In this document: piece after piece, positions 1 to 64,000 of the stretch
Layout: every line of letters starts with the position of its first letter
Position numbering within the stretch: position 1 is the stretch's first letter
Assembly (NCBI GenBank): GCA_963695095.1
Contig: CAVOFT010000001.1
Location: forward strand, 864,001 to 928,000
Length of the DNA stretch: 64,000 bases
Direction of reading: 5' to 3'
Source of the DNA: an uncultured bacterium
Lineage (GTDB): Bacteria > Krumholzibacteriota > Krumholzibacteriia > JACNKJ01
The notes under the pieces: model-generated
What the model saw: only the letters and a program-made list of their open reading frames with translations
Databases searched by the model: none
What the model was told of the DNA's origin: nothing
Program-made: the position numbers and the translations under genes

Positions 1-1117
1 GCGAGGCGCAGCAGCGGCCGCCCGGCCAGCTGGGCCAGGCGCTCGCGCTCCCAGGCGGCCGGCGGCAGCGCCGCGGGATCCCAGAGCAGGCGGCCGTCGC
101 GGCCCACGAAGTTGGGGCCGAGGGGCGTCTCCACCGGGGCCCAGTCGCCGCGGAAGCTCCCCGCCCAGACGAAGCGCGGCGCGATGGCGAGCTTGCCCGC
201 GGCGTCGATGAAGCCCCAGCGCTGGGCGCCCTCGGCGAGGACGGGGGCCAGCGGCGCGGCGTGGGCGTCGAAATCGCCGGCCCGGCGGAACTGCGCGGGG
301 ATGGCCAGTCGGCCCTTGCTGTCGAGGTAGCCGAGCCGGGTGCTGCCCGCGGGCTTGACCAGGGCGCGACCGCCGGCGAAGGGGCGGGCGAAGGCGAACT
401 CGCCCGGGAAGGCCGGCTTGCCCGACGGGGCTCGAGATACTGGTAGCGATCCCGGGCGCTGGAGTAGCTGGCGATCACGCCCTCGCTGAAACGCTCGCCC
501 AGGCGCTGGCTGCCGGACAGGCGCTCGCGCCCGCGGCGGTCGATGAGGCGCTGGTCGAGGGGATTGTAGACCACGACGGCCAGGCCCTCGTGGAAGTCGC
601 CGCTGGCCAGCGGCGAGCGCGCCAGCTCGATGGCGAATTCGCCGTGGCGATTGATGTAGCCGCGCCGCTCGCGCTCGCCCTCGCTGGCGGCGGCCAGGCC
701 CTCGCTGAAGTCGCCGGCCCTGGTGAAGCGCGGCGCGATGGCCACCGCCCCCGAGCGGTCGAGGTAGCCGTAGCGCGGACCCGCCGGCGTGTCGCCGAGA
801 AAGCGGGCCAGACCCTCGGCATAGTCGCCGAGTTCCGCATACTGCGGGGGCACCAGCTCGCGGCCCGCTTCGTCGATGACGCCGTAGCGCCGCGCATCCG
901 GCGGGCCGAGGCCCACGACGGCGAGGCCGGCCACGAAGCGGCGCGCCTCGTCCCAGGCGAAGTCCAGCCGCAGCGCGCCCTCGGCGTCGGCATAGCCGCT
1001 GCGGCCGGCCAGGCGGATGGGCAGGAGCCGCTCCGGCGGCGCCTCGCGATCGCAGCGGCCGCAGCCCCCGCAGGCGCTGAGAACGGCGAGGGCGAGGCAC
1101 AGGAGCGCGCGGCGCAT
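1..1117 (-). CDS. WG (KWG-Leptospira type) repeat-containing lipoprotein; runs off the window edge; one frameshift near 428
   Basis: Manual translation from ATG at 1117: MRRALLCLALAVLSAC lipoprotein signal, then repeated 'G(Y/F)ID..G...I...F..A.DF(S/H)EGLA' units. Repeats continue in a shifted frame after ~428. Absent from the ORF track. Confidence 0.8.
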   Translation of the reverse strand, partial: MRRALLCLALAVLSACGGCGRCDREAPPERLLPIRLAGRSGYADAEGALRLDFAWDEARRFVAGLAVVGLGPPDARRYGVIDEAGRELVPPQYAELGDYAEGLARFLGDTPAGPRYGYLDRSGAVAIAPRFTRAGDFSEGLAAASEGERERRGYINRHGEFAIELARSPLASGDFHEGLAVVVYNPLDQRLIDRRGRERLSGSQRLGERFSEGVIASYSSARDRYQYLEPRRASRPSRASSPSPAPSPAVAPWSSPRAAPGSATSTARADWPSPRSSAGPAISTPTPRRWPPSSPRAPSAGASSTPRASSPSRRASSGRGASAATGPRWRRPSAPTSWAATAACSGIPRRCRRPPGSASAWPSWPGGRCCAS

Positions 1118-1208
1118 GGCTGGTCTCGGGCGGGTAATGGCGATTTCCCCTTGCCCCCGCGCGACCGGGGCGCTAGTGAAGGGTGATCCGCAGCGAAAGG
1201 CCGCCGCC

Positions 1209-1757
1209 GTGCAGTTCGTTCCCACCGCGATCCCCGCCGTCGTGCTCGTCGAGCCGCGGGTCTTCAGCGAGGAGCGCGGCTTCTTCATGGAGACCTGGCA
1301 GGCGCGCAAGTTCGCGGCGGCAGGACTGGATCCGCACTTCGTCCAGGACAACCATAGCAAGAGCGCCCAGGGCGTGCTACGCGGATTGCACTACCAGGTG
1401 CGGCAGACCCAGGGCAAGCTGGTGCGCACGGTGGCCGGCGAGGTCTTCGACGTGGCCGTGGACCTGCGCCGCGGCTCGCCGACCCTGGGCCGCTGGGTGG
1501 GCGTCACGCTCTCGGCGGCGAACAAGCGCCAGCTCTGGATCCCGCCCGGCTTCGCCCACGGCTTCTACGTGACCAGCGAGACGGCCGAGGTCGTCTACAA
1601 GTGCACGGACTTCTACGCGCCCGAGCACGAGCGCAGCCTGCGCTGGGATGACGCCCAGCTCGCCATCGCCTGGCCGCTGGTGGGGGGAGCGCCGCCCACG
1701 CTCTCGGCCAAGGACGCCGCCGGGCTGGCCTTCGCCGAGGCGGAGTTGCTGGACTAG
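1209..1757 (+). CDS. rfbC: dTDP-4-dehydrorhamnose 3,5-epimerase
   Basis: Motifs RGFFMET, QDNHSKS..GVLRGLHYQ, DVAVDLRRGSPT, GFAHGF, YKCTDFY. GTG start at 1209 inside ORF 1017..1757. Confidence 0.95.
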   Translation: MQFVPTAIPAVVLVEPRVFSEERGFFMETWQARKFAAAGLDPHFVQDNHSKSAQGVLRGLHYQVRQTQGKLVRTVAGEVFDVAVDLRRGSPTLGRWVGVTLSAANKRQLWIPPGFAHGFYVTSETAEVVYKCTDFYAPEHERSLRWDDAQLAIAWPLVGGAPPTLSAKDAAGLAFAEAELLD

Positions 1758-1778
1758 GGCGGCCGCCCAGCGAAACCC

Positions 1779-1807
1779 TTGTCGCGCCGAGGCTTTTGGG
1801 CTAGCCT
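1779..1807 (+). promoter_or_regulatory. Putative sigma70-type promoter of the polysaccharide export operon
   Basis: TTGTCG(1779-1784)-17 bp-TAGCCT(1802-1807), ~30 bp upstream of the ATG at 1837, which has a GGAGGA RBS. Confidence 0.5.
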
Positions 1808-1836
1808 GCGCCCCAACGCCCGACTCGGAGGACTCC

Positions 1837-4614
1837 ATGAGACCTTGCGCGCCGCGCGCGCTTCTGGCCCTCGCCCTCTGCCTGCTGGCGGCGGTGGCGT
1901 CGGCCCAGGGGCCCACGCCCACACCCGAGCAGCTCGAGATGCTGAAGCAGCTCTCGCCCGAGCAGCGCGCCCGGCTGGCGGCGGAGTACGGCCTCGATCC
2001 CGCCCAGCTCGATGGCGCCGCGTCCGCGCCGGCGCGGGACGCGAGCAGCCCCGAGCTCGTCGCGCCGCGCACGCCCGTCTTCGGCGAGATCGAGCAGCCC
2101 TTGCCGGCCACGCTCTCGACCGCGCCGCCGCTCGAGAAGCTTCCCGACCAGGAGGGGCTGCCCGGCCAGGCCGAGCTGCGCCAGGCCTTCGCCAACTTCC
2201 TGGCCGGCAGCGCGCCGCTGGCGGTGGACGAGAACCTGAAGCCCTTCGGCTACGATCTCTTCGCCGGCGCGCCCAGCACCTTCGCGCCTGCCACCGACAT
2301 CCCCGTCGGGCCGGACTACGTGATCGGCCCGGGCGACGAGATCCACGTTCAGCTCTACGGCAAGACCAACGTGACGGCGAACCTGGTCGTGGATCGCGAC
2401 GGCCTGCTCGCCTTCCCCGAGCTCGGGCCCGTCCCGGTGGCGGGCCAGAGCTTCGCCGAGCTGCGCGAGACGCTGCAGCGCGAAGTGGGCAAGCGCATGA
2501 TCGGCGTGGAGGCGAGCATCACGCTCGGCCGCCTGCGCTCCATTCGCATCTTCGCCCTGGGCGAGGTGTTCCGGCCCGGCAGCTACACGGTGAGCGGCCT
2601 GGCCACCCTGACCAACGCGCTCTTCGCGGCGGGGGGCGTCACCGAGATCGGCAGCCTGCGCAGGATCGAGCTCAGGCGCGCGGGCGAGCTGGTCACGCGG
2701 CTGGACCTCTACGATCTCCTGATGAAGGGCGACACCTCGGCGGACGCGCGGCTCCTGCCCGGCGACGTCATCTTCGTGCCGCCGGTGGGGCCGCTGGTGG
2801 GCGCGGCCGGCGAGGTGAAGCGGCCGGCGCGCTACGAGCTGGCGGGCGAGGTGGACGCGGCCGCGCTGATCAAGCTGGCCGGCGGCCTCACGGCGCAGGC
2901 GCACACGGACCTGCTCCAGCTCGACCGCTACGAGAAGGGCCGTCGCGTCAGCGTGGACTTCACCCTGGCAGACGCGCCGCGCTGGCCGCTCAAGGACGGC
3001 GACCTGCTCAAGGTGTTCCCGATCACGGGGCAGGAGGAGCAGGTGGTCTGGCTGGCGGGCAACGTGCGCCGGCCCGGCAAGCGGCAGTTCGCCCCCGGCA
3101 TGCGCCTGCTGGACCTGGTCGGCGGGCTGGGGGATCTGCTGCCCGAAACCCACTTCCCCTACGGCCTCATCGAGCGCGAGAACCCGCTGGACCGCGAGCC
3201 CCAGTACCTGGCCTTCAACCTGGGCGCGGCCCTGCTCGAGGGCGATCCGCTGGCGAACATCGCGCTGGCGGACCGCGACCGCGTGTTCGTCTTCCACCGC
3301 GCCTTCTTCCGCGAGCAGCCCAAGGTGCAGGTGCGCGGGCGGGTGCAGGAGCAGGGCGAGTACGTGTTCCGCAAGGACATGCAGGTGATGGACCTGATCC
3401 TCGCGGCGGGCGGGCTGCTGCGCGACGCCTGGATGGCCGAAGCGGAGCTCTTCCGCACGAACCCGGTGAGCCTGGACGTGAACCGGATTCCGCTGGATCT
3501 GCGCCGCGTGGCGGCCGGCGATCCCACGCAGAACCTGCTGCTGCAGGACCTCGACGAGCTGATGGTGCACTCGATCTGGGAGTTCAAGCAGCCCCAGACG
3601 GTGGAGGCGCTGGGCGAGGTGAACTATCCGGGCGTCTACCCGCGCTTCGAGGGCATGCGCGTGAGCGATCTCATCTTCGCCGCCGGCAGCCTCACCGAGG
3701 AGGCCTTCCGCGAGCGGGCCGAGCTGACGCGCTACGCGATCATCGACGGCGAGCGGCGCGAGCTGAGGCACGTGTCGCTGGATCTGCACGGCGTGCTGGC
3801 GGGCGATCCCGAGTCGGACATCCTGCTCGAGCCCTACGACCGCGTGCTCGTGCGGCGCATCACCAACTGGCGTCGGGACGAGGTGGTGAGAGTGACAGGC
3901 GAGGTGGCCTTCCCCGGCACCTACCCGATCGAGGAGGGCGAGCGGCTCTCCAGCCTGGCCGACCGCTTCGGCGGCTTCCTGCCCAATGCCTACCTGCCGG
4001 CGGTGGTCTTCACGCGCGAGGACGTGCGCAAGCTGCAGCAGGAGCAGCTCGACCGCATGGCGGATCAGCTCGAGGCGGATCTGGGGCGGCTGGCGATTCA
4101 GGTGACGCCCGGCGAGAGCCAGGAGGAGGCGGCCAAGCGGCAGATCGCGCTCGAGTCCGGCCAGCGCCTGGCCGCCGAGCTGCGCGCGGCCAAGGCCAGC
4201 GGCCGCCTGGTCGTGCACGTGGAGGCGCTCGCGCAGTTCAAGGGCACGGAGTACGACCTGGTGCTCAAGGACGGCGACTCCCTGCTCGTGCCGCAGAAGC
4301 CCGATCACGTGATGGTGATCGGCGAGGTCTACAGCCCGGCGGCCTTCCAGCACGAGGCGGGCATGAAGGCCAAGAAGCTGGTGGATCTGGCCGGCGGCGA
4401 GACGCGCTTCGCCGACGGCGGCCGCGCCTACGTGGTGCGCGCCGACGGCTCGGTCAAGCGCGGGCTGGGCACGAAGCTCGAGCCCGGCGACGTGGTGGTG
4501 GTGCCGGAGTCCCTCGAGCGCTTCTCGGGCATGCAGTTCATGCTGGACATCAGCCAGGTGCTCTACCAGCTCGGGCTGGCGGCCGCGGCGGCCAAGACCG
4601 TGGGGGCCTTCTAG
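1837..4614 (+). CDS. Polysaccharide export protein, multi-SLBB (KpsD/OtnA/Wza-like)
   Basis: Signal peptide, PFGYDLF, poly_export motif DYVIGPGDEI, and several SLBB repeats (GEV.RPG.Y ... L..GD.(V/L).VP). Confidence 0.9.
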   Translation: MRPCAPRALLALALCLLAAVASAQGPTPTPEQLEMLKQLSPEQRARLAAEYGLDPAQLDGAASAPARDASSPELVAPRTPVFGEIEQPLPATLSTAPPLEKLPDQEGLPGQAELRQAFANFLAGSAPLAVDENLKPFGYDLFAGAPSTFAPATDIPVGPDYVIGPGDEIHVQLYGKTNVTANLVVDRDGLLAFPELGPVPVAGQSFAELRETLQREVGKRMIGVEASITLGRLRSIRIFALGEVFRPGSYTVSGLATLTNALFAAGGVTEIGSLRRIELRRAGELVTRLDLYDLLMKGDTSADARLLPGDVIFVPPVGPLVGAAGEVKRPARYELAGEVDAAALIKLAGGLTAQAHTDLLQLDRYEKGRRVSVDFTLADAPRWPLKDGDLLKVFPITGQEEQVVWLAGNVRRPGKRQFAPGMRLLDLVGGLGDLLPETHFPYGLIERENPLDREPQYLAFNLGAALLEGDPLANIALADRDRVFVFHRAFFREQPKVQVRGRVQEQGEYVFRKDMQVMDLILAAGGLLRDAWMAEAELFRTNPVSLDVNRIPLDLRRVAAGDPTQNLLLQDLDELMVHSIWEFKQPQTVEALGEVNYPGVYPRFEGMRVSDLIFAAGSLTEEAFRERAELTRYAIIDGERRELRHVSLDLHGVLAGDPESDILLEPYDRVLVRRITNWRRDEVVRVTGEVAFPGTYPIEEGERLSSLADRFGGFLPNAYLPAVVFTREDVRKLQQEQLDRMADQLEADLGRLAIQVTPGESQEEAAKRQIALESGQRLAAELRAAKASGRLVVHVEALAQFKGTEYDLVLKDGDSLLVPQKPDHVMVIGEVYSPAAFQHEAGMKAKKLVDLAGGETRFADGGRAYVVRADGSVKRGLGTKLEPGDVVVVPESLERFSGMQFMLDISQVLYQLGLAAAAAKTVGAF

Positions 4615-6774
4615 TGGCGCGTTCGTGGTTGCCGCGCTTGCGCGCGCTATTAGGGGCCTTCTGGCGCGGCAACCTCCGGGCAACGGCGCTTTGGGCGATT
4701 GTCCTGATGGGGCTGGCCTTTGTGGCGGCCTACTTCGTACCGCGCGAGTACCGTGCCGACGTTCGCGTCGCTCCGGCGCCCGCAATCGAAGACTCGGAGT
4801 CGGGGGGCCTCGCCAAGACTCTAGGGGGGCTGACGGGTGTGGGGAGCCTGTTCGCAGGCGACGCGCGGTTCGCCGTCGATCTCGAGTCCATCCGCTCGTA
4901 TGAGGTGGTCGCCAGGCTCGAGCGCGATTCCCTCATGATGCGTGAGCTCTTCCCGGATCCGCCGACACCAGGGCCAGACCCGACTCGGCGCGGGCTGCCT
5001 GCCAGCACCTGGGACACGCTGCGCGAGTTCCGCAAGCGGGCGAGCGTCACCTTCGATGCGCGCTATGGCATTGCAGAGGCCGGTTTTTGCGCGCGTGACC
5101 CAGAGAGAGCCGCAACACTTCTCGGTACATGGCTCCGCGAAGCTGATGCAATGTTGCGCGAGCGGAAGCTTGCTGAGACTGCCGGACGAATCGAGCAATT
5201 GGAGCTGGAACTGGCGGGGGCCCGCCAAATTGACGTCGCCCAAGCGCTGGAAGGTCACCTTGTCTCGGAACTGCGCCGGCAGGCGCTCGTCAAGGCGGCC
5301 CGCGGCGTGTCCTTTATCTTGGTGGAGACGCCAGTCCCCCCGGACGTGCCGGTCTATCCGCGGCCGAAGTTGACAGCTCTGATAGTGGGGCTGCTCTATG
5401 GCGCTTTCCGCTTTGTCATTCTTGTCCTGCTCGGCCGCGGCCTCACCGCTGCCAGAGCGGAATTAGCGATGCTCTCCCGAGGTCTGGTTTCATGGTCTGC
5501 CGAGGCCCACGCGGTTGAGGCGGCCAAGGCTCTCCTTTTCCTCAGCCTGCTTCTCTTGCCGCTAATGGCCGTCGCCGCGCCGAAAGGAATCATCGCGGCG
5601 GACTTGTGCCTGCTCACCGGATGGGGTTCGCTAATCGTGGCCGCTCGGACTCGGAGCCTGAAGCTGGGCCTACCGGTTTGGGCCTGGTGGATGTTGGGCC
5701 TGCTCGTTCCCTACCTGACAGCCATGATGCTCGGTCCCGATCGTTTGTTTGCTCCGCTCTATCCGCTCTCATTGATCCAGCATCTGTACGCACCGTTCTT
5801 TGCCCTCCTGCTTGTGCTCGGGGTCCAGGTGCTCTGGGCCGAGGGTGCACTCACGATTCTCCTTCGAGGTCTGGCCCTCTCAGGATTGGCCGTCGTGATT
5901 ATGGACCTCGCGATCGTCGCGTTGGCCGCGACTGGCATGTACGTTTTCGCACCGGCCTTCCGTAGCGGCGTCCTCGACTCACGCCTCGTCTGGCCATTCG
6001 CGCAGCCAAGTCAGCTGCCTGGCTTTCTCCTCTTCACATTCCCCCCTCTCGGCCCTCTGGCTCTTTGATCGGATTGCCGCCCGGCATGCCATCGAGCTTG
6101 CGGTCTTCGTGCTGCTCCTGAATACGGTAGCCCATGCCCTCATTGCGACGATGTCGGGATCACGGGCGGGTGGCGTTGGAGTGATTCTTGAAGGCCTCGG
6201 GGTCGTATGGGTTATGCTCATGCGATGCCCGCGCCGGAAGTTGCCTGTCGTTTCGCTCATCTTGGCGGCCATCACCATCTCCGCGGTGGCGGGGCTCACG
6301 AGCTTGGCAGAATCCAATTGGGTGGTGCGGCGGTCGCTACTTGCATTCAGCGAGGCCAAGGCAGGGACGGACGCAGTAAACACGGACTTCCGAGCGCACA
6401 ATTGGGCGTTCGCGCAGCGGATGTTCTTGCAATCTCCCCTATCTGGGAGGGGATTGACAGCGGGGTTCTCGGAGTATGGCTACGAAATCCACAACAGTTT
6501 CCTGGGTGCGTACGCAGAGTTGGGCGTTGTCGGCGGCACAGCAGCGGTTGCTATGCTGCTCGGGGTCCCTATGTACGCAGCGGCGAGGATGCTCCTGCGC
6601 CACAGCAGGGCATTGGCTCATGATCAGATGCTCCCGCTCCTACTCGCAGTTGCCGGTACGGTGTTTTTTGCGGGCACGCACTACGTTCTCCGTCAGCGTT
6701 GGGTCTGGCTGTCGATTGCGCTCATGCTCCTGCAAATCGCCGAAGAGCATGGGGGGCAGCGTAAGAAAGCCTGA
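4614..6774 (+). CDS. Wzz-like chain-length regulator apparently fused to an O-antigen polymerase/ligase (Wzy_C/WaaL) domain; frameshift near 6050
   Basis: GTG overlaps the upstream stop. TM + 'PREYRA', coiled coil, 'PVPPDVPVYPRP'+TM (Wzz). The frame continues without a stop into a multi-TM region. After a shift near 6050 come SGSRAG and 'R...W......F..SPL.G.G......IHNSFL..YAELGVVG' (ORF 6109..6774). Confidence 0.7.
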
Positions 6775-6788
6775 TCTTCAAAGCTCGC

Positions 6789-8177
6789 ATGTATGCGGCT
6801 TCGAGGTGGATTGCGCCTGTCGACGGCTGCTACACCCTCAGTTCGCAGGAAACAGAGTGGATGCGCAAGACACGGCGAGAATTCCTCCGTGCACAGGGGA
6901 AGCCATTGATGGCGATTCTGAGCGAGAGTGGCGCGCCGCGTGAATGGCTCCGGGAGAGCGCTTGGACCTTCTTGGGGGTACTTCTCAGTCGCGGCTCCGC
7001 TCTCATACTGTCTATCGCCGCGGCGCGCATGTTGGCAGCGGCGGACTTCGCCACCTTTGCACTTGCGCAGAACCTTCAGGTTGGAAGCACGGTTCTTCTC
7101 GGTCTGGGCTTCGGCAATGCGATGGCGAAGTATGTGGGGCAGGACTGGGCGAGTAGTCCGGAGTCTGGCGCGCGTACCATGCACTGGGTCAGGACGAAGG
7201 GGCTTGTTGCGGGAGCCGCCATTGCAGTCGGGCTGGGGCTAGCGTCGAGGCCGCTGGCCTCGGCAGTGTTTGGCGAGACGTCGCTGTGGTGGCTTGTGGG
7301 TCTCTGCGCCCTGGCTGCGCTAGGGAATGCGCAGATCGGTATTTTGAACAGCGCGTACGCGGCCATCGTACACATGCGCAGCTATTCGGGGATCGTGTCG
7401 AAGACCGCCGTCGTCATCCTGCCAATACTGGTCGGTGCCGCAGCGATGGGAGGACTCAACTGGCTCCTCGTTGGCTGGACTATCTCCTTCTTGGTGACCG
7501 CCGCGATTCTCACCAAGGCTCTTCGAGAGCGAGTGTTGGCGACAGTTGGCGGGCCCTTACCAAGTACCGCTACGCTCGGTCCGCAGGGGTTCCAGCGCTT
7601 TGTGCTGATGGCGGGAGCTGCGAACATCCTCGTCTATCCTATGCATGTGGTTGCCGTCGGCCTCCTTCGCCATAGCCATGGCAGCGAGGCCGCTTCGGTG
7701 TACCAGGTTTGTGTGCTGTGGATGACTGCGCTCACATTGTTCCCCGGTACGCTCGCCAACAATCTCGTCGCTGCCGTCGCTCGCGATACATCCGAACACA
7801 GCCGCGGGACGCGTCTCAGCCGGGCGGCACTCAAGGTAATGGCGGGGCTAGCGGCAGCAGTGGCCCTGTTGGGGCTTGCATCCGCTCCGATCATCTCCGC
7901 CGCATATGGCCGCATCATGACCGGGCAATGGCCGAGCCTCGCACTGATTGCGGTCGCGGCCGCAGCCACCACCCTCACGGGGGGGGTCTGGCCGACTCTC
8001 ATGGTGACTAGGGGCGCACACTCCCAGCTACGCCTGAACGGGGTATTTGCTGCCAGCTACGTACTGAGTGCCCTGCTCTTGGTGCCGAAGCATGGTGTTG
8101 CAGGAGCTGCGCTCGCATGTGTCATAGGATCCGCGCTTCAGGCGGCGGCGGCGTTCGGCAGCTTGCGTTTGCGATGA
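6789..8177 (+). CDS. wzx: Oligosaccharide flippase (Wzx/MOP family); start may be 6909
   Basis: Many TM segments, N-terminal 'ESAWTFLG...SR.......AARML...DF..FAL' and C-terminal 'LLVPKHGVAGAALA'. Lies within the polysaccharide cluster. Confidence 0.8.
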   Translation: MYAASRWIAPVDGCYTLSSQETEWMRKTRREFLRAQGKPLMAILSESGAPREWLRESAWTFLGVLLSRGSALILSIAAARMLAAADFATFALAQNLQVGSTVLLGLGFGNAMAKYVGQDWASSPESGARTMHWVRTKGLVAGAAIAVGLGLASRPLASAVFGETSLWWLVGLCALAALGNAQIGILNSAYAAIVHMRSYSGIVSKTAVVILPILVGAAAMGGLNWLLVGWTISFLVTAAILTKALRERVLATVGGPLPSTATLGPQGFQRFVLMAGAANILVYPMHVVAVGLLRHSHGSEAASVYQVCVLWMTALTLFPGTLANNLVAAVARDTSEHSRGTRLSRAALKVMAGLAAAVALLGLASAPIISAAYGRIMTGQWPSLALIAVAAAATTLTGGVWPTLMVTRGAHSQLRLNGVFAASYVLSALLLVPKHGVAGAALACVIGSALQAAAAFGSLRLR

Positions 8178-8208
8178 ACCAATCGCTGAGATTGAGAGGT
8201 TCCTTCTA

Positions 8209-9057
8209 ATGGCCGAGTTGTGGAGGCAGGCAGATGTCAGTGTAGTAATTCCGTGCTTCAATGCCGCTACAACCCTGATGAGAGCGCTGCAGTCAGTCGA
8301 AGCACAGACGTATCCTATCGGCGAGGTCATCATCGTTGATGACGGGAGCAGTGATGTCGCTACAGTGCGGGCGCTAGTCGATTCGCGAGCTTGGAGATCG
8401 CCAGTGCGGCTGATCGAACTTGGTCGGAACGCGGGAGTCTCAGCGGCGCGGAATCACGGAATTGCCGCTGCCCAGGGGGATTTCATTGCCCTCTTGGACG
8501 CGGATGACATCTGGCATCCGCGGAAGACTGAGATACAGCTGGCCGCCCTGACTCGGACGAGCATGGACTTCGCCTCGGGGCGCATGCTCTCTTGCATGCA
8601 GGCACCGGAGCACCTCGCGAGCATCCAGCTCACAAATCGACGAAGTCGTCTCATTGGGCTGACGGAATTGCTCATGCGAAACCCTGTGCTGACGTCGACC
8701 GTCATCATGCGCCGCACAAAGGCCCCCCGATTCAATGAGCAGCTGCGACGCGCCGAAGACTGGGTGGTATGGGTGGAAATGGCGGCGACGAGCGGTGGAT
8801 GCCTGCATCTCGATGAGTATCTAGCGGGGGCGTTCAAGCGGTTGGTTGGCGAGGCCGGCTTGAGTGCAGACATGCTCGCCCTGAGTGGGGCCCACCTCCG
8901 GGGAGTCAGATATCTCCACATGAAGGGGGTCCTCGGTAGCGGGCAGGCGGCCGTGGCGTGCGCTGCGGAGATCCTGAAGTTGCCGCCTCGACTCCTCGTG
9001 AAGGGTCTCCTGCCACGCATCGTCGGAAGTCGTCTGCAGGACAAGCGGGCACGATGA
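8209..9057 (+). CDS. Glycosyltransferase family 2
   Basis: VSVVIPCFNA, IIVDDGSSD, NAGVSAARN, IALLDADD, ED motif. Confidence 0.92.
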   Translation: MAELWRQADVSVVIPCFNAATTLMRALQSVEAQTYPIGEVIIVDDGSSDVATVRALVDSRAWRSPVRLIELGRNAGVSAARNHGIAAAQGDFIALLDADDIWHPRKTEIQLAALTRTSMDFASGRMLSCMQAPEHLASIQLTNRRSRLIGLTELLMRNPVLTSTVIMRRTKAPRFNEQLRRAEDWVVWVEMAATSGGCLHLDEYLAGAFKRLVGEAGLSADMLALSGAHLRGVRYLHMKGVLGSGQAAVACAAEILKLPPRLLVKGLLPRIVGSRLQDKRAR

Positions 9058-9135
9058 GGGAGTCAGGTGCGCTTGACTGCTGGGATCTCTAACTCCGGGC
9101 GTGCGCGTGCAATAGGTCCCGACAGATATGAGGGC

Positions 9136-10299
9136 TCAGGGCCCTTGGATCGAGCGGCGGTAGGACGCGAGTGTCTTGGAAACGACGGTCTGGACTGAGA
9201 ACTCATCTTCCACGAGCTTCCGCGCTGCCTGGCCGAAGGCCGTCCGCAGTGTGGGAGACTCGGCCAGTTGCAGCATGGCCAGCGCGAGACCGTCGGGATC
9301 GCGCGGGGATACTTGCAGGCCAGTCCTATTGTGTAGAACAACTTCGCGGCACCCGGGCATGTCGGTGCTGATCAGCGGCAGGCGCGCAGCCGCGCCCTCC
9401 AGACAGCGACTTCGGGATTCGCCTCGCCATAGTAACTGGGCAAGCACCATCACGTCGGCGCCCTTCAGGATCGGTGCGATGTCGGTCACGAAACCGAGCC
9501 AGCGCAGGTGGGGCCTGCTGGCAACCGCCTCGCGGAGCCACGCCTCGGACACGCCTTCCCGGCTCTCGCGATCGGCGCTGCCGACCAGAATGAAGCGGCA
9601 GTCCGATCGCTGCGCGGCCACCTGATCCGAGGCCTCGACGAACTCCCGCACTCCCTTCGACCAGAGCATCCGGCAGGCCATGACGAAGGTCACCGGGCCT
9701 TCCCGCGCTCGGGGCGCCGCGTCGAAGTGCGCCAGATCCACACCGGAGCCGCGGATGAGAACGGCGCGCTCAGGCTTCACAACACCTGCCGCGAGGAGCG
9801 TGGCCCGATCCTTCTGGATTTTGGAGGATCGGTCAGCGCACCCCCGCCGAGCGCGAAGCGGTAACCGAGGAGGGCGGGGTAGCGAAGGACGCGCGACCCG
9901 TGAAGGCGTGACCGAGTCCCGTCACCGCCTGCACGATGCCCTTCACCCCGAGCAGTCGCGCCGCGCTGCCGCCCAGGATCACCGGTTTGATCGTGAAGTG
10001 GTGGACGAGGTCCGGCTTGAGCGCGCGGTAGGCGCGCAGGTAGGACAGGAAGGTCGCGAGGTTGCTGAACGGCGACAGGCTCTTGCGGTCTAGCCGTACA
10101 CTTGGCGGAAGCGGGCGCCGAGCGCCTCTAGCTTGCCGGCGAACTCTCGTCGGGCGCCAGGACGATGTACCTCCCAGCCCTCGTCGATGAGGGCGGCGAT
10201 GGTCTCACGCCTGAAATTGAGGAGATACCAAGATGTGTTGGCGCTGAGGACAGCGCGAGCCTGACGGGGGGCGGGGCTGCCAGAACTCCCGCTGCTCAC
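9136..10299 (-). CDS. Glycosyltransferase family 4 (CapM-like), split by several frameshifts
   Basis: Fragments: SANTSWYLLNFR, KPDLVHHFTIKPVI.G, VTGLG, IRGSGVD, RMLWSKGV.EF, EGAA..LPLISTDMPGCREVV. Confidence 0.85.
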
Positions 10300-11486
10300 T
10301 TCCCGACGCCGGTGACCTGCGGCAGCGGAGCTCTCCTGCGCGGCGGCCCGGAAGCGATGCTCAGCCTCGAGTACGGGCTCGAGCTCTGGGCTTCGACACA
10401 GGCATGGGAATCACCTGCGACTGGTTGATCATCGCGATGCGCAGCAGCTTGTAGCCCGCGGTGACGATCACCGCCAGCGGCACCAGCAGATGGATCAGCG
10501 CCATCGGCGTGCCATAGAAGGGCAGCGCGACCGCGAAGACCGCCATGCCCCGCCAGCGCCGTGCAAGCGTCGCCAGCGTCCAGCCGCTGCCCAGGCCCGC
10601 GCGCAGCAGGCGGTGGTGGATGTGCTGGGTGTCGGCGACGGAAGGGGCTCAGACCCAATGCGCCGCCGGCGGATGATCGACAGCAGCACGTCCAGGATTC
10701 CGATCGCGTAGGCCGCGACGGCGAAGGCCAGCGGCGCGCCAGCTCGAGCCGGCCGCCCGGGCGCTGCGCCATCACCAGGGCCAGCACCGCGATGCCCAGG
10801 CCGACGCTCAGGCTCCCCGAGTCGCCCATGAACACCTTGCCGCGCCCGCGCAGGTTGCAGACGAGGAACACCACGGCCAGCGCCGCCGCCGCGATCGCGA
10901 GCGGGGCCGCGCCACTGCCGATGTAGAGCCCGAAGCCCCCCAGCGCCAGCAGGGCAATCAGGTTCATCCCGCCGGAGAGGCCGTCCATGCCGTCCATGAG
11001 ATTGCTGGTGTTCATGAAGCCCATGAACCAGAACATCGTCAGCGGCAGGGAGACGATGCTCAGCTCGAGCGTCCAGCCGCCGAAGGCGATGTCATCCAGC
11101 CGGAAGCCCGCGCCCCAGAGCAGAGCGGCCACGCCGGCCTGCACCAGCAGGCGCTTGCGCGCGGAGATGCCGCGCAGGTCGTCGATGAAGCCCGTCGTGA
11201 AGATGGCCCCGAAGGCCAGGCCCAGGGCCAGGGCGGAGGCGGTGGCCATGCCCGGCGAGCCGGCCATCAGCCAGAGCAGGTAAGCCAGCGCCATCGGCGC
11301 GAAGATGCCCGGCCCGCCCGAGAGCGGCACCGGCCGCGCGTGGATCTTGCGCGGATTGGGATGGTCAAGGAGGCCGATGGCCATGGCGGTGCTGCGGCTC
11401 AGCTCCTGGCTGATCCAGCCCAGCCCAAGCACCAGCGGTACGAGGGCGTACCACGGCAATCCCAGCCACTCCGTGATCAGAGGCAT
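10296..11486 (-). CDS. wecA: UDP-GlcNAc:undecaprenyl-phosphate GlcNAc-1-P transferase (WecA/MraY-like); C-terminal frameshifts
   Basis: DHPNPRKIH..PVPLSGG, GFIDD, NLMDGMDGL, VFMGDSGS. The 'PF.AD.QHIHHRLL' motif is in a shifted frame. ATG at 11486 follows a GGAGG RBS. Confidence 0.85.
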   Translation of the reverse strand: MPLITEWLGLPWYALVPLVLGLGWISQELSRSTAMAIGLLDHPNPRKIHARPVPLSGGPGIFAPMALAYLLWLMAGSPGMATASALALGLAFGAIFTTGFIDDLRGISARKRLLVQAGVAALLWGAGFRLDDIAFGGWTLELSIVSLPLTMFWFMGFMNTSNLMDGMDGLSGGMNLIALLALGGFGLYIGSGAAPLAIAAAALAVVFLVCNLRGRGKVFMGDSGSLSVGLGIAVLALVMAQRPGGRLELARRWPSPSRPTRSESWTCCCRSSAGGALGLSPFRRRHPAHPPPPAARGPGQRLDAGDACTALAGHGGLRGRAALLWHADGADPSAGAAGGDRHRGLQAAAHRDDQPVAGDSHACVEAQSSSPYSRLSIASGPPRRRAPLPQVTGVGK

Positions 11487-11777
11487 GTGGGGCGTTCCTC
11501 CCTGATCCAGCGCGCCCAGCGTCGAGGCGGCATCATCGTTCGCGCAAGCCGACCTAGTCAATGGGCGCGGCGCAAGTTCATTGCTCTTCACGGCGGGATC
11601 GCAGGGTTCACGACTTTGCAGTCTCGAATTTGCAAAAGACGGGCCGCGCGCTGCCTCTGCGACAAGTCGACTGACCTTTTCCAGCCGTCGCGCGGGGAAC
11701 GGCACGGAGATTCGGGAATCCGCGCCCGCATTGGGGTAGTCCACGCCGGCGACCCCAACCCCTTGTGGCCGGACTCG

Positions 11778-11792
11778 GCAAGGAACCTGCCA
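11778..11792 (-). promoter_or_regulatory. Candidate sigma54 (-24/-12) promoter upstream of wecA
   Basis: Minus strand TGGCAGG-TTCC-TTGC matches TGGCACG-N4-TTGC at all but one position. Intergenic, ~290 bp upstream of wecA. Confidence 0.4.
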
Positions 11793-11961
11793 AGCCGGCC
11801 GTGCAGGTGGCTAGAAGAACCCCGGCGCCAGCGGGCGCCGGGGCAATGCTTGCCGCCTCGGGGCGAGAGCTGCCTGGCCAAGCTCCCGTCCCTCGGGTAG
11901 GGCGCGTCGCTCGCCTTTGAGCGGCCCGTTGTTTCGGGCCGCGAGGAGGCGAGCGCGCGCC

Positions 11962-13761
11962 CTACTTCAGCAGCGTGAGCTTGGCCAGCTGGCTCTCGCT
12001 CCCGCCGATGTTCAGCATGGCGAAGTAGACGCCGCTGGCGAGCAGCCGGCCGGCGTCGTCCTTGCCGTCGAAGCTCACGTTGTGCTCGCCCTCGCCGCGC
12101 AGCTCGCCGGCGAGCAGCGTGCGATGCACGCGGCCCATGGGCGAGACGATCGTCAGCGTCACGCTCGCCTCGGCGGCCAGCTCGAACTTGATCGTCGTCG
12201 CCGGATTGAACGGGTTCGGATAGGCCGGGTGCAGGCGCATCGCCGCCGCGCCCAGGGGGCCCACGTCCGTCACCGGCACCTGCAGGAGCGAGTAGGTGAA
12301 GCTCTTGTAGCCCCCCGCCAGGCTGCAGTGGGGGAAGCTGATGCCCAGCTCGCTGATCTGGCTGAAGGGCACCGAGAGCGTCACCTCGCCGTCGTCGTTC
12401 GCGCCCATGACCACCGTGTCGAAGAGCAGGGTGCCGTCGGTCTTCTTGACGATCACCTGCGGCCGGTAGTCCGCCGTGTTGTCGCCGTCGAAGACGATCT
12501 TCGGGAAGTCGCTGAGCCCGGTCAGGCTGAGGTGCCGCCCGTAGCGCGCGCCCAGATCCTCCGCCGAGGAGCTGGACGGCGCGCCCAGCCCGTTGACCAG
12601 GTAGTAGGTGTTGCAGCTGTAGAGATCGGCCGCGTCGGGGTAGCCGCCCTCGCCGTCGGGGACGTCATTGAAATCGGCGTGGGCCTTGGAGCCGGTGAGA
12701 TAGTTCCAGCGCGTCCACTCGGCCATCAAGGCGGCCACGCTGCTGCCGACGGTCCCCAGCATGGCGTTGTAGGTGCTCAGCATGGCCCAGCCCGGGTACA
12801 GATCGCGGTGCTCCCAGAGATCCACGATGAACTGCATGCCCCACTTCTCGCTCATGATCGTCTGCCAGATGCAGTCCTCGTAGCTGCCGGAGCCGCCGTA
12901 GTCCAGGCTCTGCTGCGGCGTGTAGAGCGGGCTGCCCGTGTAGGCGATGTAGGCGTGATAGTCGTTGGTGGCGGGATAGACCTGATCTTCCATCCAGGTC
13001 GCGTCCACCTCCACCCAGCCGCCCTCGCTCCAGGCGCTCGTGTTGTACTGGCTGGCGTGCTTGAACTCGTGGCCGCAGGTCACCTTGGCGGCGCCGAGCT
13101 GGTCGCCGTCCGGATCGTCGTTGGCGGGGAAGCCGATGAAGTTGCGGTGCAGCTCGATGCGCGTGCGGCCGGTGCCGAGCGGATAGGTGACGCCGTAGTA
13201 GGCGAAGTTCTTGAAGGTCACCATGTAGTCCGTGCCCGTGATGATCACCGGCGCGATGAAGCCGATGTTCGTGATCTCGTACTGCCAGGACCAGTCCATG
13301 TACTCGCCGCAGCGCTCGACATAGTCGGGGATGCCGTTGGCCGGCGAGGTGTCCGTGGTCGGCACGGCGTCCGTGCCCGTCGTGTAGTAGGTCAGGCGGA
13401 AGATCCCCGAAGGCGAAATGTAGAGCGCGCGATCGCCTGCCGGCGGCGCCTCGGCGTAGTCGCGCAGCACCTGCTTCACGGACTCGCTCACCGTTTCATC
13501 GGCGAGGATGCCGGCCAGCATGGCGGTGGCGCACTTGCCGGGCGCCTCGTTGCGCGCGAGGAAGCGGCCATCGACCTTCTCCGGCGCGATCACGTGGTAG
13601 ATGATGTTCAGGGCCGCCTCGTCGTGGCTGATCAGGCCCTGGGCCTCGGCGGCCTCGAGATTGAGAATCGTCTGCGGCACGCCCGGACGGGCGAGCGCGG
13701 CGCCGACCAGGAGCGCCAAGATGGCCCCGGCGGCGAGCAGGCGAACGGTTAGCGAACGCAT
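11962..13761 (-). CDS. Secreted zinc metalloprotease (MXAN_6640-like) with C-terminal FlgD-Ig/T9SS-type sorting domain
   Basis: Signal peptide, HEFKH (HExxH), W.E..ATWMED. C-terminus YPNPFNPATTIKFEL...GRLLASGVYF...KLTLLK. Confidence 0.8.
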   Translation of the reverse strand: MRSLTVRLLAAGAILALLVGAALARPGVPQTILNLEAAEAQGLISHDEAALNIIYHVIAPEKVDGRFLARNEAPGKCATAMLAGILADETVSESVKQVLRDYAEAPPAGDRALYISPSGIFRLTYYTTGTDAVPTTDTSPANGIPDYVERCGEYMDWSWQYEITNIGFIAPVIITGTDYMVTFKNFAYYGVTYPLGTGRTRIELHRNFIGFPANDDPDGDQLGAAKVTCGHEFKHASQYNTSAWSEGGWVEVDATWMEDQVYPATNDYHAYIAYTGSPLYTPQQSLDYGGSGSYEDCIWQTIMSEKWGMQFIVDLWEHRDLYPGWAMLSTYNAMLGTVGSSVAALMAEWTRWNYLTGSKAHADFNDVPDGEGGYPDAADLYSCNTYYLVNGLGAPSSSSAEDLGARYGRHLSLTGLSDFPKIVFDGDNTADYRPQVIVKKTDGTLLFDTVVMGANDDGEVTLSVPFSQISELGISFPHCSLAGGYKSFTYSLLQVPVTDVGPLGAAAMRLHPAYPNPFNPATTIKFELAAEASVTLTIVSPMGRVHRTLLAGELRGEGEHNVSFDGKDDAGRLLASGVYFAMLNIGGSESQLAKLTLLK

Positions 13762-13904
13762 GACATCCCCCCTTCACTTCAGTGAACAGAATCGCCCAAG
13801 CACAATGAGGGCGGCCCCGTCAGGGGAGCCGCCCGGAGAGTCCGGTGCCCTTGAGTATAGCACGCCGCGGAGCGCCGGCATAGGCTGGGGTCGGCCGGAC
13901 GGCC

Positions 13905-15018
13905 TCAGGCCCTGCCCGCGGCGCGGCGCCGGAAGCGGCCCGCGTAGCGCCGGTGCTGGCGCCAGAGCAGGCGGCGCAGCTCCTCGCGCCGGCCGGGCCG
14001 GGGCCCGCGCGCCGTGAGCGCCGTCAGCAGCATCAGCATCTGCTCGGCGTCGCTGCGGCTCACCCATTCGGCCGCCGCGCCGCGGGGGCCCATGTTGTGG
14101 TAGTTGGCCAGGGCCACGGCCAGCGCGCAGGCCGGCCGCCCCTCGAGCTGGTAGAGGCTGGCCTCGCAGGCGCCGCCCGGCATCAGCGCGCGCTGGAAGC
14201 GGAAGCCCGGCTCCGTCTTGGCCAGGCCCTCGGCGGTCTCGGTGAGCCAGCGGGTCAGCTCGTCGTCGTAGACGCTGAGGCGGTCGCCCACGCGCACGAC
14301 CGGCCCGGCGCCGATCTTGAAGCCCGGCAGCTCGCGGCTGGTCTCCATGACCACCATCGGCACGCGCCTGGGCAGGAGGCCGCTGCGCATCAGCTCCATC
14401 GCGCCGACGAAGCCCACCTCCTCGGCCACGGTGAAGACGCCGTAGACGTGCGCGCGGCGCTTCTCGGCGCTGAAGTCGTCCAGCAGCTTCAGGATGAGCG
14501 CCGCGCTGAGCACGTTGTCGATCGCCTTGGAGCGGATCTTCCCGCCGGCCAGCGAGAGCCGCACGAGATCGAAGTGGCCCCAGTCGCCCACGGCCACGGG
14601 GCCCGCGCAGCGCACGCGCAGGGTCGTGTCCTCCTTGCGGCGGTCCTTGGCCATCTTCACGGCGAGCACCTCGGCGCGCACGGGCCCGGCCGCGCTGACC
14701 AGCAGGATGCGGGAGTTGCGCAGGGTGCGGCTCGTCGACGCCGCCGAGCAGGCGCAGCCGGGCGATGCGCCCGCGCAGGGCGATCACCTCGAAGCCGGGA
14801 TGGTCCGTGTGGCAGGTGAAGGCCACGGGCCGCTGGCCCCGGCGCGGCGCGCGGTACTCGAGCACCAGGTTGCCCGCGCGATCCTCCTTCAGCCCGAGGC
14901 CGCGCTCGCGCGCGAAGGCCTTGATGCGCCCGGTGACGAGCTGCTCGTGGAAGGGCGCCGTCGAGAGGGGAAGGATCTCGGCCAGCCAGTCGTCGAGGCT
15001 GCGCGCGCGGGTCTTCAT
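13905..15018 (-). CDS. M42/M20/M28-family zinc peptidase; frameshift near 14735
   Basis: TAPFHE, CHTDHPGF, LGGV, KAIDN, FTVAEEVG, GGACEA, NYHN motifs across two frames. ATG at 15018. Confidence 0.8.
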
Positions 15019-15184
15019 GCCTTCGTCCTTCCGATAAAACGAAACTTCGCTAAAATGACGCACTCGTCTTGGAGCCCACTGGGACGCAGCCCTATCTTTC
15101 AAACGAGCCTGCTGCCGCGGCGTCCAAGCCATGAACGAGCCGCGGAAGGCTCCAGGAATCGGAGACTTGCGAAAGGGGGCTATC

Positions 15185-16051
15185 ATGGACACCGCCAAGC
15201 ACTGCGCGCGACGCTTCATCGCCGAAATCGATGCCCACAACCCCCGCTTCAGCCCCCTGCGCGCCGCCCTGGCCCTGAGCCAGGCGGCCGACCCCGAGCG
15301 CTTGCCCAGCGAAGTGCTCCTGCCCCTGCTCCAGGGAATGCCCGAGCTGGACAGCCAGCTCGGCGGCCTGGGCAAACCCTACCAGAAGTTCGAAGCCCTG
15401 AGCAGCTACTTCTACGGCAGCCTGGGCTTCCAGGCCGCCGGCGACGATGAGAACGGTCTGGCTGCCGTTGACCTCCACGCCGTGGTCGCCCGCCGCCGTG
15501 GGCGCTCGATCAGCCTGGCGCTGCTCTACTACGACCTCGCGCGCCGGCTCGCCTTTCCACTGCGGCCCCTCGCGCTGCCCGGTGGCGTGCTGCTGGGCAG
15601 CCACTGGCTGCCGCGCGGCCAGGTGATCGACCCGGCCGACGGCGCCCTGCTGCCCCTGGCCGCGGCGCGGCATCGGGTCGAGCTGCTGCTGACCGGCCGC
15701 CATCTCTCCTTCCAGCCCGAGCGCCTGCTGCCGCTGTCCTCGCGCCAGCTCCTGGAGCGCTACCTGCTCGCGATGCGGGCCGTCTACCTGGCCGAAGGCC
15801 GCGAGGAGGAGGCCCTGCGCGCCGCCGACTGGCGCGTGCGCCTGGCCCCGCAGAGCGCGGCCGCCCGCTGGGACCGCGGCCTGCTGCTCTACGCGCTGGA
15901 CCGCTACGGCGAGGCCGACCGCGATCTCGCGGGCCTGCTCGGCCGCGGCGGCAAGCGCCAGGCCGACGAGGGCGGCGCCCGGGAAGCGCGCGCCGAGGTG
16001 AACCGCCTCCTCGCCAGCCTCGAGCGGCCGCAGGGCGCCCCCGGCCCTTGA
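15185..16051 (+). CDS. SirB1-like transglutaminase-fold protein with C-terminal TPR
   Basis: LGF......N....L..V..RRRG..ISLALLY..LARRL......LPG, IDP..G, and TPR 'WDRGLLLYAL'. ATG at 15185 with RBS. Confidence 0.75.
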   Translation: MDTAKHCARRFIAEIDAHNPRFSPLRAALALSQAADPERLPSEVLLPLLQGMPELDSQLGGLGKPYQKFEALSSYFYGSLGFQAAGDDENGLAAVDLHAVVARRRGRSISLALLYYDLARRLAFPLRPLALPGGVLLGSHWLPRGQVIDPADGALLPLAAARHRVELLLTGRHLSFQPERLLPLSSRQLLERYLLAMRAVYLAEGREEEALRAADWRVRLAPQSAAARWDRGLLLYALDRYGEADRDLAGLLGRGGKRQADEGGAREARAEVNRLLASLERPQGAPGP

Positions 16052-16076
16052 TTCCGCGGCCCGGATAGCGTAGCCT
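16048..16076 (+). promoter_or_regulatory. Putative sigma70 promoter of the pyr operon
   Basis: TTGATT(16048-53)-17 bp-TAGCCT(16071-76), directly upstream of the PyrR leader. Confidence 0.6.
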
Positions 16077-16099
16077 ATGGCCAGCCCGAGACCCCCGGG

Positions 16100-16195
16100 C
16101 CTCCTTTAATTCGATCCCGTGAGGTCGAGAAGGGATCTGGCCATGTGCCACGCGGCGAACCCGAAGCCCTGCGCCGACCGGCGGGGCCTTTTTTG
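16100..16195 (+). promoter_or_regulatory. PyrR-binding RNA leader and attenuator terminator
   Basis: CCTTTAA-TTCGA-TCCCGTGAGG-TCGA-GAAGG (16103-16133) fits the PyrR binding loop (CUUUAA...ARUCCNGNGAGGYU). It is followed by a GC hairpin (16166-16188) and a T6 run upstream of pyrR. Confidence 0.85.
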
Positions 16196-16258
16196 TGCCC
16201 GGTCCCGCCGATCCGCCTGAGCACGAGCCAGAGCCCCAGCCCACGCGCCGGAGGATGC

Positions 16259-16825
16259 ATGGAAGCCAACTCGCTGCCCGCCTTTCACCAGAAGGCCCAG
16301 CTCATGAGCGCCGAGCAGATGCTGCGCGCCATCAAGCGGATGACGCATGAGATCCTCGAGCGCAACGAGTCCAGCCGCGACCTGATCATCATGGGCATCG
16401 CCCGCCGCGGCGTGCCGATGGCCGAGCGCATCGCCGTCTACATGCAGAAGGTGGAGGGGCGGCCGATCAGCGTGGGCAGCCTGGACATCACCTTCTACCG
16501 CGACGACCTGCGCACCATCGGTCCGCAGCCGCGCGTCGGCGAGACGCGCATTCCGGGCGACATCCAGAACCGCACGATCGTGCTCGTCGACGACGTGCTC
16601 TTCACCGGCCGCACGGTGCGCTCGGCCATGGACGAGCTGATGGACTACGGCCGCCCCGCCGCCATCCAGCTCGCCGTGATGATCGACCGCGGCCACCGCG
16701 AGCTGCCCGTGCGCGCGGACTACGTGGGCAAGAACGTGCCCACCTCGCAGCGCGAGATCGTCAAGGTGCGCTTCACGGAGATCGACGGCGTCGACGAGGT
16801 GCTGCTCGGCGAGGTGGAAGCATGA
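16259..16825 (+). CDS. pyrR: Pyrimidine attenuation regulator / uracil phosphoribosyltransferase
   Basis: [39 protein letters not shown]. Confidence 0.97.
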
Positions 16826-17844
16826 CCTACACGCGCAAGGACCTGCTCGACCTGGAGAGCCTGAGCGCCGAGGAGATCGCGCTCTTCCTCGACACGGCCG
16901 AGAAGTTTCGCGAAGTGGGCGAGCGCGAGGTCAAGAAGGTGCCCACCCTGCGCGGCTACACCGTGTGCAACCTCTTCTTCGAGAACAGCACGCGCACGCG
17001 CATCAGCTTCGAGCTGGCCGAGAAGCGCCTCAGCGCCGACATCGTCAACTTCTCGGCCTCCACCAGCAGCGTGGCCAAGGGCGAGACCCTGCTCGACACC
17101 GCCGAGAACCTGCTGGCGATGAAGATGGACATGTTCGTCATCCGCCACGCCGCCAGCGGCGCGCCGCACTTCCTGGCCGCGCGCGTGCCGGCCAGCGTCA
17201 TCAACGCCGGCGACGGCACGCACGAGCACCCCACGCAGGGCCTGCTGGACCTGCTCACCCTGCGCCGGCATCTGGGCGATCTCGCCGGGCGCAAGATCGT
17301 CATCGTGGGCGACGTCCTGCACAGCCGCGTCGCGCGCAGCAACATCCACGGGCTCACCAAGCTCGGCGCGCAGGTGACGCTCTGCGGGCCGCCCACGCTG
17401 CTGCCGCGCGAGTTCGCCGAGCTGGGCGCGACGCTCGACTACGATCTCGCGCGCGCCCTGGAGGGCGCCGAGGCGGTGAACGTCCTGCGCATCCAGCGCG
17501 AGCGGCAGGAGAGCGGCCTCCTGCCCAGCCTGCGCGCCTACGCGCGCGACTGGCAGCTCCGGGCCGAGCACCTCGAGCGCATGGCGCCGAACGCCATCGT
17601 CATGCATCCCGGGCCCATGAACCGCGGCGTCGAGATCGCCCAGGACGTGGCCGACGGGCCGCGCGCGGTCATTCTCGAGCAGGTGACCAACGGGGTCGCC
17701 GTGCGCATGGCCGTGCTCTACCTGCTCAGCGAGGCGCAGCGCCGCGCCGAGGGCGGCCAGGGCGCCGGCCCGGACAGCGCCTCGCGCGGGCAGGGGGCCG
17801 GCGACCGGCCCGCGGACACCCTCATCGCCCAGGCCGACGCCTGA
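16822..17844 (+). CDS. pyrB: Aspartate carbamoyltransferase catalytic subunit
   Basis: [35 protein letters not shown]. Confidence 0.97.
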
Positions 17845-17870
17845 GCCCGGCCGACAGCGAAGGAGCACGC

Positions 17871-19232
17871 ATGGACTGGATCGAGCGCCATCCGGAGAGC
17901 GGCGACTACTGGATCGCCAACGCCCGCCTCGTGGACCCGGCGGCCGGCACCGTGGCGCCCGGCGCCCTGCGCGTCAGCGGCGGCAGGATCGCCGAGCTGG
18001 CCGCCGCGGCGCCGGCCGGCGCCAAGACCGTGCTCGACGCCCAGGGCCTTTGCCTCGCGCCGGGTCTCATCGACATGCACGTCCACCTGCGCGAGCCCGG
18101 TTTCGAGGACAAGGAGACCGTGGCCACCGGCGCCGCGGCGGCCGCGCGCGGCGGGGTGACGGCCATGGCCTGCATGCCCAACACGCAGCCCGTCTGCGAC
18201 TCGGCGGCCCTCGTGGAGCTGATCCGCGAGCGGGCGGCCGCGGCCGGCCTCTGCGCGGTGCACCCGGTGGGGGCCATCACGCAGGGGGCGGCCAGCGAGC
18301 AGCTCGCCGACCTGGGCGAGATGCTCGCCGCCGGCGCCGTCGCCTTCTCGGACGACGGCCGTCCCGTCACCGATGCCCGGCTCCTGCGCCACGCCATGGA
18401 GCTGTCGCTGACCTGGGACGCCCTGCTCATCAGCCACGCCGAGGAGCTGTCGCTCAGCCGCGAGGGCGTCATGCACGAGGGCGCGGTCTCGCAGCGGCTG
18501 GGGCTGAAGGGCATCCCCCGCGAGGCCGAGGACATCGCCACGGACCGCGACCTGCGCCTGGCGGCGCTCACGGGGGCGCGCCTGCACATCGCCCACGTCT
18601 CCAGCCGCAACAGCGTGGAGATCCTGCGCCGGGCCAAGGCCGCCGGGCTCAGGGTGACGGCCGAGACCGCCCCGCACTACCTGCTCCTGGACGACGGCGC
18701 GCTCGCCGGCTACGACTCCCACAAGAAGATGAACCCGCCGCTGCGAGAGCTCTCCGATCAGGAGGCGCTCGTCGACGGCCTGGTCGACGGCACCCTCGAC
18801 TGCGTGGCCACCGACCATGCGCCGCACACCGAGATCGACAAGGAGCGCGAGATCGCCCAGGCGCCCTTCGGCGTGACGGGCCTGGAGACCCTGCTCGCGG
18901 CCGTCCTCACGCGGCTCGTCGCGACCCAGCGCATGGACCTGGCCGCGGCGATCGCCCTCGTCACCGCGCGGCCGGCGGCGATCCTGCGCCTGCCGGGCGG
19001 GCGGCTCGCGGCGGGCGCGCCCGCCGATCTCGTGCTCTTCGATCCCGAGGAGCGCTGGACCGTGCGCGGCGCGGAGATGGCCTCGCGCTCGCGCAACACG
19101 CCCTTCGAGGGGATGACCCTCGCCGGGCGCGTCCGGGCCACCGTGCTGGCCGGCGCGCCGGTCTACCAGCGGGGCGCTAGCGGCGAGGCCTTCCGGCCGC
19201 GGCCCTGGCAGCGGGCGCGGGCCCATGCCTAG
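17871..19232 (+). CDS. pyrC: Dihydroorotase
   Basis: DMHVHLREPG, CMPNT, FSDDG, HIAHVS, KMNPPLR, ATDHAPH, SRNTPF. Confidence 0.96.
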   Translation: MDWIERHPESGDYWIANARLVDPAAGTVAPGALRVSGGRIAELAAAAPAGAKTVLDAQGLCLAPGLIDMHVHLREPGFEDKETVATGAAAAARGGVTAMACMPNTQPVCDSAALVELIRERAAAAGLCAVHPVGAITQGAASEQLADLGEMLAAGAVAFSDDGRPVTDARLLRHAMELSLTWDALLISHAEELSLSREGVMHEGAVSQRLGLKGIPREAEDIATDRDLRLAALTGARLHIAHVSSRNSVEILRRAKAAGLRVTAETAPHYLLLDDGALAGYDSHKKMNPPLRELSDQEALVDGLVDGTLDCVATDHAPHTEIDKEREIAQAPFGVTGLETLLAAVLTRLVATQRMDLAAAIALVTARPAAILRLPGGRLAAGAPADLVLFDPEERWTVRGAEMASRSRNTPFEGMTLAGRVRATVLAGAPVYQRGASGEAFRPRPWQRARAHA

Positions 19233-20811
19233 GGGCGCTGGCCTGCGCGCCGCGCCGCGCCTGATGGCGTTCGCGCTGCTCCTCGTCCTCGCGGGCGCGA
19301 GCGGCTGCGCCTACTTCAACACCTTCAGCAACGCCAAGCGCGCCTTCCGCGAGGCCGAGCGCACGCCACTGGCCCCGGACGGGCGGGCGACGCCGACCGG
19401 GCGCAAGGCCTACGACACCTGCATCGCGAAGTGCAAGAAGCTCCTGGAGCTCTACCCGGAGAGCAAGTGGGTGGACGATACGCTCTACCTGATGAGCCGC
19501 GCCTACTTCGGCAAGGCCGAGTACGGCAGTTGCCTGCGCCGGCTCGACGATCTGGACAAGCGCTTTCCCGAGCATCCCTGGCAGGAGCCCGTGCTCTACA
19601 TGCGCGGCGTCTGTCTGCTGGAGGACGGCGACGAGGCCAGCGCCATCGCCGCCCTCGAGCGATTGCAGGAGCGCTACCCGCGCTCCAAGCATCTGGCCGA
19701 GGGCATGTACCGCCGCGGCGAGGCCGAGTACCGCCTGGGCAACTGGGTCGCCGCCACGGCCGCTTACCGGCGCCTGCTGGAGGCCATCGGCGAGAGCGAC
19801 TTCCACGATGCCGCGCGCCTGAAGATCGCCCTGGCGCAGCGCGAGCTGGGCCAGGACTCCCTGGCCGTTGCCGGCCTGGCGGAGCTGGCGGCGGTGGGGC
19901 GCGATCGGCGCAAGGTCTTCGAGGGCCAGCTCAGCGCGGCCGAGATCCTGCTCGATCAGCGCCGACTGGCGGAATCCGCCAAGCTGCTGGGCGAGCTGGA
20001 GCCCAACGCCGAGAACTTCCAGTCGCGGGCGCAGGTGCTCCTGCTCAAGGCGCGGGTAGCGGAGGCCGAGGAGCGCTACGGGGAGTCAGTGCTGCTGTTC
20101 GAGAACGTCGCCACCGAATTCCCCCGCAGCAATCCCGCCGCCGAGGCCTGGTATCGCATCGGACTCATCCGGCAGAACCGCATGGGAGATCTCGCACAGG
20201 CCGTCCAGGCCTACGATCAGGCGACGAAGGAGGTGCCGCGCTCGCTCTTCGGCGATCTCGCCGTGAGCAAGCGGCGAGCCGCCCAGGAAGTCATCGACGT
20301 GCAGGCCCGCTTCGGCAGCATGGCCGCCGACTCGCTGGGCGCCGAGCGGGCGGCGCTGCAGTTTCGTCTCGCCGAGAATCAGTTCCTGCGCCTGGACAAT
20401 CCGCTGCAGGCCCAGGGCGAGTACGCTCGCCTGCTCGCGGACTATCCGGAGAGCGCCTTCGCGCCACAGGCGGCCTATGCGATCGCCTACATCGGCCGCC
20501 ATAGCCTGGCCGACAGCGCGGTGGCGCGCTGGGCGGTGGCCCTCCTCCTCGAGCGCTATCCCGAGAGCGAAGCGGCGAGCTTCGTTGCCGGGTGGCCGGC
20601 CGAGCTGGGCGAGGGGCCCGTGACGGCGCCCGCTCTGGCCGCGGCGCCCGCGCCGCCGGTCGCGCCGCCGGCCCCGGCCGCCGTCGATTCCCTCGCGGGC
20701 CCGCTGCCTGCGATGGAGATCCCGGCAGCGATGGCGCCCGAGCCGGAAATGGCTGCGCCCGTCGATTCCCTGGACCTGCCGGCCTTGCCCGAGCGCAGCG
20801 ATGAGCCCTGA
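19225..20811 (+). CDS. TPR-repeat lipoprotein (possibly PorW/SprE- or BamD/CpoB-like)
   Basis: Lipobox 'ASGC', repeated 'YP.S' TPR turns, Pro/Ala-rich tail. Overlaps pyrC and pyrK. Confidence 0.75.
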   Translation: MPRGAGLRAAPRLMAFALLLVLAGASGCAYFNTFSNAKRAFREAERTPLAPDGRATPTGRKAYDTCIAKCKKLLELYPESKWVDDTLYLMSRAYFGKAEYGSCLRRLDDLDKRFPEHPWQEPVLYMRGVCLLEDGDEASAIAALERLQERYPRSKHLAEGMYRRGEAEYRLGNWVAATAAYRRLLEAIGESDFHDAARLKIALAQRELGQDSLAVAGLAELAAVGRDRRKVFEGQLSAAEILLDQRRLAESAKLLGELEPNAENFQSRAQVLLLKARVAEAEERYGESVLLFENVATEFPRSNPAAEAWYRIGLIRQNRMGDLAQAVQAYDQATKEVPRSLFGDLAVSKRRAAQEVIDVQARFGSMAADSLGAERAALQFRLAENQFLRLDNPLQAQGEYARLLADYPESAFAPQAAYAIAYIGRHSLADSAVARWAVALLLERYPESEAASFVAGWPAELGEGPVTAPALAAAPAPPVAPPAPAAVDSLAGPLPAMEIPAAMAPEPEMAAPVDSLDLPALPERSDEP

Positions 20812-21709
20812 CGCGCAGCCGATCGGGATGGCGAGCCCGGCCCCGCTGGCTGCCGCCGGCTGCGCGGCGCGGGTCGCGGATTGCCGTCGGGACGGCGCGC
20901 TCTACTGGGATCTGCGCCTGGAGGCGCCGGACCTGCCCGCCGGCCTCCCCGGGCAGTTCTCCCTGCTCGGGCCCTCCGCCCCGGGCGCCTGGGATCCCCT
21001 GCTGCCGCGGCCGCTCAGCCTGCTCGATGCGGGCGCGGGCTGGCAGCGCTTCCTCTTCAAGGTGGTCGGCCGCGGCACGGCGGCCCTGGCGGCCCTGCGT
21101 CCGGGCGAGTTCGTCTCGCTGATCGGCCCCCTGGGCCGCCCCTTCGGCGGTCTGCCGGCTGCCGGCGCCGCAGCGGCGGGCGCGCAGGGCGCCGCAGTGA
21201 GCCCGCCAGTCCTCGTGGGCGGCGGCGTGGGCATCCCGCCCCTGCACTTCCTCGCGCGCCGGCTGGCCGCCGCCGACCTGCCGGTGCGGCTGCTCTTCGG
21301 CTTCAACAGCGCCGCGGAGATCCCGCGCGCCCTGCTCGCTGAGTTCGCCGCGGAGCTTCGGCTCTGCACCCTGGACGGCTCGGCGGGCGAGCGCGGCAAT
21401 CCGGTGGCCCTGCTGGCGGCCACCCGCGGCGAGGGGCCGCTGGCGATCAAGGGCTGCGGCCCGGCCCCCATGCTCGCGGCCCTGCGCGAGGCCCTCCGCC
21501 CCGAGGACCAGCTCGAGCTATCATTGGAGGAGCACATGGCCTGCGGCGTCGGCGTCTGCCGCGGCTGCATGGTGGCGGTGGCCGACGGCGCCGGCGGCTG
21601 GCGCTACGCCACGGTCTGCCGGGAGGGGCCCGTCTTCGACGCGAGGGAGCTGGCCGGCGGTCCGGCCAGGGCCGGCGCCCACCCGGACGCGGGGCAGGGC
21701 CATGTCTGA
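20801..21709 (+). CDS. pyrK: Dihydroorotate dehydrogenase electron-transfer subunit
   Basis: PGQF, RPLS, GPLGRPF, GGGVGIPP, CGP..M, E..MACGVGVCRGC...CREGPVF. Confidence 0.92.
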   Translation: MSPDAQPIGMASPAPLAAAGCAARVADCRRDGALYWDLRLEAPDLPAGLPGQFSLLGPSAPGAWDPLLPRPLSLLDAGAGWQRFLFKVVGRGTAALAALRPGEFVSLIGPLGRPFGGLPAAGAAAAGAQGAAVSPPVLVGGGVGIPPLHFLARRLAAADLPVRLLFGFNSAAEIPRALLAEFAAELRLCTLDGSAGERGNPVALLAATRGEGPLAIKGCGPAPMLAALREALRPEDQLELSLEEHMACGVGVCRGCMVAVADGAGGWRYATVCREGPVFDARELAGGPARAGAHPDAGQGHV

Positions 21710-22646
21710 GCGCGCCCTCGCCGTGTCCCTGGCCACGCGGGTGGGCGCGCTCACCCTGGCGAACCCCTTGCTCGCGGCCTCGGGCTGCTTCGGCTACGGC
21801 CTCGACTACGACCCGCTCCTGCCGCCGGAGGCCTTCGGGGCCGTGGTCACGAAGACGATCACGCCGGCCGCGCGCCAGGGCAACCCGATGCCGCGCATCG
21901 CCGAGACGCCGGCGGGCATGCTCAACTCCATCGGCCTGGAGAACGTGGGGCTCGAGGCCTTCCTCGCCGAGAAACTGCCGGCCCTGGCGGCGCGGGGCGT
22001 CTCGCCCGTGGTCTCGATCGCGGCGAGCTCGGCCCGCGAGTTCGCGGCGATGGCCGCGCGCCTGGAGCGGGCGCCCGCAGCCCTGCTCGCCCTCGAGCTG
22101 AACCTGAGCTGCCCGAACCTGGCCGAGCACGGGGCCAACTTCGCCACCGACCCCGCGGCCGTGCAGGCGATCACCCGGGCGGTGAAGGATGCCTTCGGGC
22201 GCGGGCCGGTCTGGGCGAAGCTGAGTCCGAACGTCACCGACATCGGTCTCGTCGCCAAGGCGGCCGAGGCCGGCGGCGCCGACGCGATCGCCGCCATCAA
22301 CACCCTGCTCGGCATGGACATCGATCTCGCCACGGGCCGGAGCCCCTTCGCCCGCGTGACGGCCGGGCTCTCGGGCCCGGCCATCTTCCCCGTCGCGCTG
22401 GCGGCGGTCTGGCGGGTGGCGCAGAGCGTGCAGATCCCGGTGGTGGCCATCGGCGGCGCGGCCAGCGCGGCGATGGTGCTCAAGTTCCTGGCCGCGGGGG
22501 CCAGCGCCGTGCAGCTCGGCACGGCGCTCTACACGGACCCGGGCCTGCCGCCGCGCCTGCTGGCGGAGCTGGCCGAGACCCTGCGCGCCCAGGGCTGCGC
22601 GAACCTGGACGCGCTGCGCGCCCACTGGCTGGAGGCCTCGCGATGA
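21702..22646 (+). CDS. pyrD: Dihydroorotate dehydrogenase (family 1B) catalytic subunit
   Basis: ASGCFGYG, GNP.PRIAET, NSIGLEN, ELNLSCPN, KLSPNVT, INT, GLSGPAI. Confidence 0.96.
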   Translation: MSERALAVSLATRVGALTLANPLLAASGCFGYGLDYDPLLPPEAFGAVVTKTITPAARQGNPMPRIAETPAGMLNSIGLENVGLEAFLAEKLPALAARGVSPVVSIAASSAREFAAMAARLERAPAALLALELNLSCPNLAEHGANFATDPAAVQAITRAVKDAFGRGPVWAKLSPNVTDIGLVAKAAEAGGADAIAAINTLLGMDIDLATGRSPFARVTAGLSGPAIFPVALAAVWRVAQSVQIPVVAIGGAASAAMVLKFLAAGASAVQLGTALYTDPGLPPRLLAELAETLRAQGCANLDALRAHWLEASR

Positions 22647-23392
22647 CATCCACCGATCCGCTCGCCCGGCGCCTCTTCATCGCCCTCGACGTGCCGAATC
22701 GCGGGGCGGCCGAGGAGCTGGCCGTGCAGCTCGCGCCTCTGGCGGTGGGCCTCAAGGTGGGGCTGGAGCTCTTCAGCGCCGAGGGGCCCTGGCTGGTGCG
22801 GCGCCTGGCCGCGGCAGCGCCCCTGTTCCTCGACCTCAAGTATCACGACATTCCCGCCACGGTGGCCCGCGCCACCGCCGCCGCCACGCGGCTCGGCGTG
22901 GCGATGCTCAACCTGCACATCGCGGGCGGCGAAGCGATGGCGCGCGCCGCCCTCGCCGCGCGGGACGAGGCGGCCGCCGCCGCGGGGCTGGCCGCGCCGC
23001 GGCTCATCGGCGTCACCGTGCTGACCAGCCTGGACGGGGCCGACCTCGCCGCGGCCTGGGGCGCCACGACCCCGCGCGACGCCGGCGCGGAGGCCCTGCG
23101 CCTCGCTCGCCGTGCACAGGACTGGGGCCTGGACGGCGTCGTCGCCTCGGCCCAGGAGGCCGCGGCCATCCGCGCGGCCTGCGGGCCGGACTTCCTCATC
23201 ATCACGCCGGGCATTCGCCCCGCGGGGAGCGCGGCCGGGGACCAGAAGCGGGTGCTGGGCCCGGCCGCGGCGCTGGCCGCCGGCGCCAGCCACCTCGTGG
23301 TCGGCCGGCCGGTGACGGCCGCCGCCGATCCGGCCGCCGCCTGCCGCGACCTGCTGGCGGCGATGGCCGCCGCGGCCCCCCCGGCGCCCTGA
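22643..23392 (+). CDS. pyrF: Orotidine-5'-phosphate decarboxylase
   Basis: ALD, KVG.EL, DLKYHDIPATV, VTVLTS, TPGIRP, DQKR, VVGRP. Confidence 0.97.
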   Translation: MTSTDPLARRLFIALDVPNRGAAEELAVQLAPLAVGLKVGLELFSAEGPWLVRRLAAAAPLFLDLKYHDIPATVARATAAATRLGVAMLNLHIAGGEAMARAALAARDEAAAAAGLAAPRLIGVTVLTSLDGADLAAAWGATTPRDAGAEALRLARRAQDWGLDGVVASAQEAAAIRAACGPDFLIITPGIRPAGSAAGDQKRVLGPAAALAAGASHLVVGRPVTAAADPAAACRDLLAAMAAAAPPAP

Positions 23393-23457
23393 GGCCGGAC
23401 CCAGAAAGTCGGAATAGCAGGTTTCAATGTAGGAAATCTGCGCGCAACTCCCTTTCG

Positions 23458-23486
23458 TTGACATGATTAGGGCTTTCCTCTAGCCT
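23458..23486 (+). promoter_or_regulatory. Putative sigma70 promoter of the tssA-vgrG operon
   Basis: TTGACA(23458-63)-17 bp-TAGCCT(23481-86) in an AT-richer intergenic stretch. Confidence 0.7.
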
Positions 23487-23628
23487 GCCGGCAATCAGGT
23501 CCAGACGCCCTGTCCGGCCGATTCCGGTGGGTGAATCGGCACGGGCGCGTCCGTCGGATTCGCTTGGCCCGGCGTTCGGGTGGGGCCCCCTGGGCGGTCC
23601 ATCCGAGGCGGTGGGCACCGAGGAGGCC

Positions 23629-24696
23629 ATGCTCGACATCAATCATTTGCTGCAGCCCATCGCCGGCGCTTCGCCCGCGGGACCCAATCTCCGCCTGATC
23701 GCCTCGGACACCACCTTCCGCGACATCGACGAGCTGCGCCGCGAGGAGGACCCCAGCCTCACCTTCGGCGGCGAGGCGAAGCGGGCCGACTGGAACGGCG
23801 TGCTCAGGGCCTGCAGCGCCGCCCTCGCCGAGAAGAGCAAGGACCTGGAGCTGGCCGGCTGGCTGCTGCAGGCCCTCGCCCACCGCGAGGGCTGGGCGGG
23901 GCTCCAATCGGGTCTCGGCCTGCTGCAACGGCTGCTCGTCGACTACTGGGATGGCCTGCACCCGGGCGAGGACGCGGGGGAGATCATCCTGCCCGTGCGG
24001 GCGCGGCCGCTGTCCTGGGTGGGCACCAGCCACGAATTCCTCAGCGCCGTGCGCGGCATTCCGCTCACGGCCGCCCTCGGCGACCGGCCGCGCAGCTGGC
24101 GGGACTACGAGGATTCGCAGCGCGTCGAGGGGGCCAGCCGCAGCGCCGACACGAGCAAGTTCAACGAGCTCATGGAGGCCGGGCTCACCACTCCCGAGCA
24201 GTGGCAGGCGGCCTTCGCCGGCACGGATCCCGCGCAGCTGGCCGCCGTCGGGGAAGCCATCGCCGGCTGCCAGGCCGAGCTGCGCGCCCTGGACACGCTC
24301 TGCGCCGAGCGCTTCGGGGACAGCGCGCCCTACTTCACGGATCTCAGCAACCTGCTCGTCGAGATCGCCGAGCACCTGCAGCGCTTCGCGGCCGGCGGCC
24401 CGGCTCCGGCCGGTGGCGCGGACTACGCGAGCGAGTTGCCCGGAGCGCCGGCGGCCCGCGCCGCGAGCGCCGCCGCGGGCGGTCTCGGCTCCCGGGATCA
24501 AGCCTACCGGCAACTCAAGGAAGCGGCCGACTACCTGCGCCGCACCGAGCCGCACAGCCCGGTGCCCGCGCTCGTGGACCGGGCCATCCGCTGGGGGGAG
24601 ATGCCCTTCAACCAGCTCTTCAAGGACGTGATTCGCGACGACAACGCCCGCCGGCAGATCATCGAGCTGCTTGGCCTGCCCTACGAAAACGACTAG
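23629..24696 (+). CDS. tssA: T6SS protein TssA (short, ImpA_N type)
   Basis: LLQPI....PAG, ADW, SKDL, YWD.LHP. C-terminal SRDQAY..L...A.Y....EPHSPVP.L..RA..WG.M. Confidence 0.93.
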   Translation: MLDINHLLQPIAGASPAGPNLRLIASDTTFRDIDELRREEDPSLTFGGEAKRADWNGVLRACSAALAEKSKDLELAGWLLQALAHREGWAGLQSGLGLLQRLLVDYWDGLHPGEDAGEIILPVRARPLSWVGTSHEFLSAVRGIPLTAALGDRPRSWRDYEDSQRVEGASRSADTSKFNELMEAGLTTPEQWQAAFAGTDPAQLAAVGEAIAGCQAELRALDTLCAERFGDSAPYFTDLSNLLVEIAEHLQRFAAGGPAPAGGADYASELPGAPAARAASAAAGGLGSRDQAYRQLKEAADYLRRTEPHSPVPALVDRAIRWGEMPFNQLFKDVIRDDNARRQIIELLGLPYEND

Positions 24697-24723
24697 GCCT
24701 TCGCCAACCGCCAGGAGGAGACG

Positions 24724-25256
24724 ATGGGAGAAAGCATTTACGACAAGAAGGGCCGGGTGCGGCCGCCGCGCGTGCACATCTCGTACGACGTCGAGCTGAA
24801 CGGGGCGCATGGTGCATGAAGGAGCTCCCCTTCGTTGTCGGCGTGATGGCCGATCTCTCCGGCAATCCGGCCCAGCCGCTGCCCAAGCCGATGGACCGCA
24901 AGTTCACCGAGATCGACCGCGACAACTTCGACGACGTGCTCCGGACCATGAAGCCGCGCCTGGCCTACAAGGTGGAGAACACCCTGGCCGGTGACGGCAG
25001 CGAGCTGTCGGTGGAGCTGAACTTCAAGAAGCTGGACGACTTCAGCCCGGAGCAGGTCGCCGGCCAGGTGGCGCCGCTCAAGGACCTCATGGAAGTGCGC
25101 GACCAGCTCAAGGCCCTGCTCAGCAAGACCGAGGGCAACGATCGGCTCGAGGAGCTGCTCAACGCCATCCTCGAGAACGAGGACATGCGCGACAAGCTGA
25201 AGGACGTGCTGGGCGCCGCGGGGCCGCAGCCGGGCCAGACCGAGGGGGGTAACTGA
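24724..25256 (+). CDS. tssB: T6SS sheath small subunit; frameshifted near 24805-24817
   Basis: RVRPPRVHISYDVE..GA, then KELPFVVGVMADLSG, IDRDNFD, DFSPE.V..QV..L. Confidence 0.92.
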
Positions 25257-25257
25257 A

Positions 25258-26754
25258 ATGGCGCAGAAGAAGAAGGCGACGCCCGTCTCGGAGCTGATCA
25301 CCGCAGGACGGGCAGAGCATCCTCGATGACCTGCTCGAGACCGGCATCAAGCCGCGGGAGCCGGCGGCCAAGGAGCACGGCCAGGCCCTGATCAAGAACC
25401 TCGTCGAGCAGCTCCTGGACCCGGGCACCGTGGTGGCCGAAGGGCGTGACGCGCACGATCAACCAGCGCATCGCGGCCATCGACGCGGTGATCTCCAAGC
25501 AGCTCAACGCGATCATGCACACGCCGGAGTTCCAGAAGCTGGAGGCCTCCTGGCGCGGGCTGCACCAGCTGGTCATGAACACCGAGACCGGCGAGATCGA
25601 TGAAGATCCGCGTGCTCAACATGAGCAAGAAGGACATGCTGCGCGACTTCCAGGCCGCCATCGGAGTTCACCGAGAGCGCGCTCTGGAAGAAGATCTACG
25701 AGTACGAGTTCGGCCTCTACGGCGGCGATCCCTACGGCGCCCTCGTCGGCGACTACGAGTTCGACCGCGGGCCGCAGGACATCGAGCTGCTCGAGCACCT
25801 GTCGCACGTGGCGGCGGCGGCGCACGCGCCGTTCATCTCGGCCGCGGGCTCGGGCATGTTCGGCCTGGACAGCTTCAGCGATCTGCCCAACCCGCGCGAC
25901 CTGGCCAAGATCTTCGACAAGAGCAACCCCGAGAACACGAAGTGGCTTTCCTTCCGCGACTCGGAGGACGCGCGCTTCGTGGCGCTCACCGCTGCCGCAC
26001 GTCCTCGGCCGCTTGCCCTACGGCAAGAGCACGGTGCCGGTGGAGGCCTTCGACTTCGAGGAGGACGTGGACGGCTCCGACCACGACAAGTACCTGTGGA
26101 CCAACTGCGCCTACGCCTTCGCCGGCCGGCTGACGGCCGCCTTCGCCAAGCACCACTGGTGCGTGGCGATTCGCGGCCCCGAGGGCGGCGGCCTCGTGGA
26201 GGGCCTGCCCATCCACGCCTTCAAGACCCGCGAGGGCGACGTGGGCGCCAAGGTGCCCACCGAGGTGGTCATCCCGGACACGCGCGAGAAGGAGCTGTCG
26301 GACCTGGGCTTCATCCCGCTCGTCCACTGCAAGAACACCGACTACGCCGCCTTCTTCGGGGCCAACTCGGTGCAGCGCCCGAAGGTCTACAAGGAGGCGG
26401 CGGCCACGGCCAACGCGGACCTCTCGCGCAAGATCCAGTACCTGATGGCCACGTCGCGCATCGCGCACTACCTGAAGGCGATCTGCCGCGACAAGATCGG
26501 CGTCCTTCGCGTCGCGCAGCGAGGTGCAGACCTTCCTCAACAACTGGATCAACCAACTACGTCCTGAACCAGGACGAGGCGACCCAGGAGCAGAAGGCCG
26601 GCTGCCGCTGCGCGAGGCCCGCATCGAGGTCACGGAGGACAAGGCCAAGCCCGGCTCCTACAAGGCCGTGGCCTATCTCCGGCCCCACTTCCAGCTCGAG
26701 GAGCTGAAGGTATCCTTGCGCCTGGTGGCCGATCTGCCCCAGGCGGCGAAGTAG
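25258..26754 (+). CDS. tssC: T6SS sheath large subunit; about eight single-base frameshifts
   Basis: Fragments [48 protein letters not shown]...[37 protein letters not shown]. Confidence 0.92.
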
Positions 26755-26767
26755 ACAAGCACGCCCG

Positions 26768-26796
26768 GGTCGTCCCGCCCGCGCGGCGGGGCGACC
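26768..26796 (+). other. 12-bp stem-loop between tssC and hcp
   Basis: GGTCGTCCCGCC-cgcgc-GGCGGGGCGACC (one G-U pair), with no U tail. Confidence 0.55.
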
Positions 26797-26850
26797 GCGG
26801 CCGTCCCCCGGGACGCCCGCATCCACACTGACCGTCACAAAGGAGTCGAG

Positions 26851-27336
26851 ATGGCCGTTTCCATGTATCTGAAGATCGACGGCGTGCCCGGGGACGCCAC
26901 GGGCAGCACCTATGGCGACATCGAGGTCCTATCCTACAGCCACGGCGTCAGCCAGAGCGCCACGCGGGCCTCCGCCGTGGGCGGCGGCGCCTCGGGCGAA
27001 ACCCACCACGCGGACTTCACGGTGATCAAGGCCCTGGACAGCTCCTCGCCCCTGCTCGCCCAGAAGTGCAGCCAGGGCGAGACGATCGCCAATGTCGTGC
27101 TCACGCTGGTGCGGACGGGCACAGGCGCGCCGGTGCCCTACATGACCTACAAGCTCGAGCAGGTGATCATCTCGAACGTCTCGCCGGGCGGCGCCAAGGA
27201 ATCCGACTGGGTGACCGAGAGCTTGAGCTTCAATTATGCCAAGATCTCCTGGGAGTTCACCAAGCAGAAGCGCGCCGACGGCAGCGGCGGCGGCAAGACC
27301 ACCGGCTCCTGGGATCTCGTCGCCCACCACGCCTGA
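26851..27336 (+). CDS. hcp: T6SS tube protein Hcp
   Basis: YLKIDGVPG, IEVLSYSHGVSQ, K.LD.SSP.L, Y..Y.L..V.IS, ESLSFNYAKI.W. Confidence 0.95.
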   Translation: MAVSMYLKIDGVPGDATGSTYGDIEVLSYSHGVSQSATRASAVGGGASGETHHADFTVIKALDSSSPLLAQKCSQGETIANVVLTLVRTGTGAPVPYMTYKLEQVIISNVSPGGAKESDWVTESLSFNYAKISWEFTKQKRADGSGGGKTTGSWDLVAHHA

Positions 27337-27373
27337 TCGAGACAGCGGCGAGGATTCGCCCGGGGGAGAACGC

Positions 27374-28180
27374 ATGGAGGCCGAGAAGCTCTTCAGCGCC
27401 GGTCGCCTCGAGGAGGCCATCGCTGCCCAGCTGGGCGCGGTGAAGGCCGCGCCGACGGACACCGATCGGCGCTACTTCCTCTTCGGGCTGCTGGCCTTCA
27501 CGGGTGACTGGGAGCGCGCGGGCCGCCAGCTCGACGCCCTCGGCGTTCAGGACGAGGCGATCGCGGCGGGCGGGCGCGTTTACCGCCTGCTGCTCGACGC
27601 GGAGCTGGAGCGCCGCGCGGTCTGGGAGCAGGGCAAGGCGCCGCTGAGCGCGCCCGACCCGCCCGCGCATCTGGAGTCGCGACTGGCGCTGGTGGCGGCC
27701 CTCGCCGCGGGGGATCTCGCCGCCGCCGAGGCGGCGCAGGCGGCGGCCGTGGCGGCGGCGCCCGGCCTGCGCGGGTCGATCAACGGTCAGCCGCTGCGCG
27801 GCCTGCGCGATCAGGACGATGTGCTCGGTTCGCTGATCGAGGTTTTCGCGGGGGGCCGCTGTCTCTGGCTGCCGCTGGAGCACTTGCGCAGCCTGACCTG
27901 CGCGCCGCCCCGGCACCTGCTCGATCTGATCTGGCTGCCGGCGCAGCTTTGCGATGCCAGTGGCGTCGAGGCCAACGTCCACCTGCCCGCGCTCTACGCC
28001 GGTAGCGGCCGGGCCGCCGATGACGGCTTGCGCCTGGGCCGCGGCACGGACTGGGTGGACCAGGGGGCCGCCATCTGGCGGGGCGTGGGCCAGCGCCTGC
28101 TGGCCTACGCGGACGGCGAGGAGGCGCTGCAGACCCTGGGCCTGCTGGAGCTGCGCTCCCTGAGCCTCGAGGCGGTCTGA
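27374..28180 (+). CDS. tagJ: T6SS accessory protein TagJ/ImpE
   Basis: G.L.EAI......VK..P.D...R..LF.LL...GDWERA..QL, D.D..LG...EV, DLIW.PA, PALY, LGR.TDW, G.GQR. Confidence 0.9.
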   Translation: MEAEKLFSAGRLEEAIAAQLGAVKAAPTDTDRRYFLFGLLAFTGDWERAGRQLDALGVQDEAIAAGGRVYRLLLDAELERRAVWEQGKAPLSAPDPPAHLESRLALVAALAAGDLAAAEAAQAAAVAAAPGLRGSINGQPLRGLRDQDDVLGSLIEVFAGGRCLWLPLEHLRSLTCAPPRHLLDLIWLPAQLCDASGVEANVHLPALYAGSGRAADDGLRLGRGTDWVDQGAAIWRGVGQRLLAYADGEEALQTLGLLELRSLSLEAV

Positions 28181-28200
28181 GCCCAACAACGAGGAGTGGC

Positions 28201-28686
28201 ATGAGCAGCCGGCCGGGCGAGGTGTTGAGGAGTTCCGTGATCGACCGCATCCTCGCCGACGGTGGCGGCGGTCGCAGCGTCGACCTGCGCATCAGCGTCG
28301 AGGAGCTGCGGCGTGCCCTGCGTCGGGACATCGAGTGGCTGCTCAACAGCAAGCAGCCCGGCTTGATGGCGATGGTCGGCAAGCCGGAGTGCGCCGCCTC
28401 CATCCTGAACTACGGCGTCCCCGACATCACGCAGTTCCATAGCCACAGCCAGCACGATCGCGCCGAACTCTGCCGCCTGATCACCGCCGCCCTGCGCAGC
28501 TTCGAGCCGCGCCTGCTGCCCGAATCGCTGCGCGTGGAGTTCGTGGAGGCCCGCGGCGCGGCGGGTCTGGATCTGCACTTCCGCATCAGCGGCGTGCTGC
28601 ACGTGGATCCCATCCACGAACCGATCGCCTTCGACACCAGCGTCGAGGTCGAGACGGGGAGCTTCGCGCTCCAGGCGGCCGACTGA
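28201..28686 (+). CDS. tssE: T6SS baseplate subunit (gp25-like)
   Basis: S..DR, RDIEWLLN, SILNYGVPD, FEPRL, F.I.G, FDT. Confidence 0.93.
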   Translation: MSSRPGEVLRSSVIDRILADGGGGRSVDLRISVEELRRALRRDIEWLLNSKQPGLMAMVGKPECAASILNYGVPDITQFHSHSQHDRAELCRLITAALRSFEPRLLPESLRVEFVEARGAAGLDLHFRISGVLHVDPIHEPIAFDTSVEVETGSFALQAAD

Positions 28687-30545
28687 TGCGCGACGAGCTG
28701 CTCACCTACTACGAGCGCGAGCTGCGCTTCATCCGCCGCCTGGCGGGCGACTTCGCCGAGCGCTACCCGGCCGTGGCCCAGCAGCTCGTGCTCGGCGCCG
28801 AGCGCGCGGACGACCCGCACGTGGAGCGGCTGATCGAGGCCTTCGCGATGCTGACGGCGCGCGTGCAGCTCAAGCTGGACGACGAGTATCCCCAGATCAC
28901 CGAGGCCCTGCTCCAGCGGCTCTTCCCGGAATTCCTGGCGCCGCTGCCCTCCTTGACGCTGCTCGAGTTCGAGCTGGATCCCGGCCGCCGCGAGGCGACG
29001 ACGGCGCTCAAGGTGCCGCGGCACTCGCTGCTGCACACGCGCCCGGTGGACGGGGTGCGCTGCTACTTCCGCAGCTGCTACGACGTCGAGCTGTGGCCCA
29101 TCGCCGTGCAGGCGGTGGACCTGATCAAGCTGGGGCGGGGCGTGCCCCATTGCCCACCCGGCGTGACGGCCGCCCTGCGCATCCAGCTGGGCACCCTGGG
29201 CAGCCAGACCTTCGCGGACTTGCCCATCGACCGCCTGCGCTTCCACCTGGACGGCGAGAGCGGCCTCACCCACGCTCTCTACGAGCTGCTCTTCCGCGAC
29301 CCGCGCGGCCTGCTCCTGCGCGTGCCCGGCAAGCCGGAGACGGCCGTGCCGCTGCCGGCGGCGGCGCTCAGCCCCGGCGGCTTCGCCGCCGAGGAGTCGC
29401 TGCTCGGGGAGGCGCGCGGAGCCCGGCGGCCCCTGCGGCTCCTGCAGGAGTTCTTCTGGTTTCCCAAGAAGTTCCTCTTCGTCGATATCGAAGGGCTGGA
29501 TCTGATCGGGCGCAAGCTGCGCAGCCGGCAGCTCGAGCTGCTCGTCCTGCTCGACCAGCTGCCGCTGGCCCTGGAGGGCAGCGTCGAGGCGGCCAATTTC
29601 AAGCTGGGCTGCACGCCGGCCGTGAACCTCTTTCCTCAGCAGGCCGAGCCCATCCGCTGCGAGGGCAACCTGGCCGAGTACCGGGTGCTGCCCGACATGC
29701 GCTCGCCCCTGGCCTACGAGGTGCAGCGCATCCTCGCGGTCGAGGGCATCGACGCCGCGAGCGGAGGCCAGCGGGAGTACCGTCCCTTCTACGCCCTGCG
29801 CCATGGCGATCCCGCCCTGGAGTCGCTCGCCTTCTGGGAGGCCCGCCGCCGCGGCTCCCTGCGCAAGGGCGACGAGGGGAGCGAGGTCTATCTGAGCCTC
29901 GTGGACCGCGGCCGGCAGCCGGCGGCGGCCGCCGGCGAGACCCTGGTGGTCAAGACGCTCTGCAGCAACCGCGACTTGCCGGCGCGCCTGGCCATGGGCG
30001 ACCCCAGCGGCGACTTCAGCATCGAGGGTCAGCCGGGGGTCGGCCGCATCCGCACCTTGCAGAAGCCCACGCCCTGCTGGCGCCTGTCCCCCGACGGCCG
30101 CGAGCAGTGGCGGCTGCTCTCCCTGCTCAATCTCAACCACCTCTCCCTGGTCCGCTTCGACGCCGACGACGGAGCGCGGGCCGACCAGGACGCCGAGAGC
30201 GGGCCCGAGGCCTTCCGCGAGCTCCTGCGCGTGCTCGACTTCACCGGCTCGGCCAGCTCGCGCCAGCGCATCGAGGGCCTGCTCGACCTGCGCGCGCGCC
30301 GCGTGCTGCGCAAGATTCCCGTGGCCGGCCACCGCGTCTTCGCCCGCGGGCTGGAGCTGACGGTGGACCTGGACGAGGGCAAGTTCGCCGGCAGCGGCGT
30401 CTTCCTCTTCGCGGCCGTGCTCGAGCGCTTCTTCGCCCTCCACGCGAGCATCAACGCCTTCGTCGAGCTGACGGCCCGTGTGCGTCAGCGCGAGGGGGTG
30501 ATGAAGACATGGCCACCCCGCGCGGGCGAGAAGCCGCTCCTGTGA
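28686..30545 (+). CDS. tssF: T6SS baseplate subunit
   Basis: LL.YYERELR, DPHVERLIEAFA, LLQEFF.FP.KFLF, LGCTPAVNLF, W.L.S.L.LNHL, ASINAF, WPPR.G. Confidence 0.96.
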   Translation: MRDELLTYYERELRFIRRLAGDFAERYPAVAQQLVLGAERADDPHVERLIEAFAMLTARVQLKLDDEYPQITEALLQRLFPEFLAPLPSLTLLEFELDPGRREATTALKVPRHSLLHTRPVDGVRCYFRSCYDVELWPIAVQAVDLIKLGRGVPHCPPGVTAALRIQLGTLGSQTFADLPIDRLRFHLDGESGLTHALYELLFRDPRGLLLRVPGKPETAVPLPAAALSPGGFAAEESLLGEARGARRPLRLLQEFFWFPKKFLFVDIEGLDLIGRKLRSRQLELLVLLDQLPLALEGSVEAANFKLGCTPAVNLFPQQAEPIRCEGNLAEYRVLPDMRSPLAYEVQRILAVEGIDAASGGQREYRPFYALRHGDPALESLAFWEARRRGSLRKGDEGSEVYLSLVDRGRQPAAAAGETLVVKTLCSNRDLPARLAMGDPSGDFSIEGQPGVGRIRTLQKPTPCWRLSPDGREQWRLLSLLNLNHLSLVRFDADDGARADQDAESGPEAFRELLRVLDFTGSASSRQRIEGLLDLRARRVLRKIPVAGHRVFARGLELTVDLDEGKFAGSGVFLFAAVLERFFALHASINAFVELTARVRQREGVMKTWPPRAGEKPLL

Positions 30546-31540
30546 GCGAGGCCCTCTTCGCCGAGCCCCAGCGCTACGAGTTCTTCCAGGCGGTGCGTCT
30601 GCATCAGCGCGCCCGGCCGGGGGCGACCCTCGGCGCCGGCGACGACCCGCGGCGCGAAACCCTGCGCTTCAGCGCCGAAGTCTCCCTGGCCTTTCCGCCC
30701 AGCGACATCCGCTCGCTCACGCCCGGCGCCGGCGCGGAGGCCCCGGATCGGATGGAAGTGCGCTTCATGGGCCTGGCCACGCCGGCCAGCTACGGCTCCC
30801 TGCCCACGCCCTACGCCGAGGCCGTCCTCGCCGACCTGCGCGCCGGCCACAGCGCGGCCAAGGCCTTCTACGATCTCTTCAATCATCGTCTGATCTCGCT
30901 CTTCTACCGCGCCTGGGCCAAGTACCGCCCGGAGATCGGCTACGAGACGGGGCCGGCGGGCGAGGTCACCAGCTTCGAGCGGGCGCTCTTCGCCTTGATC
31001 GGCGTGCCCGAACCCGGCCGCGCGGAGGCTCTGCCCTTCGATGCGCGGGCGCTGCTCGGCCGGGCCCGGGAGCTGCGCCGCTGCGGCGCGAGCGCGGAGG
31101 CCCTGGCCGAGCTGATCGAGGACTACTTCGCGGTGCCGGCCACGGTCCGGGCCTTCGCCCTGCGCGCCTACCGGATGGCGGCGACGGAGCGCACGCGCCT
31201 GGGTCGGCAGGCTTCGGCTCTGGGCGAGAGCTTCGCCCTCGGTGGCCGCGTGGAACTGGCGCAGCATGCCTTCTGTCTTCGTCTCGGTCCTCTGGACGGG
31301 CGCCAGTTCCGTGACTTCCTGCCCACGGGGGACGGCCATCGCGCGCTGGTGGCGCTGACCCGCCTGGCCGTGGGCCCCGACTTCGACTTTGCCATCGAGC
31401 TGGAACTGGCCGCCGGCGAGGCCTTCACCTGCCGTCTCGGCGGCGCGGCCGCGGGCGAGGGCCGCCTCGGCTGGTCGGCCTGGTTGCGGCCCCACGGCGA
31501 GGTCGCCGGCGTCCAGCGCGTCACCCTGACCGTCGGCTGA
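30542..31540 (+). CDS. tssG: T6SS baseplate subunit
   Basis: YEFFQAVRL, SLAFPPSDI, FMGL.....LP..Y, F.DLFNHRL..LFYRAW.KY, LGPL....F..FLP.G, LGWS.WL. Confidence 0.94.
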   Translation: MSEALFAEPQRYEFFQAVRLHQRARPGATLGAGDDPRRETLRFSAEVSLAFPPSDIRSLTPGAGAEAPDRMEVRFMGLATPASYGSLPTPYAEAVLADLRAGHSAAKAFYDLFNHRLISLFYRAWAKYRPEIGYETGPAGEVTSFERALFALIGVPEPGRAEALPFDARALLGRARELRRCGASAEALAELIEDYFAVPATVRAFALRAYRMAATERTRLGRQASALGESFALGGRVELAQHAFCLRLGPLDGRQFRDFLPTGDGHRALVALTRLAVGPDFDFAIELELAAGEAFTCRLGGAAAGEGRLGWSAWLRPHGEVAGVQRVTLTVG

Positions 31541-31580
31541 GACCGGCGGCGAATCGTTTCCGCCTGCGAGGAGGAGCCCG

Positions 31581-34334
31581 GTGAGTCTGAACCTGAAAAC
31601 CCTGGTCGGCAAGCTGACCGACAGCTCACGCCGCGCCCTCGAGGGGCCGCGGGCCTCTGCCTCTCGCGCACCCACTACGATGTCGAGGTGGAGCACTGGC
31701 TGATCAAGCTCATGGAGCCGGCCGGCGGCGACATCGAGCGCATCCTGCGACACTTCGGGCTCGACCCCGATCGCTTCCTGCGCGATCTCGACCGCTCCCT
31801 CGACCAGTACAAGACGGGCAACGGCGGCCGGCCGCAGCTCGCGCCGAGCATCGAGGACCTGGCGCGCGAGGCCTGGCTGCTCAGCTCCGTCAACCTGGGC
31901 GCCGCCCGCGTGCGCTCGGGCGCCCTGCTCCTGGCCGCGCTGGCCGAGCCGGGCCTGCGCCGCCGCCTGCTCGATGCCTCGCCGGCGCTCAAGGCCATCG
32001 ATCGACGGCCGCCCTGGAGCAGGACTTCGCCGCCATCGTCGCCGGCGCGCCCGAGGACCGCGAGGTCTTCAGCGAGCGGCGGCCGCCGCGCGCGAGCTGC
32101 CCGAGGGCGCGCGCGGGCCGCGGGCGGCCGGCCACGCCGGCCCTGGACCAGTTCACCGTCGACCTCACGGCGCGACGCGCGCGAGCGGGCGCATCGATCC
32201 CGTGCTCGGCCGCGACCCGGAGATCCGCCAGATCATCGACATCCTCACCCGCCGCCGGCAGAACAACCCGATCCTCACCGGCGAGGCCGGCGTCGGCAAG
32301 ACGGCGGTGGTGGAGGGCTTCGCCCTGCGCATCGCCGCCGGCGACGTGCCGCCGCTGCTGCAGAACGTCATCGCTGCGCACGCTCGATCTCGGTCTGCTG
32401 CAGGCCGGCGCCGGCGTGAAGGGCGAGTTCGAGAACCGCCTCAAGCAGGTGATCGAGGAGGTGCGCGGCTCGCGCGCAGCCGATCATCCTGTTCATCGAC
32501 GAGGCGCACACGCTGATCGGCGCCGGCGGGGCCGAGGGCCAGAACGACGCCGCCAACCTGCTCAAGCCGGCCCTCGCTCGCGGCGAGCTGCGCACGGTCG
32601 CGGCCACCACCTGGGCCGAGTACAAGAAGTACTTCGAGAAGGACCCGGCGCTCTCCCGCCGCTTCCAGGTGGTCAAGGTGGAGGAGCCCGACGGAGGCCG
32701 CCGCCATCGAGATGATGCGCGGCCTCGACGGCCAAGCTCGAGCAGCACCACGGCGTGCGCATCCTCGACGAGGCCGTGCAGGAGTCGGTGCGGCTGTCGC
32801 ACCGCTACATCCCCGCGCGGCAGCTGCCCGACAAGTCGGTGAGCGTGCTGGACACCGCCTGCGCGCGGGTGGCGATCGGCAAGAGCGCCGTGCCCGCCCG
32901 CATCGAGGACCTGCGCCGGCGCCTGGACGCCCTCGCCACCGAGCTGCGCATCCTCGAGCGCGAGGCCGGCCTCGGCGCCGACCACGGCGAGCGCCTCGCC
33001 GAGCTGGCGGCGCAGCGCGAGGCCGCCGCAGACGGAGCTGGGGGCCCTCGAAGCGCGCTGGACCGAGGAGCTGGCCCTGGTGGAGGAGATCCTCGCCCTG
33101 CGTGGACAGCTCGAGGAGACCCTCGCCGGCCCGGCGGCAGAGGGCAAGTCCGCGGCGGCCGCGAAGAAGAGCGCGAAGAAGACCGCCAAGACGGCGGCCA
33201 AGACCGCCGGCAAGCCGGCGCCGAGCGCGGCGCCCGCCGATCCGGCCGCCCTGCGCGCCGCGCTCGAGCGCCAAGCGGGCCGCGCTCGCGGCCCTGCAGG
33301 GGGAGACGCCCCTGGTCAACTACGAGGTGGACGGGCAGACCATCGCCGAGGTCATCTCCGGCTGGACCGGCATTCCCGCCGGCAAGATGCTGGCCGACGA
33401 GATCCAGACCGTGCTCGCCCTCGCCGAGCGGCTCCAGCAGCGGGTGATCGGCCAGGATCACGCGCTGGCCGCCATCGCCGAGCGCATCCGCACCTCGCGG
33501 GCGAACCTGGACAATCCCTCGCGGCCGATCGGCGTCTTCCTGCTGGTCGGCCCCAGCGGCGTCGGCAAGACGGAGACGGCGCTGGCCCTCGCCGACGCGC
33601 TCTACGGCGGCGAGCGCAACCTGATCACCATCAACATGTCCGAGTACCAGGAGGCGCACACGGTCTCCAGCCTCAAGGGCTCGCCGCCCGGCTACGTCGG
33701 CTACGGCGAGGGCGGCGTGCTCACCGAGGCCGTGCGCCGGCGGCCCTACTCGGTGGTGCTGCTCGACGAGGTGGAGAAGGCCCACCCCGACGTGATGGAG
33801 CTCTTCTTCCAGGTCTTCGACAAGGGCCTGCTCGAGGACGGCGAGGGCCGCGAGATCGACTTCAAGAACACGCTGATCCTGCTCACCTCCAACGTGGGCT
33901 CGGACACGACGATGAAGCTCTGCGCCGATCCCGACACCATTCCCGAGCCCGCGGGCCTGGCGGACGCCATCCGGCCCGAGCTGCTCGCCCGCTTCCCCGC
34001 CGCCCTGCTCGGGCGCATGATCGTCGTGCCCTACTTCCCGATCCACGGCGAGGCCCTGCGCAGCATCATCCGCCTGCAGCTGGACAAGATCGTGCGCCGC
34101 CTGCGCGAGAACCACCGCGTGGAGATGAGCTACACCGAGTCGCTGATGGAGCAGGTGGCCGCCCGCTGCACGGAGTCCGAGAGCGGCGCCCGCAACATCG
34201 ATCACATCCTCACCCGCTCGTTGCTGCCGGAGATCTCGGGCGAGTTCCTGCGCCGCATGGCGGCGGGCGAGGCCTTCGCGCGCGTCAGCGTCGACGTCGA
34301 CGCCGCCGGGGCCTTCGCCTACACGATCACCTAG
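31581..34334 (+). CDS. tssH: T6SS AAA+ ATPase ClpV; several frameshifts
   Basis: L..LVGKL...[81 protein letters not shown]. Confidence 0.93.
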
Positions 34335-34353
34335 CTGCGACGGAGGAGCCGCG

Positions 34354-36717
34354 ATGGCCATCGACCAGACCAAGCTCAACTTCCGGCTGGAGACCCCGCT
34401 GGGGGAGAACGCGCTCGTCGTCTCCCGCTTCGAGCTGAGCGAGGGGATCTCGCAGCTCTATCGCTGCCGGCTGGAGCTGGTCTCCACGGACCTGGCGGTG
34501 GACTTCAAGGCGATTCTGGGCAAGGCGGCCCTGCTCACGATCGCGCCGCCCGGCGGCAGTCAGCGCCATCTGCACGGCATCGTCACCCGTTTCGCGCAGC
34601 AACCGCCGGAGGGCAACTACGCGCGCTACGAGGCGGACATCAGGCCCACGCTCTGGATCCTCGCGCAGCGCCGCAACAGCCGCATCTTCCAGGAGCAGAC
34701 GGTGCCGGCGATCGTGCAGACCCTGCTCGGCGAGGCCAGCATCAAGGCCATCGACAACAAGATCCAGGGCAAGCACCCCGAGCGCGGCTACTGCGTGCAG
34801 TACCAGGAGAGTGACTTCGCCTTCGCCTCCCGGCTGATGGAGGAAGAGGGCATCTACTACTACTTCCGCCACAGCCCCGAGGACGGCCACGTGCTGGTGC
34901 TCGCCGACGGCAGCGACTTCGTCGCCTGCCCGGGTGTCGCCGAGGCCGCCTACAGCCCGGGCCAGGAGCAGGCCGTGGGGCGGGAAACCCTGCACCGCTT
35001 CCAGCGCGAGCAGCGCCTGCTGACCGCCCGCTACGTGGTGGACGACTTCAACTTCGTCGATCCCAAGACGGACCTGACGGCCGAGGCCACGGCGTCTCTG
35101 CCCCAGGACCTGCCCGGAGGTACCTTCGAGCACTTCGACTACCCCACGGGCCAGGTGAAGCAGGGCGCCGAGACCGAGGGCAAGATGGCCTTCGGCGAGG
35201 ACCTCGCTCTCCTCAGGGCGGATGCCGCGCGCGCGGCGGCCTTCACCTTTGCGGGCGAGAGCGACATCGCCGGTCTGCTGGCCGGCCACAAGGTGAAGAT
35301 CGCCGGCTGCCCGCGGCCCGACTTCGACGGCGAGTACCTGCTCACCGGGCTGGACAGCACGGGCGATCAGGCGGAGGGCCTCGGCGAGTCCGGCGGCCGC
35401 GGCGGCGCGCCCGCTCACCTCGGCAACAAGTTCCGCTGCCTGCCGCTCAAGGAGGTGCCGGTCTTTCGGCCTGCCGCTTCGACGCCCTTGCCGCGCATGC
35501 CCGGGCCGCAGACGGCTCTGGTAGTGGGTCCCGCCGGCGAGGAGATCCACACGGATCAGTACGGGCGGGTCAAGGTGCAATTCCACTGGGACCGCTACGG
35601 TCAGGCCGACGACAAGAGCTCCTGCTGGCTGCGCGTCTCGCAGAGCTGGGCCGGCAATCTGTGGGGGGCCTTCGTGCTGCCGCGCATCGGCATGGAAGTG
35701 GTGGTGGACTTCCTCGACGGCGATCCCGACCGGCCGCTGGTGACCGGCGCCGTCTACAACGCGATGACGATGCCGCCCTACCCGCTGCCGGACAAGGCCA
35801 CGCAGAGCGTCTTCAAGAGCCAGTCCAGCAAGGGCGGCGGCGGCACCAACGAGATCCGTCTCGAGGATAGAAAAGGCCAGGAGCAGATCTTCCTGAACGC
35901 GCAGCTGGACTACGACTTCCAGACCGGCCACGACCGCCGCGAGCAGGTGGGCAACGACCTGCACCTCACCGTCAAGAACGACCGTTTCGAGCAAGCGGAC
36001 AACAACGCCCACGAGACGATCGGCGCCGATCTGCGCCAGCAGATCGGCAAGGATCGGCACCTGAGCGTGGGCGGCAAGCAAAGCGTGGCGATCGGCGAGA
36101 GCAGCTCGCTGGAACTGGGCAGCGACCTGATCGAGAAGATCGGCGGCGACAGCTCGCGCGGGGTGGGCGGCAACATCCTCATCGACGGCGGCGGGGACAT
36201 CGTCATCGAGGCGGCCACCAGCATCACCCTGGTTTGCGGCTCGAGCAGTTGCGTCATCGACGCCTCGGGCGTGACCCTCAAGGGCTCCATCCTCACCCTC
36301 GACGGCAGCATGACGAACATCAACAGCGGACCGGGCTCCTCGCCGACCTCGCTCTCGCCGGGCAGCCTCGTCGCCCCCACGGCCCCCGACGCCCCGGTGG
36401 CGCCCGAGGCGGCCCAGCCGGGCGAGAACGTCGCAGCGCCGCCCGCCCACAAGCCGCCCAAGACCGTGGAGGACGTGGCGGAGGGCAGCGAGGCGCCGCC
36501 GGAACAGGAGCCGCCGGACTGGATCGAGCTCGAGATGGTGAACGAAGAGGGCGAGCCGGCGGCCGGCGAGCGCTACAAGATCGAGCTGCCCGACGGCAGC
36601 GTGGCCGAGGGCACGCTGGACCAGAAGGGCTACGCACGCGTGGAGGGCATCAAGCCGGGGAGCTGCAAGGTCAGCTTCCCGAACCTCGACAAGAAGAACT
36701 GGGACAAGGGGAGCTAG
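34354..36717 (+). CDS. vgrG: T6SS spike VgrG with Pro-rich linker and C-terminal transthyretin-like (TTR) domain
   Basis: YCVQY.ESD..F..RL.EEEGI.Y, GPQTA.VVGP.GEEI.TD.YGRVKVQFHWDR, PRIG.EV.V.FLDGDPDRP, gp5 repeats. C-terminal WIELEM..E.GEP.AG..Y.I.LPDG....G.LD..G.A. Confidence 0.96.
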   Translation: MAIDQTKLNFRLETPLGENALVVSRFELSEGISQLYRCRLELVSTDLAVDFKAILGKAALLTIAPPGGSQRHLHGIVTRFAQQPPEGNYARYEADIRPTLWILAQRRNSRIFQEQTVPAIVQTLLGEASIKAIDNKIQGKHPERGYCVQYQESDFAFASRLMEEEGIYYYFRHSPEDGHVLVLADGSDFVACPGVAEAAYSPGQEQAVGRETLHRFQREQRLLTARYVVDDFNFVDPKTDLTAEATASLPQDLPGGTFEHFDYPTGQVKQGAETEGKMAFGEDLALLRADAARAAAFTFAGESDIAGLLAGHKVKIAGCPRPDFDGEYLLTGLDSTGDQAEGLGESGGRGGAPAHLGNKFRCLPLKEVPVFRPAASTPLPRMPGPQTALVVGPAGEEIHTDQYGRVKVQFHWDRYGQADDKSSCWLRVSQSWAGNLWGAFVLPRIGMEVVVDFLDGDPDRPLVTGAVYNAMTMPPYPLPDKATQSVFKSQSSKGGGGTNEIRLEDRKGQEQIFLNAQLDYDFQTGHDRREQVGNDLHLTVKNDRFEQADNNAHETIGADLRQQIGKDRHLSVGGKQSVAIGESSSLELGSDLIEKIGGDSSRGVGGNILIDGGGDIVIEAATSITLVCGSSSCVIDASGVTLKGSILTLDGSMTNINSGPGSSPTSLSPGSLVAPTAPDAPVAPEAAQPGENVAAPPAHKPPKTVEDVAEGSEAPPEQEPPDWIELEMVNEEGEPAAGERYKIELPDGSVAEGTLDQKGYARVEGIKPGSCKVSFPNLDKKNWDKGS

Positions 36718-36757
36718 GCGGTCGCTCCGCCGCCCGCGACGCTAGGAACGAGGACGC

Positions 36758-38623
36758 ATGCCACGACGATTCAGGGCCAAGAGCGGCGACACCCTGTGCA
36801 CCCTCGCCATCCGCGAGGGGGGCTTCACGGATTGCGGGCAGGTCCGCGCCGCCGCCGCCAACGCTGCGCTCAAGGACGCGCAGGTCAAGGCGGGCCAGTT
36901 CGTGACGGTGCCGGACAAGGAGGTCAAGGCCGAAGAGGGGGCCGCCAAGCAGAAGCACAAGTTCAAGAGCACCAAGGGCACGCCGCCCTACGTGCGCTTC
37001 GTGCACGGCTCGGAGAAGAAGGACTGGAAGGACGACTTCTCGCTGAAGGTGCTCCAGATCAGCAACATCCGCACGGACATGGGCGGGCTCGACACCACCG
37101 CCGCCTTTCCCGGCACCTTCGGCTTCGACGACGACGCGCACGTGGACGAGGACAGCTTCAAGATCGAGGTCCGCGACGCCGACGAGGCCGGCAACACGCT
37201 GAAGGTGCAGCTCGAAGCGCTGAAGCGGGAAGTCGCGGCCGACAAGACCGTGAGCTTCGTGCCCTTCGCGGCCGGCGACCCCGACGCCGACAAGCGCAAG
37301 GTGGAGATCGAGTGCGAGCGCGTTGCCGCGGACAAGAAGCTCTTCCGCTCGCGCTACCTGCGCCTGGTCACCGATGTCGACGACTTCGCGGCCGCGCCCG
37401 GGCAGACCCTGCTCGTCGCCGACATCGCCGACGGCAGCGGCGGCGCCGCCGACGCGGTGGAGATCCTCGATCAGGAAGTGCGCGCGAGTTACGCGCTGCC
37501 CAAGTGCGCGAAGAAGGGCGACGCCAAGGCGGCCTGCGTGGTCAGAGCACAGCTGCCGGTGGGGGGCAGTTCGTCGCAGCGGCGTGTGCGGCTAGCCGTG
37601 CACGTGCTGCGCAAGAGTCGCGACGGCGCGGGCGCGGCCACCCTGCCCGCCACGCGGTCGGCCTGCCTGCGCTACATCCGGCGGCTCTACGCCCAGGCCG
37701 AGCTGGGCTTCAAGTTCGTCGACCACGAGATCCGCCTGGTGCAGCCGCCGGCGAATCTGATCGCCGTCGACGACCGCGAGGGACGCAAGGCGACCGGCGG
37801 CAGCGCCATCGAGTTGCGCATCCGCGTCAACCCCGACAGCGAAGGCAACGACACGACCAAGGACGTGAGCATCACCACGCGCGCCAAGGACACGCCGGCC
37901 GCCACCGCCAAACGCCTGGCGGACCGCATCACCTCGAACTTCGGCAAGCTGGTCCGGGTCAGCACCAGCAGCAATCCGCCCATCATCGGCAAGGCCCGCG
38001 GCTCTGCTGACGTGATCGTGGGCGATCCCCTCGTCCAGGAAGTCACCATCACCGTTCTCACGAACGACGACGCCACGCAGCCGGTCACCGTCGGCCGCGT
38101 GCTCGCCGGGCGCATCCAGGAGTTCGGCGGCGACGATTCGCACGTGGGCACGCTGGAGGAGCGCACCCTGGTCAAGAACTACGACACCGGCACGAACCGC
38201 GTGGATCTCTTCGTCGTCGAGGGCTTCAATCCCGCCCCCGGTTCCGCCGGCGAGGCCTTCACGCCCAACAAGAAGGCCAAGGCCGCCCGGCGGCCGCGCA
38301 GCCCGATGGTGAACTCGGTGATCATCTTCCAGACGGGCACGGCCGATCCGCCCCAGTTCCACACGACGATTCCGCACGAGATCGGCCATGTCCTCATGGA
38401 CCATTCGCACATCGAGAGCGCCTACGGCGTGGCCGCCAACGCCGGGCACGAGATGATGGGCGCCGGCTCGCCGGTGGGGGCCACGGAGACGGTGGTGGGC
38501 GGTCCCAAGCGCATCGCGGATCCCCGCAACAAGGCCCTGAACGCCACCTTCTCCACCGCGCCGCCGGGCAATCCGCGCACCTTCCTCCGCACCCGTAACC
38601 AGGGGCTGCTCGATGGCTGGTAG
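36758..38623 (+). CDS. Candidate T6SS effector: N-terminal LysM-like segment and C-terminal HExxH zinc-metallopeptidase domain
   Basis: No signal peptide; directly after vgrG. 'KSGDTLC.LA...G...........N..L....V..GQ.V.VP' at the N-terminus. TIPHEIGHVLMDHSH at ~38375, followed by a Met-turn-like HEMMG. Confidence 0.65.
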   Translation: MPRRFRAKSGDTLCTLAIREGGFTDCGQVRAAAANAALKDAQVKAGQFVTVPDKEVKAEEGAAKQKHKFKSTKGTPPYVRFVHGSEKKDWKDDFSLKVLQISNIRTDMGGLDTTAAFPGTFGFDDDAHVDEDSFKIEVRDADEAGNTLKVQLEALKREVAADKTVSFVPFAAGDPDADKRKVEIECERVAADKKLFRSRYLRLVTDVDDFAAAPGQTLLVADIADGSGGAADAVEILDQEVRASYALPKCAKKGDAKAACVVRAQLPVGGSSSQRRVRLAVHVLRKSRDGAGAATLPATRSACLRYIRRLYAQAELGFKFVDHEIRLVQPPANLIAVDDREGRKATGGSAIELRIRVNPDSEGNDTTKDVSITTRAKDTPAATAKRLADRITSNFGKLVRVSTSSNPPIIGKARGSADVIVGDPLVQEVTITVLTNDDATQPVTVGRVLAGRIQEFGGDDSHVGTLEERTLVKNYDTGTNRVDLFVVEGFNPAPGSAGEAFTPNKKAKAARRPRSPMVNSVIIFQTGTADPPQFHTTIPHEIGHVLMDHSHIESAYGVAANAGHEMMGAGSPVGATETVVGGPKRIADPRNKALNATFSTAPPGNPRTFLRTRNQGLLDGW

Positions 38624-39728
38624 TCCACGTCGCAGCCTGCTGCTGAGCCTGATGCTGGCGGCCGCCCTGCTCGGGGCGGCCTGCCGAGAGAAAGAGAAGA
38701 CCATGGCACACGAGACGGACACGCAGGGCGCCGCGCGCATCGATCCGCGCATCGAGGCCTACCTCAAGGTGGAGACGAAATACCACATCGCGCCGCCGCC
38801 CACCGGGCTGGCCAAGGCCACGGTCGAGGCGGCGCTGGAGGCGCGCGTGACGCCGGCGGCCGGCCCGGCCACGCTCAAGCAACTCGCCGCGCTCGCCCTC
38901 TACTACGATGCGCGTGCGGCCGCGCCGGCCTTCGCCGGCCTGCTCAGCGGTCGCGAGGAGAGCCCGGCCGACCAGCAGCGCGCGGCGACGGCCCTGGTTG
39001 CCCTGGGCTGGCTGGCCGCTGACGCCGAGGCGCGCGAGCGCGCGCAGAGCGCCTTCGCGGGCCTGCTCGAGCGCGCGCGGACGGCCGAGCCGCGGGCTGT
39101 CCTGCTGCCGGCCTGCGACGCCCTCAGTCCAGGCGCGGCCCTCGCCGCCTACCAGCGCTGGCTGGGCGCGCGCATCGGCGAGCTGGACGACGCCATTGCC
39201 GCCGCGAAGAAGCAGGGCAAGGAGCTGCGCGACGAGCAGCTCCTGCGCGACGCCTGTCAGGAGTTCCTGGCGGGTCCCGTCAAGCGCCTGGCGGCAGCCA
39301 CGGCGAAGCGCCAGGAGCTGAACGGGCTGGCCGATGACGCCGCGCGCATCGGGCCCCTGGCCGAGCTCTATCTGGGCGACATCACCGAGCTGAACCAGTG
39401 GGCCGGCTACCGGCTCATCCAGCTCGCGGGGCGGGATGCCGATCTCCGCAAGGCCGCCGCGGCCGCCTTCCTCGCGCTGGCCGAGAAGCTGCCCGTGCCG
39501 CCGCCCGAAGCGGCCGCTTCCGAGGCCGACGACGCGGACGCGCCCGCAGACGAGGACGAGGACGAGGCCGAGGGCGATCGCCGCGAGGCGGCCCTGCGCC
39601 TGGCCCGCTGCCTGCGCGCCGCGCAGTTCTTCGGCGCCGCGCTCGGCGAGGAGCAGGCCGACTGGCTGAAGGGCGAAGGGGACACCGGCACGGACCTGCT
39701 CGCCCTGCGGCCTGACTGGCAGTACTAG
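38613..39728 (+). CDS. Helical lipoprotein, candidate immunity protein
   Basis: Lipobox LGAAC. Its start overlaps the end of the candidate effector. Ala-rich helical sequence with an acidic patch. Confidence 0.55.
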   Translation: MAGSPRRSLLLSLMLAAALLGAACREKEKTMAHETDTQGAARIDPRIEAYLKVETKYHIAPPPTGLAKATVEAALEARVTPAAGPATLKQLAALALYYDARAAAPAFAGLLSGREESPADQQRAATALVALGWLAADAEARERAQSAFAGLLERARTAEPRAVLLPACDALSPGAALAAYQRWLGARIGELDDAIAAAKKQGKELRDEQLLRDACQEFLAGPVKRLAAATAKRQELNGLADDAARIGPLAELYLGDITELNQWAGYRLIQLAGRDADLRKAAAAAFLALAEKLPVPPPEAAASEADDADAPADEDEDEAEGDRREAALRLARCLRAAQFFGAALGEEQADWLKGEGDTGTDLLALRPDWQY

Positions 39729-39808
39729 CCTTGGTCCGTCAAGGGCATGCGCACAAGCGGCTCCTCGTCCGCCAGGGCGGAAGCTTGACGGATCTCGATT
39801 TGCGTCCA

Positions 39809-40855
39809 TCAGCCCGTGTTCGGCAAGCCCGCTGCCGGCGGGGCCGCTACCGGCAGGGCGGCGGCAAGTCCCACGCCGCTTTCGTGCAGCAGTCGGTGGC
39901 AGGCCGCGCAGAGGGTGATCAGGTTCGCCGCGCTGTTGCGGCCGCCACGCCGGCGCGGCTCGCGGTGGTGCACCTCCAGGAAGCGCGTGGACCGGCAGCC
40001 CGGCGCCTGGCAGCGGTGGCCATCACGCGCGAGCACCTGCCGTCGAAGAGACGGCGGAATCGATGCCCGGTTCGGCGCGCCTTCCCGCTGCGTTCGGCAG
40101 TCGCAGGCCGCCTGCGCGGCCACGGCCGGCGCCAGGGGGCGCCTGTCGGGCAGGCGCGCGGCGCCGCACTCCTCGCAGCGGTAGATCACGACCTGATACG
40201 GCACCTCGCTTTGTACACGTGTACACTCGGCCTCGGCCAGCGCCGCGAAGGCAGCCAGCAGCAGCTCCTCTTTCGTCCCGGTCTGCCCTTGCTTGCGCAG
40301 GCGCTCGACGATGGCCAGCCAGCGGGCGTGCTGCTCGGGCTCGAGCGTGAAGCTGACCTGCACCTTTGGCGCCGGTGCGGGGACCGGCGCGGGGGCGGGG
40401 ATGGGCCCAGGGGCAGGCGCCAGCAAGTCGCCCTGGCCGCGATCGCGCCGCGCTTCGCCGCGGCTCTCGCGGATCCGTGCTTCTAGCTGACGAGCGCTGC
40501 TCGCCTTCGCGAGGGCGATCCACTGGCCCTCGGAGCGCGGCGTGGCGACCGCCGCCACGCTGCGGGCCTTGGTCCAGGGCATCTCGCCGGCCTCGACCGA
40601 GGCTCGCAGCTGCGGCAAGCCATCGAGCGACTCGGCGAGCCGGATGAACTGATAGGTCTTCGCCTGCCCGAAGCCCAGCACGGCCTCGGCGTAGGCATGA
40701 ATGCTGGAGTAGCCGCGGTCGCGATAGAGGCGCCGGCGCATCAGCTCGGCGAACCAGAGCACGGCGCTCTGTTCGGCGCGGCGCAAGGCGGCGACGGCCG
40801 CGCGCAGGCTAGCATCCACCGTGGCGGCGGGCAGATTCGGCACGAACTCGGACAT
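39809..40855 (-). CDS. HNH endonuclease with DUF222-like N-terminal helical domain
   Basis: RRRLY...GYSSI..YA...LG N-terminus and C..C zinc knuckle. IPPSLRRQVLARDGHRCQAPGC.....LEVHH......GG.N...NL.TLC..CH...HE. Confidence 0.9.
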   Translation of the reverse strand: MSEFVPNLPAATVDASLRAAVAALRRAEQSAVLWFAELMRRRLYRDRGYSSIHAYAEAVLGFGQAKTYQFIRLAESLDGLPQLRASVEAGEMPWTKARSVAAVATPRSEGQWIALAKASSARQLEARIRESRGEARRDRGQGDLLAPAPGPIPAPAPVPAPAPKVQVSFTLEPEQHARWLAIVERLRKQGQTGTKEELLLAAFAALAEAECTRVQSEVPYQVVIYRCEECGAARLPDRRPLAPAVAAQAACDCRTQREGAPNRASIPPSLRRQVLARDGHRCQAPGCRSTRFLEVHHREPRRRGGRNSAANLITLCAACHRLLHESGVGLAAALPVAAPPAAGLPNTG

Positions 40856-40903
40856 GGAGAGACCTCGCCAGAACGAGGTCGCGGGAGGCGGGGAGAGGCC
40901 AGT

Positions 40904-40932
40904 ATTATACTATGGACCCGAGCGAAAGTCAA
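40904..40932 (-). promoter_or_regulatory. Near-consensus sigma70 promoter of the HNH gene
   Basis: Minus strand TTGACT(40932-27)-17 bp-TATAAT(40909-04). Confidence 0.8.
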
Positions 40933-41050
40933 GCTCATCGCTAATAGAAGAGCCATCGCCGCTGCATCGCGACAGGGCGTCTGGGCGGAGCAGAGGCGCT
41001 GCCTGTGCGCCTGTCTTGTGGCGGACCAAGGCTAGCCGTGCCCGCCCCGC

Positions 41051-42080
41051 TCAGCCGAGGGCGATGGCCAGGCGCGCGATCAGCGCATCGGGGCGGCCGG
41101 CCACGGGCAACCAGTCCCGCCACACCAGCGCGAGCTTGCCCTCATCGGGCAGGAGCACCAGCGTGTCCAGCTTGAAGGCCAGGGGCTGCGGCGCGCCGTC
41201 GCCCGCCGTGCCCTCGCCGGCGAGGCGCTCCCACTCGCCCGCGAGCTTGACCCCCGGCAGCGAGAAGCTGAGTTCGCCCTCCGGCGTCAAGCGCTTGAGC
41301 AGGACCTCCTCGTCCCCGCGCAGGTAGCCAGGCAGCTGCAGGTCCGGGTGGGCCGCGTTGTGGAAGTCCGGCTTGAAATCCAGCGGGGGCAACGGGCGCG
41401 CGCTCCTTCTGCCAGCGCTCGTCGTGAGTGCCCAGGTACTTCACACGGGGAAACCAGCCGCGCCCGTAGGTGCCGAAGCCCTGCGGCACCGGCCGGCTCT
41501 GCCAGCCCTTGATCAGCTGCTGCGGGTCTTCGAGATTCGGGGCCAGCGCCCCGTTCACGGACTGCTTGCGCTTCTTCCTGAAGTAGCCGCGCCCGATCGG
41601 GTTGCGCTCGCAGTAGCCGCCGCCCACCGTGTCGATGCCCCCGTAGGCGCGCTCGTAGACCAGCGGCATCGTGGCGAAGGGCGCGGGCGGGCCCAGGCGC
41701 GCGGACGCGAAGCGGCCGCCGCACTTCCAGCGCCGGTCGCCGAACACGCGGATGGCCTTGGCGAGCCGCCCCACCTGCAGCGAGACCTCCAGGGCCGAGG
41801 CCTGCGTGCCCGGCGGCGCGTAGGCGCTGCCGTTGAGGATCACGTCCGCCCGCGGCTTGAAAGGCGCCAGGTCGGACTCGAAGCGCAGGCTGCCGCCCTG
41901 CTTCTCGTCGATGAACTCGTCGCCGTAGCAGATGGGCAGCTGCTCGCCCGCGACCTGCGCGGCGCTGCCGGGCACGACCTGGAAGGTTCCCTTCACGATT
42001 ACCGTGAGGCCCTCGGCGCCATCCGGTCCGCGGCCGGGCACGAGGGCGATCTCGAAGGGCGTCTCGTTCTCCAGCTTCAT
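41051..42080 (-). CDS. DUF2169 T6SS effector adaptor; frameshift near 41395
   Basis: N.TPF, IVKGTF, ESD.APFKPRADV...G.AYAP, .PL.YERAYGG, NPIGRG, P.GFG.....W.PR....GT.D..W...R.P..P.DF....NAAH, LDTL........LVWR. Confidence 0.9.
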
Positions 42081-42105
42081 CGCGGGCCTCCCGAGCGCCT
42101 GCGCA

Positions 42106-42937
42106 TCATTTGAGCACCCCCGGCATGGGGATCACGGAACCCATCACCACCGGCCCCACCGGCACGAAGGGCGGCACGAAGGTGGGGATGGGCCCCATGC
42201 CGAGCACGCCCGTCACCATCGTGCTCGCCTTGAAGGTCTGGAAGACCGTGCCGAAGGCCTTGGCCAGGCACTCGAAGAGCATGGCCGCGTGGGCGGCCTC
42301 GGGGTCACCCAGGTTCCCCTCCATCTGCTTGGCGAGCGCGCTGGGCGAGAGCATGCGATTCGCCGGGCGAGCTGAGCGTGACCAGTGGCACGGGGACGTT
42401 CGGCGTCGGCGGGGCCATCGGCCCCGGGAAGGCGGCGAAGGCCGGGTACATGAGCTGGCCCATGAGCCCGGTCTGCCAGGTCTGCCAGGCCGTGCCGAAA
42501 GCGTTGGCGATGGCGTTCGTGTACTTCATCTCCATCGGGGTGGCCATCGGCGAGCCGGCGAGGATGAGCGGCGCCAGCGGCGGTCCCACCACACCGCCGG
42601 GGGTGAGCATGCCCACGGGGCCGTTGATGATCACGGTCGTGATCATCGTCATCTTCATCCAGTTGTCGATGCCGCCGCAGATGCCCTTGCTGACGCCGTC
42701 GATGTAGGCCTCGAGCAGGTCGGAGATGTCCTTGGCCGCGTCGACGTGGTACTTGTTCAGGCTCACTTCGCGCAGCAGGTTGGTGGGTGCGTTGGGCAGC
42801 GCGATCTGCTCGCTGGGGGCGAAGGCGTCGTCGAACTGGTCGCTGGGCTCCTCGTAGCCCTCCTGCAATTCCTTTTGCTTGGCGGCAAAGAGGGTCTTCG
42901 TCTGCTGGGCCAGGAGGCTGGCTTGCGGCGCGGGCAT
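42106..42937 (-). CDS. Conserved-looking hypothetical Pro/Gly/Met-rich T6SS-associated protein; frameshift near 42355
   Basis: ORFs 42305..42937 and 42106..42354 join into one coherent ~277-aa product (YPAFAAFPGPMAPPTPNVP; GPIPTFVPPFVPVGPVV). It lies between PAAR and DUF2169. Confidence 0.7.
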
Positions 42938-42973
42938 CCTTCTCCTTCGCCCTTCCGGCGGCGGCCGGCGGGT

Positions 42974-43291
42974 CTAGCCGACCATCACGTCCGAGCTGCC
43001 CTCGATGAGGGTGCCCACGCCGCCGCAGTGCTTGGCCATGTCGCCCAGCCGATAGGCGCCCATGCCGTTGATCATCACGGTGACGCTGCCCAGCAGGGCC
43101 TCCCAGGTGTTCGGCCCGCAGCAGGCGGTGTGGATGCCCTGGTCGCCCACGCGCAGGGCGGGCCGGCCGTTGACGAGCACGTCCGGCGAGCCGCAGACGG
43201 CCGGGCCGATGACCGGATGCGGACAGGCCGGGCAGCCGTGCACATCGATCGGCGCCATCGAGCGGTCGCCGAGGCGGCCTTGAGGGGGCAT
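42974..43291 (-). CDS. PAAR-domain spike tip protein (stand-alone, 105 aa)
   Basis: MPPQGRLGD, HGCPACPH, GSPDVLVNGRPALRVGD, V.ING..AYRLGD...HCGG.G....GS.DV.VG. ATG at 43291 with GGAGG RBS. Confidence 0.92.
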   Translation of the reverse strand: MPPQGRLGDRSMAPIDVHGCPACPHPVIGPAVCGSPDVLVNGRPALRVGDQGIHTACCGPNTWEALLGSVTVMINGMGAYRLGDMAKHCGGVGTLIEGSSDVMVG

Positions 43292-43433
43292 AGGAACCTC
43301 CGCGGGCGGGGCAGCCGGCGCCCTCGCCGGCCCGGACAGCCTAGCACAGCCGCCGCCGGGAACGCCAGCGGTGGCAGCAGCTAAGCGCGAGGAAGCAAAG
43401 CAGATGCCCGGCTCGGCAAAGCCGCCTTGTCGC

Positions 43434-43462
43434 TTGACTCCCCGCGGTCTCGGTTCTAGGGT
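43434..43462 (+). promoter_or_regulatory. Putative sigma70 promoter
   Basis: TTGACT(43434-39)-17 bp-TAGGGT(43457-62), upstream of the ATG at 43535. Confidence 0.45.
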
Positions 43463-43534
43463 GGTGGGGCGCGCGCACCCGATGCGCGGCGCCAGCGGCT
43501 CGGTCACGAGCCCGACCCTCGGGGAGGAGCGGAC

Positions 43535-46500
43535 ATGCACGAAGTGATGCAGCGCCTGGCCGTCGCCGGTCTGGCGGCCCTCGTCGTCGCGAGCCTGGCC
43601 CCGGGCCTCTGCGCCCAGCCGGAGTACCTCAGCGACCCCTCGCAGTTCATTTATCAGGCGGCGGTCGTCGATTTCGAGACCTTTCCCGACGGCAACACGG
43701 TGCCCTATTCCGACCCCAGCTTGACCGACCAGTGGAGCCAGGTGGGCTTCCTGATCGCCGACAGCTCGCCGAGCACCGGCGCCATGGCGATCAGCAACAC
43801 GTCGGCGCGATCTTCCCGCACAGCGGCACGCGCGGCCTGACCGACGGCCCCAGCAACCTGGGCGGCTTCCATCCGCTTCGACTTCGTGGACCAGCGCACG
43901 GGCCAGCCCACCGTGGTCTGGGAGACCGGCATCTGGGTGCAGAACGGCGACGCGGCCTCGACCGTGGCCTTCTACGACGGGAGCGGCGGCACGCTGGGCA
44001 GCTTCACCACCGCCGGCGCCGACGACTTCATCGGTCTGCGCGACCGCGAGGGCATCGCCGCCATCGAGATCAGCGACGGCGGCCAGTACATGGTGGACGA
44101 CCTCACCTTCTCACCCCGCTTCGCCGACGACAAGCTCTGGTCGCCGTTCAGCGCGGCCCAAGGCCTAAGCTCTTTCGTGCGCGAGTTGGAGGTCTATGAA
44201 GACCAGCTCTTCGTGGGCGGGGCATTTGCGAGCGCTGGCGGGGTAGCCGGCACAGCCCGTCTTGCTAGCTGGAACGGCGGATCCTGGAGCGGGCTGGGCA
44301 CCCAGCCCGACAACACGGTCTGGGCGATGACCGTCTGGGACGGCAAGCTCGTGGTCGGCGGCGAGTTCTCCAACTTGGGCAGCCGCGTCGCCGCCTGGAA
44401 CGGCACGGGTTGGGAGACCCTTGGCGCTGGTTTCAATGGCGTGGTCTACGATCTGCTCGTTTGGAACGACCAGCTCTACGCCTGCGGTGCATTCACGCTG
44501 TCGGGCGGCGCCGACGTGCGCTATGTAGGCCGCTGGAACGGTTCGGCCTGGGAGGGCCTGGGCACGCAGATTCCGACCGCTGTCTACGCCTTCGCAATGG
44601 CGGTGTATGAGAACCAGCTCATCGTCTGCGGCTTCCTCCCCTCGGCGCCCTTCGACCGCGACCTTGTCGCCTGGGATGGGAGCGCCTGGACGACCTTCCA
44701 GGGAGGGGGCAACGGCGAGATCGATGCCGTCTGCGTGTGGAACGGCGACCTCTATGTCGGCGGTGTTTTTTCTGAGATCGGCAATCCGCCGGTGGCTGCG
44801 CAGGGCATCGCGCGCTGGGACGGCGAGACCTGGGCACAGGTCGGCGAGAGCCTCGGCGGCAACTATGTCATGAAGCTCCAACCCTATGACGGCGCCCTGC
44901 TCGCCGTGGGTCGCTTCAGCGGTCCGACTGTCGATCCCTTCGGCGAGATCAACGGCATCGGGCTCTGGGATGGCGTCAGCGGTGCCTGGCGCCCCCTGGG
45001 CAGTGGATCCCCTTCAACCAAGACATCTGGGATGCACAGGCGTATCAGGGCGCCCTCTACGTGGGCGGCGAGTTCAACACCATCGGCGGCCAGTCCGACG
45101 TCGGCTACCTGGCGCGCTGGGACGGCCCGGTGGAGTTCCCGGTGGTGACGCTGCCCACTGCCGTGGCGCCGGTCGGACAGCCCTTCACCTTCCGAGTGAA
45201 CGCCAGCGACAACTACGATGTGCAGTCGGTCACCCTGCACTACCGCCGCGGCGGCCAGCCCAACTTCAGCGCGGTCGACTTGGCGCCGGAGGCCGGGCGG
45301 GACGGCACCTACAGCGCCCAGCTCGCGCCCGCGCTGATCACCACGAGCGGCCTGGAGTACTTCGTGGAAGTCTCCGACGGCGCCTTCACCACCGTGGCGC
45401 CGGCCACGGCGCCGGTGATTCCGGGCTTCCTCGCCACCAGCTTCAGCGCCAGCCTGGCCGCGCCGACGGCGAACGAGTACGTGCTGTTCGGCTTTCCCTT
45501 CCGGCCGACGGGCAGCCCGGCCCAGGTCATCGAGGACGACCTGGGCGCCTACAATCCCGCCAGCTGGCGCCTGGGCCGCTATCAGCCGACAGGCACCAGC
45601 ACCGGCAGCTATCGCGAGTACCCGAACGTCGGCGCCTACCCGAATCCCGACGGCAGCTTCCAGCCCGGAAACGGCTACTGGCTGATCCAGAAGGAGCCCA
45701 AGGTCGTGGATGCCGGCGCGACGGCCACGAGCACCGCCGCCGGCGTCACGCTGCGCCTGACCTCGGGCTGGTCGATGATCGCGACGCCCTACATGTTCCC
45801 GGTGCGCTGGAGCGACGTCGGCCTCGATCCCGGCATCGAGAACCAGCTCTGGGGCCTGGTGGCCGGCAGCGCGCCCGACTACGCCTATCAACTGCGGACG
45901 CGCATGGAGCCCTGGCAGGCCTACTGGGTGCACAACGCCTCGGCTTCGCCCCAGTTCATCAACATCCCCGGCATCGACGCGACGGCCTTCGCGGCCCGGC
46001 CGGCGCCGGCGCCCGACCACGTCTGGGCCCTGCGCCTGCGGCCCGCGGGCAGCGAGGGCCACGGCGCCCTCGCCGCGGTGAACGCGCAGGGTAGCAGCGG
46101 GCTGGACGCCTTCGATGCGCACTGCCCGCCGGCGATGCCCGGCGCTCCCTCGCTCTCCTTCCTGCTGGAAGCGGACGGCGAGGAGCAGGAGCTGGCGATC
46201 GACACGCGCGGCGACTTCACGGCCACGGGCGGCGCCCTGTGGACGCTGGGCGTCAGCGGCCGCGCGGGCGGCGAGCATCTCGTGCTGGCCGTCGAGGGCC
46301 TCGAGTCGCTGCCGCCGGAGCTGGCGGCTCAGCTCATCGGCCCCAGCGGTCTGCGCGTGGACCTGCGCGCCACGCCCGCGCCGCGCCTGCCGCTCGATGC
46401 GGCGGGCCGCACGCGGGTAACCCTGGCCGTGGGTACGGCGGCCTTCGTCGAGCAGGCCGCCGACGATCAGGCGGCGGCCGCGACGGGCACCCACCTGGCG

Positions 46501-46761
46501 GCCAACTACCCGAATCCCTTCAATCCCAAGACCACCCTGCCCTTCAGCCTGGCGGCGCCGGCCGCGGTGCGCCTGGCGATCTACGACGTCACGGGTCGCC
46601 TGCAGCGCACCCTGGTGGATGGGCTGCTGCCGGCCGGCGAGCACTGGGTGAACTGGGACGGCCGCGACGAGGCGGGGAGCGAGCTGGCCAGCGGCGTCTA
46701 CTTCAGCCGCTTCGAGGCGGGCGCCGTGAGCGAGGTGCGCAAGCTGCTCTTGCTGCGATAG
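43535..46761 (+). CDS. Large secreted protein: beta-sandwich, W(N/D)G-repeat beta-propeller, Ig-like domains and C-terminal FlgD-Ig sorting domain; frameshifts near 43800-43870 and 45030
   Basis: Signal peptide in 43535..43840. Repeats 'L.VGG.F......(A)RW(N/D)G..W..LG' in 43886..45148, continuing in 45061..46761. Ends NYPNPFNPKT...IYDVTGR...WDGRD..G..LASGVYF...KLLLLR. Confidence 0.8.
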
Positions 46762-46957
46762 GGCTATCCGGCCGCGCAGTCTGATTCCGAGTCCCGCTGG
46801 GGCTTGCCTGAACGGCTAGAGGTGATCGTCATTCCAAGCTGACACACGGCATCTCTGCAGAATACTCGAGTCAGCGGCTTGACAGTGCCGCAGGTCGCAT
46901 CCAACACCATGTTTGGCACGGCAAGATCAGATCTGCCGCCAACAGGGGAGGGGATGG

Positions 46958-47170
46958 ATGTGCCGGCCCTTCGCAATCCTAGTCCTCATGGCCCTCATAT
47001 TGATCCAAGCGTCACCCGCCCATGCGCTCCTGGACTGCGGGTACGCCGAAGGAGACAGCCTCAACGTCGACGAAGAGCTCCTGCGGCAGCCGCCCTATCA
47101 CACCGTCAACCCGGAGCTCCTCTCAACGAACCCACGCTTCGCGAACACGTTCTTCATCTGGACGAGCTGA
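46958..47170 (+). CDS. Small signal-peptide-bearing protein or truncated remnant
   Basis: GGGGAGG RBS, MCRPFAILVLMALILIQASPAHA signal peptide, 70 aa. Lower-GC context. Confidence 0.4.
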   Translation: MCRPFAILVLMALILIQASPAHALLDCGYAEGDSLNVDEELLRQPPYHTVNPELLSTNPRFANTFFIWTS

Positions 47171-47208
47171 TTGCAGGAGTGCGCCTCTTGTACGATGACT
47201 AGATTGCC

Positions 47209-47883
47209 ATGAGCATCGAGAGGCTGGCGACTATGACGAGATTCCAGGCAACCACCAATTCACTCTTGCTTCTTCTGTGGCTCATTCCCGGAGCCAGTCT
47301 GGGTGCCGTGTACCAGAGTTTCGCGCATTACGATGAGGACGAGTTGCCAGGAGCGGCCCTGCCGAGCAGCACATCATCCGTCTACGGTGTGTTTTTCTAC
47401 CCGACCCTCGACATCCACCCCATCTTCACAATCGAGCGCTTCCGTTTCTGGCATCGCGAGCAGAACGACATTCCCGACCCCTATCGGCTCCACATCGTGG
47501 TAAGAAACACGAGTTCGGGCGACATCTTCGAGCTCGGCACCATCGAGGGTCTGATGACGACTTGCACGAACTGCTGGGAGGAGGTGGCAGTCGAGCGCTC
47601 ATTCTGGGATAGCTCAACGCCCTCATGGTCCTATGGAGTCTTCGTGCAACCCCAAGGGCAGGGAGGACCGGTCTATGCTGAGCCAGGAGTGCGCCGCGAC
47701 TTCAGCGTCTCCGCGCCTCTGGTCAACCTAATGGCGGACTATAACACCTGGTCGGGCTTTCACAATCTCGAGTACATGGAGGACTACTACGGCGGCGACT
47801 TCTTCATGGCGGTCATCGTCCGCTACGACGTGACCACCGCCACCGTCGCCTCCTCGATGTCCGCCATCAAGGCGCTCTACTAG
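47209..47883 (+). CDS. Secreted hypothetical protein with C-terminal 'TATVASSMSAIKALY' tail
   Basis: Hydrophobic signal (LLLLLWLIPGASLG), beta-rich aromatic body, atypical codon usage. Confidence 0.7.
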   Translation: MSIERLATMTRFQATTNSLLLLLWLIPGASLGAVYQSFAHYDEDELPGAALPSSTSSVYGVFFYPTLDIHPIFTIERFRFWHREQNDIPDPYRLHIVVRNTSSGDIFELGTIEGLMTTCTNCWEEVAVERSFWDSSTPSWSYGVFVQPQGQGGPVYAEPGVRRDFSVSAPLVNLMADYNTWSGFHNLEYMEDYYGGDFFMAVIVRYDVTTATVASSMSAIKALY

Positions 47884-47912
47884 CCGCCTCAAGCCAGCTC
47901 CATGGCGGCGGC

Positions 47913-50900
47913 TCAGGGACTCAAGCGCGCCGGGCAGCGGTACTCGAAGAAGCCCGCGGCGAAGGGGTGCACCGCGCTCGCCGCCCGCAGCTCGTAGGGC
48001 ACGGCCACGCGGCAGTCGCCGCTCTTCTCCAGCGTCCAGGTCACCTTGAGCCGGCGCCCGTCGATGGACTCCAGGCGCGCGCGCTCGAGCAGGCGAAAGA
48101 GGCCCCAGGGACTGCCCTCGGCGCTCAGCGGCTCGGGCCCGGCCTTGGTGCAGCGCAGGGCCAGGCTGGCCTCGCGCCGCTCGCCCTCGCCGGGCCAGGT
48201 GAATTCGCGCGGCTGCGGGTGGCCCATCTCATAGAGCAGGCGGTTGTTGTCCAGGGTGAGGCGCGTGGCCTCGACCACCGGATCGCGGCCGGAGACGAGC
48301 TGCGGGCGGCCGGGCACCATCTCGAAGCGCAGGGAGAGCTTGTCGCCGCCGTCGCGGAAGAAGATGTCCCGATAGCGCTGGGCGCGCTCCAGGGCCGCCT
48401 TGGCCTCGGCGCCCAGCTCGAGCCCGAGGCCGTGCCGCAGCACCGGCTCCCCGTTGGCGCCGAGATAGGCGGCCAGCTCCTGGCGCGCGAACTCGGCGAG
48501 GACGCCGCGGGGGCCGAAGAAGTTGCTGAAGTCATCGAGGCTGGCATCCGGCCCGCTGGAGTAGAAGGGATAGCGGCGGTCCAGGGTCTGGCTGAAGGGA
48601 TCGAAGACCCGCGCCTTCCAGGCGGCATCGAGGTGTCGCGCGCTCTCGGCCAGGCAGGCGCGCCAGGCGCCCTGCGCCGGCCGCTTGAGGAACTCGCCCA
48701 GCGCATCGTTGCAGGCGGGCAGGCCGCCGCCCCCGGCGCGGTTGACCTGGCGCCGCGCCCGCTGCATCGACTTGCCCACGGCGCTCTCGTCCTGGCCGGG
48801 CGCGAGGGCCTGCATCAGCTCGCGCGTGAAGTCCGCGGCGGCGGCGGCGGGGTTCTCGGCGTCGCGCAGGTGCTCCAGCTCGCCGCTGAGCGCCTTGTAG
48901 TCGGCCAGGAACAGCTCGACCGGCTTGCCCTCCTCGTCGCCGTCCTTGGTCTTCTCGAAGAGCGCGTGCAGGGAGGCCCAGGCCGTCTCGATGCGGTCCA
49001 GGCCGCCGGCCTGGCCGAGCTGATCGTCGCGCAGGCGGAGCTGCTCGGCGGCGCTCTCGAGCAGGCGGCGGAAGGGCGAGTCCTTGTCGCCCAGGCGGTT
49101 GAGCTGGGCGGAGGCGGCCTGGAGACCGCTCGCGCGCGCCACGTCCACGCCGCGGAAGTAGGCGACCCAGGCGGCGATGTAGTCGTCCACGTAGAGCTTG
49201 AGCAGCAGGGACTGGATCGAGGCCTGCCGCTCGCCGAAGGCCTCGCGCAGCAGCCAGTCGTCGGCGAGCTGCTGGTCGCTGGCCTGGATGCGGCCCTTGA
49301 TCACCTCGCGCCAGCCGGCCAGCGTGAAGGCGCCGGGCACCTCGTCGCTGCCGCCGGTGGCCAGCGCGCCGCATCCGCGCCGAAGAGCTCGGCGCCGCCC
49401 GGCAGGCTGCTCGCGCGGAAGGCGGGCACCTTCTCGTTCGCGGCGTCGACCATCAGCGCGTAGAAGCGGTCCGGCTGCCAGAAGTCGCGGATGTAGGCGT
49501 TGGCCCGCTCGACGAGGCGGCGATCGGCGCCGGGCAGCGTGGCGCTGCGCGCCTCCAGGTCGCCGGGGTGCTGCCAGGCGTAGCGCAGGTGGTCGGCGAT
49601 CAGCTCGCGCGTGCGCTCGGAGGCCATCCCGTCGCCGCCCCAGAGCGCCTGCAGGGTGGGCACGAGCAGATCGGGATCGCCCTGCTCCGGATCGATGAGC
49701 ATGCGGTAGGCGCGATAGCCATTGTCGAAGGCCCGGTAGTCCTCGCTGCTCGTGGGGTACTCGCCCTGCAGGCGGGCCACGAAGCGCGCCGCGCTGGGCG
49801 CGAGCAGGGCCGCGTAGAGGCGGTCCACGTAGATCTCGCGGGCGCGGGTGTTGATCACCTGGCCGCGATAGAGGCCGAGGCCGAGGGCCGGCGAGCGGCG
49901 GCGGTCGCTGCCGTCCAGGCGCTGGAGCTGCTCGCGCAGGGGCTCCAGTCGGCCCAGCGCCTGCTCGAGCTCGGAGGCGTTCGGGCTCGCGCTGACGGCG
50001 AGCTGGCGCGCGCCTTCGGCCAGGGCCGTCGTGCGCGAGATGAGGGCGAGGTTGCGCCCGAAGGAGACGATCAGGAGCAGGCCGACGAGGCCCAGCAGCG
50101 CGAAGCCCAGGCTGCGCAGGCCGAGCCGGCGCACGCGCAGGCGCGACGCCAGACGCCGCGTGGGGCGAGCGAGCCGGAAGTCCGGCACCAGCACGCGCAG
50201 GAAGAAGGACCTGATGAAGTAGGCGCGACTCCGCGGCAGGGCGCCGCTGGCGTGGGGCGCGCTCGCCTGGCCGCCCAGGCCCACGACGCGGCTCACCTCG
50301 TTCAACACGGTCTGGCGGCTGGGTCCGGCCTGTGCCGCGCTGGTCAGGTAGAAGCCGCGCAGCAGGGGCCGCCGCCCGTAGGGGTCCGGCGCGCAGAGGG
50401 CGTCGACGAAAGTGCCCAGCCGCTCGCGCAGGGCGCGCAGCTCCAGCGGGAACAGGTAGATGTCGCTGCGCCGCTCGAGGCTGGCCTCGCGCGTGAGGCG
50501 GCCGACGCGCCGCTCGCAGAGCAGCGCGTAGAGCGCGTCGAACTCGGCGATGACCTGGGCGCTGGTCGCCGTGCTCTCGCGGCCGCCGAGGGGCAGCGTG
50601 GCGCCCCAGACCTGGCCCGCGCCGGCGGCGTCGAGGTCCTCGAAGCTGGCGGCGAAGCCATGCAGCTGGTCTGCCCGCGTCAGCACCAGGTAGACGGGGC
50701 ACTCGATCTGCAGCTGCTCGCCCAGCGCGTCCAGGCGCCGGCGCAGGACGGCGGCCTGGGCCGCGAGTTCGGCCGGCGGCAGCTCACGCAGGGCGTCCAC
50801 GGCGAGGGTGACGAGCACGCCCTGCAGCGCCACCTCGGGCCGCACCTTGCGCAGCGAGTCCAGGAAGGCGCGCCAGTCGCGCTCGGCGACCGCCGGCGCC

Positions 50901-51448
50901 GCCTCGAGGAAGTCCGCCTTCGCCTCGAGCAGCAGGCCCTGGCTGGTGAACCACCAGTCGCAGTAGCGCGAAGCGCCGATGCCCTTGAGCTCGCCCGCCT
51001 GCTGGCCGGGGAGCTGCAGGCCCGACTGCTGGATCAGCGCGCTGCGGCCCGTCCCCAGGCGCCCCAGGACCAGGTACCAGGGCAGGGCGCGCAGGGCGCG
51101 CTTGCCGCCGCCGGCCATCGGCGTGCGCTTGAGCGCTTCGAGGGCTTCGAGCAACTCGCGCCGCGCCGACTCGCGGCGTTGCTTCTCCTCGTCAGAGGCC
51201 GCGGCGGCGTGGCTGTCCGCCTCGATCACCAGGGACTTCTCGAGCTGGGCGCCGGCCTTGCGCTTGCGCAGCAGGCTGATCACCACCTGCGCGATGATGA
51301 ACAGCAGGGCGATGCCGATGAGGATGAACAGCTGCTGCCGCCGCGTGAGGCCGAAGCGATTGGCGAGCGTGTAGAGCGCCAGCAGCAAGAGCACGCAGAG
51401 AAAGCCGATCAGGACGCGCGGGCTCTTCAGCATGGAGAGGAATTGCAT
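47913..51448 (-). CDS. tssM: T6SS membrane complex subunit TssM/IcmF; frameshift near 49360
   Basis: Two N-terminal TMs, LPWYLVLG, CDWWF, PVYLVLT..D...GF, QVWG.TL, LLRGFYLTSA.Q, YF...FF..V, third TM, VPGAFT..GW, RYPF, DF..FFGP.G, WG.FRL. Confidence 0.92.
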
Positions 51449-51496
51449 GACCTACGCCTGTCTCGTGGGTGAGGCCGCCGCGCGGCCGAGGACGGC

Positions 51497-52195
51497 CTAG
51501 TAGCCGGGCAGCGGCAGAAGGCGCAGCGCCGCGCCGACGCTGTGTTCGATCCAGAAGTAGAAGACGATGAACAGCACCAGCAGCACGCCGCCCGCGATGG
51601 CGGCCGCCCGCCAGGGCGCGGCGCCGGCGGTGGCGACGCTCGCCAGGCCGTCGCGCCGGAGGGCGCTGGGCGATAGCGCCGGCTCGGCCCCCGCGCGCGC
51701 ATAGCCCAGCTCGCCGGCCAGGGTGTCGCGCAAGCGCGCCAGCTCGGCCAGGCCGGTGACGCGGTACTGACCCTCGAAGCCCAGCGCCAGGCAGAGGTGG
51801 TAGATCTCGAGCAGCTCGCGCCGGCCCTCGCCCTGCCGGCGCAGCTCGGCCAGGTTCGTGAAGAAGCGCGTGCCCGCCGTGCGCTCGCCGTAGTAGTGGA
51901 GCTGCAGGGGGCGGTCCCGCCAGCGCTCGCGGTGCTGCCACTGCGAGTTGAGGATGGTCTCGTCGATGAAGGCCACGAGCGGGTACTTGGCGGCCTCCAG
52001 CACGTCGCGCGGAATGCGCGCGGCGATGCCCTCGCTCTCGATGCGGCCCAGGTAGTTCTGGATGCGATCGCGCAGGGCCGCCTCGTCGCCGTACTGCGAG
52101 CTCTGGCGCAGGGAGAGGATGAGGGCGAAGAGCTCGCCCGCCAGCTCCCTGGGGCTGCTGGCCTGCTGCTGGTCGCCGGGGGCGTTCGCGTGCAT
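51497..52195 (-). CDS. tssL: T6SS DotU/TssL (no OmpA domain)
   Basis: AKY.LVAFIDE.IL, W...PLQ..Y.GE..AG..FF, LEIY.LCL.LGFEG.Y, C-terminal TM. Confidence 0.95.
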   Translation of the reverse strand: MHANAPGDQQQASSPRELAGELFALILSLRQSSQYGDEAALRDRIQNYLGRIESEGIAARIPRDVLEAAKYPLVAFIDETILNSQWQHRERWRDRPLQLHYYGERTAGTRFFTNLAELRRQGEGRRELLEIYHLCLALGFEGQYRVTGLAELARLRDTLAGELGYARAGAEPALSPSALRRDGLASVATAGAAPWRAAAIAGGVLLVLFIVFYFWIEHSVGAALRLLPLPGY

Positions 52196-52207
52196 GGGCG
52201 CTCTCGC

Positions 52208-53560
52208 TTACTTGGTGACGATGAGTTCGTAGCTCATGGCCCTGAGGTCCGGGCTGCCGAGATAGATGGCCACCGACTTGGCCTTGCGCAGGGTCTCCCA
52301 GATGTCGCCCTGGGTGAGCAAGCGGAAGTAGCTGCGCCCGGCCTTGATGGGGAAATCGCGCGGCGGCTGGCTGACGAACTCCAGCCGGATGCCCGGCGTC
52401 GCGGTCTGGACGAGGAAGTCCACGTTGTCCGGCGTGCCGACGATGAGCTGCAGAGGCACGTCCTCGCGCAGGCGCGCCTCGCTGAGTTCGCCGATCAGGG
52501 CGAGGTACCACTGGCAGCTCGCGGCGAAGTGGCGGTCGTCCTTGATCTCCCCGATGAGCAGGCTCTCGTCGCGGGCCTTGAGCGGAATGCCGGTGAAACG
52601 CGTGGGCATCACCTTGCCCATCAGATCGAGGATGAGATCGCTGAGCCCGCGGAAGCAGCCGCCGAGGTCCTCGTGCTGGTAGGCGGGTACTTCGCGCGGA
52701 TGGCGGTCGACGCCGAAGGTGCAGAGCCCGCCGGCCAGGCCGGCCAGGCAGTCGTAGAGCGCGAGCGGGTGGCTCTGGGGCACGCGCTGGAAGTGGAGCA
52801 GGCGGGGCAGGTAGCTGTTCACGGTGTGCAGGAGCCAGAAGATGCCCACGTCCGAACTCGTGAAGTCCACGGACTCCGCGCTGCGGTGGCGGGTCTGTGC
52901 GGCGAGCTGACTGCTCTTGGCGTCCAGCACCTCGGCGATGCTGCGCAGGTAGCCGAGCAGGGGGCCGGCGGCCTCGAGGCTCGTGGCCGGTGGGGCGTAA
53001 TCGGCGCGGATCACCGGCCGGCCGGCCTCGCCGCGCTCGAGCACGGCGAGGGGCAGGGTGACCAGGCCGTCCGTGTTCTCGCCGCCGAAGACGAGGCGCA
53101 GGTTGCGCCGCGCGATGAGCAACTCGGTTTCCTGGCCGGGATCGTTGAGGTCGGGCAGGCGCCGCTCCTCGGCGACGAAGGGGCTGGCCACGCGGCTCTC
53201 GCTGCGGGGACTGCTCACCAGCGGCAGTCCCGGGCGCTCGGCCGGCAGCGCCAGGAAGACGGGCAGCTCGGGGCGCTCGGCGCCGAAGGCCTCGGCGAAG
53301 CTGCGCGGATCGGGGAGCGGGTCCACCTCGGGCGCGCGCAGCAGGCTGCCGTCGGGCAGCACCGCCTCGAGGGCGCGCAGGGCGAAGCGGCCGTTGATCA
53401 GCGCTTCCTCTTCGATCTGCAGGCGGCGCAGTCCCCAGGCGAAGGGCTGGGCCTCGGCCACCCAGCGCAGCTCGCCGTCCGCGTAGCGATCCCGCTGCTG
53501 GAAGTGCTGGGGGCCGAGAAACATGCCCTCGTTCCAGACGATGCGGTTGTACTTGCTCAC
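52208..53560 (-). CDS. tssK: T6SS baseplate subunit
   Basis: VWNEGMFL.PQHFQQ.DRY, WG...L.I, LPDG, Y.PP, HP..LY, Y.H.DL...F, PP..P......YF.L. Confidence 0.96.
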   Translation of the reverse strand: MSKYNRIVWNEGMFLGPQHFQQRDRYADGELRWVAEAQPFAWGLRRLQIEEEALINGRFALRALEAVLPDGSLLRAPEVDPLPDPRSFAEAFGAERPELPVFLALPAERPGLPLVSSPRSESRVASPFVAEERRLPDLNDPGQETELLIARRNLRLVFGGENTDGLVTLPLAVLERGEAGRPVIRADYAPPATSLEAAGPLLGYLRSIAEVLDAKSSQLAAQTRHRSAESVDFTSSDVGIFWLLHTVNSYLPRLLHFQRVPQSHPLALYDCLAGLAGGLCTFGVDRHPREVPAYQHEDLGGCFRGLSDLILDLMGKVMPTRFTGIPLKARDESLLIGEIKDDRHFAASCQWYLALIGELSEARLREDVPLQLIVGTPDNVDFLVQTATPGIRLEFVSQPPRDFPIKAGRSYFRLLTQGDIWETLRKAKSVAIYLGSPDLRAMSYELIVTK

Positions 53561-53577
53561 GCGGCGCTCCTTCTCGA

Positions 53578-54057
53578 CTAGTCGGTCACGGTCATGCAGT
53601 TCTTGCCCAGGGCGATGCCGATGCGGGCGCCGCCCTTCTCCAGCTCGATGCTGCGCTTCCAGCAGTTGCTCGACTGCTGGCAGAAGTCGGCGACGATGCC
53701 GATGGCGGTGGTCCCCTTCGCGCGGGGCAGCTTGAGCGAGAGCGTCTCGCCGGGGCGCAGGGTCTGCTCGATCACCTTCAGCTTGTCGTCGCCCAGGACC
53801 TTGAGATCGTTGTCGAAAAGCGCCGAGAACTCGGCGGCGCGGAATTGCTCCGCGGCGGCGAGGCTGTAGATGTAGAGCTTGACCGGGTGCGCGCCGCTCT
53901 CATCGCAGGTGTTGAGCTGCTCGGAGGCTTCGATGCGGATGCGGTCCACGGTGCCGCAGGAGCGCAAGAGGAGCTGGCGCGGGCAACAGCCGACGAGCAG
54001 GAGCATCAGGATCAGGGCAGCGCCGACGAGCAGGCGGCGGGCGGGTGGGCGGAGCAT
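53578..54057 (-). CDS. tssJ: T6SS outer-membrane lipoprotein
   Basis: Lipobox LVGC, A...LN......HPV....Y.L.....F..A.F..L, L.PGE, IGIVADF, W. First gene of tssJKLM. Confidence 0.88.
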   Translation of the reverse strand: MLRPPARRLLVGAALILMLLLVGCCPRQLLLRSCGTVDRIRIEASEQLNTCDESGAHPVKLYIYSLAAAEQFRAAEFSALFDNDLKVLGDDKLKVIEQTLRPGETLSLKLPRAKGTTAIGIVADFCQQSSNCWKRSIELEKGGARIGIALGKNCMTVTD

Positions 54058-54132
54058 GGGACCATCCTTGGCGAGGGAAGCGCGCGCCGGCAGCGGACCG
54101 GCCGGAGCCAGAATCGCGGAGCGATGGGCCGC

Positions 54133-54160
54133 AGTATAGCAGCGCGCCGGGGAGGGTCAA
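54133..54160 (-). promoter_or_regulatory. Putative promoter of tssJKLM
   Basis: Minus strand TTGACC(54160-55)-16 bp-TATACT(54138-33), with an extended -10 TGn. Confidence 0.6.
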
Positions 54161-54235
54161 CTGCCAAATGCCGGGGCTTCGGTCGGAAACCGTTTGGATT
54201 CATCCGGTTACGCCCTGGTGGCCGGAGGCAATCGG

Positions 54236-54264
54236 TTGACACCTCACAGGTCGGTTGCTAGACT
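54236..54264 (+). promoter_or_regulatory. Putative promoter of the FHA/kinase operon, divergent from tssJ
   Basis: TTGACA(54236-41)-17 bp-TAGACT(54259-64). Confidence 0.7.
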
Positions 54265-54311
54265 GCCGCGGCGCGCTAGGACGCTCCCTCAACGCGGAAG
54301 CGACTGACCCG

Positions 54312-55265
54312 ATGTTCTTCAAGAAGAAGCAGGACAAGATCAGGCGCTGCGCGGAGGGCCACATCCTCGACCCCTCCTGGACGCACTGCCCTTACTGCCA
54401 AGACCAGGCGGAGCCCGCCGCGGCCGTGCCGCCGGCCGCTCCGCCCCCACCGAGCTACAGCTCGGGCCCGGGCTTCGCGCCGCCGCCGGCTCACTCCCCG
54501 CCGCCGGCCCACGCCCAGCCCCCCGTCTATGCGCCGCCTCCCGGCCCGCCGCCGGGCGCGGCGCCTCCCGCGCAGCCGGGCGGGGGACTGGACGAGAACC
54601 TCGACAGGACCGTGGTGAATCCGCGGGTGGCGCCCCCGGCGGCGCCGCCGCCCGCGCCGGCGCCGCCCCCTCCCGAGCTGCTGGTGACAGCGCAGGCCGC
54701 CACCGACGAGGGCGAGGAGGATCCGGACATCACCCGGGTGCAGCGTCCAGGGTCCCCGGCCGCCGCGATCCCGCCGGCCGCCGCAGCCCCGCCGCCCGCC
54801 GCTTCGCCGCCACCGGCGCCTCCGACCGCCCCCGTGGCGGCCGCGGCGCCCCCCGCAGCGGCAGCGCCGCCGCCGTCCGCCCCGCTGCGCGAGCCCGCCG
54901 CCCTGCCGCCGATGGGCGCGGACGATGTCACCCGCATCCTGCCGCGCGCGAGCGGACCGCGCAGCCTCGTCGCCTGGCTGGTGGTGGTCGAGGGCGATTA
55001 TCGCGGTCGGGACTTTCGCTTGAGTGGCCCGCGTCTGCGTGTCGGCATCGCGCCCGACTGCGAGATCAGCCTGCCCGAGGAGTCCTACCTCTCACGGCAC
55101 CACGCGGAGCTGGAGCTGGTCGACGGTGACTACGTCCTGCGCGACCTCGCCTCGCGCAACGGCACCTTCGTCAACGGCGAGCGCGTGGAGAGCAGCACCC
55201 TGCGCGACGGCGACGCCGTCCGCCTGGGGCTGACGCACATGATCTATCGCACGCTGCTGATCTGA
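54312..55265 (+). CDS. FHA-domain protein with N-terminal zinc ribbon and Pro-rich linker
   Basis: RCAEGH......CPYC, long Pro/Ala linker. C-terminal FHA (WLVV.EG...G..F.L, SRHHA, DL.SRNGTFVNG, L.DGD.V.LG). Confidence 0.9.
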   Translation: MFFKKKQDKIRRCAEGHILDPSWTHCPYCQDQAEPAAAVPPAAPPPPSYSSGPGFAPPPAHSPPPAHAQPPVYAPPPGPPPGAAPPAQPGGGLDENLDRTVVNPRVAPPAAPPPAPAPPPPELLVTAQAATDEGEEDPDITRVQRPGSPAAAIPPAAAAPPPAASPPPAPPTAPVAAAAPPAAAAPPPSAPLREPAALPPMGADDVTRILPRASGPRSLVAWLVVVEGDYRGRDFRLSGPRLRVGIAPDCEISLPEESYLSRHHAELELVDGDYVLRDLASRNGTFVNGERVESSTLRDGDAVRLGLTHMIYRTLLI

Positions 55266-55267
55266 CG

Positions 55268-57112
55268 ATGAAACTCCCCTCCCTGCCGCGGCGCCGCAGA
55301 GCCGGTTCGTCGGGCCGCGGGCGGGGCGCCCTGCGCCTGGAGATCGCGACGGCAGCGGGGGAGCGGCTCCTCCTGCTGGCCCCGGGCGAGAGCGCCCGGG
55401 TGGGTCGCGCCGCCAACTGCGAGCTGCGCCTGGACGAGAGCTCGGTCAGCCGCCTGCACGCGCGCCTGGAGCCGGCGGGGGACGGCTGGCGCCTCGTAGA
55501 TGCGGGCAGCGCCAACGGCTGCTTCGTGGACGGCGAGCCGGTGACGAGCCGCGAGCTGGCCGACGGTGACGCGCTCGGCTTCGGCCGCGCGGCGCCGCTC
55601 ACCGTGCGCCTGCTCGCGCCTGCGCGCTCCGTCCAGGAGACCGTCCACGGCGCCGCCGCACCCCCGCCGCCCGCAGCTCTTTCCAGTCCGCGCCGCGGCC
55701 TCTTCGCCCGCCTGCCCGCCTGGCTCCAGTCCCTGGTGCTCTGGCGGCTGCGGCCGGCGGCGGGGCGCGGCCCCAGCCGCCTCGTGGGCCGCGAGCATCT
55801 GATCGTCGGCCGCGCCGAGAGCGCGGATCTGCGCCTGGACTCGCCGGAGGTTTCCGGGCTGCACGCGCGGCTGGAGCGAAAGGGCGGCGTGCTCCTGCTG
55901 CGGGACATGGACAGCGCCAACGGCACCCTGCACAAGGGCGAGCGGGTGCGCAAGGCGCGCCTCGTGCCGGGCGACCGGGTCAGCTTCGCCGACGCGGAGT
56001 ATCGGCTCGTCGGCAGCGCTCTGCCCTCCGCGCGCGGCTGGCTGCTCCTCGGCAGCCTGGCGGCCCTGCTCCTGCTCGTGGCCAGCGGCCGCCTGCTCCT
56101 CGAGAGCCGGCAGCAGGGCCAGCGCCTGTGGACGCGGGCCATGTACGAGGAGCAGGTGGAGAGCAGCCTGCGCGCGGCCGTGGCGGCTCTGGATCGCGAG
56201 CCGCCCACGCCGGCCCTCGCCATCGCCCAGTTCGACATCGCCATCCGTTCGCTGGTGGCCGCCGATCGCCTGGAGGATCCCGCCGACGAGGCGGCCCTGG
56301 CCGCGGCCCTGCGCGCGGCGGGGGGGCGCGTGGGCCGCAGCCTGGGCGGGCGGGACATCGTCCTCATCTATCGCAACCTGCACCGGCCACCGCCGCCGCC
56401 GCCGCCGGTTCCCAGCCCCGATGAGCTGGAGACGCGGGCGCCCTCGCCCTTCGTGCTCGTGGACGAGCTGACCCTGATCCTCGCCGAGTTCGGCATCGAT
56501 CCCCAGGAGAAGCCCATCCCGCCCGAGTTCCTGGCCGAGGTGCAGCGCTTCGTCACGCACTGGACGGGCCCCGAGCGGGCCTTCACCGAGCGCTCCCTGG
56601 CCCGCGCGCGGCCCCACCTGGCGATGATCCGCCGCCAGCTGCGCGCCGCCCAGCTGCCGGAGGTCTTCTGCTATCTGCCCTTCATCGAGAGCGGCTACCG
56701 CAACACGGCAGTGAGCACGGCCGGCGCCGGCGGCATGTGGCAGTTCATGCCCAAGACGGCCCGCCAGTACGGCCTGCGCGTGGACGAGCTGGTCGACGAG
56801 CGCACGGATCCCCAGAAGCTGACCGTGGCTGCCTGCCGCTATCTCAACGACCTGCTCAGCATGTTCGGCGCGAACTCCTTCATGTGCGCGCTCGCCTCCT
56901 ACAACAAGGGCGAGTACGGCATGCTCAACTGCCTGCGCGGCGTCAGCTGGCGCTCGAGCTGGAAGTTCTGGGACATCGTCGAAAAGGGCGACGGCTGCCT
57001 GAAGCAGGAGACCGTCGAGTACGTGCCGCGCTTCCTGGCGGCGGCGATCGTGGCCCGCCGCCCGGAGGCCTTCGGCATCGAGGTGCCCGCCGCGGACGAG
57101 GCGCTGCCGTGA
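55268..57112 (+). CDS. FHA-FHA-TM-lytic transglycosylase (MltD-like SLT) fusion
   Basis: Two FHA domains (VGR...VS..HA...SANG) and a TM. Then IESGY...A.S.AGA.G.WQFMP.TA..YGL..VDER.DP, A.ASYN.GE, ET..YVP. Confidence 0.9.
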   Translation: MKLPSLPRRRRAGSSGRGRGALRLEIATAAGERLLLLAPGESARVGRAANCELRLDESSVSRLHARLEPAGDGWRLVDAGSANGCFVDGEPVTSRELADGDALGFGRAAPLTVRLLAPARSVQETVHGAAAPPPPAALSSPRRGLFARLPAWLQSLVLWRLRPAAGRGPSRLVGREHLIVGRAESADLRLDSPEVSGLHARLERKGGVLLLRDMDSANGTLHKGERVRKARLVPGDRVSFADAEYRLVGSALPSARGWLLLGSLAALLLLVASGRLLLESRQQGQRLWTRAMYEEQVESSLRAAVAALDREPPTPALAIAQFDIAIRSLVAADRLEDPADEAALAAALRAAGGRVGRSLGGRDIVLIYRNLHRPPPPPPPVPSPDELETRAPSPFVLVDELTLILAEFGIDPQEKPIPPEFLAEVQRFVTHWTGPERAFTERSLARARPHLAMIRRQLRAAQLPEVFCYLPFIESGYRNTAVSTAGAGGMWQFMPKTARQYGLRVDELVDERTDPQKLTVAACRYLNDLLSMFGANSFMCALASYNKGEYGMLNCLRGVSWRSSWKFWDIVEKGDGCLKQETVEYVPRFLAAAIVARRPEAFGIEVPAADEALP

Positions 57113-58449
57113 GGGCGCTCCGCACGGGCCCTGGGCTGCCGGCGCTGGCCCTGCTCGCGGCGCTGGGGGCGGCCGTCCTCGCGGCGCGTCCGGCGCTCGC
57201 GGTGGAAGGTCAGCTCGAGCCGGGCATCGCCCTGCCGGGGGGCGAGGGCCTGCTGCCCATCGCCCTGCGCGACGCGGCCGGGGCGCCCTTCCTTGCCCGC
57301 GCCGACGAGCTGGCGCTGAGGGTGGGCGGGCGGCAGCTCGAATCCCTGTCGATGGGGGCCTTCGCCCCCGCACCGGGCGGCGAGCCCTGCCATCTGTCCC
57401 TGCTGCTGGACCTGCCCGCCCTGGATGAGGCGGCCCGCCGGGCCTGGGCCGAGCGCCTGGCGCGCTTCCTGGCGCCTGCGCCCGGGGTGACGCGGGCTCT
57501 GTCGGTGGCGGCGGCGGGGCAGGCGACCTGGGTGAAGCCGGGCGGGTCCGCGCCCACGGCGGCGGCCCTCGCCGAGCGCCTGGACGCCCAGGCGACGGCG
57601 GGCAAGCCCGAGCGGCTCTGGGACTCCCTGCTCGATGCGCTGGCGGCCCTGTCCAGCGCGGGCGGCCTGCCCCCGCGCCGGGTGCTCATCCTGGTCAGCG
57701 ACGGCCTCGAGGCCACGCCGAGCCGGCATCCGCTGGCCTCCTGCCTGGAGGCGGCCCAGCTCGCCCGGGTGCCGGTCTATGTGCTGGCCCTGCCGGTGGC
57801 GACGGCGGGCGGCGCGGCCGGTGGCCGCCGCCTCGCCGAGCTGGCCGCGGGCAGCGGCGGGCGCTTGCTGGTCGCCGAATCGGGCCGCGTCGAGGAGAAC
57901 TGGCAGGCGCTCATCGGCGGCGTGTCGGCCGTGCAGGCCCTGCGCTTCCGCGCGCCGGTCTCGCCGCGGCCGGAACCCCTGCAGCTGGAGATCGGCGGCG
58001 CCGGGGGCGGCCAGCTCACGGGCAGCCTGGCCCCGCGCACGCGCGTTGCGGCCGGGGCGGACTCGCGGCTCCTCTTTCTCCTCGCGCTGCCCCTGCTCGC
58101 AGTGGCAGGCGCAGTAATCGTTTGGCATCGCCGGCGTGGGGTGGGTAGACTGAGCTTCGTGGAGAACGGCATCCGCCGCGAGCGGGTGCTGCCGCATCGA
58201 GGCTTGAGCATCGGGTCCGATCCGGGAAGCGATCTGCTGGTGGCCCATCCGCACGTTTCCCGGCAGCACGCCGTGCTGCGGCTGCAGCGAGGGCAGGTTC
58301 TGCTCACGGACCTGCGCAGCACCAACGGCACGGCCGTCAACGGGCGGCCGGTGCGCAGCCAGGTGCTCCGTGACGGCGACCGGATCCTCCTGGGCGGCAG
58401 CGTGGAGATCGTCTTCGCGCGGCGCCGGGGACGGACGAGCACTCAGTGA
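57109..58449 (+). CDS. Signal peptide-VWA-like-TM-FHA membrane protein
   Basis: Signal peptide, 'LWDSL..AL', 'RVLILVSDG', 'VPVYVL', 'L.ELA..SGG'. TM, then FHA (VSRQHA, DL.STNGT.VNG). Confidence 0.8.
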   Translation: MRALRTGPGLPALALLAALGAAVLAARPALAVEGQLEPGIALPGGEGLLPIALRDAAGAPFLARADELALRVGGRQLESLSMGAFAPAPGGEPCHLSLLLDLPALDEAARRAWAERLARFLAPAPGVTRALSVAAAGQATWVKPGGSAPTAAALAERLDAQATAGKPERLWDSLLDALAALSSAGGLPPRRVLILVSDGLEATPSRHPLASCLEAAQLARVPVYVLALPVATAGGAAGGRRLAELAAGSGGRLLVAESGRVEENWQALIGGVSAVQALRFRAPVSPRPEPLQLEIGGAGGGQLTGSLAPRTRVAAGADSRLLFLLALPLLAVAGAVIVWHRRRGVGRLSFVENGIRRERVLPHRGLSIGSDPGSDLLVAHPHVSRQHAVLRLQRGQVLLTDLRSTNGTAVNGRPVRSQVLRDGDRILLGGSVEIVFARRRGRTSTQ

Positions 58450-59228
58450 AGGGGCCAGAGGTGGAGCGCAGCATTCCCACGGCCATCGGCGGCATCCAGC
58501 TCGTCCAGGCCCTGCTATCGGACATCGGCTGCCGCCGGAAGAAGAACGAGGACGCGCTCGGCTTCTACGTCAGCGAGACGCCGCCCGCCACCCAGCTCGC
58601 GGTGGTCTGCGACGGCGTCGGCGGCAACGCGGCGGGCGAAGTGGCCAGCCAGCTCGCGCTGGAGACCCTCGAGGCCAGCTTCTTCGGGGCCGGCAATCCG
58701 GACGACGTCGGCGGCGCCCTGCGCCGCGCCGTCGAGGCGGCCAACGCCGCCGTCCTGCACAAGGCGGGCCTGGACCCGCGCCTGGCGCACATGGCGACCA
58801 CCTGCACGGCGGCCGCCCTGCGCGGCGAGGAGCTGCGCATCGGCCACATCGGCGACTGCCGCGCCTATCGCATCGAGGGCGCCGTCATCCAGCAGCTCAC
58901 GCGCGACCACTCGGTGGCCGAGGAGTACGCGCAGCGGGGCGAGGCGCTGCCGGCCGACAAGCAGGGCCTGGCCAACGTGCTCACCCGTTGCCTGGGCCTG
59001 GAGCCGCGCATCGACGTGGACCTCAGCGAGCCGCTGCCCTTCCGGGAGGGGAACATCCTCGTGCTGTGCTCCGACGGCCTGACCAAGATGGTCACCCCCC
59101 AGGAGATTCTCTATCAGGCCTCCATGCAGGGCCCCGAGGACGCCTGCCAGCACTTGGTGGCATTGGCCCGCGAGCGGGGCGGCCCCGACAACATCAGCGT
59201 GCAGGTGATCCGCTACCGCCGCCACTAG
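58446..59228 (+). CDS. PP2C-family Ser/Thr phosphatase (PppA/Stp1-like)
   Basis: SDIG..R.KNED, VCDGVGG, HIGD.R.Y, LTRDHS, LCSDGL, GGPDNIS. Confidence 0.95.
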   Translation: MKGPEVERSIPTAIGGIQLVQALLSDIGCRRKKNEDALGFYVSETPPATQLAVVCDGVGGNAAGEVASQLALETLEASFFGAGNPDDVGGALRRAVEAANAAVLHKAGLDPRLAHMATTCTAAALRGEELRIGHIGDCRAYRIEGAVIQQLTRDHSVAEEYAQRGEALPADKQGLANVLTRCLGLEPRIDVDLSEPLPFREGNILVLCSDGLTKMVTPQEILYQASMQGPEDACQHLVALARERGGPDNISVQVIRYRRH

Positions 59229-59240
59229 GCAGGAGAAGCG

Positions 59241-61743
59241 ATGGCCACGTCCTTCCATGGCTACGAGATCCGGGAGAAGATCGGCGGCGGCGGCATGTCC
59301 ACCGTCTACAAAGGCGTGCACAAGACGCTGGGCTACCCCGTCGCCATCAAGATCCTGCATCCGGGCCTGGCGGGGGACGCCAGCTTCATCGCGCGCTTCG
59401 AGCGGGAGGCCAAGGCCGCCTCGGCGCTGCGCAGCAACAACATCGCCTCGGTGAACGACTTCGGCCAGGAGGACGAGGTCTACTTCATCGTGATGGAGTA
59501 CATCGACGGCATGGATCTGGCCAAGGTCTTCGAGGCCCTGCAGGGCGGGCGCGGCAAGCCCAAGGCCGTGCCGGTGGAGATGACCCTGGCGCTGCTCGAA
59601 GAGGTGGCCTACGGGCTCAAGCTGGCCCACGAGCACGGCATCATCCACCGTGACATCAAGCCCAGCAACATCCTGCTCAACAGCCGCGGCGAGGTGAAGA
59701 TCGCCGACTTCGGCCTGGCCCGCAACACGGGCAACCTGCCCAGCCCCAGCTACAGGGATCTCACCAGCCCCGGCACCGTGGTGGGCACGCCCTCCTACAT
59801 GTCGCCCGAGCAGGCGGCCGGCCAGGACGACCTCGACAGCCGCACGGACATCTTCTCCCTGGGCGTGATGGCCTATCAGTTCCTCACGGGAGAGAAGCCC
59901 TTCCAGGCCGACAGCCCGACGGAAGTCCAGTTCAAGATCATCAACGAGCAGCCCAAGCCGCTGGACCGCAAGCGCGTGCCCCTGCTCACGCCGGCCATCG
60001 AGGCGATGGTGACCAAGCTGCTCGCCAAGAAGCCCGACCACCGCTACCAGAACATGGACCAGGTGCTCAGGGCCATCAAGGAAGCCGAGGAGAGCATCGA
60101 CAGCTCGGGCAGCCTGAGCAAGTACCGCCGCGACTACCTGAGCAGCTTCGCCAAGGATCCGGTGGGCTTCAGCGAAGAGCTGCGCGTCAAGAGCATCAAG
60201 AGCCACCTCAAGCTCGGCTTCCACTTCAAGAACCAGGGCCGCGCCAACATCGACGACGCCGTGCGCGAGTTCAGCTACGTGCTCTCGCTGGACCCCGACA
60301 ACACGCAAGCGGCCAGCGCCATGTCCGAGATCTACACCGAGGACGAGGGCAGCGGCGCGGGGGCTCCGGCCGGCGTGGATGCCACGGCGGTGATGCCCGC
60401 CGGCACTGACGTGACCGCGGTGCTGCCGGGCGAAGGCAAGACGGCCCCGAGCCGGCCGGCCGCCGCCACGCCGCCGAGCGTCCCCCCGCCCGGCAAGCCA
60501 GCCGCGGCGCCGCCCAAACCCTCGCCGCCGAAACCCCAGGCGCCCAAGCCCGCCGCGGCGAAGCCCGTGGCCGCTCGCACGGAGCGCGCCGGCATTCCCC
60601 GGCGCTGGCTCCTGATCGGGGGCGGGGTGCTGGTCGTGGCCCTGCTGGCCTTCCTCGTGCCCAGGCTGTTCAAGGGCGGCGGCGAGACGCCGGCCCCGCC
60701 GCCGGCAGCGCCCGCCGCGCGAGCGGCGACGCTCTTCGTGCGCAGCACGCCGCCGGACGCCGCCGTCTGGCTGCGCCGGGCGGGCGAGGCCGAGTTCCGC
60801 GACACGGGCCGCCGCAGCGACTGCCTGCTCACCGGCCTCGCGGCCGGCGCCTACGAAGTGCGGCTCGTCAAGGAGGGCTTCACGGAGGCGACCCTGCCCT
60901 TCAGCGTGGCGGCCGGCGACAGCGGCCGCGTGGCGACGAGCCTGGCCGCGGCCCTGCCCGCGGCGGCGGAGACCCCGACGCCGCCGGCGGCCGTCGCCAC
61001 CGGCGACGCCTTCCTCAGCGTGGGCAGCAACCCGGCCGGCGCCACCGTGTCCATGCGCCAGCGCGGCGAGTCGCGCTACCGCGATGTGGGCACCACGCCC
61101 TACCGCAGCCATGCGCTGGAGCCCGGGCGCTGGGAGATCAAGGTCGCGCTGGCCGGGCATCAGGAGGAGAGCACGGGCCGCACGCTCTCGGCGGGGCGCA
61201 CCGACGAGATCTTCTTCCCGCTCAAGAAGCAGGCGGCGGCCGGCGGCAACGGCTACCTGGACCTGATCGTCTCGCCCTACGGCGACATCTACGTGGACGG
61301 CCAGCGCGTGGCCGAGGAGGCGCGGCGCGCGGTGCTGCCGGTGACGAGCGGCCGCAAGCACGCGGTCTCGGTGCGGCACCCGCTGACCTACGGGCGCATC
61401 GACCTGCCCGAGGTGGAAGTGGCGGCCGGCGACACCGTGGCGCTCGGCCGGCAGGCCTTCGCCTTCGGCTCCCTGGCCGTGGCCGCGACTCCGGCCGCCG
61501 ACGTCTACATCGACGGCGTGCGCGTGGGGCAGCAGACGCCCTTCCGCCTGGACCCGATGGCGGCCGGCGAGCATCGCGTCAGCGTGCTCAAGTCAGGGAT
61601 TCAAGATCCTGCGGGCCGAGTTGCTGACGGACGCGGGCAGCCGCGAGCTCAGCGCCGTGGGCAGCGGCAGTCCCCCGCAATATGCCATTCGCCTGCGCGA
61701 AGGCGAGAAGTTGCGCCTGAAGTTCACCTTGGCGGCGCAGTGA
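59241..61743 (+). CDS. Membrane Ser/Thr kinase with TPR segment and periplasmic PEGA domains (PpkA/PknB-like); frameshift near 61600
   Basis: IGGGGMSTVY, VAIK, HRDIKPSN, DFG, GTPSYMSPEQ, TM, then 'S.P..A.V' PEGA repeats. The likely true C-terminus (...LKFTLAAQ*) lies in the shifted frame ending at 61743; the track ORF ends at 61766. Confidence 0.93.
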
Positions 61744-61827
61744 GCCACCCGGGTTTTCGCTTGTGATCGCCTGCGGCATGGCGGACAATCCGGCCGCAGT
61801 GGGCCCCTTCACATGGGAGGCGAGTCG

Positions 61828-62421
61828 ATGCTGTCCTTCTTCCTGGATCGGCGAGTTCTGCGCCCGACGGCCGCGGCCGTCCTCGTCGCCTTCGCCCTGC
61901 TCGTGCTGCCCTTGCCGGCCTGGCAGGGCACTGCCCGCGCCGATGCCCTCGCCGATCTGAGCGCGGCCCGCAATCACTACGAGTTCGCCGAGTTCGATCA
62001 GGGCGTGGCGATCCTGCAGCGGCTCGTCACGGGCAAGCAGCTCAGCGGCGAGTCGCTGCGCGACGCCTACATCCTGCTGGCGCGCTGCCAGGTGGGCAAG
62101 GGCAACGAGCCGCAGGCCCTGGACGCCTTCTGCTCGGCCATCTGCCTGGACAAGACCTGGCGCCCGGATGCGGTCTTCTTCCCCCAGGACGAGATCGAGA
62201 CCTTCCACAAGGCGCTCGAGGCCTGCAAGTGCGCCGAGCAGGCGGCCGCGCCGGCCCCTGCGAAGAAGGACGAGGAGGGGGGCGGCATGCCCAAGTGGGT
62301 GTACTACGCGGGCGGCGCGGTGGTGCTGGGCCTGGTGGCGGTGCTGGCCCTGGGCGGCGGCGGCGACGATGAAAATCCTGGCCCCAGCCTGCCCGGCTTC
62401 CCCGATCCGCCGAGCGACTAG
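61828..62421 (+). CDS. Exported TPR-like protein with C-terminal hydrophobic/Gly-rich segment
   Basis: Signal peptide, helical repeat, then KWVYYAGGAVVLGLVAVLALGGGG...LPGFPDPP. Confidence 0.7.
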   Translation: MLSFFLDRRVLRPTAAAVLVAFALLVLPLPAWQGTARADALADLSAARNHYEFAEFDQGVAILQRLVTGKQLSGESLRDAYILLARCQVGKGNEPQALDAFCSAICLDKTWRPDAVFFPQDEIETFHKALEACKCAEQAAAPAPAKKDEEGGGMPKWVYYAGGAVVLGLVAVLALGGGGDDENPGPSLPGFPDPPSD

Positions 62422-62458
62422 GCGCGCCGGAGACATCCTGCCGATTCCCGAGGGAGCC

Positions 62459-63046
62459 ATGCAACCCGAAGAGGTGATGGAGCGCCTGCGCGCGACCGGA
62501 GCCCTGCTCGAGGGCCACTTCCAGCTCAGCAGCGGCCGGCACAGCGACCGCTACGTGCAGTGCGCGCGCCTGCTGGCGGTGACCCCGGTCGCGGCCGAAG
62601 TGGGCGCAGCCCTCTCCGCCCGCCTGCCCGCGGAGCTCGACCTCATCGTCAGCCCGGCCCTGGGCGGCCTCATCATCGGCCACGAGGTGGCCCGCGCCCG
62701 GCGCCTGCCCTTCTACTTCACCGAGCGCGAAGCGGGGGCGATGGTCTTTCGTCGGGGCTTCGCCGTGCCGCCGGGCGCGCGCTGCGCGGTGGTGGAGGAC
62801 GTGGTCACCTCGGGCGGCAGCCTGCTCGAGGCCGCCGCCGCCCTGCGCGCGGCGGGCGGCGTGCTGGTGGCCGCCGCCGCGATCGTGGACCGCAGCGGCG
62901 CCGCGCCGCCGGACTTCGGCGCGCCCTTCGTCTCGCTGCTCAAGCTCGAGGTGAAGAACTGGGAGCCGGCCGACTGCCCGCTCTGCGCGGCGGGGTCCAC
63001 GGCGGTCAAGCCCGGCAGCCGGCACCTCGGACTGGGGAAGGGCTAG
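62459..63046 (+). CDS. pyrE: Orotate phosphoribosyltransferase
   Basis: GALLEGHF.LSSG.HS..Y.QCA, SPALGG, VVEDVVTSGGS, CPLC......KPGSR. Confidence 0.96.
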   Translation: MQPEEVMERLRATGALLEGHFQLSSGRHSDRYVQCARLLAVTPVAAEVGAALSARLPAELDLIVSPALGGLIIGHEVARARRLPFYFTEREAGAMVFRRGFAVPPGARCAVVEDVVTSGGSLLEAAAALRAAGGVLVAAAAIVDRSGAAPPDFGAPFVSLLKLEVKNWEPADCPLCAAGSTAVKPGSRHLGLGKG

Positions 63047-63048
63047 CG

Positions 63049-63447
63049 ATGCGACGGGAGCTGTTCTTGACCGCCGCGGCCGCCTTGATGGCAGCGCTGG
63101 GCGTCGTGCGCGGCGCGGGCGGGCTGGCGCTGCTGCTCGAGGGGCCGGCCCTGGACCCGAACATCCGAGCCGGGGCCACGGCCACCGCGCTGCTGGGCGC
63201 CGTCCTGCTCGGCCTGGGCCTCTTGCTCGTGGTGGCGGCCATCGGCGTGTTCCGCCGCCTGCGCGGCTTCTGGTTGCTCGGCATTCTCGCCGCGCCCGCC
63301 TTCGTCGTCGACGGAACGATCAACGGCTTCGTCCTCTACGGCCGCCCCGGCGCCGGCGGCACGGTGGCCAACCTGGCCGCCGCGGGGCTGATCATCGGCT
63401 CGCTGCTGCTCGGCCGATCGGCGCTCCGGAGCAGCGGCCGCAGCTAG
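63049..63447 (+). CDS. Small 4-TM membrane protein
   Basis: ATG 2 bp after the pyrE stop, four hydrophobic segments. Confidence 0.7.
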   Translation: MRRELFLTAAAALMAALGVVRGAGGLALLLEGPALDPNIRAGATATALLGAVLLGLGLLLVVAAIGVFRRLRGFWLLGILAAPAFVVDGTINGFVLYGRPGAGGTVANLAAAGLIIGSLLLGRSALRSSGRS

Positions 63448-63557
63448 GCGCCGCGCGGACTGCGCGCGCGAGGTGGCGCGGGGGAACCTGCGCGGTCGTC
63501 CGGGACTACCGCAGCGGTGCGCAACGGGAGGTGCAGGGATGAGGGCGTCAAGTTGCG

Positions 63558-63968
63558 GTGTCGGGGTTCCTAGCTTGCGCGCTCCTGATCGGGCTCGGCT
63601 GCTCCCGCTGCAAGGACTCGGAAGACGTGGGCGTCCGCCTCGTTTGGTGCGACTCGCTGACACTTCCCGCCGCCATCAACACCAGCGACACCCTCAGGAT
63701 CGGCTACTTCGGCTGGGTTCCCGAAGCGTCGTACTCACCGAAGCTCTCGCATATCGAGGCAGCCCGCGAGGCGGATTCTCTCGAATTGCGCATCTGGGCG
63801 TATGCCCGGCGCTGGCTCGGTGAGTGCGGTACCGTGATGCCACCCTCGCAAGACTGGGTCGAAGGCGTGCACGCTGAACCGCCGCCGTGGCCGGCCGACT
63901 CCATCCGAATCGTGCTGCACCGGCCCGGGGCATCGCCCTGGGTGCGCTGGGTGCGCGTACTGCCCTGA
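63558..63968 (+). CDS. Hypothetical lipoprotein; start uncertain
   Basis: Lipobox-like LIGLGC, beta-rich body, less GC-biased codons. Confidence 0.5.
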   Translation: MSGFLACALLIGLGCSRCKDSEDVGVRLVWCDSLTLPAAINTSDTLRIGYFGWVPEASYSPKLSHIEAAREADSLELRIWAYARRWLGECGTVMPPSQDWVEGVHAEPPPWPADSIRIVLHRPGASPWVRWVRVLP

Positions 63969-64000
63969 AGCCCGCCGCCCGGAGCTGCTCCTCGCCATGC

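Follow-up and report, generated by a model that had tools for sequence, protein, structure and literature searches.

The region described here occupies positions 39725 to 41035 of the window, the window being the whole 64,000-nucleotide stretch of DNA that was analyzed. It is an element of ~1.3 kb, one copy of a multicopy set, and it has no ordinary transposase. Its ends are formed by CTAGCCTTGGTCCG at 39725-39738 and CGGACCAAGGCTAG at 41022-41035, which are perfect 14-bp inverted repeats, just as a preliminary description of this DNA had claimed. That description also had the repeats extending imperfectly to ~55 bp, and indeed a gapped global alignment of the two ~56-nt arms gave 45 matches over 56/58 nt. 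The features of the locus are as follows.

39725..39728, no strand: left CTAG copy of the duplicated target; the upstream 371-aa ORF uses its TAG as stop codon
39729..39780, no strand: left terminal inverted repeat, on the 3' side of the gene; tip CCTTGGTCCG and inner box GCGCACAAGCGGC, both kept in other copies
39809..40855, minus strand: the only ORF, 348 aa, with a predicted ParB-type HTH, a two-helix region, a zinc ribbon, and an HNH nuclease (profile, alignment, and structure)
39878..40183, minus strand: predicted zinc ribbon and HNH beta-beta-alpha-metal domain, codons 225-326 (Pfam, alignment, and structure)
40212..40225, no strand: perfect 14-bp palindrome TGTACACGTGTACA with a CACGTG core, in the coding linker, codons C211-Q215 (motif count and remnants)
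40472..40789, minus strand: predicted all-helical domain with the ParB/Spo0J/Noc/KorB DNA-binding fold, codons 23-128 (structure comparison)
40904..40932, minus strand: putative strong sigma-70-type promoter of the element, TTGACT-17-TATAAT, 11/12 consensus matches
40978..41031, no strand: right terminal inverted repeat, on the promoter side; tip CGGACCAAGG
41032..41035, no strand: right CTAG copy of the duplicated target, read directly from the sequence

By itself the 14-bp repeat is weak evidence, since 9 of 300 mononucleotide shuffles also gave a perfect 14-bp inverted repeat at such spacing. What places the pair beyond chance is that five other full copies in the same genome have both ends, with similarity ending at the tips. 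Promoter-like sites with 11 of 12 matches occurred at a mean of 0.0 in 50 shuffles, and the promoter region is kept in other copies of the element. On the left, the 371-aa ORF at 38613-39728, the candidate immunity gene of the preliminary description, terminates within the CTAG, as had been noted. On the right, the 15-bp spacing to a DUF2169 stop was likewise found, with 15 nt (41036-41050) lying between the CTAG and the stop codon at 41051-41053. That stop ends a C-terminal DUF2169 fragment at 41051-41392, which covers profile positions 209-294; a break across two frames divides the gene, and its other piece, at 41142-42080, covers profile positions 1-223. Two internal CTAGs are present in the element, at 40483 and 40809, and CTAG by itself therefore cannot be the cleavage signal. 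An Rfam search of 39500-41300 at an E value of ≤1 detected no RNA family. Among the sequencing runs listed, none contained more than 0.11 of the sampled words, and no RNA run was among those listed.

The HNH gene and its protein

The ORF at 39809-40855 is the sole sizeable one inside the element with a family match, in agreement with the earlier claim that a 348-aa HNH protein is the only cargo. The Pfam HNH domain PF01844 matched residues 281-325 with an E value of 5.5e-10. Nine residues that read as catalytic and zinc ligands, C282, C287, H296, H297, N311, C316, C319, H320, and H324, are invariant in 59 sequences. No DDE or HUH motif had been seen in the preliminary description, and this stood: a Pfam scan of the protein at an E value of ≤10 listed HNH families only, with no DDE transposase, no HUH Y1 domain, and no ParB/Srx CTPase domain. 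The dN/dS ratio was 0.14 to 0.26 in 15 of 15 copy pairs; judged from these coding sequences, the gene is under purifying selection.

The earlier proposal to predict the structure of the N-terminal domain led to a ParB/Noc/KorB DNA-binding fold. The protein model has a pLDDT of 86.4. VIA-align matched its N-terminal domain to 1vz0_A (Z 7.7, rmsd 2.7, 91 aa), 6s6h_B (Z 7.2), and KorB (Z 6.1 to 6.2), and Foldseek matched it to 6y93_A (prob 1.00, TMt 0.71), all fold matches having Z values below 8 and Foldseek E values above 1e-3. The matches to ParB chains begin at the DNA-binding domains of those chains. At the sequence level, 25 of the 59 homologs matched HTH_ParB (PF17762) at an E value of ≤0.1, all weakly and under the Pfam cutoff. 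The C-terminal HNH part matched McrA (6ghc_B, Z 7.7) and IscB (Z 6.8 to 7.0; 9nvu_P, Z 7.0).

The protein had also been called DUF222-like, which holds only remotely. DUF222 (PF02720) matched 15 of the 59 aligned homologs at an E value of ≤0.1 (best, 3e-6), and precomputed annotation gave PF02720 in 8 of 120 homologs among those listed, but the window protein itself had no DUF222 match even at an E value of ≤10. On the structural prediction, "ParB-type HTH" is a better description of the N-terminal domain than "DUF222-like."

Copies, target sites, and the internal palindrome

In what follows, G000 is the genome that carries the window copy, and G001 and G002 are sister species of the same genus. 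The preliminary description had proposed looking for other HNH copies with the same ends at CTAG sites, and these were found. In G000, nhmmer with default filters detected 6 full two-ended copies, 3 partial copies, and 11 short remnants, the full copies covering positions 3 to 1285 of the 1287-position model. The flanks of the G000 copies are unrelated, and the similarity between copies ends at the inverted-repeat tips. More widely, the protein was matched in 37 of 41 genomes of the class, often with several copies each and with widely varying copy numbers. A search of plasmids with the protein gave matches to the HNH domain only, covering 16 to 21% of the protein.

An exact CTAG adjoins 12 of the 20 resolved ends of the subfamily and is absent from the other 8, by a manual tally over 13 independent loci. 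CTAG is scarce in G000, with 1,854 sites in 3.64 Mb against 9,851 expected. The ortholog of copy B (L082) has CTAG at both sides. Two elements from genus g3 (L055 and L062), with 47 to 50% protein identity, are also bounded by CTAG and have the tip GCGGACCAAG. Two copies in G001 (G001:C41 and G001:C64) are truncated at one end, yet the target CTAG directly adjoins. The truncated ends of these two copies could be later deletions.

Orthologous empty sites with a single CTAG were found for two insertions. Positions 2658282-93 of G000 are the empty counterpart of G001:C41, which reads CTAG...CTAA, and G002:C2 is that of G000 copy C, which reads CTAG...CTGG. The CTAG of an empty site is usually a stop codon. 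The empty allele foreseen earlier was thus observed for these insertions but not for the window copy, as the flanking 371-aa protein has no ortholog in any of the 11 other family genomes, nor was it found in any metagenome contig. A whole-locus DNA search of G001 and G002 returned element matches only, a weak negative because only 40 of 824 and 632 candidates were scored. No empty site was found for copy F in G001 or G002, where the locus is rearranged, or for copy B in G002, where the locus holds 1.5 kb of other sequence.

From these data, 39725-41035 is a discrete multicopy mobile element with ~55-bp imperfect terminal inverted repeats and a palindromic CTAG on both sides. The element is real and mobile, and all of the checks that were run favor its earlier reading as a discrete selfish element, the six full copies and the single-CTAG empty sites among them.

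The copies also evolve in concert. Copies A, B, and C of G000 are 91 to 95% identical among themselves. In G001, the copies orthologous by position to B and C cluster with another G001 copy and have only 75 to 78% identity to B and C; the flanks of these orthologs are 85 to 88% identical between G000 and G001. At locus D, G000 and G001 have the copy between the same pair of CTAGs but in opposite orientations. The inversion at locus D could stem from recombination between the inverted repeats. A sister subfamily with seven copies in G002 (44% protein identity) lacks both CTAG and these inverted repeats, so a CTAG mechanism is not general for the family. GC-rich hairpins form the ends of its G002 copies, and the corresponding empty sites in G000 are untidy.

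A further feature of the element is the palindrome TGTACACGTGTACA in the coding linker, and this palindrome stays perfect even in dead copies. Among the short G000 remnants, 10 of 11 have kept it, with deletion end points that are different in each, and the flanks around it are only 28 to 49/60 nt identical. Over the whole G000 genome there are 33 perfect copies and 2 with one mismatch. Of 16 loci examined, 12 have a subfamily-specific palindrome at this point of the linker, and the palindromes of other subfamilies likewise occur dispersed between genes. HNH genes are accompanied by palindromes whose core is CACGTG or CCCGGG; the dispersed extragenic ones are sometimes clustered, and the same palindromes are found inside or beside HNH genes. 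Solo palindromes lie outside crude gene calls in 27 of 29 cases. One of them, at G000 2950904, has remained perfect in each of the genus's three species despite divergence of its flanks, and its ortholog is one of only two such palindrome sites in G002. We consider TGTACACGTGTACA a candidate recognition palindrome, parS-like in character.

Other identities for this palindrome were tried and rejected. A LexA box of the form GTAC-N4-GTAC is not found upstream of lexA at 1627131. Nor is the motif regulon-like, because 33 of the 35 GTAC-N4-GTAC sites in G000 are the exact palindrome. The host parS was rejected as well, a canonical ParB and GTTTCACGTGAAAC-type sites being located at 149.8 to 151.9 kb. 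As a side observation, 42 palindromes are located outside near-full copies, and 19 of them have a CTAG no more than 60 nt away (random mean, 2.5); the comparison is confounded by proximity to stop codons.

How the element may move, and its relatives

We consider it fairly probable that the ParB-HTH/HNH nuclease itself drives both CTAG-targeted insertion and copy-to-copy recombination, by a cut-and-join or homing-like route without a DDE, HUH, serine, or tyrosine recombinase. That the HNH protein is the mobility enzyme is something we infer. In such a mechanism the protein, probably dimeric, would bind its cognate palindrome through the ParB-type HTH, and the HNH domain would cut the CTAGs beside the repeat tips and a target CTAG. 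Host ligation or repair would then join the element to the target with CTAG on both sides; joining would be possible in either orientation because the ends are palindromic and compatible. Rejoining after excision would bring back a single CTAG, and the same breaks would drive gene conversion or replacement between copies. We know of no HNH-only transposition mechanism, and none was found in the literature searched.

One alternative would be a nonautonomous element of the IS5/IS630 type, moved in trans by a DDE transposase since lost from G000, with the HNH gene as a passenger. IS630/Tc1 elements and some IS5 groups typically have terminal inverted repeats and insert at CTAG with an apparent duplication of TA or CTAG. 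The present element is like them in both respects, differing from them in having no DDE transposase. The G000 copies are only 84 to 93% identical to one another, so none of them moved very recently, and the present-day absence of a DDE transposase is for that reason compatible with a lost helper. DDE_Tnp_1 genes do occur in G001 (six matches) and G004 (two), one of them ~600 bp from an HNH-element fragment on G001:C379. However, neither PF01609 nor PF13358 was found in G000, PF13358 was not detected in five further carrier genomes, and PF01609 was not detected in G009, G010, and G011; where PF01609 was detected, in two of five further genomes, it lay on contigs without these ends. The six DDE contigs inspected from G001 and G004 had no CCTTGRTCCG tip at their ends and no similarity among themselves, and the ends of the element matched none of the insertion-sequence ends in 72,556 plasmids. 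The preliminary description had raised the possibility of finding the ends around a transposase or as MITEs, and neither was found: with ≤1 mismatch allowed, the tip 12-mer was located at element ends, and beyond these there were about 11 isolated near-matches that lacked similarity to the element. Every copy has the HNH gene or its remains, and the searches revealed no short two-ended element devoid of HNH. A passenger gene, moreover, is not expected to be under purifying selection in all copies, nor to recur across 37 of 41 genomes. Taking these points together, we judge this alternative distinctly unlikely.

It could also be that there is no transposition proper, the nuclease only breaking DNA at CTAG or at the palindrome and the copies spreading and homogenizing through host repair, capture, and gene conversion, with tidy ends as a by-product. 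The truncated copies that adjoin CTAG, the replacement of positional orthologs in concerted evolution, and the remnants centered on the palindrome would all fit, and excerpts of two papers place REP13E12 loci among the most recombined in M. tuberculosis (PMC13061034, PMC13157036). Set against this are the six copies in which both ends are the same to within a few bases and the tips that are kept across genera, which point to defined donor ends rather than random capture, and we regard a purely break-and-repair origin as unlikely. Very improbable, in our view, is a domesticated host gene family, in which the ParB-HTH/HNH proteins and the extragenic palindromes would serve the host in regulation, defense, or recombination control and the transposon look would be a relic. 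The purifying selection on the protein, the extragenic position of 27/29 solo palindromes, and the one that is perfect in three species despite diverged flanks speak for it, but the presence/absence polymorphism at CTAG between sister species, the many decayed copies, and the widely variable copy number among genomes fit a selfish element instead. That the two ends are independent REP-like repeats which flank an ordinary HNH gene by chance has a probability close to nil. Although a perfect 14-bp repeat arose in 9 of 300 shuffles, all six full copies combine the ends with the HNH gene, and elsewhere the ends occur as isolated near-matches only, so that this explanation was refuted by the copy, tip, and nhmmer searches of G000.

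Returning to a nuclease-driven element, we also entertain, tentatively and with the balance of probability slightly against it, a broader proposal. This would be an undescribed class of prokaryotic mobile element in which the sole enzyme would be an HNH nuclease guided by a ParB-type HTH, with each subfamily having its own parS-like palindrome at a fixed coding position and seeding or maintaining perfect solo copies of it between genes. Insertion at CTAG, in the subfamily described here, would proceed by restriction-like cutting and rejoining, and the same activity would explain the gene-conversion and inversion hot spots at DUF222-HNH (REP13E12) genes in mycobacteria. DUF222-HNH genes are very numerous in bacterial genomes, and the REP13E12 repeats of M. 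tuberculosis are reportedly known since 1999, when Gordon et al. are said to have given the original description. The present locus gives the family a testable anatomy: ends, a four-base target, empty sites, a promoter, a ParB-type head, and a candidate palindrome. Should mobility indeed be catalyzed by the HNH protein, the few transposition mechanisms would gain a new chemistry, and a class of extragenic palindromes would be explained as well.

Several known systems share parts of this anatomy. Free-standing HNH homing endonuclease genes of phages (for example, in intronless homing) are selfish and stimulate recombination around them, and the element resembles them as a lone selfish HNH nuclease gene with recombination stimulated nearby. 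Homing genes, however, copy between homologous alleles at one long site, whereas the copies of the element occupy unrelated loci that share only CTAG and have defined ends. REP sequences are served by RAYT transposases (HUH Y1) and number in the hundreds of copies. The likeness to REP/RAYT lies in short, perfect extragenic palindromes associated with a single nuclease gene family whose members contain the same palindrome; the differences are an HNH domain with a ParB-type HTH in place of HUH Y1, tens of copies rather than hundreds, and a palindrome that lies in coding sequence. In both sequence and fold, the HNH domain is matched best by IscB (OMEGA) from IS200/IS605 elements (NF040563, E value 2.2e-13, residues 270-327; 9k2z_A, E value 1e-12), but the NF040563 match reaches 50 bits against a cutoff of 175 and covers the HNH part only, and neither a RuvC domain nor an Rfam RNA accompanies it here.

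The element protein shares a predicted DNA-binding domain fold with ParB/Spo0J, Noc, and KorB, which have the palindromic sites parS, NBS, and OB, and the palindromes of the element type resemble parS and NBS in their CACGTG or CCCGGG cores. The gene spo0J carries a parS inside itself, and in the same way one palindrome is found here inside the protein's own gene. Unlike ParB, Noc, and KorB, the protein has no detected ParB CTPase domain, and its predicted HTH is fused to a nuclease. In an excerpt on ParB-CTPase-HNH fusions, it is the other ParB domain that is involved (PMC12704722).

Among known systems, the nearest relative is REP13E12 from mycobacteria (DUF222-HNH). Both are dispersed repeats of ~1.3 to 1.4 kb in which the gene has an N-terminal helical domain, DUF222 in REP13E12, and a C-terminal HNH, and both are recombination prone, as seen here in concerted evolution and an inverted copy. 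They differ in that the window protein itself has no DUF222 match and that the host is from an uncultured lineage and is not an actinobacterium. Excerpts of the 2026 papers on REP13E12 (PMC13061034, PMC13157036) contain no description of inverted-repeat ends, CTAG duplication, empty sites, a ParB-type HTH, or an internal palindrome. In the same excerpts, the repeats are said to "lack defined biological function," and their loci are described as the most active sites of gene conversion and as breakpoints of large inversions in M. tuberculosis (PMC13061034, PMC13157036).

The CTAG-targeting element and its copies

A discrete element that targets CTAG and is bounded by inverted repeats occupies positions 39725 to 41035 of the window (copy A). 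The perfect 14-bp terminal repeats reported in the preliminary description are present, and their claimed imperfect extension was recovered as 45 matches over 56/58 nt in a gapped alignment. The 14-bp repeat alone is weak evidence, since 9 of 300 shuffles gave one. The remaining anatomy was likewise as described: the left CTAG holds the TAG that ends a 371-aa open reading frame (ORF), 15 bases lie between the right CTAG and the stop of the DUF2169 reading frame, and the HNH gene (Pfam HNH, E 5.5e-10) is the sole gene with a family match between the repeats. A promoter lies 5' of this gene, with 11 of 12 positions matching (shuffles gave a mean of 0.0 sites), and no Rfam RNA was found inside the element.

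Features of copy A (window positions)
39725-39738, left repeat, CTAGCCTTGGTCCG
39809-40855 (-), HNH gene, 348 aa
40212-40225, perfect palindrome TGTACACGTGTACA
40932 to 40904 (-), promoter, TTGACT-17-TATAAT
41022-41035, right repeat, exact reverse complement of the left

The element occupies a type VI secretion cargo region (34354-43540), where it separates the 371-aa ORF from the DUF2169 gene. The splitting of the DUF2169 gene represents a frameshift, a pseudogene, or an assembly error.

Cargo region (window positions)
34354-36717, VgrG-like ORF
36758-38623, 621-aa ORF with a HEIGH motif, without a Pfam match
38613-39728, 371-aa ORF, without a Pfam match
41051-42080 (-), DUF2169 gene in two overlapping frames, 41142-42080 (profile 1-223) and 41051-41392 (profile 209-294)
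42974-43540, PAAR protein

An nhmmer profile made from long copies gave 29 matches in the source genome, G000 (3.64 Mb, two contigs, 70% G+C), among them six full copies, each spanning model positions 3 to 1285 of 1287, and 11 short remnants. The earlier question of whether other HNH copies share these ends was answered affirmatively: aligned similarity starts and stops at the tips, CCTTGRTCCG..., and the flanks are unrelated. Identity to copy A is 84 to 93% among the G000 copies, and protein matches were found in 37 of 41 genomes of the class, often many per genome. At the promoter-side end of copy E (G000:C1:3082426-3082470), the right tip follows an inverted copy of itself (CCTTGATCCGT TTG ACGGACCAAGG), making a tip-to-tip palindrome.

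Further copies in G000 (position, state)
Copy B, 3012661, full
Copy C, 859446, full
Copy D, 1108177, full
Copy E, 3082426, full
Copy F, 3193855, full
Copy G, 2974803, partial or divergent
Copy H, 1078378, partial or divergent
Copy I, 377197, partial or divergent

Ends were tallied by eye at 13 independent loci of this subfamily, with orthologs merged. Exact CTAG adjoins 12 of the 20 resolved ends, one-base variants (CCAG, CTGG twice, and CTAA) adjoin four more, and the other four carry CCCG, CCGG, TCAG, and TCAA. CTAG is scarce in G000, with 1854 sites versus 9851 expected by base composition. An ortholog of copy B on a metagenome contig (L082) has CTAG at either side, and elements of another genus, g3 (G004 and G009), whose proteins are 47 to 50% identical to that of the window, are bounded by CTAG...CTAG and have the right tip GCGGACCAAG in common. 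The proposed single-CTAG empty site was seen for two other insertions but not for copy A. In the sister species G001 (contig C41), a 1.3-kb copy lies between CTAG and CTAA, and in G000 these flanks meet at one CTAG (2658282-2658293); copy C lies between CTAG and CTGG, and its flanks are joined by one CTAG in the sister species G002 (contig C2), where this CTAG provides the stop codon of the gene upstream. For copy A, no empty allele turned up in a DNA search of G001 and G002 that scored 40 of 824 and 632 candidates, or in searches with the flanking protein in 11 family genomes and metagenome contigs. Judged from the junctions, the target is CTAG, apparently duplicated as either TA or all four bases. 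In a sister subfamily in G002 (seven copies), the ends are hairpins, CTAG is absent, and the empty sites are untidy. Four of these seven (L040, L042, L043, and L044) lie directly 3' of the stops of genes with a conserved C-terminal sorting-type domain and supply the upstream gene with a terminator-like hairpin (GCCCGGCGACCCCGTGTCGCCGGGCTTTTT).

The HNH protein

The single selected gene encodes a ParB-HTH/zinc-ribbon/HNH protein. Long ORFs are kept in all six full copies, and dN/dS is 0.14 to 0.26 in all 15 copy pairs. An alignment of 59 homologs shows no variation at C282, C287, H296, H297, N311, C316, C319, H320, and H324, and an AlphaFold model was made from it (mean pLDDT, 86.4; pTM, 0.67). 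Model residues 258-339 match McrA (6ghc_B, Z 7.7) and IscB HNH domains (Z 6.8-7.0), and sequence matches were to an IscB chain (E 1e-12) and McrA (5.6e-9). The NCBIfam IscB match is confined to the HNH part and scores 50 bits against a cut-off of 175.

The N-terminal structure, raised earlier as a point to be checked, is predicted to resemble ParB-family DNA-binding domains. Residues 23-128 of the model match Spo0J/ParB (1vz0_A; Z 7.7, rmsd 2.7, 91 aa), ParB on parS (6s6h_B, Z 7.2), KorB (Z 6.1-6.2), and SopB (Z 3.8), and Foldseek matched them to Noc on its site (6y93_A; prob 1.00, TMt 0.71, E 0.14). These predicted-fold scores are middling, though several ParB-family chains top the list for that domain. 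PF17762 (HTH_ParB) gave weak matches in 25 of the 59 homologs at E<=0.1 (best, 6.7e-4), as did DUF222 in 15 (best, 3e-6); in a six-frame PF17762 scan of G000, the HNH gene of copy H came second after the real ParB, at E 0.0033, below the cut-off. A Pfam scan detected no ParB CTPase domain in the protein.

Palindromes inside and outside the element

The internal palindrome is strongly constrained. It spans codons C211-Q215, in a low-confidence linker of the model, and its central CG falls within the codon of R213, an Arg with family-wide conservation of at least 90%. Of the 33 perfect occurrences in G000, 8 belong to near-full elements and 12 to remnants, and 13 are solo, without an element around them; only two sites have one mismatch, and four have up to two. 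The 60 bases flanking it in remnants are 28-49/60 identical to the reference copy, and the palindrome is perfect in every one. Its region is kept in 10 of the 11 nhmmer remnants, whose deletion end points all differ, and in several remnants it is fused directly to an element end and its CTAG. The 27-bp unit with the palindrome is present as a tandem pair in copies C and G, as it is in two remnants.

Among the 41 genomes, TGTACACGTGTACA is abundant only in G000 (33), G001 (28), G004 (32), and G009 (26). The remaining genomes have two to five copies (three genomes) or none (34), and the reversed control gave 0 throughout. Elements of g3 carry two occurrences each, one in the linker and the other ~15 nt in from the left CTAG. 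Other subfamilies carry a different palindrome at the same linker position (12 of 16 loci examined). GTSCACCCGGGTGSAC has 15 to 24 copies in five genomes, 4 in one, one non-palindromic match in one, and none in 34.

Linker palindromes of other subfamilies
CGACTTGTCACGTGACAAGTCG, copy H, with a second occurrence 199 nt upstream of the gene
GTCCACCCGGGTGGAC, another subfamily
TGAAGAGTGCACCCGGGTGCACTCTTCA, another subfamily
AAAGTCTCCCCGGGGAGACTTT, another subfamily
CCCGCCCCCGGGGGCGGG type, copy I

Solo palindromes are extragenic: 27 of 29 fall outside the 80% of the genome taken up by crude gene calls. Those of differing types are often paired, with 10 to 13 nt between them. The site at 2950904 is perfect in all three species of the genus, its surroundings having diverged.

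Solo pairs in G000:C1
233772-233809
772921-772961
2950904-2950943
3281982-3282021

Pairing was also observed in G004, G009, and a further carrier, G011 (28 to 47 nt start to start), and the 27-bp tandem unit has a similar period. A solo TGTACACGTGTACA lies at G000:C1:928008, 8 bases past the window end and ~115 nt upstream of where a crude gene call starts. Just 3' of gene stops, several solo palindromes form the centers of much longer perfect hairpins, ccagggacTTGCCACGTGGCAAgtccctgg for example (G000:C1:252009, 3329193, 2950930, and 1092321). No HNH gene with TTGCCACGTGGCAA (11 copies) was found in G000. The commonest palindromic 14-mer there is CGCCCCCGGGGGCG, with 94 copies versus 24 for the next GC-rich one; its motif also occurs in the copy I linker, and each of the seven G002-type elements has it twice at the promoter-side end.

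The palindrome cores CACGTG and CCCGGG resemble the parS and Noc site consensus. Identity with the host parS was discarded, as the host ParB and GTTTCACGTGAAAC-type sites lie elsewhere in G000: the canonical parB is at G000:C1 149801-150091 (PF17762, E 1.6e-34), and the same region (149801-151866) holds two parS-like sites, at positions 151327 and 151851. An SOS box was also rejected.

Rearrangement, mobility, and relatives

The copies evolve in concert. At locus D, the elements of G000 and G001 share both flanks and both bordering CTAGs but are in opposite orientation. The G001:C41 copy lacks ~70 nt of the left repeat at its gene-3' end and still abuts CTAA; that on G001:C64, in which the promoter end is missing along with the first ~25 codons, begins exactly at a CTAG that has no insertion in G000. 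In a tree of 478 columns of the shared region, copies A, B, and C of G000 cluster at 91 to 95% identity, while the G001 copies at the loci orthologous to B and C are only 75 to 78% identical to them and cluster with G001:C41; between the two genomes, the B and C loci have flanks that are 85 to 88% identical. Within each genome the copies have therefore been homogenized, or they were replaced in place.

We consider it rather probable, from the sequences, that the protein is the mobility enzyme. It would act as a dimer on the palindrome and cut beside the tips and at target CTAGs, and the palindromic, compatible ends would be joined by the host. Such cutting and joining would account for CTAG on both sides, either orientation, the in-place inversion at locus D, and truncated copies that abut CTAG. 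Sequence context beyond CTAG would have to matter, because the element holds two internal CTAGs.

Mobilization in trans by a DDE transposase now lost is a rival reading, and as the copies are old, a helper could have been lost. Against it, neither PF01609 (IS4/IS5) nor PF13358 (IS630) matched in G000, in searches whose positive controls found them in 9 and 5 of 14 genomes; among the carriers G001, G004, G009, G010, and G011, PF13358 was found in none and PF01609 in G001 and G004 only. The tips were absent from six DDE-bearing stretches fetched, and insertion-sequence ends in a plasmid collection gave no match to the element ends. As to the possibility, raised in the preliminary description, that the ends also surround a transposase or occur elsewhere, the tip 12-mer (<=1 mismatch) was found at element ends and as ~11 isolated matches elsewhere that show no further similarity. 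Spread via break repair alone and domestication of the gene family are also to be weighed against the mobility-enzyme reading.

Among described systems, the REP13E12 (13E12 repeat, DUF222-HNH) repeats of M. tuberculosis come closest; they are reported to be enriched for gene conversion, to lie at inversion breakpoints, and to be induced by DNA damage (PMC10589994, PMC13061034, PMC13157036). DUF222 is elsewhere listed only as an accessory domain of some HNH enzymes, and small zinc-ribbon HNH enzymes have been shown to be site-specific nickases (PMC3592412). Searches of the open full-text literature yielded no account of HNH elements of this kind that have inverted repeats, target CTAG, or carry a ParB-type HTH. 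A tentative wider reading, which we hold somewhat doubtful, is that such HNH-driven elements form a new class, with cognate palindromes that are REP-like.

Other repeats in G000 are an IS91-like element and an IS256-like element, the latter assigned by eye from its translation (420-aa protein) and present as three 1.32-kb copies that are 99.8 to 99.9% identical. In addition, 16 kb of contig 1 (G000:C1:3039191-3055513) is repeated on the small contig 2 (C2:12682-28947), which may be a duplication or an assembly artifact.

IS256-like copies in G000:C1
674524-675841
1013532-1014854
2297488-2298811

Follow-up and report, generated by a model that had tools for sequence, protein, structure and literature searches.

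Six adjacent genes (g1-g6), lying back-to-back with tssJKLM at the edge of a full type VI secretion system (T6SS) island, are tied to the T6SS across genomes by a link that is not due to chance; the co-occurrence is strict in Krumholzibacteriota and near-strict in Fibrobacterota, the two phyla sampled. Judged from sequence, with a probability of roughly 0.55, the six genes would constitute a conserved accessory module of the TssJLM-type T6SS, namely a lineage-specific Thr-phosphorylation pathway in which kinase activity is coupled to local opening of the peptidoglycan. The original prediction had called it an undescribed circuit, and in fact no published description of the module was found in the literature searched.

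Organization of the locus

The window, that is, the whole stretch of 64,000 nucleotides analysed here, carries the following features.

23467-42131: rest of the T6SS island, with tssA, tssB, tssC (split), hcp, tagJ/impE, tssE, tssF, tssG, clpV (split), vgrG, unknown ORFs, an HNH-domain protein and DUF2169 (split)
47913-51448, - strand: tssM, two overlapping frames in the assembly (47913-50702 and 49301-51448)
51497-52207, - strand: tssL, DotU plus one TM without a peptidoglycan-binding extension (profile and TM prediction)
52208-53560, - strand: tssK (T6SS_VasE, 368 bits)
53578-54057, - strand: tssJ lipoprotein (T6SS-SciN, 86 bits)
54133-54160, - strand: sigma-70-like promoter match facing tssJ, TTGACC-16-TATACT (consensus match only)
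54236-54264, + strand: sigma-70-like promoter match facing g1, TTGACA-17-TAGACT with TG before the -10 (consensus match only)
54312-55265, + strand: g1, soluble protein with Zn-ribbon-like N-terminus, Pro/Ala-rich linker and C-terminal FHA
55268-57112, + strand: g2, two canonical cytoplasmic FHA domains, TM 259-277 and a periplasmic part with an MltD-type SLT lytic transglycosylase domain
57109-58449, + strand: g3, signal peptide, periplasmic beta-sandwich and VWA-fold domain, TM 321-339, cytoplasmic FHA
58446-59228, + strand: g4, PP2C Ser/Thr phosphatase, Stp1/IreP-like (201.5 bits against a cut-off of 230)
59241-61766, + strand: g5, Hanks-type Ser/Thr kinase, conserved cytoplasmic helical region, Pro-rich linker, TM 456-474, periplasmic PEGA array
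61813-62421, + strand: g6, signal peptide with AxA site, small TPR-like periplasmic helical domain, C-terminal TM 163-181, LPGFPDPP tail

All of the six plus-strand genes, spanning 54312-62421, were found where the original prediction had placed them. There is a gap of 2 nt between g1 and g2 and of 12 nt between g4 and g5, while g2 and g3 as well as g3 and g4 each overlap by 4 nt (GTGA). These junctions, together with the Pfam, TM and fold matches, bear out the near-abutting genes and the domain architectures first proposed, except that the TPR region read in the kinase comes down to a single weak NCBIfam match (E 0.013). The promoter region that had been claimed back-to-back with tssJ is likewise recovered as the two opposed sigma-70-like consensus matches between tssJ and g1; in a scan of 10 kb, 3 promoter-like sites were seen against 0.1 expected from shuffles.

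Frameshifts in the source strain

Five genes are frameshifted in the assembly, namely tssM, tssC, clpV, the DUF2169 gene and the 3' end of the kinase gene, each being read in at least two frames, and for this reason the T6SS may be inactive in the source strain. In the kinase the frame changes near 61.6 kb, so that the last 50 codons or so are out of frame in the assembly, and the homolog-like C-terminus is found in the +1 frame with a stop at 61741-61743. That the island is decaying in this strain, with the operon a remnant that has lost whatever function it serves in relatives, is unlikely but deserves attention, all the more as nothing but the PP2C gene is left of the island in G001 and G002, which belong to the same genus. 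However, contigs of relatives, 90-95% similar, have one additional base at 49368 and a net loss of one base at 61585-61595, and because of these differences tssM and the kinase gene read through without a break in those relatives at the two sites checked. These contigs were taken from sequencing runs (the search listed five DNA runs with shares of at most 0.10 each, and no RNA run) and were used solely for the two frameshift sites in tssM and the kinase. Moreover, one-base errors of this kind could have a technical origin in an assembly of 2 contigs such as this one, and g1-g4, g6, tssK, tssF, tssG and vgrG are all intact.

A transglycosylase fused to two FHA domains

The central member of the module is g2, where FHA domains on the cytoplasmic side and a wall-cleaving domain on the periplasmic side are joined in a single chain. 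The FHA profile matches in two stretches with 113.7 bits in total, and the SLT domain scores 72.3 bits against a cut-off of 21.3. In an alignment of 19 family members the phosphate-binding residues are invariant in both the first FHA domain (G46, R47, S61, H64, N83 and G84) and the second (G181, R182, S196, H199, N218 and G219), and so is the catalytic Glu E474 in the IES motif (19/19). The closest solved relative is the MltD-like transglycosylase 8rhe (E 1.9e-20), with which the IES motif is aligned, and the periplasmic helical linker between TM and SLT domain is conserved. Within the module, the full phosphothreonine-binding motif (GR, S-x-x-H, NG) is present only on the two FHA domains of g2. 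We also considered g2 as a secreted peptidoglycan-degrading effector, which was rejected on account of its N-in/C-out TM, its cytoplasmic FHA domains and the lack of a vgrG or PAAR neighbour.

It is rather improbable that g2 acts mainly as a peptidoglycan anchor, in place of the missing TssL extension and in the role of TagL or TagN, with its FHA domains tethering it to TssL or the kinase. TssL indeed consists only of DotU and a TM, none of the genome's 10 OmpA-domain matches falls within the window, and the available passages of PMC13584744 describe a compensating peptidoglycan-binding accessory gene in loci with an "ancestral" TssL; an anchor, however, would need no catalytic Glu, while that of g2 is invariant and coincides with the motif of the solved enzyme.

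The other members of the module

Both g1 and g3 carry an FHA domain that differs from those of g2. In g1, the C-terminal FHA (63.6 bits) keeps SxxH and NG, but the G-R of GarA aligns to G-I, a position variable in the 7 homologs; g3 retains S-x-x-H and N-G as well, and there the G-R of GarA aligns to G-S. As both domains are without the GR arginine, a three-way reading of phosphothreonine is doubtful. The N-terminal pattern of g1, MFFKKK..C-x3-H..C-x2-C, is kept in 5 of 7 aligned homologs, and its linker (residues 35-215) is composed of 33% Pro and 25% Ala.

The VWA assignment of g3 comes from structure. No Pfam match was found for this domain, and TIGR03436 gave 19.4 bits against a cut-off of 81, whereas the AlphaFold model (pLDDT 82.7) has Foldseek matches to the VWA folds of ITIH1 (6fpy, E 2.8e-9) and 4fx5 (E 1.8e-8), and to the ArnB paralog 5a8j (E 6.3e-8). 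The first strand, its position judged by eye in an alignment, reads LLLDLPALD and has no MIDAS DxSxS motif.

As to the enzymes, g4 also has a PP2C_2 match of 53.5 bits, and g5 matches Pkinase with 168.8 bits and PEGA with 69 bits across 3 stretches. The last gene, g6, had been taken for an exported TPR protein: its signal peptide agrees with this, while the C-terminal TM means that it is not simply exported, and the TPR likeness is weak. It has no Pfam match and no Foldseek match at E <= 0.001; the best Foldseek match has E 0.02, with the top matches all being TPR proteins, and the Atlas neighbours, at 0.90-0.97, are named or annotated as TPR. Both the AxA signal-peptide site and the LPGFPDPP tail are conserved. 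For the periplasmic parts of g2, g3 and g5 with g6 as partner, complex prediction gave a score of 0.41, compared with 0.37 once chain 1 was exchanged, which counts neither for nor against an interaction.

Co-occurrence with the T6SS and conservation of gene order

A first census covered 208 genomes of the phylum Krumholzibacteriota, as assigned by source names, among which TssK is present in 21. The FHA-FHA-TM-SLT family of g2 was found in 17, all of them TssK-positive, and the periplasmic part of g3 in 14, all within the set of g2 carriers; strong matches to g6 (E <= 1e-26) occur in 13 genomes, again all TssK-positive. This is the survey of co-occurrence that had been suggested along with the original prediction, and since g2 and g3 are confined to TssK-positive genomes and synteny with tssJKLM is kept, common occurrence of the operon apart from the T6SS is not what the genomes display; an expanded Thr-phosphorylation set linked to the T6SS, as first claimed, is upheld. 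The census genomes are related, and for this reason the counts overstate independence.

In 9 other genomes the g2 gene lies at most about 10 kb from tssK with the gene order kept. The complete set g1-g6 adjoins tssJKLM in G104, G105, G110, G112, G116, G037 and L016, while partial sets are seen in G166 (g2-g6), G094 (g1-g4) and G131 (g2-g4). G006, of the same family as G000, has g1, g4 and g5, with g6 5.8 kb off, and neither g2 nor g3; G094 and G131 are without an adjacent kinase. From the incomplete sets of G006, G094 and G131 it follows that the parts are separable and that not every T6SS of this type needs g2. A further search for related loci gave 80, of which only L016, L020-L022, L024 and L053 were useful; most were generic transglycosylases, because the search patterns were drawn from the SLT motif.

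In the second census, a sample of 251 Fibrobacterota genomes, the FHA-SLT family is present in 90 and TssK in 106, both being present in 88 (one of these, G403, is unpublished). The Fibrobacterota form is a simpler pair of kinase and FHA-TM-SLT, and in four T6SS clusters these genes are located between tssK/L, vgrG and hcp. In genomes of the Chitinivibrionales type, the neighbours of the FHA-SLT gene are a CHASE2 kinase and a LysM-FecR gene, and it lies away from tss genes.

That the module is a general Ser/Thr signalling circuit of envelope and wall, comparable to the kinase-FHA wall control of Actinobacteria, and merely travels with the T6SS island, is hardly probable: the genome does have 11 Pkinase matches, the PP2C gene alone persists at the same site in T6SS-less relatives, congeners included, and a kinase and FHA-SLT pair stands away from tss genes in some Fibrobacterota, but neither g2 nor g3 is found in any of the 187 TssK-negative members of the phylum, the family is found in only 2 of the 145 TssK-negative Fibrobacterota sampled, and the gene order beside tssJ is kept across 7 genera.

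A possible mechanism for the module

From the domain architectures we infer how an accessory phosphorylation pathway of the T6SS could work. The membrane kinase g5, with its periplasmic PEGA array as a putative sensor, would autophosphorylate and also phosphorylate membrane-proximal targets, and the phosphatase g4 would reverse these marks. The main readers of the phosphothreonines would be the pair of canonical FHA domains in g2, whose binding, presumably phospho-dependent, would hold the periplasmic MltD-type transglycosylase at the site of active kinase or of TssL/TssM. Being held there, g2 may open the peptidoglycan locally and so allow the TssJLM membrane complex to be inserted. Meanwhile g3, through its periplasmic VWA and cytoplasmic FHA domains, and g6, through its periplasmic TPR-like domain, could provide periplasmic inputs, possibly including sensing, or scaffolding, and g1, with its Zn-ribbon, Pro-rich disordered linker and FHA domain, might take the role of a soluble Fha/TagH scaffold.

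A wider proposal, tentative and on balance somewhat doubtful, is that FHA-TM-SLT proteins form a new class of post-translationally gated lytic transglycosylase, in which the phosphothreonine mark of an envelope-sensing Ser/Thr kinase positions or activates the cutter at the site of T6SS insertion. The module would then be an ancestral device licensing assembly in FCB-group T6SS lineages (Krumholzibacteriota, Fibrobacterota and perhaps others), replacing both TagH-type scaffolding and the recruitment of a housekeeping transglycosylase.

How a T6SS breaches the wall of its own cell where and when it should is known in only a few Proteobacteria, with MltE and TagX as the known agents. If the proposed coupling is true, a locus-encoded transglycosylase fused to phosphothreonine readers ties the phospho-switch directly to wall opening, and it would be, as far as the literature searched shows, the first lytic transglycosylase under the control of a Ser/Thr kinase. 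Moreover, the catalogue of T6SS accessory genes is extended to poorly studied phyla.

Comparison with known systems

Control of T6SS assembly by phosphothreonine and FHA proteins is described in the available passages of two sources (PMC10482370, PMC13584744), and PpkA is composed of kinase, TM and periplasmic domain (PMC12607579). Like the TagE/TagG/TagH pathway (PpkA, PppA and Fha1; P. aeruginosa H1, Serratia, Agrobacterium), the present module encodes a Hanks kinase with TM and periplasmic domain, a PP2C phosphatase and FHA proteins within the T6SS cluster, beside the membrane-complex genes. Unlike that pathway, it has four FHA domains on three proteins, two of which are membrane-anchored with a periplasmic enzyme or VWA domain, and its kinase ectodomain is PEGA, while PpkA of P. 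aeruginosa bears a VWA ectodomain. It is also without a TagH-type protein, the matches to TIGR03354 (39-52 bits against a cut-off of 120.25) being at the level of the FHA domain only. As had been noted at first, TagF and TagQRST are not seen in the window, no Pfam match to such genes being found among the window ORFs scanned; the TagF profile PF09867 had no match in the genome search, where the control likewise matched no genome.

According to the available text of PMC13584744, T6SS assembly needs a peptidoglycan remodeler such as MltE in EAEC or TagX in Acinetobacter, wall-cleaving enzymes functionally tied to the membrane complex, a place that g2 would take here. MltE appears in the same passages as a housekeeping transglycosylase whose gene lies outside the T6SS locus and which is recruited to the complex; TagX is treated there as endopeptidase machinery, and an FHA fusion is mentioned for neither (PMC13584744). 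In contrast, g2 is encoded in the locus, predicted to be anchored in the inner membrane, and fused to two FHA domains.

In Sulfolobus, as the accessible part of PMC6509490 describes, ArnA, with an N-terminal zinc finger and a C-terminal FHA, works with the vWA protein ArnB in archaellum repression under the control of kinases and phosphatases. Likewise g1 has a putative, Zn-ribbon-like motif at its N-terminus and a C-terminal FHA, and ArnB-type structures are among the fold matches of g3. The Sulfolobus module is, however, archaeal and cytoplasmic, whereas the VWA domain of g3 is predicted to be periplasmic, and a direct contact between it and the zinc finger of g1 is therefore topologically excluded. 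Another parallel is offered by mycobacterial PknB, FhaA and MviN/Rv3910, where the phosphorylated partner bound by the FHA domain is a membrane protein of wall metabolism; there, in contrast to g2, the FHA belongs to a soluble protein of its own, whose target is not known to be a transglycosylase, and no secretion system is known to take part. The FHA fold matches obtained here include 3oun, the complex of the FhaA FHA domain with Rv3910.

With respect to orientation, the divergent arrangement described here belongs to the minority, as the module is divergent from tssJ in 3 loci and co-directional with it in 9.

Operon layout and domain composition of g1-g6

The window, of 72% G+C, is part of genome G000 (3.64 Mb, 2 contigs) and carries a complete T6SS island of the TssJLM type, running from tssA up to six plus-strand genes, g1 to g6 (54312-62421), with the following content:

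Features of the T6SS island
tssA (23467), tssB, tssC, hcp, tagJ/impE, tssE, tssF, tssG, clpV, vgrG, DUF2169
minus strand: tssM-L-K-J
25392-26754: tssC, in two or more frames
31541-34334: clpV, in two or more frames
41051-42131: DUF2169, in two or more frames
47913-51448: tssM, in two or more frames
about 61.6 kb: 3' end of the kinase gene g5, in two or more frames

Two of these sites were compared with contigs of relatives at 90-95% similarity. The contigs are one base longer at 49368 and, on balance, one base shorter at 61585-61595, which keeps tssM and the kinase gene of the relatives in frame at both; the five frame breaks may be either assembly error or strain-specific decay.

In the window g1-g6 are divergent from tssJ and closely spaced, with one 2-nt gap, two GTGA overlaps and one 12-nt gap among their junctions. 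A consensus scan, which gives 3 matches in 10 kb against 0.1 expected, places promoter-like hexamer pairs in both directions in the 254-bp tssJ/g1 spacer. Promoter-like sites back-to-back with tssJ, as in the original prediction, are present in the window, but this layout is not the conserved state: 9 loci have the operon co-directional with tssJ, and only G000, G006 and L016 have it divergent. A third match lies within g3 at 58122-58151 (TTGGCA-18-TAGACT), about 300 bp upstream of g4, the gene that is kept alone in congeners lacking a T6SS.

Domains, packing and position bear out the predicted six-gene kinase/phosphatase/FHA set beside tssJKLM. The soluble g1 begins with MFFKK..C-x3-H..C-x2-C, which is kept in 5/7 homologs, and continues through a linker rich in Pro (33%) and Ala (25%) to a C-terminal FHA domain. 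In g2, two cytoplasmic FHA domains precede a single TM; on the periplasmic side a helical linker, itself strongly conserved, leads to an SLT domain. The solved structure closest to g2 is the MltD-like enzyme 8rhe (E 1.9e-20), and the catalytic IES motifs of the two align. g3 starts with a signal peptide, and a TM joins its periplasmic domain to an FHA domain in the cytoplasm; its VWA has no Pfam match and no DxSxS MIDAS motif is seen, while its model (pLDDT 82.7) resembles known VWA folds, an ArnB paralog among them, with E values from 3e-9 to 6e-8. g4 is a PP2C phosphatase. In the Hanks kinase g5 neither the catalytic motifs nor the activation-loop threonines (T175 and T183) vary; after the kinase domain come a helical region, conserved and cytoplasmic, then a Pro-rich linker, a TM and a PEGA array. 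As for g6, predicted to be an exported TPR protein, the signal peptide is present with a conserved AxA site, yet the TPR likeness of its helical domain of about 100 residues is weak, and a C-terminal TM and a conserved LPGFPDPP tail follow.

The FHA domains differ in their phosphothreonine motifs. GR, S-x-x-H and N-G are invariant in both g2 domains (19/19 sequences); S-x-x-H and N-G are kept in g1 and g3, where an Ile (variable in homologs) and Ser/Thr, respectively, align with the GR arginine of GarA. Judged by these motifs, no FHA domain of the operon other than the two on the transglycosylase is a fully canonical phosphothreonine reader.

Distribution of the module

Close homologs bear source names that place the lineage in Candidatus Krumholzibacteriia/-ota. 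Among 208 genomes of this phylum, with TssK as the T6SS marker, TssK was found in 21 and the g2 family (E <= 1e-45) in 17, every one of them among those 21; none of the 187 TssK-negative genomes has the family, though such counts overstate independence because the genomes are related. The g3 periplasmic part occurs in 14/208, every one a g2 carrier, and the three g2 carriers that lack it are assembled in 210-610 contigs. Strong g6 matches are confined to 13 TssK-positive genomes; four weak ones (E 1e-9 to 1e-14) fall in TssK-negative genomes. The operon is therefore not unlinked from tss genes here, and the module is very probably dedicated to T6SS.

By tblastn of window proteins against fetched loci, g1-g6 adjoin tssJKLM in G104, G105, G110, G112, G116, G037 (where the contig stops within g1) and L016 (labelled as a Gemmatimonadota MAG). 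Partial sets are seen in G166 (g2-g6), G094 (g1-g4) and G131 (g2-g4). The TssK-positive genomes without g2 are G165, G006, which has g1, g4 and g5 with g6 5.8 kb off behind unrelated genes, and G103 and G123, whose T6SS is distant (TssK 31% identical) and which have no module genes. Two kinase paralogs occur in the module of some relatives, in tandem in G104 (L116) and G105 (L118), whereas in G110 (L120) the additional copy lies upstream of g1.

In 251 Fibrobacterota genomes, searched with a single-FHA FHA-TM-SLT protein from locus L021 (E <= 1e-40), this family is present in 90, of which 88 (including one unpublished genome, G403) have TssK and 2 do not; a further 18 have TssK without the family, making 106 TssK-positive genomes, and 143 have neither. 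Four of these genomes have a kinase and the FHA-TM-SLT gene within the T6SS cluster; in Chitinivibrionales-type genomes the gene is flanked by a CHASE2 kinase and a LysM-FecR gene in housekeeping surroundings, and T6SS is nonetheless present. When 1.84 billion representatives were searched with the double-FHA profile, 13 of the 150 best matches covered it almost in full in a single stretch; many shorter forms start at the second FHA.

Comparison with the known phospho-pathway

As given in the excerpts available of PMC10482370 and PMC13584744, the canonical pathway comprises the membrane kinase PpkA, PppA and Fha1/TagH, with inputs from TagQRST or RtkS and the repressor TagF, and in Agrobacterium and V. 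alginolyticus Fha is recruited by pThr on TssL. In contrast, the TagH model is not reached here (39-52 bits against 120), and window scans detected no TagF or TagQRST-like ORF, as predicted. For peptidoglycan remodeling, the excerpted 2026 review (PMC13584744) names TagX and the non-locus MltE and lists no FHA-fused transglycosylase; the full-text literature, as far as accessible, gave nothing relevant on FHA with SLT or lytic transglycosylase, or on Krumholzibacteria with T6SS. The g1-g6 module is a variant of the T6SS phospho-switch, and, in line with the original prediction, we found no description of such a form in the literature so covered. As the best reading we infer, with a probability of roughly 0.55, that pThr would guide placement of the lytic transglycosylase for insertion of the T6SS membrane complex.

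History of the island

The island (about 39 kb) is flanked by pyrD (ends 22646; pyrK/pyrD side 20624-23374) and a pyrE-like phosphoribosyltransferase gene (from about 62.5 kb; 62465-63046). In two genomes of the same genus without TssK or g2, G001 (L134) and G002 (L133), pyrD and the pyrE-like gene are only 1.6-1.7 kb apart, with a g4 homolog as the sole content between them, and the G002 DNA aligns in order to 20891-23374, 58458-59213 and 62465-63030. Because family f2, though distant, has g3, g4 and g5 in this order too, an island lost except for its PP2C gene is a more parsimonious account than two flanking insertions. The g6/pyrE junction is kept in G006. The retained PP2C is 65% (G002) and 43% (G001) identical to g4, the flanking genes being at 79-91%; a second PP2C of G000, of a phylum-wide type, is 38% identical to g4. 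The TssK-negative G162 (C480, C235, C609; 87% complete, 660 contigs) has a g4-type PP2C (52% identity) and weak g6-like matches; it is a G002-like remnant, or else its T6SS was not assembled.

Other features of the window

The T6SS may have a nuclease effector region 3' of vgrG, at 36746-40909: two large ORFs there match no family, and next to DUF2169 the minus strand encodes a 366-aa protein that ends in an HNH nuclease domain. FlgD_ig/Por_Secre_tail-like C-terminal domains (a T9SS-type sorting signal) occur in two proteins, at 11962-13773 and at 45061-46761, one of them within the island in the DUF2169-tssM interval. Finally, the stretch 4600-11900, behind a Wza-like exporter and rmlC, has a G+C content of 62-67% against about 72% and carries glycan genes (Wzy-like, GT2, GT1, GT4); it may be an acquired polysaccharide cluster.
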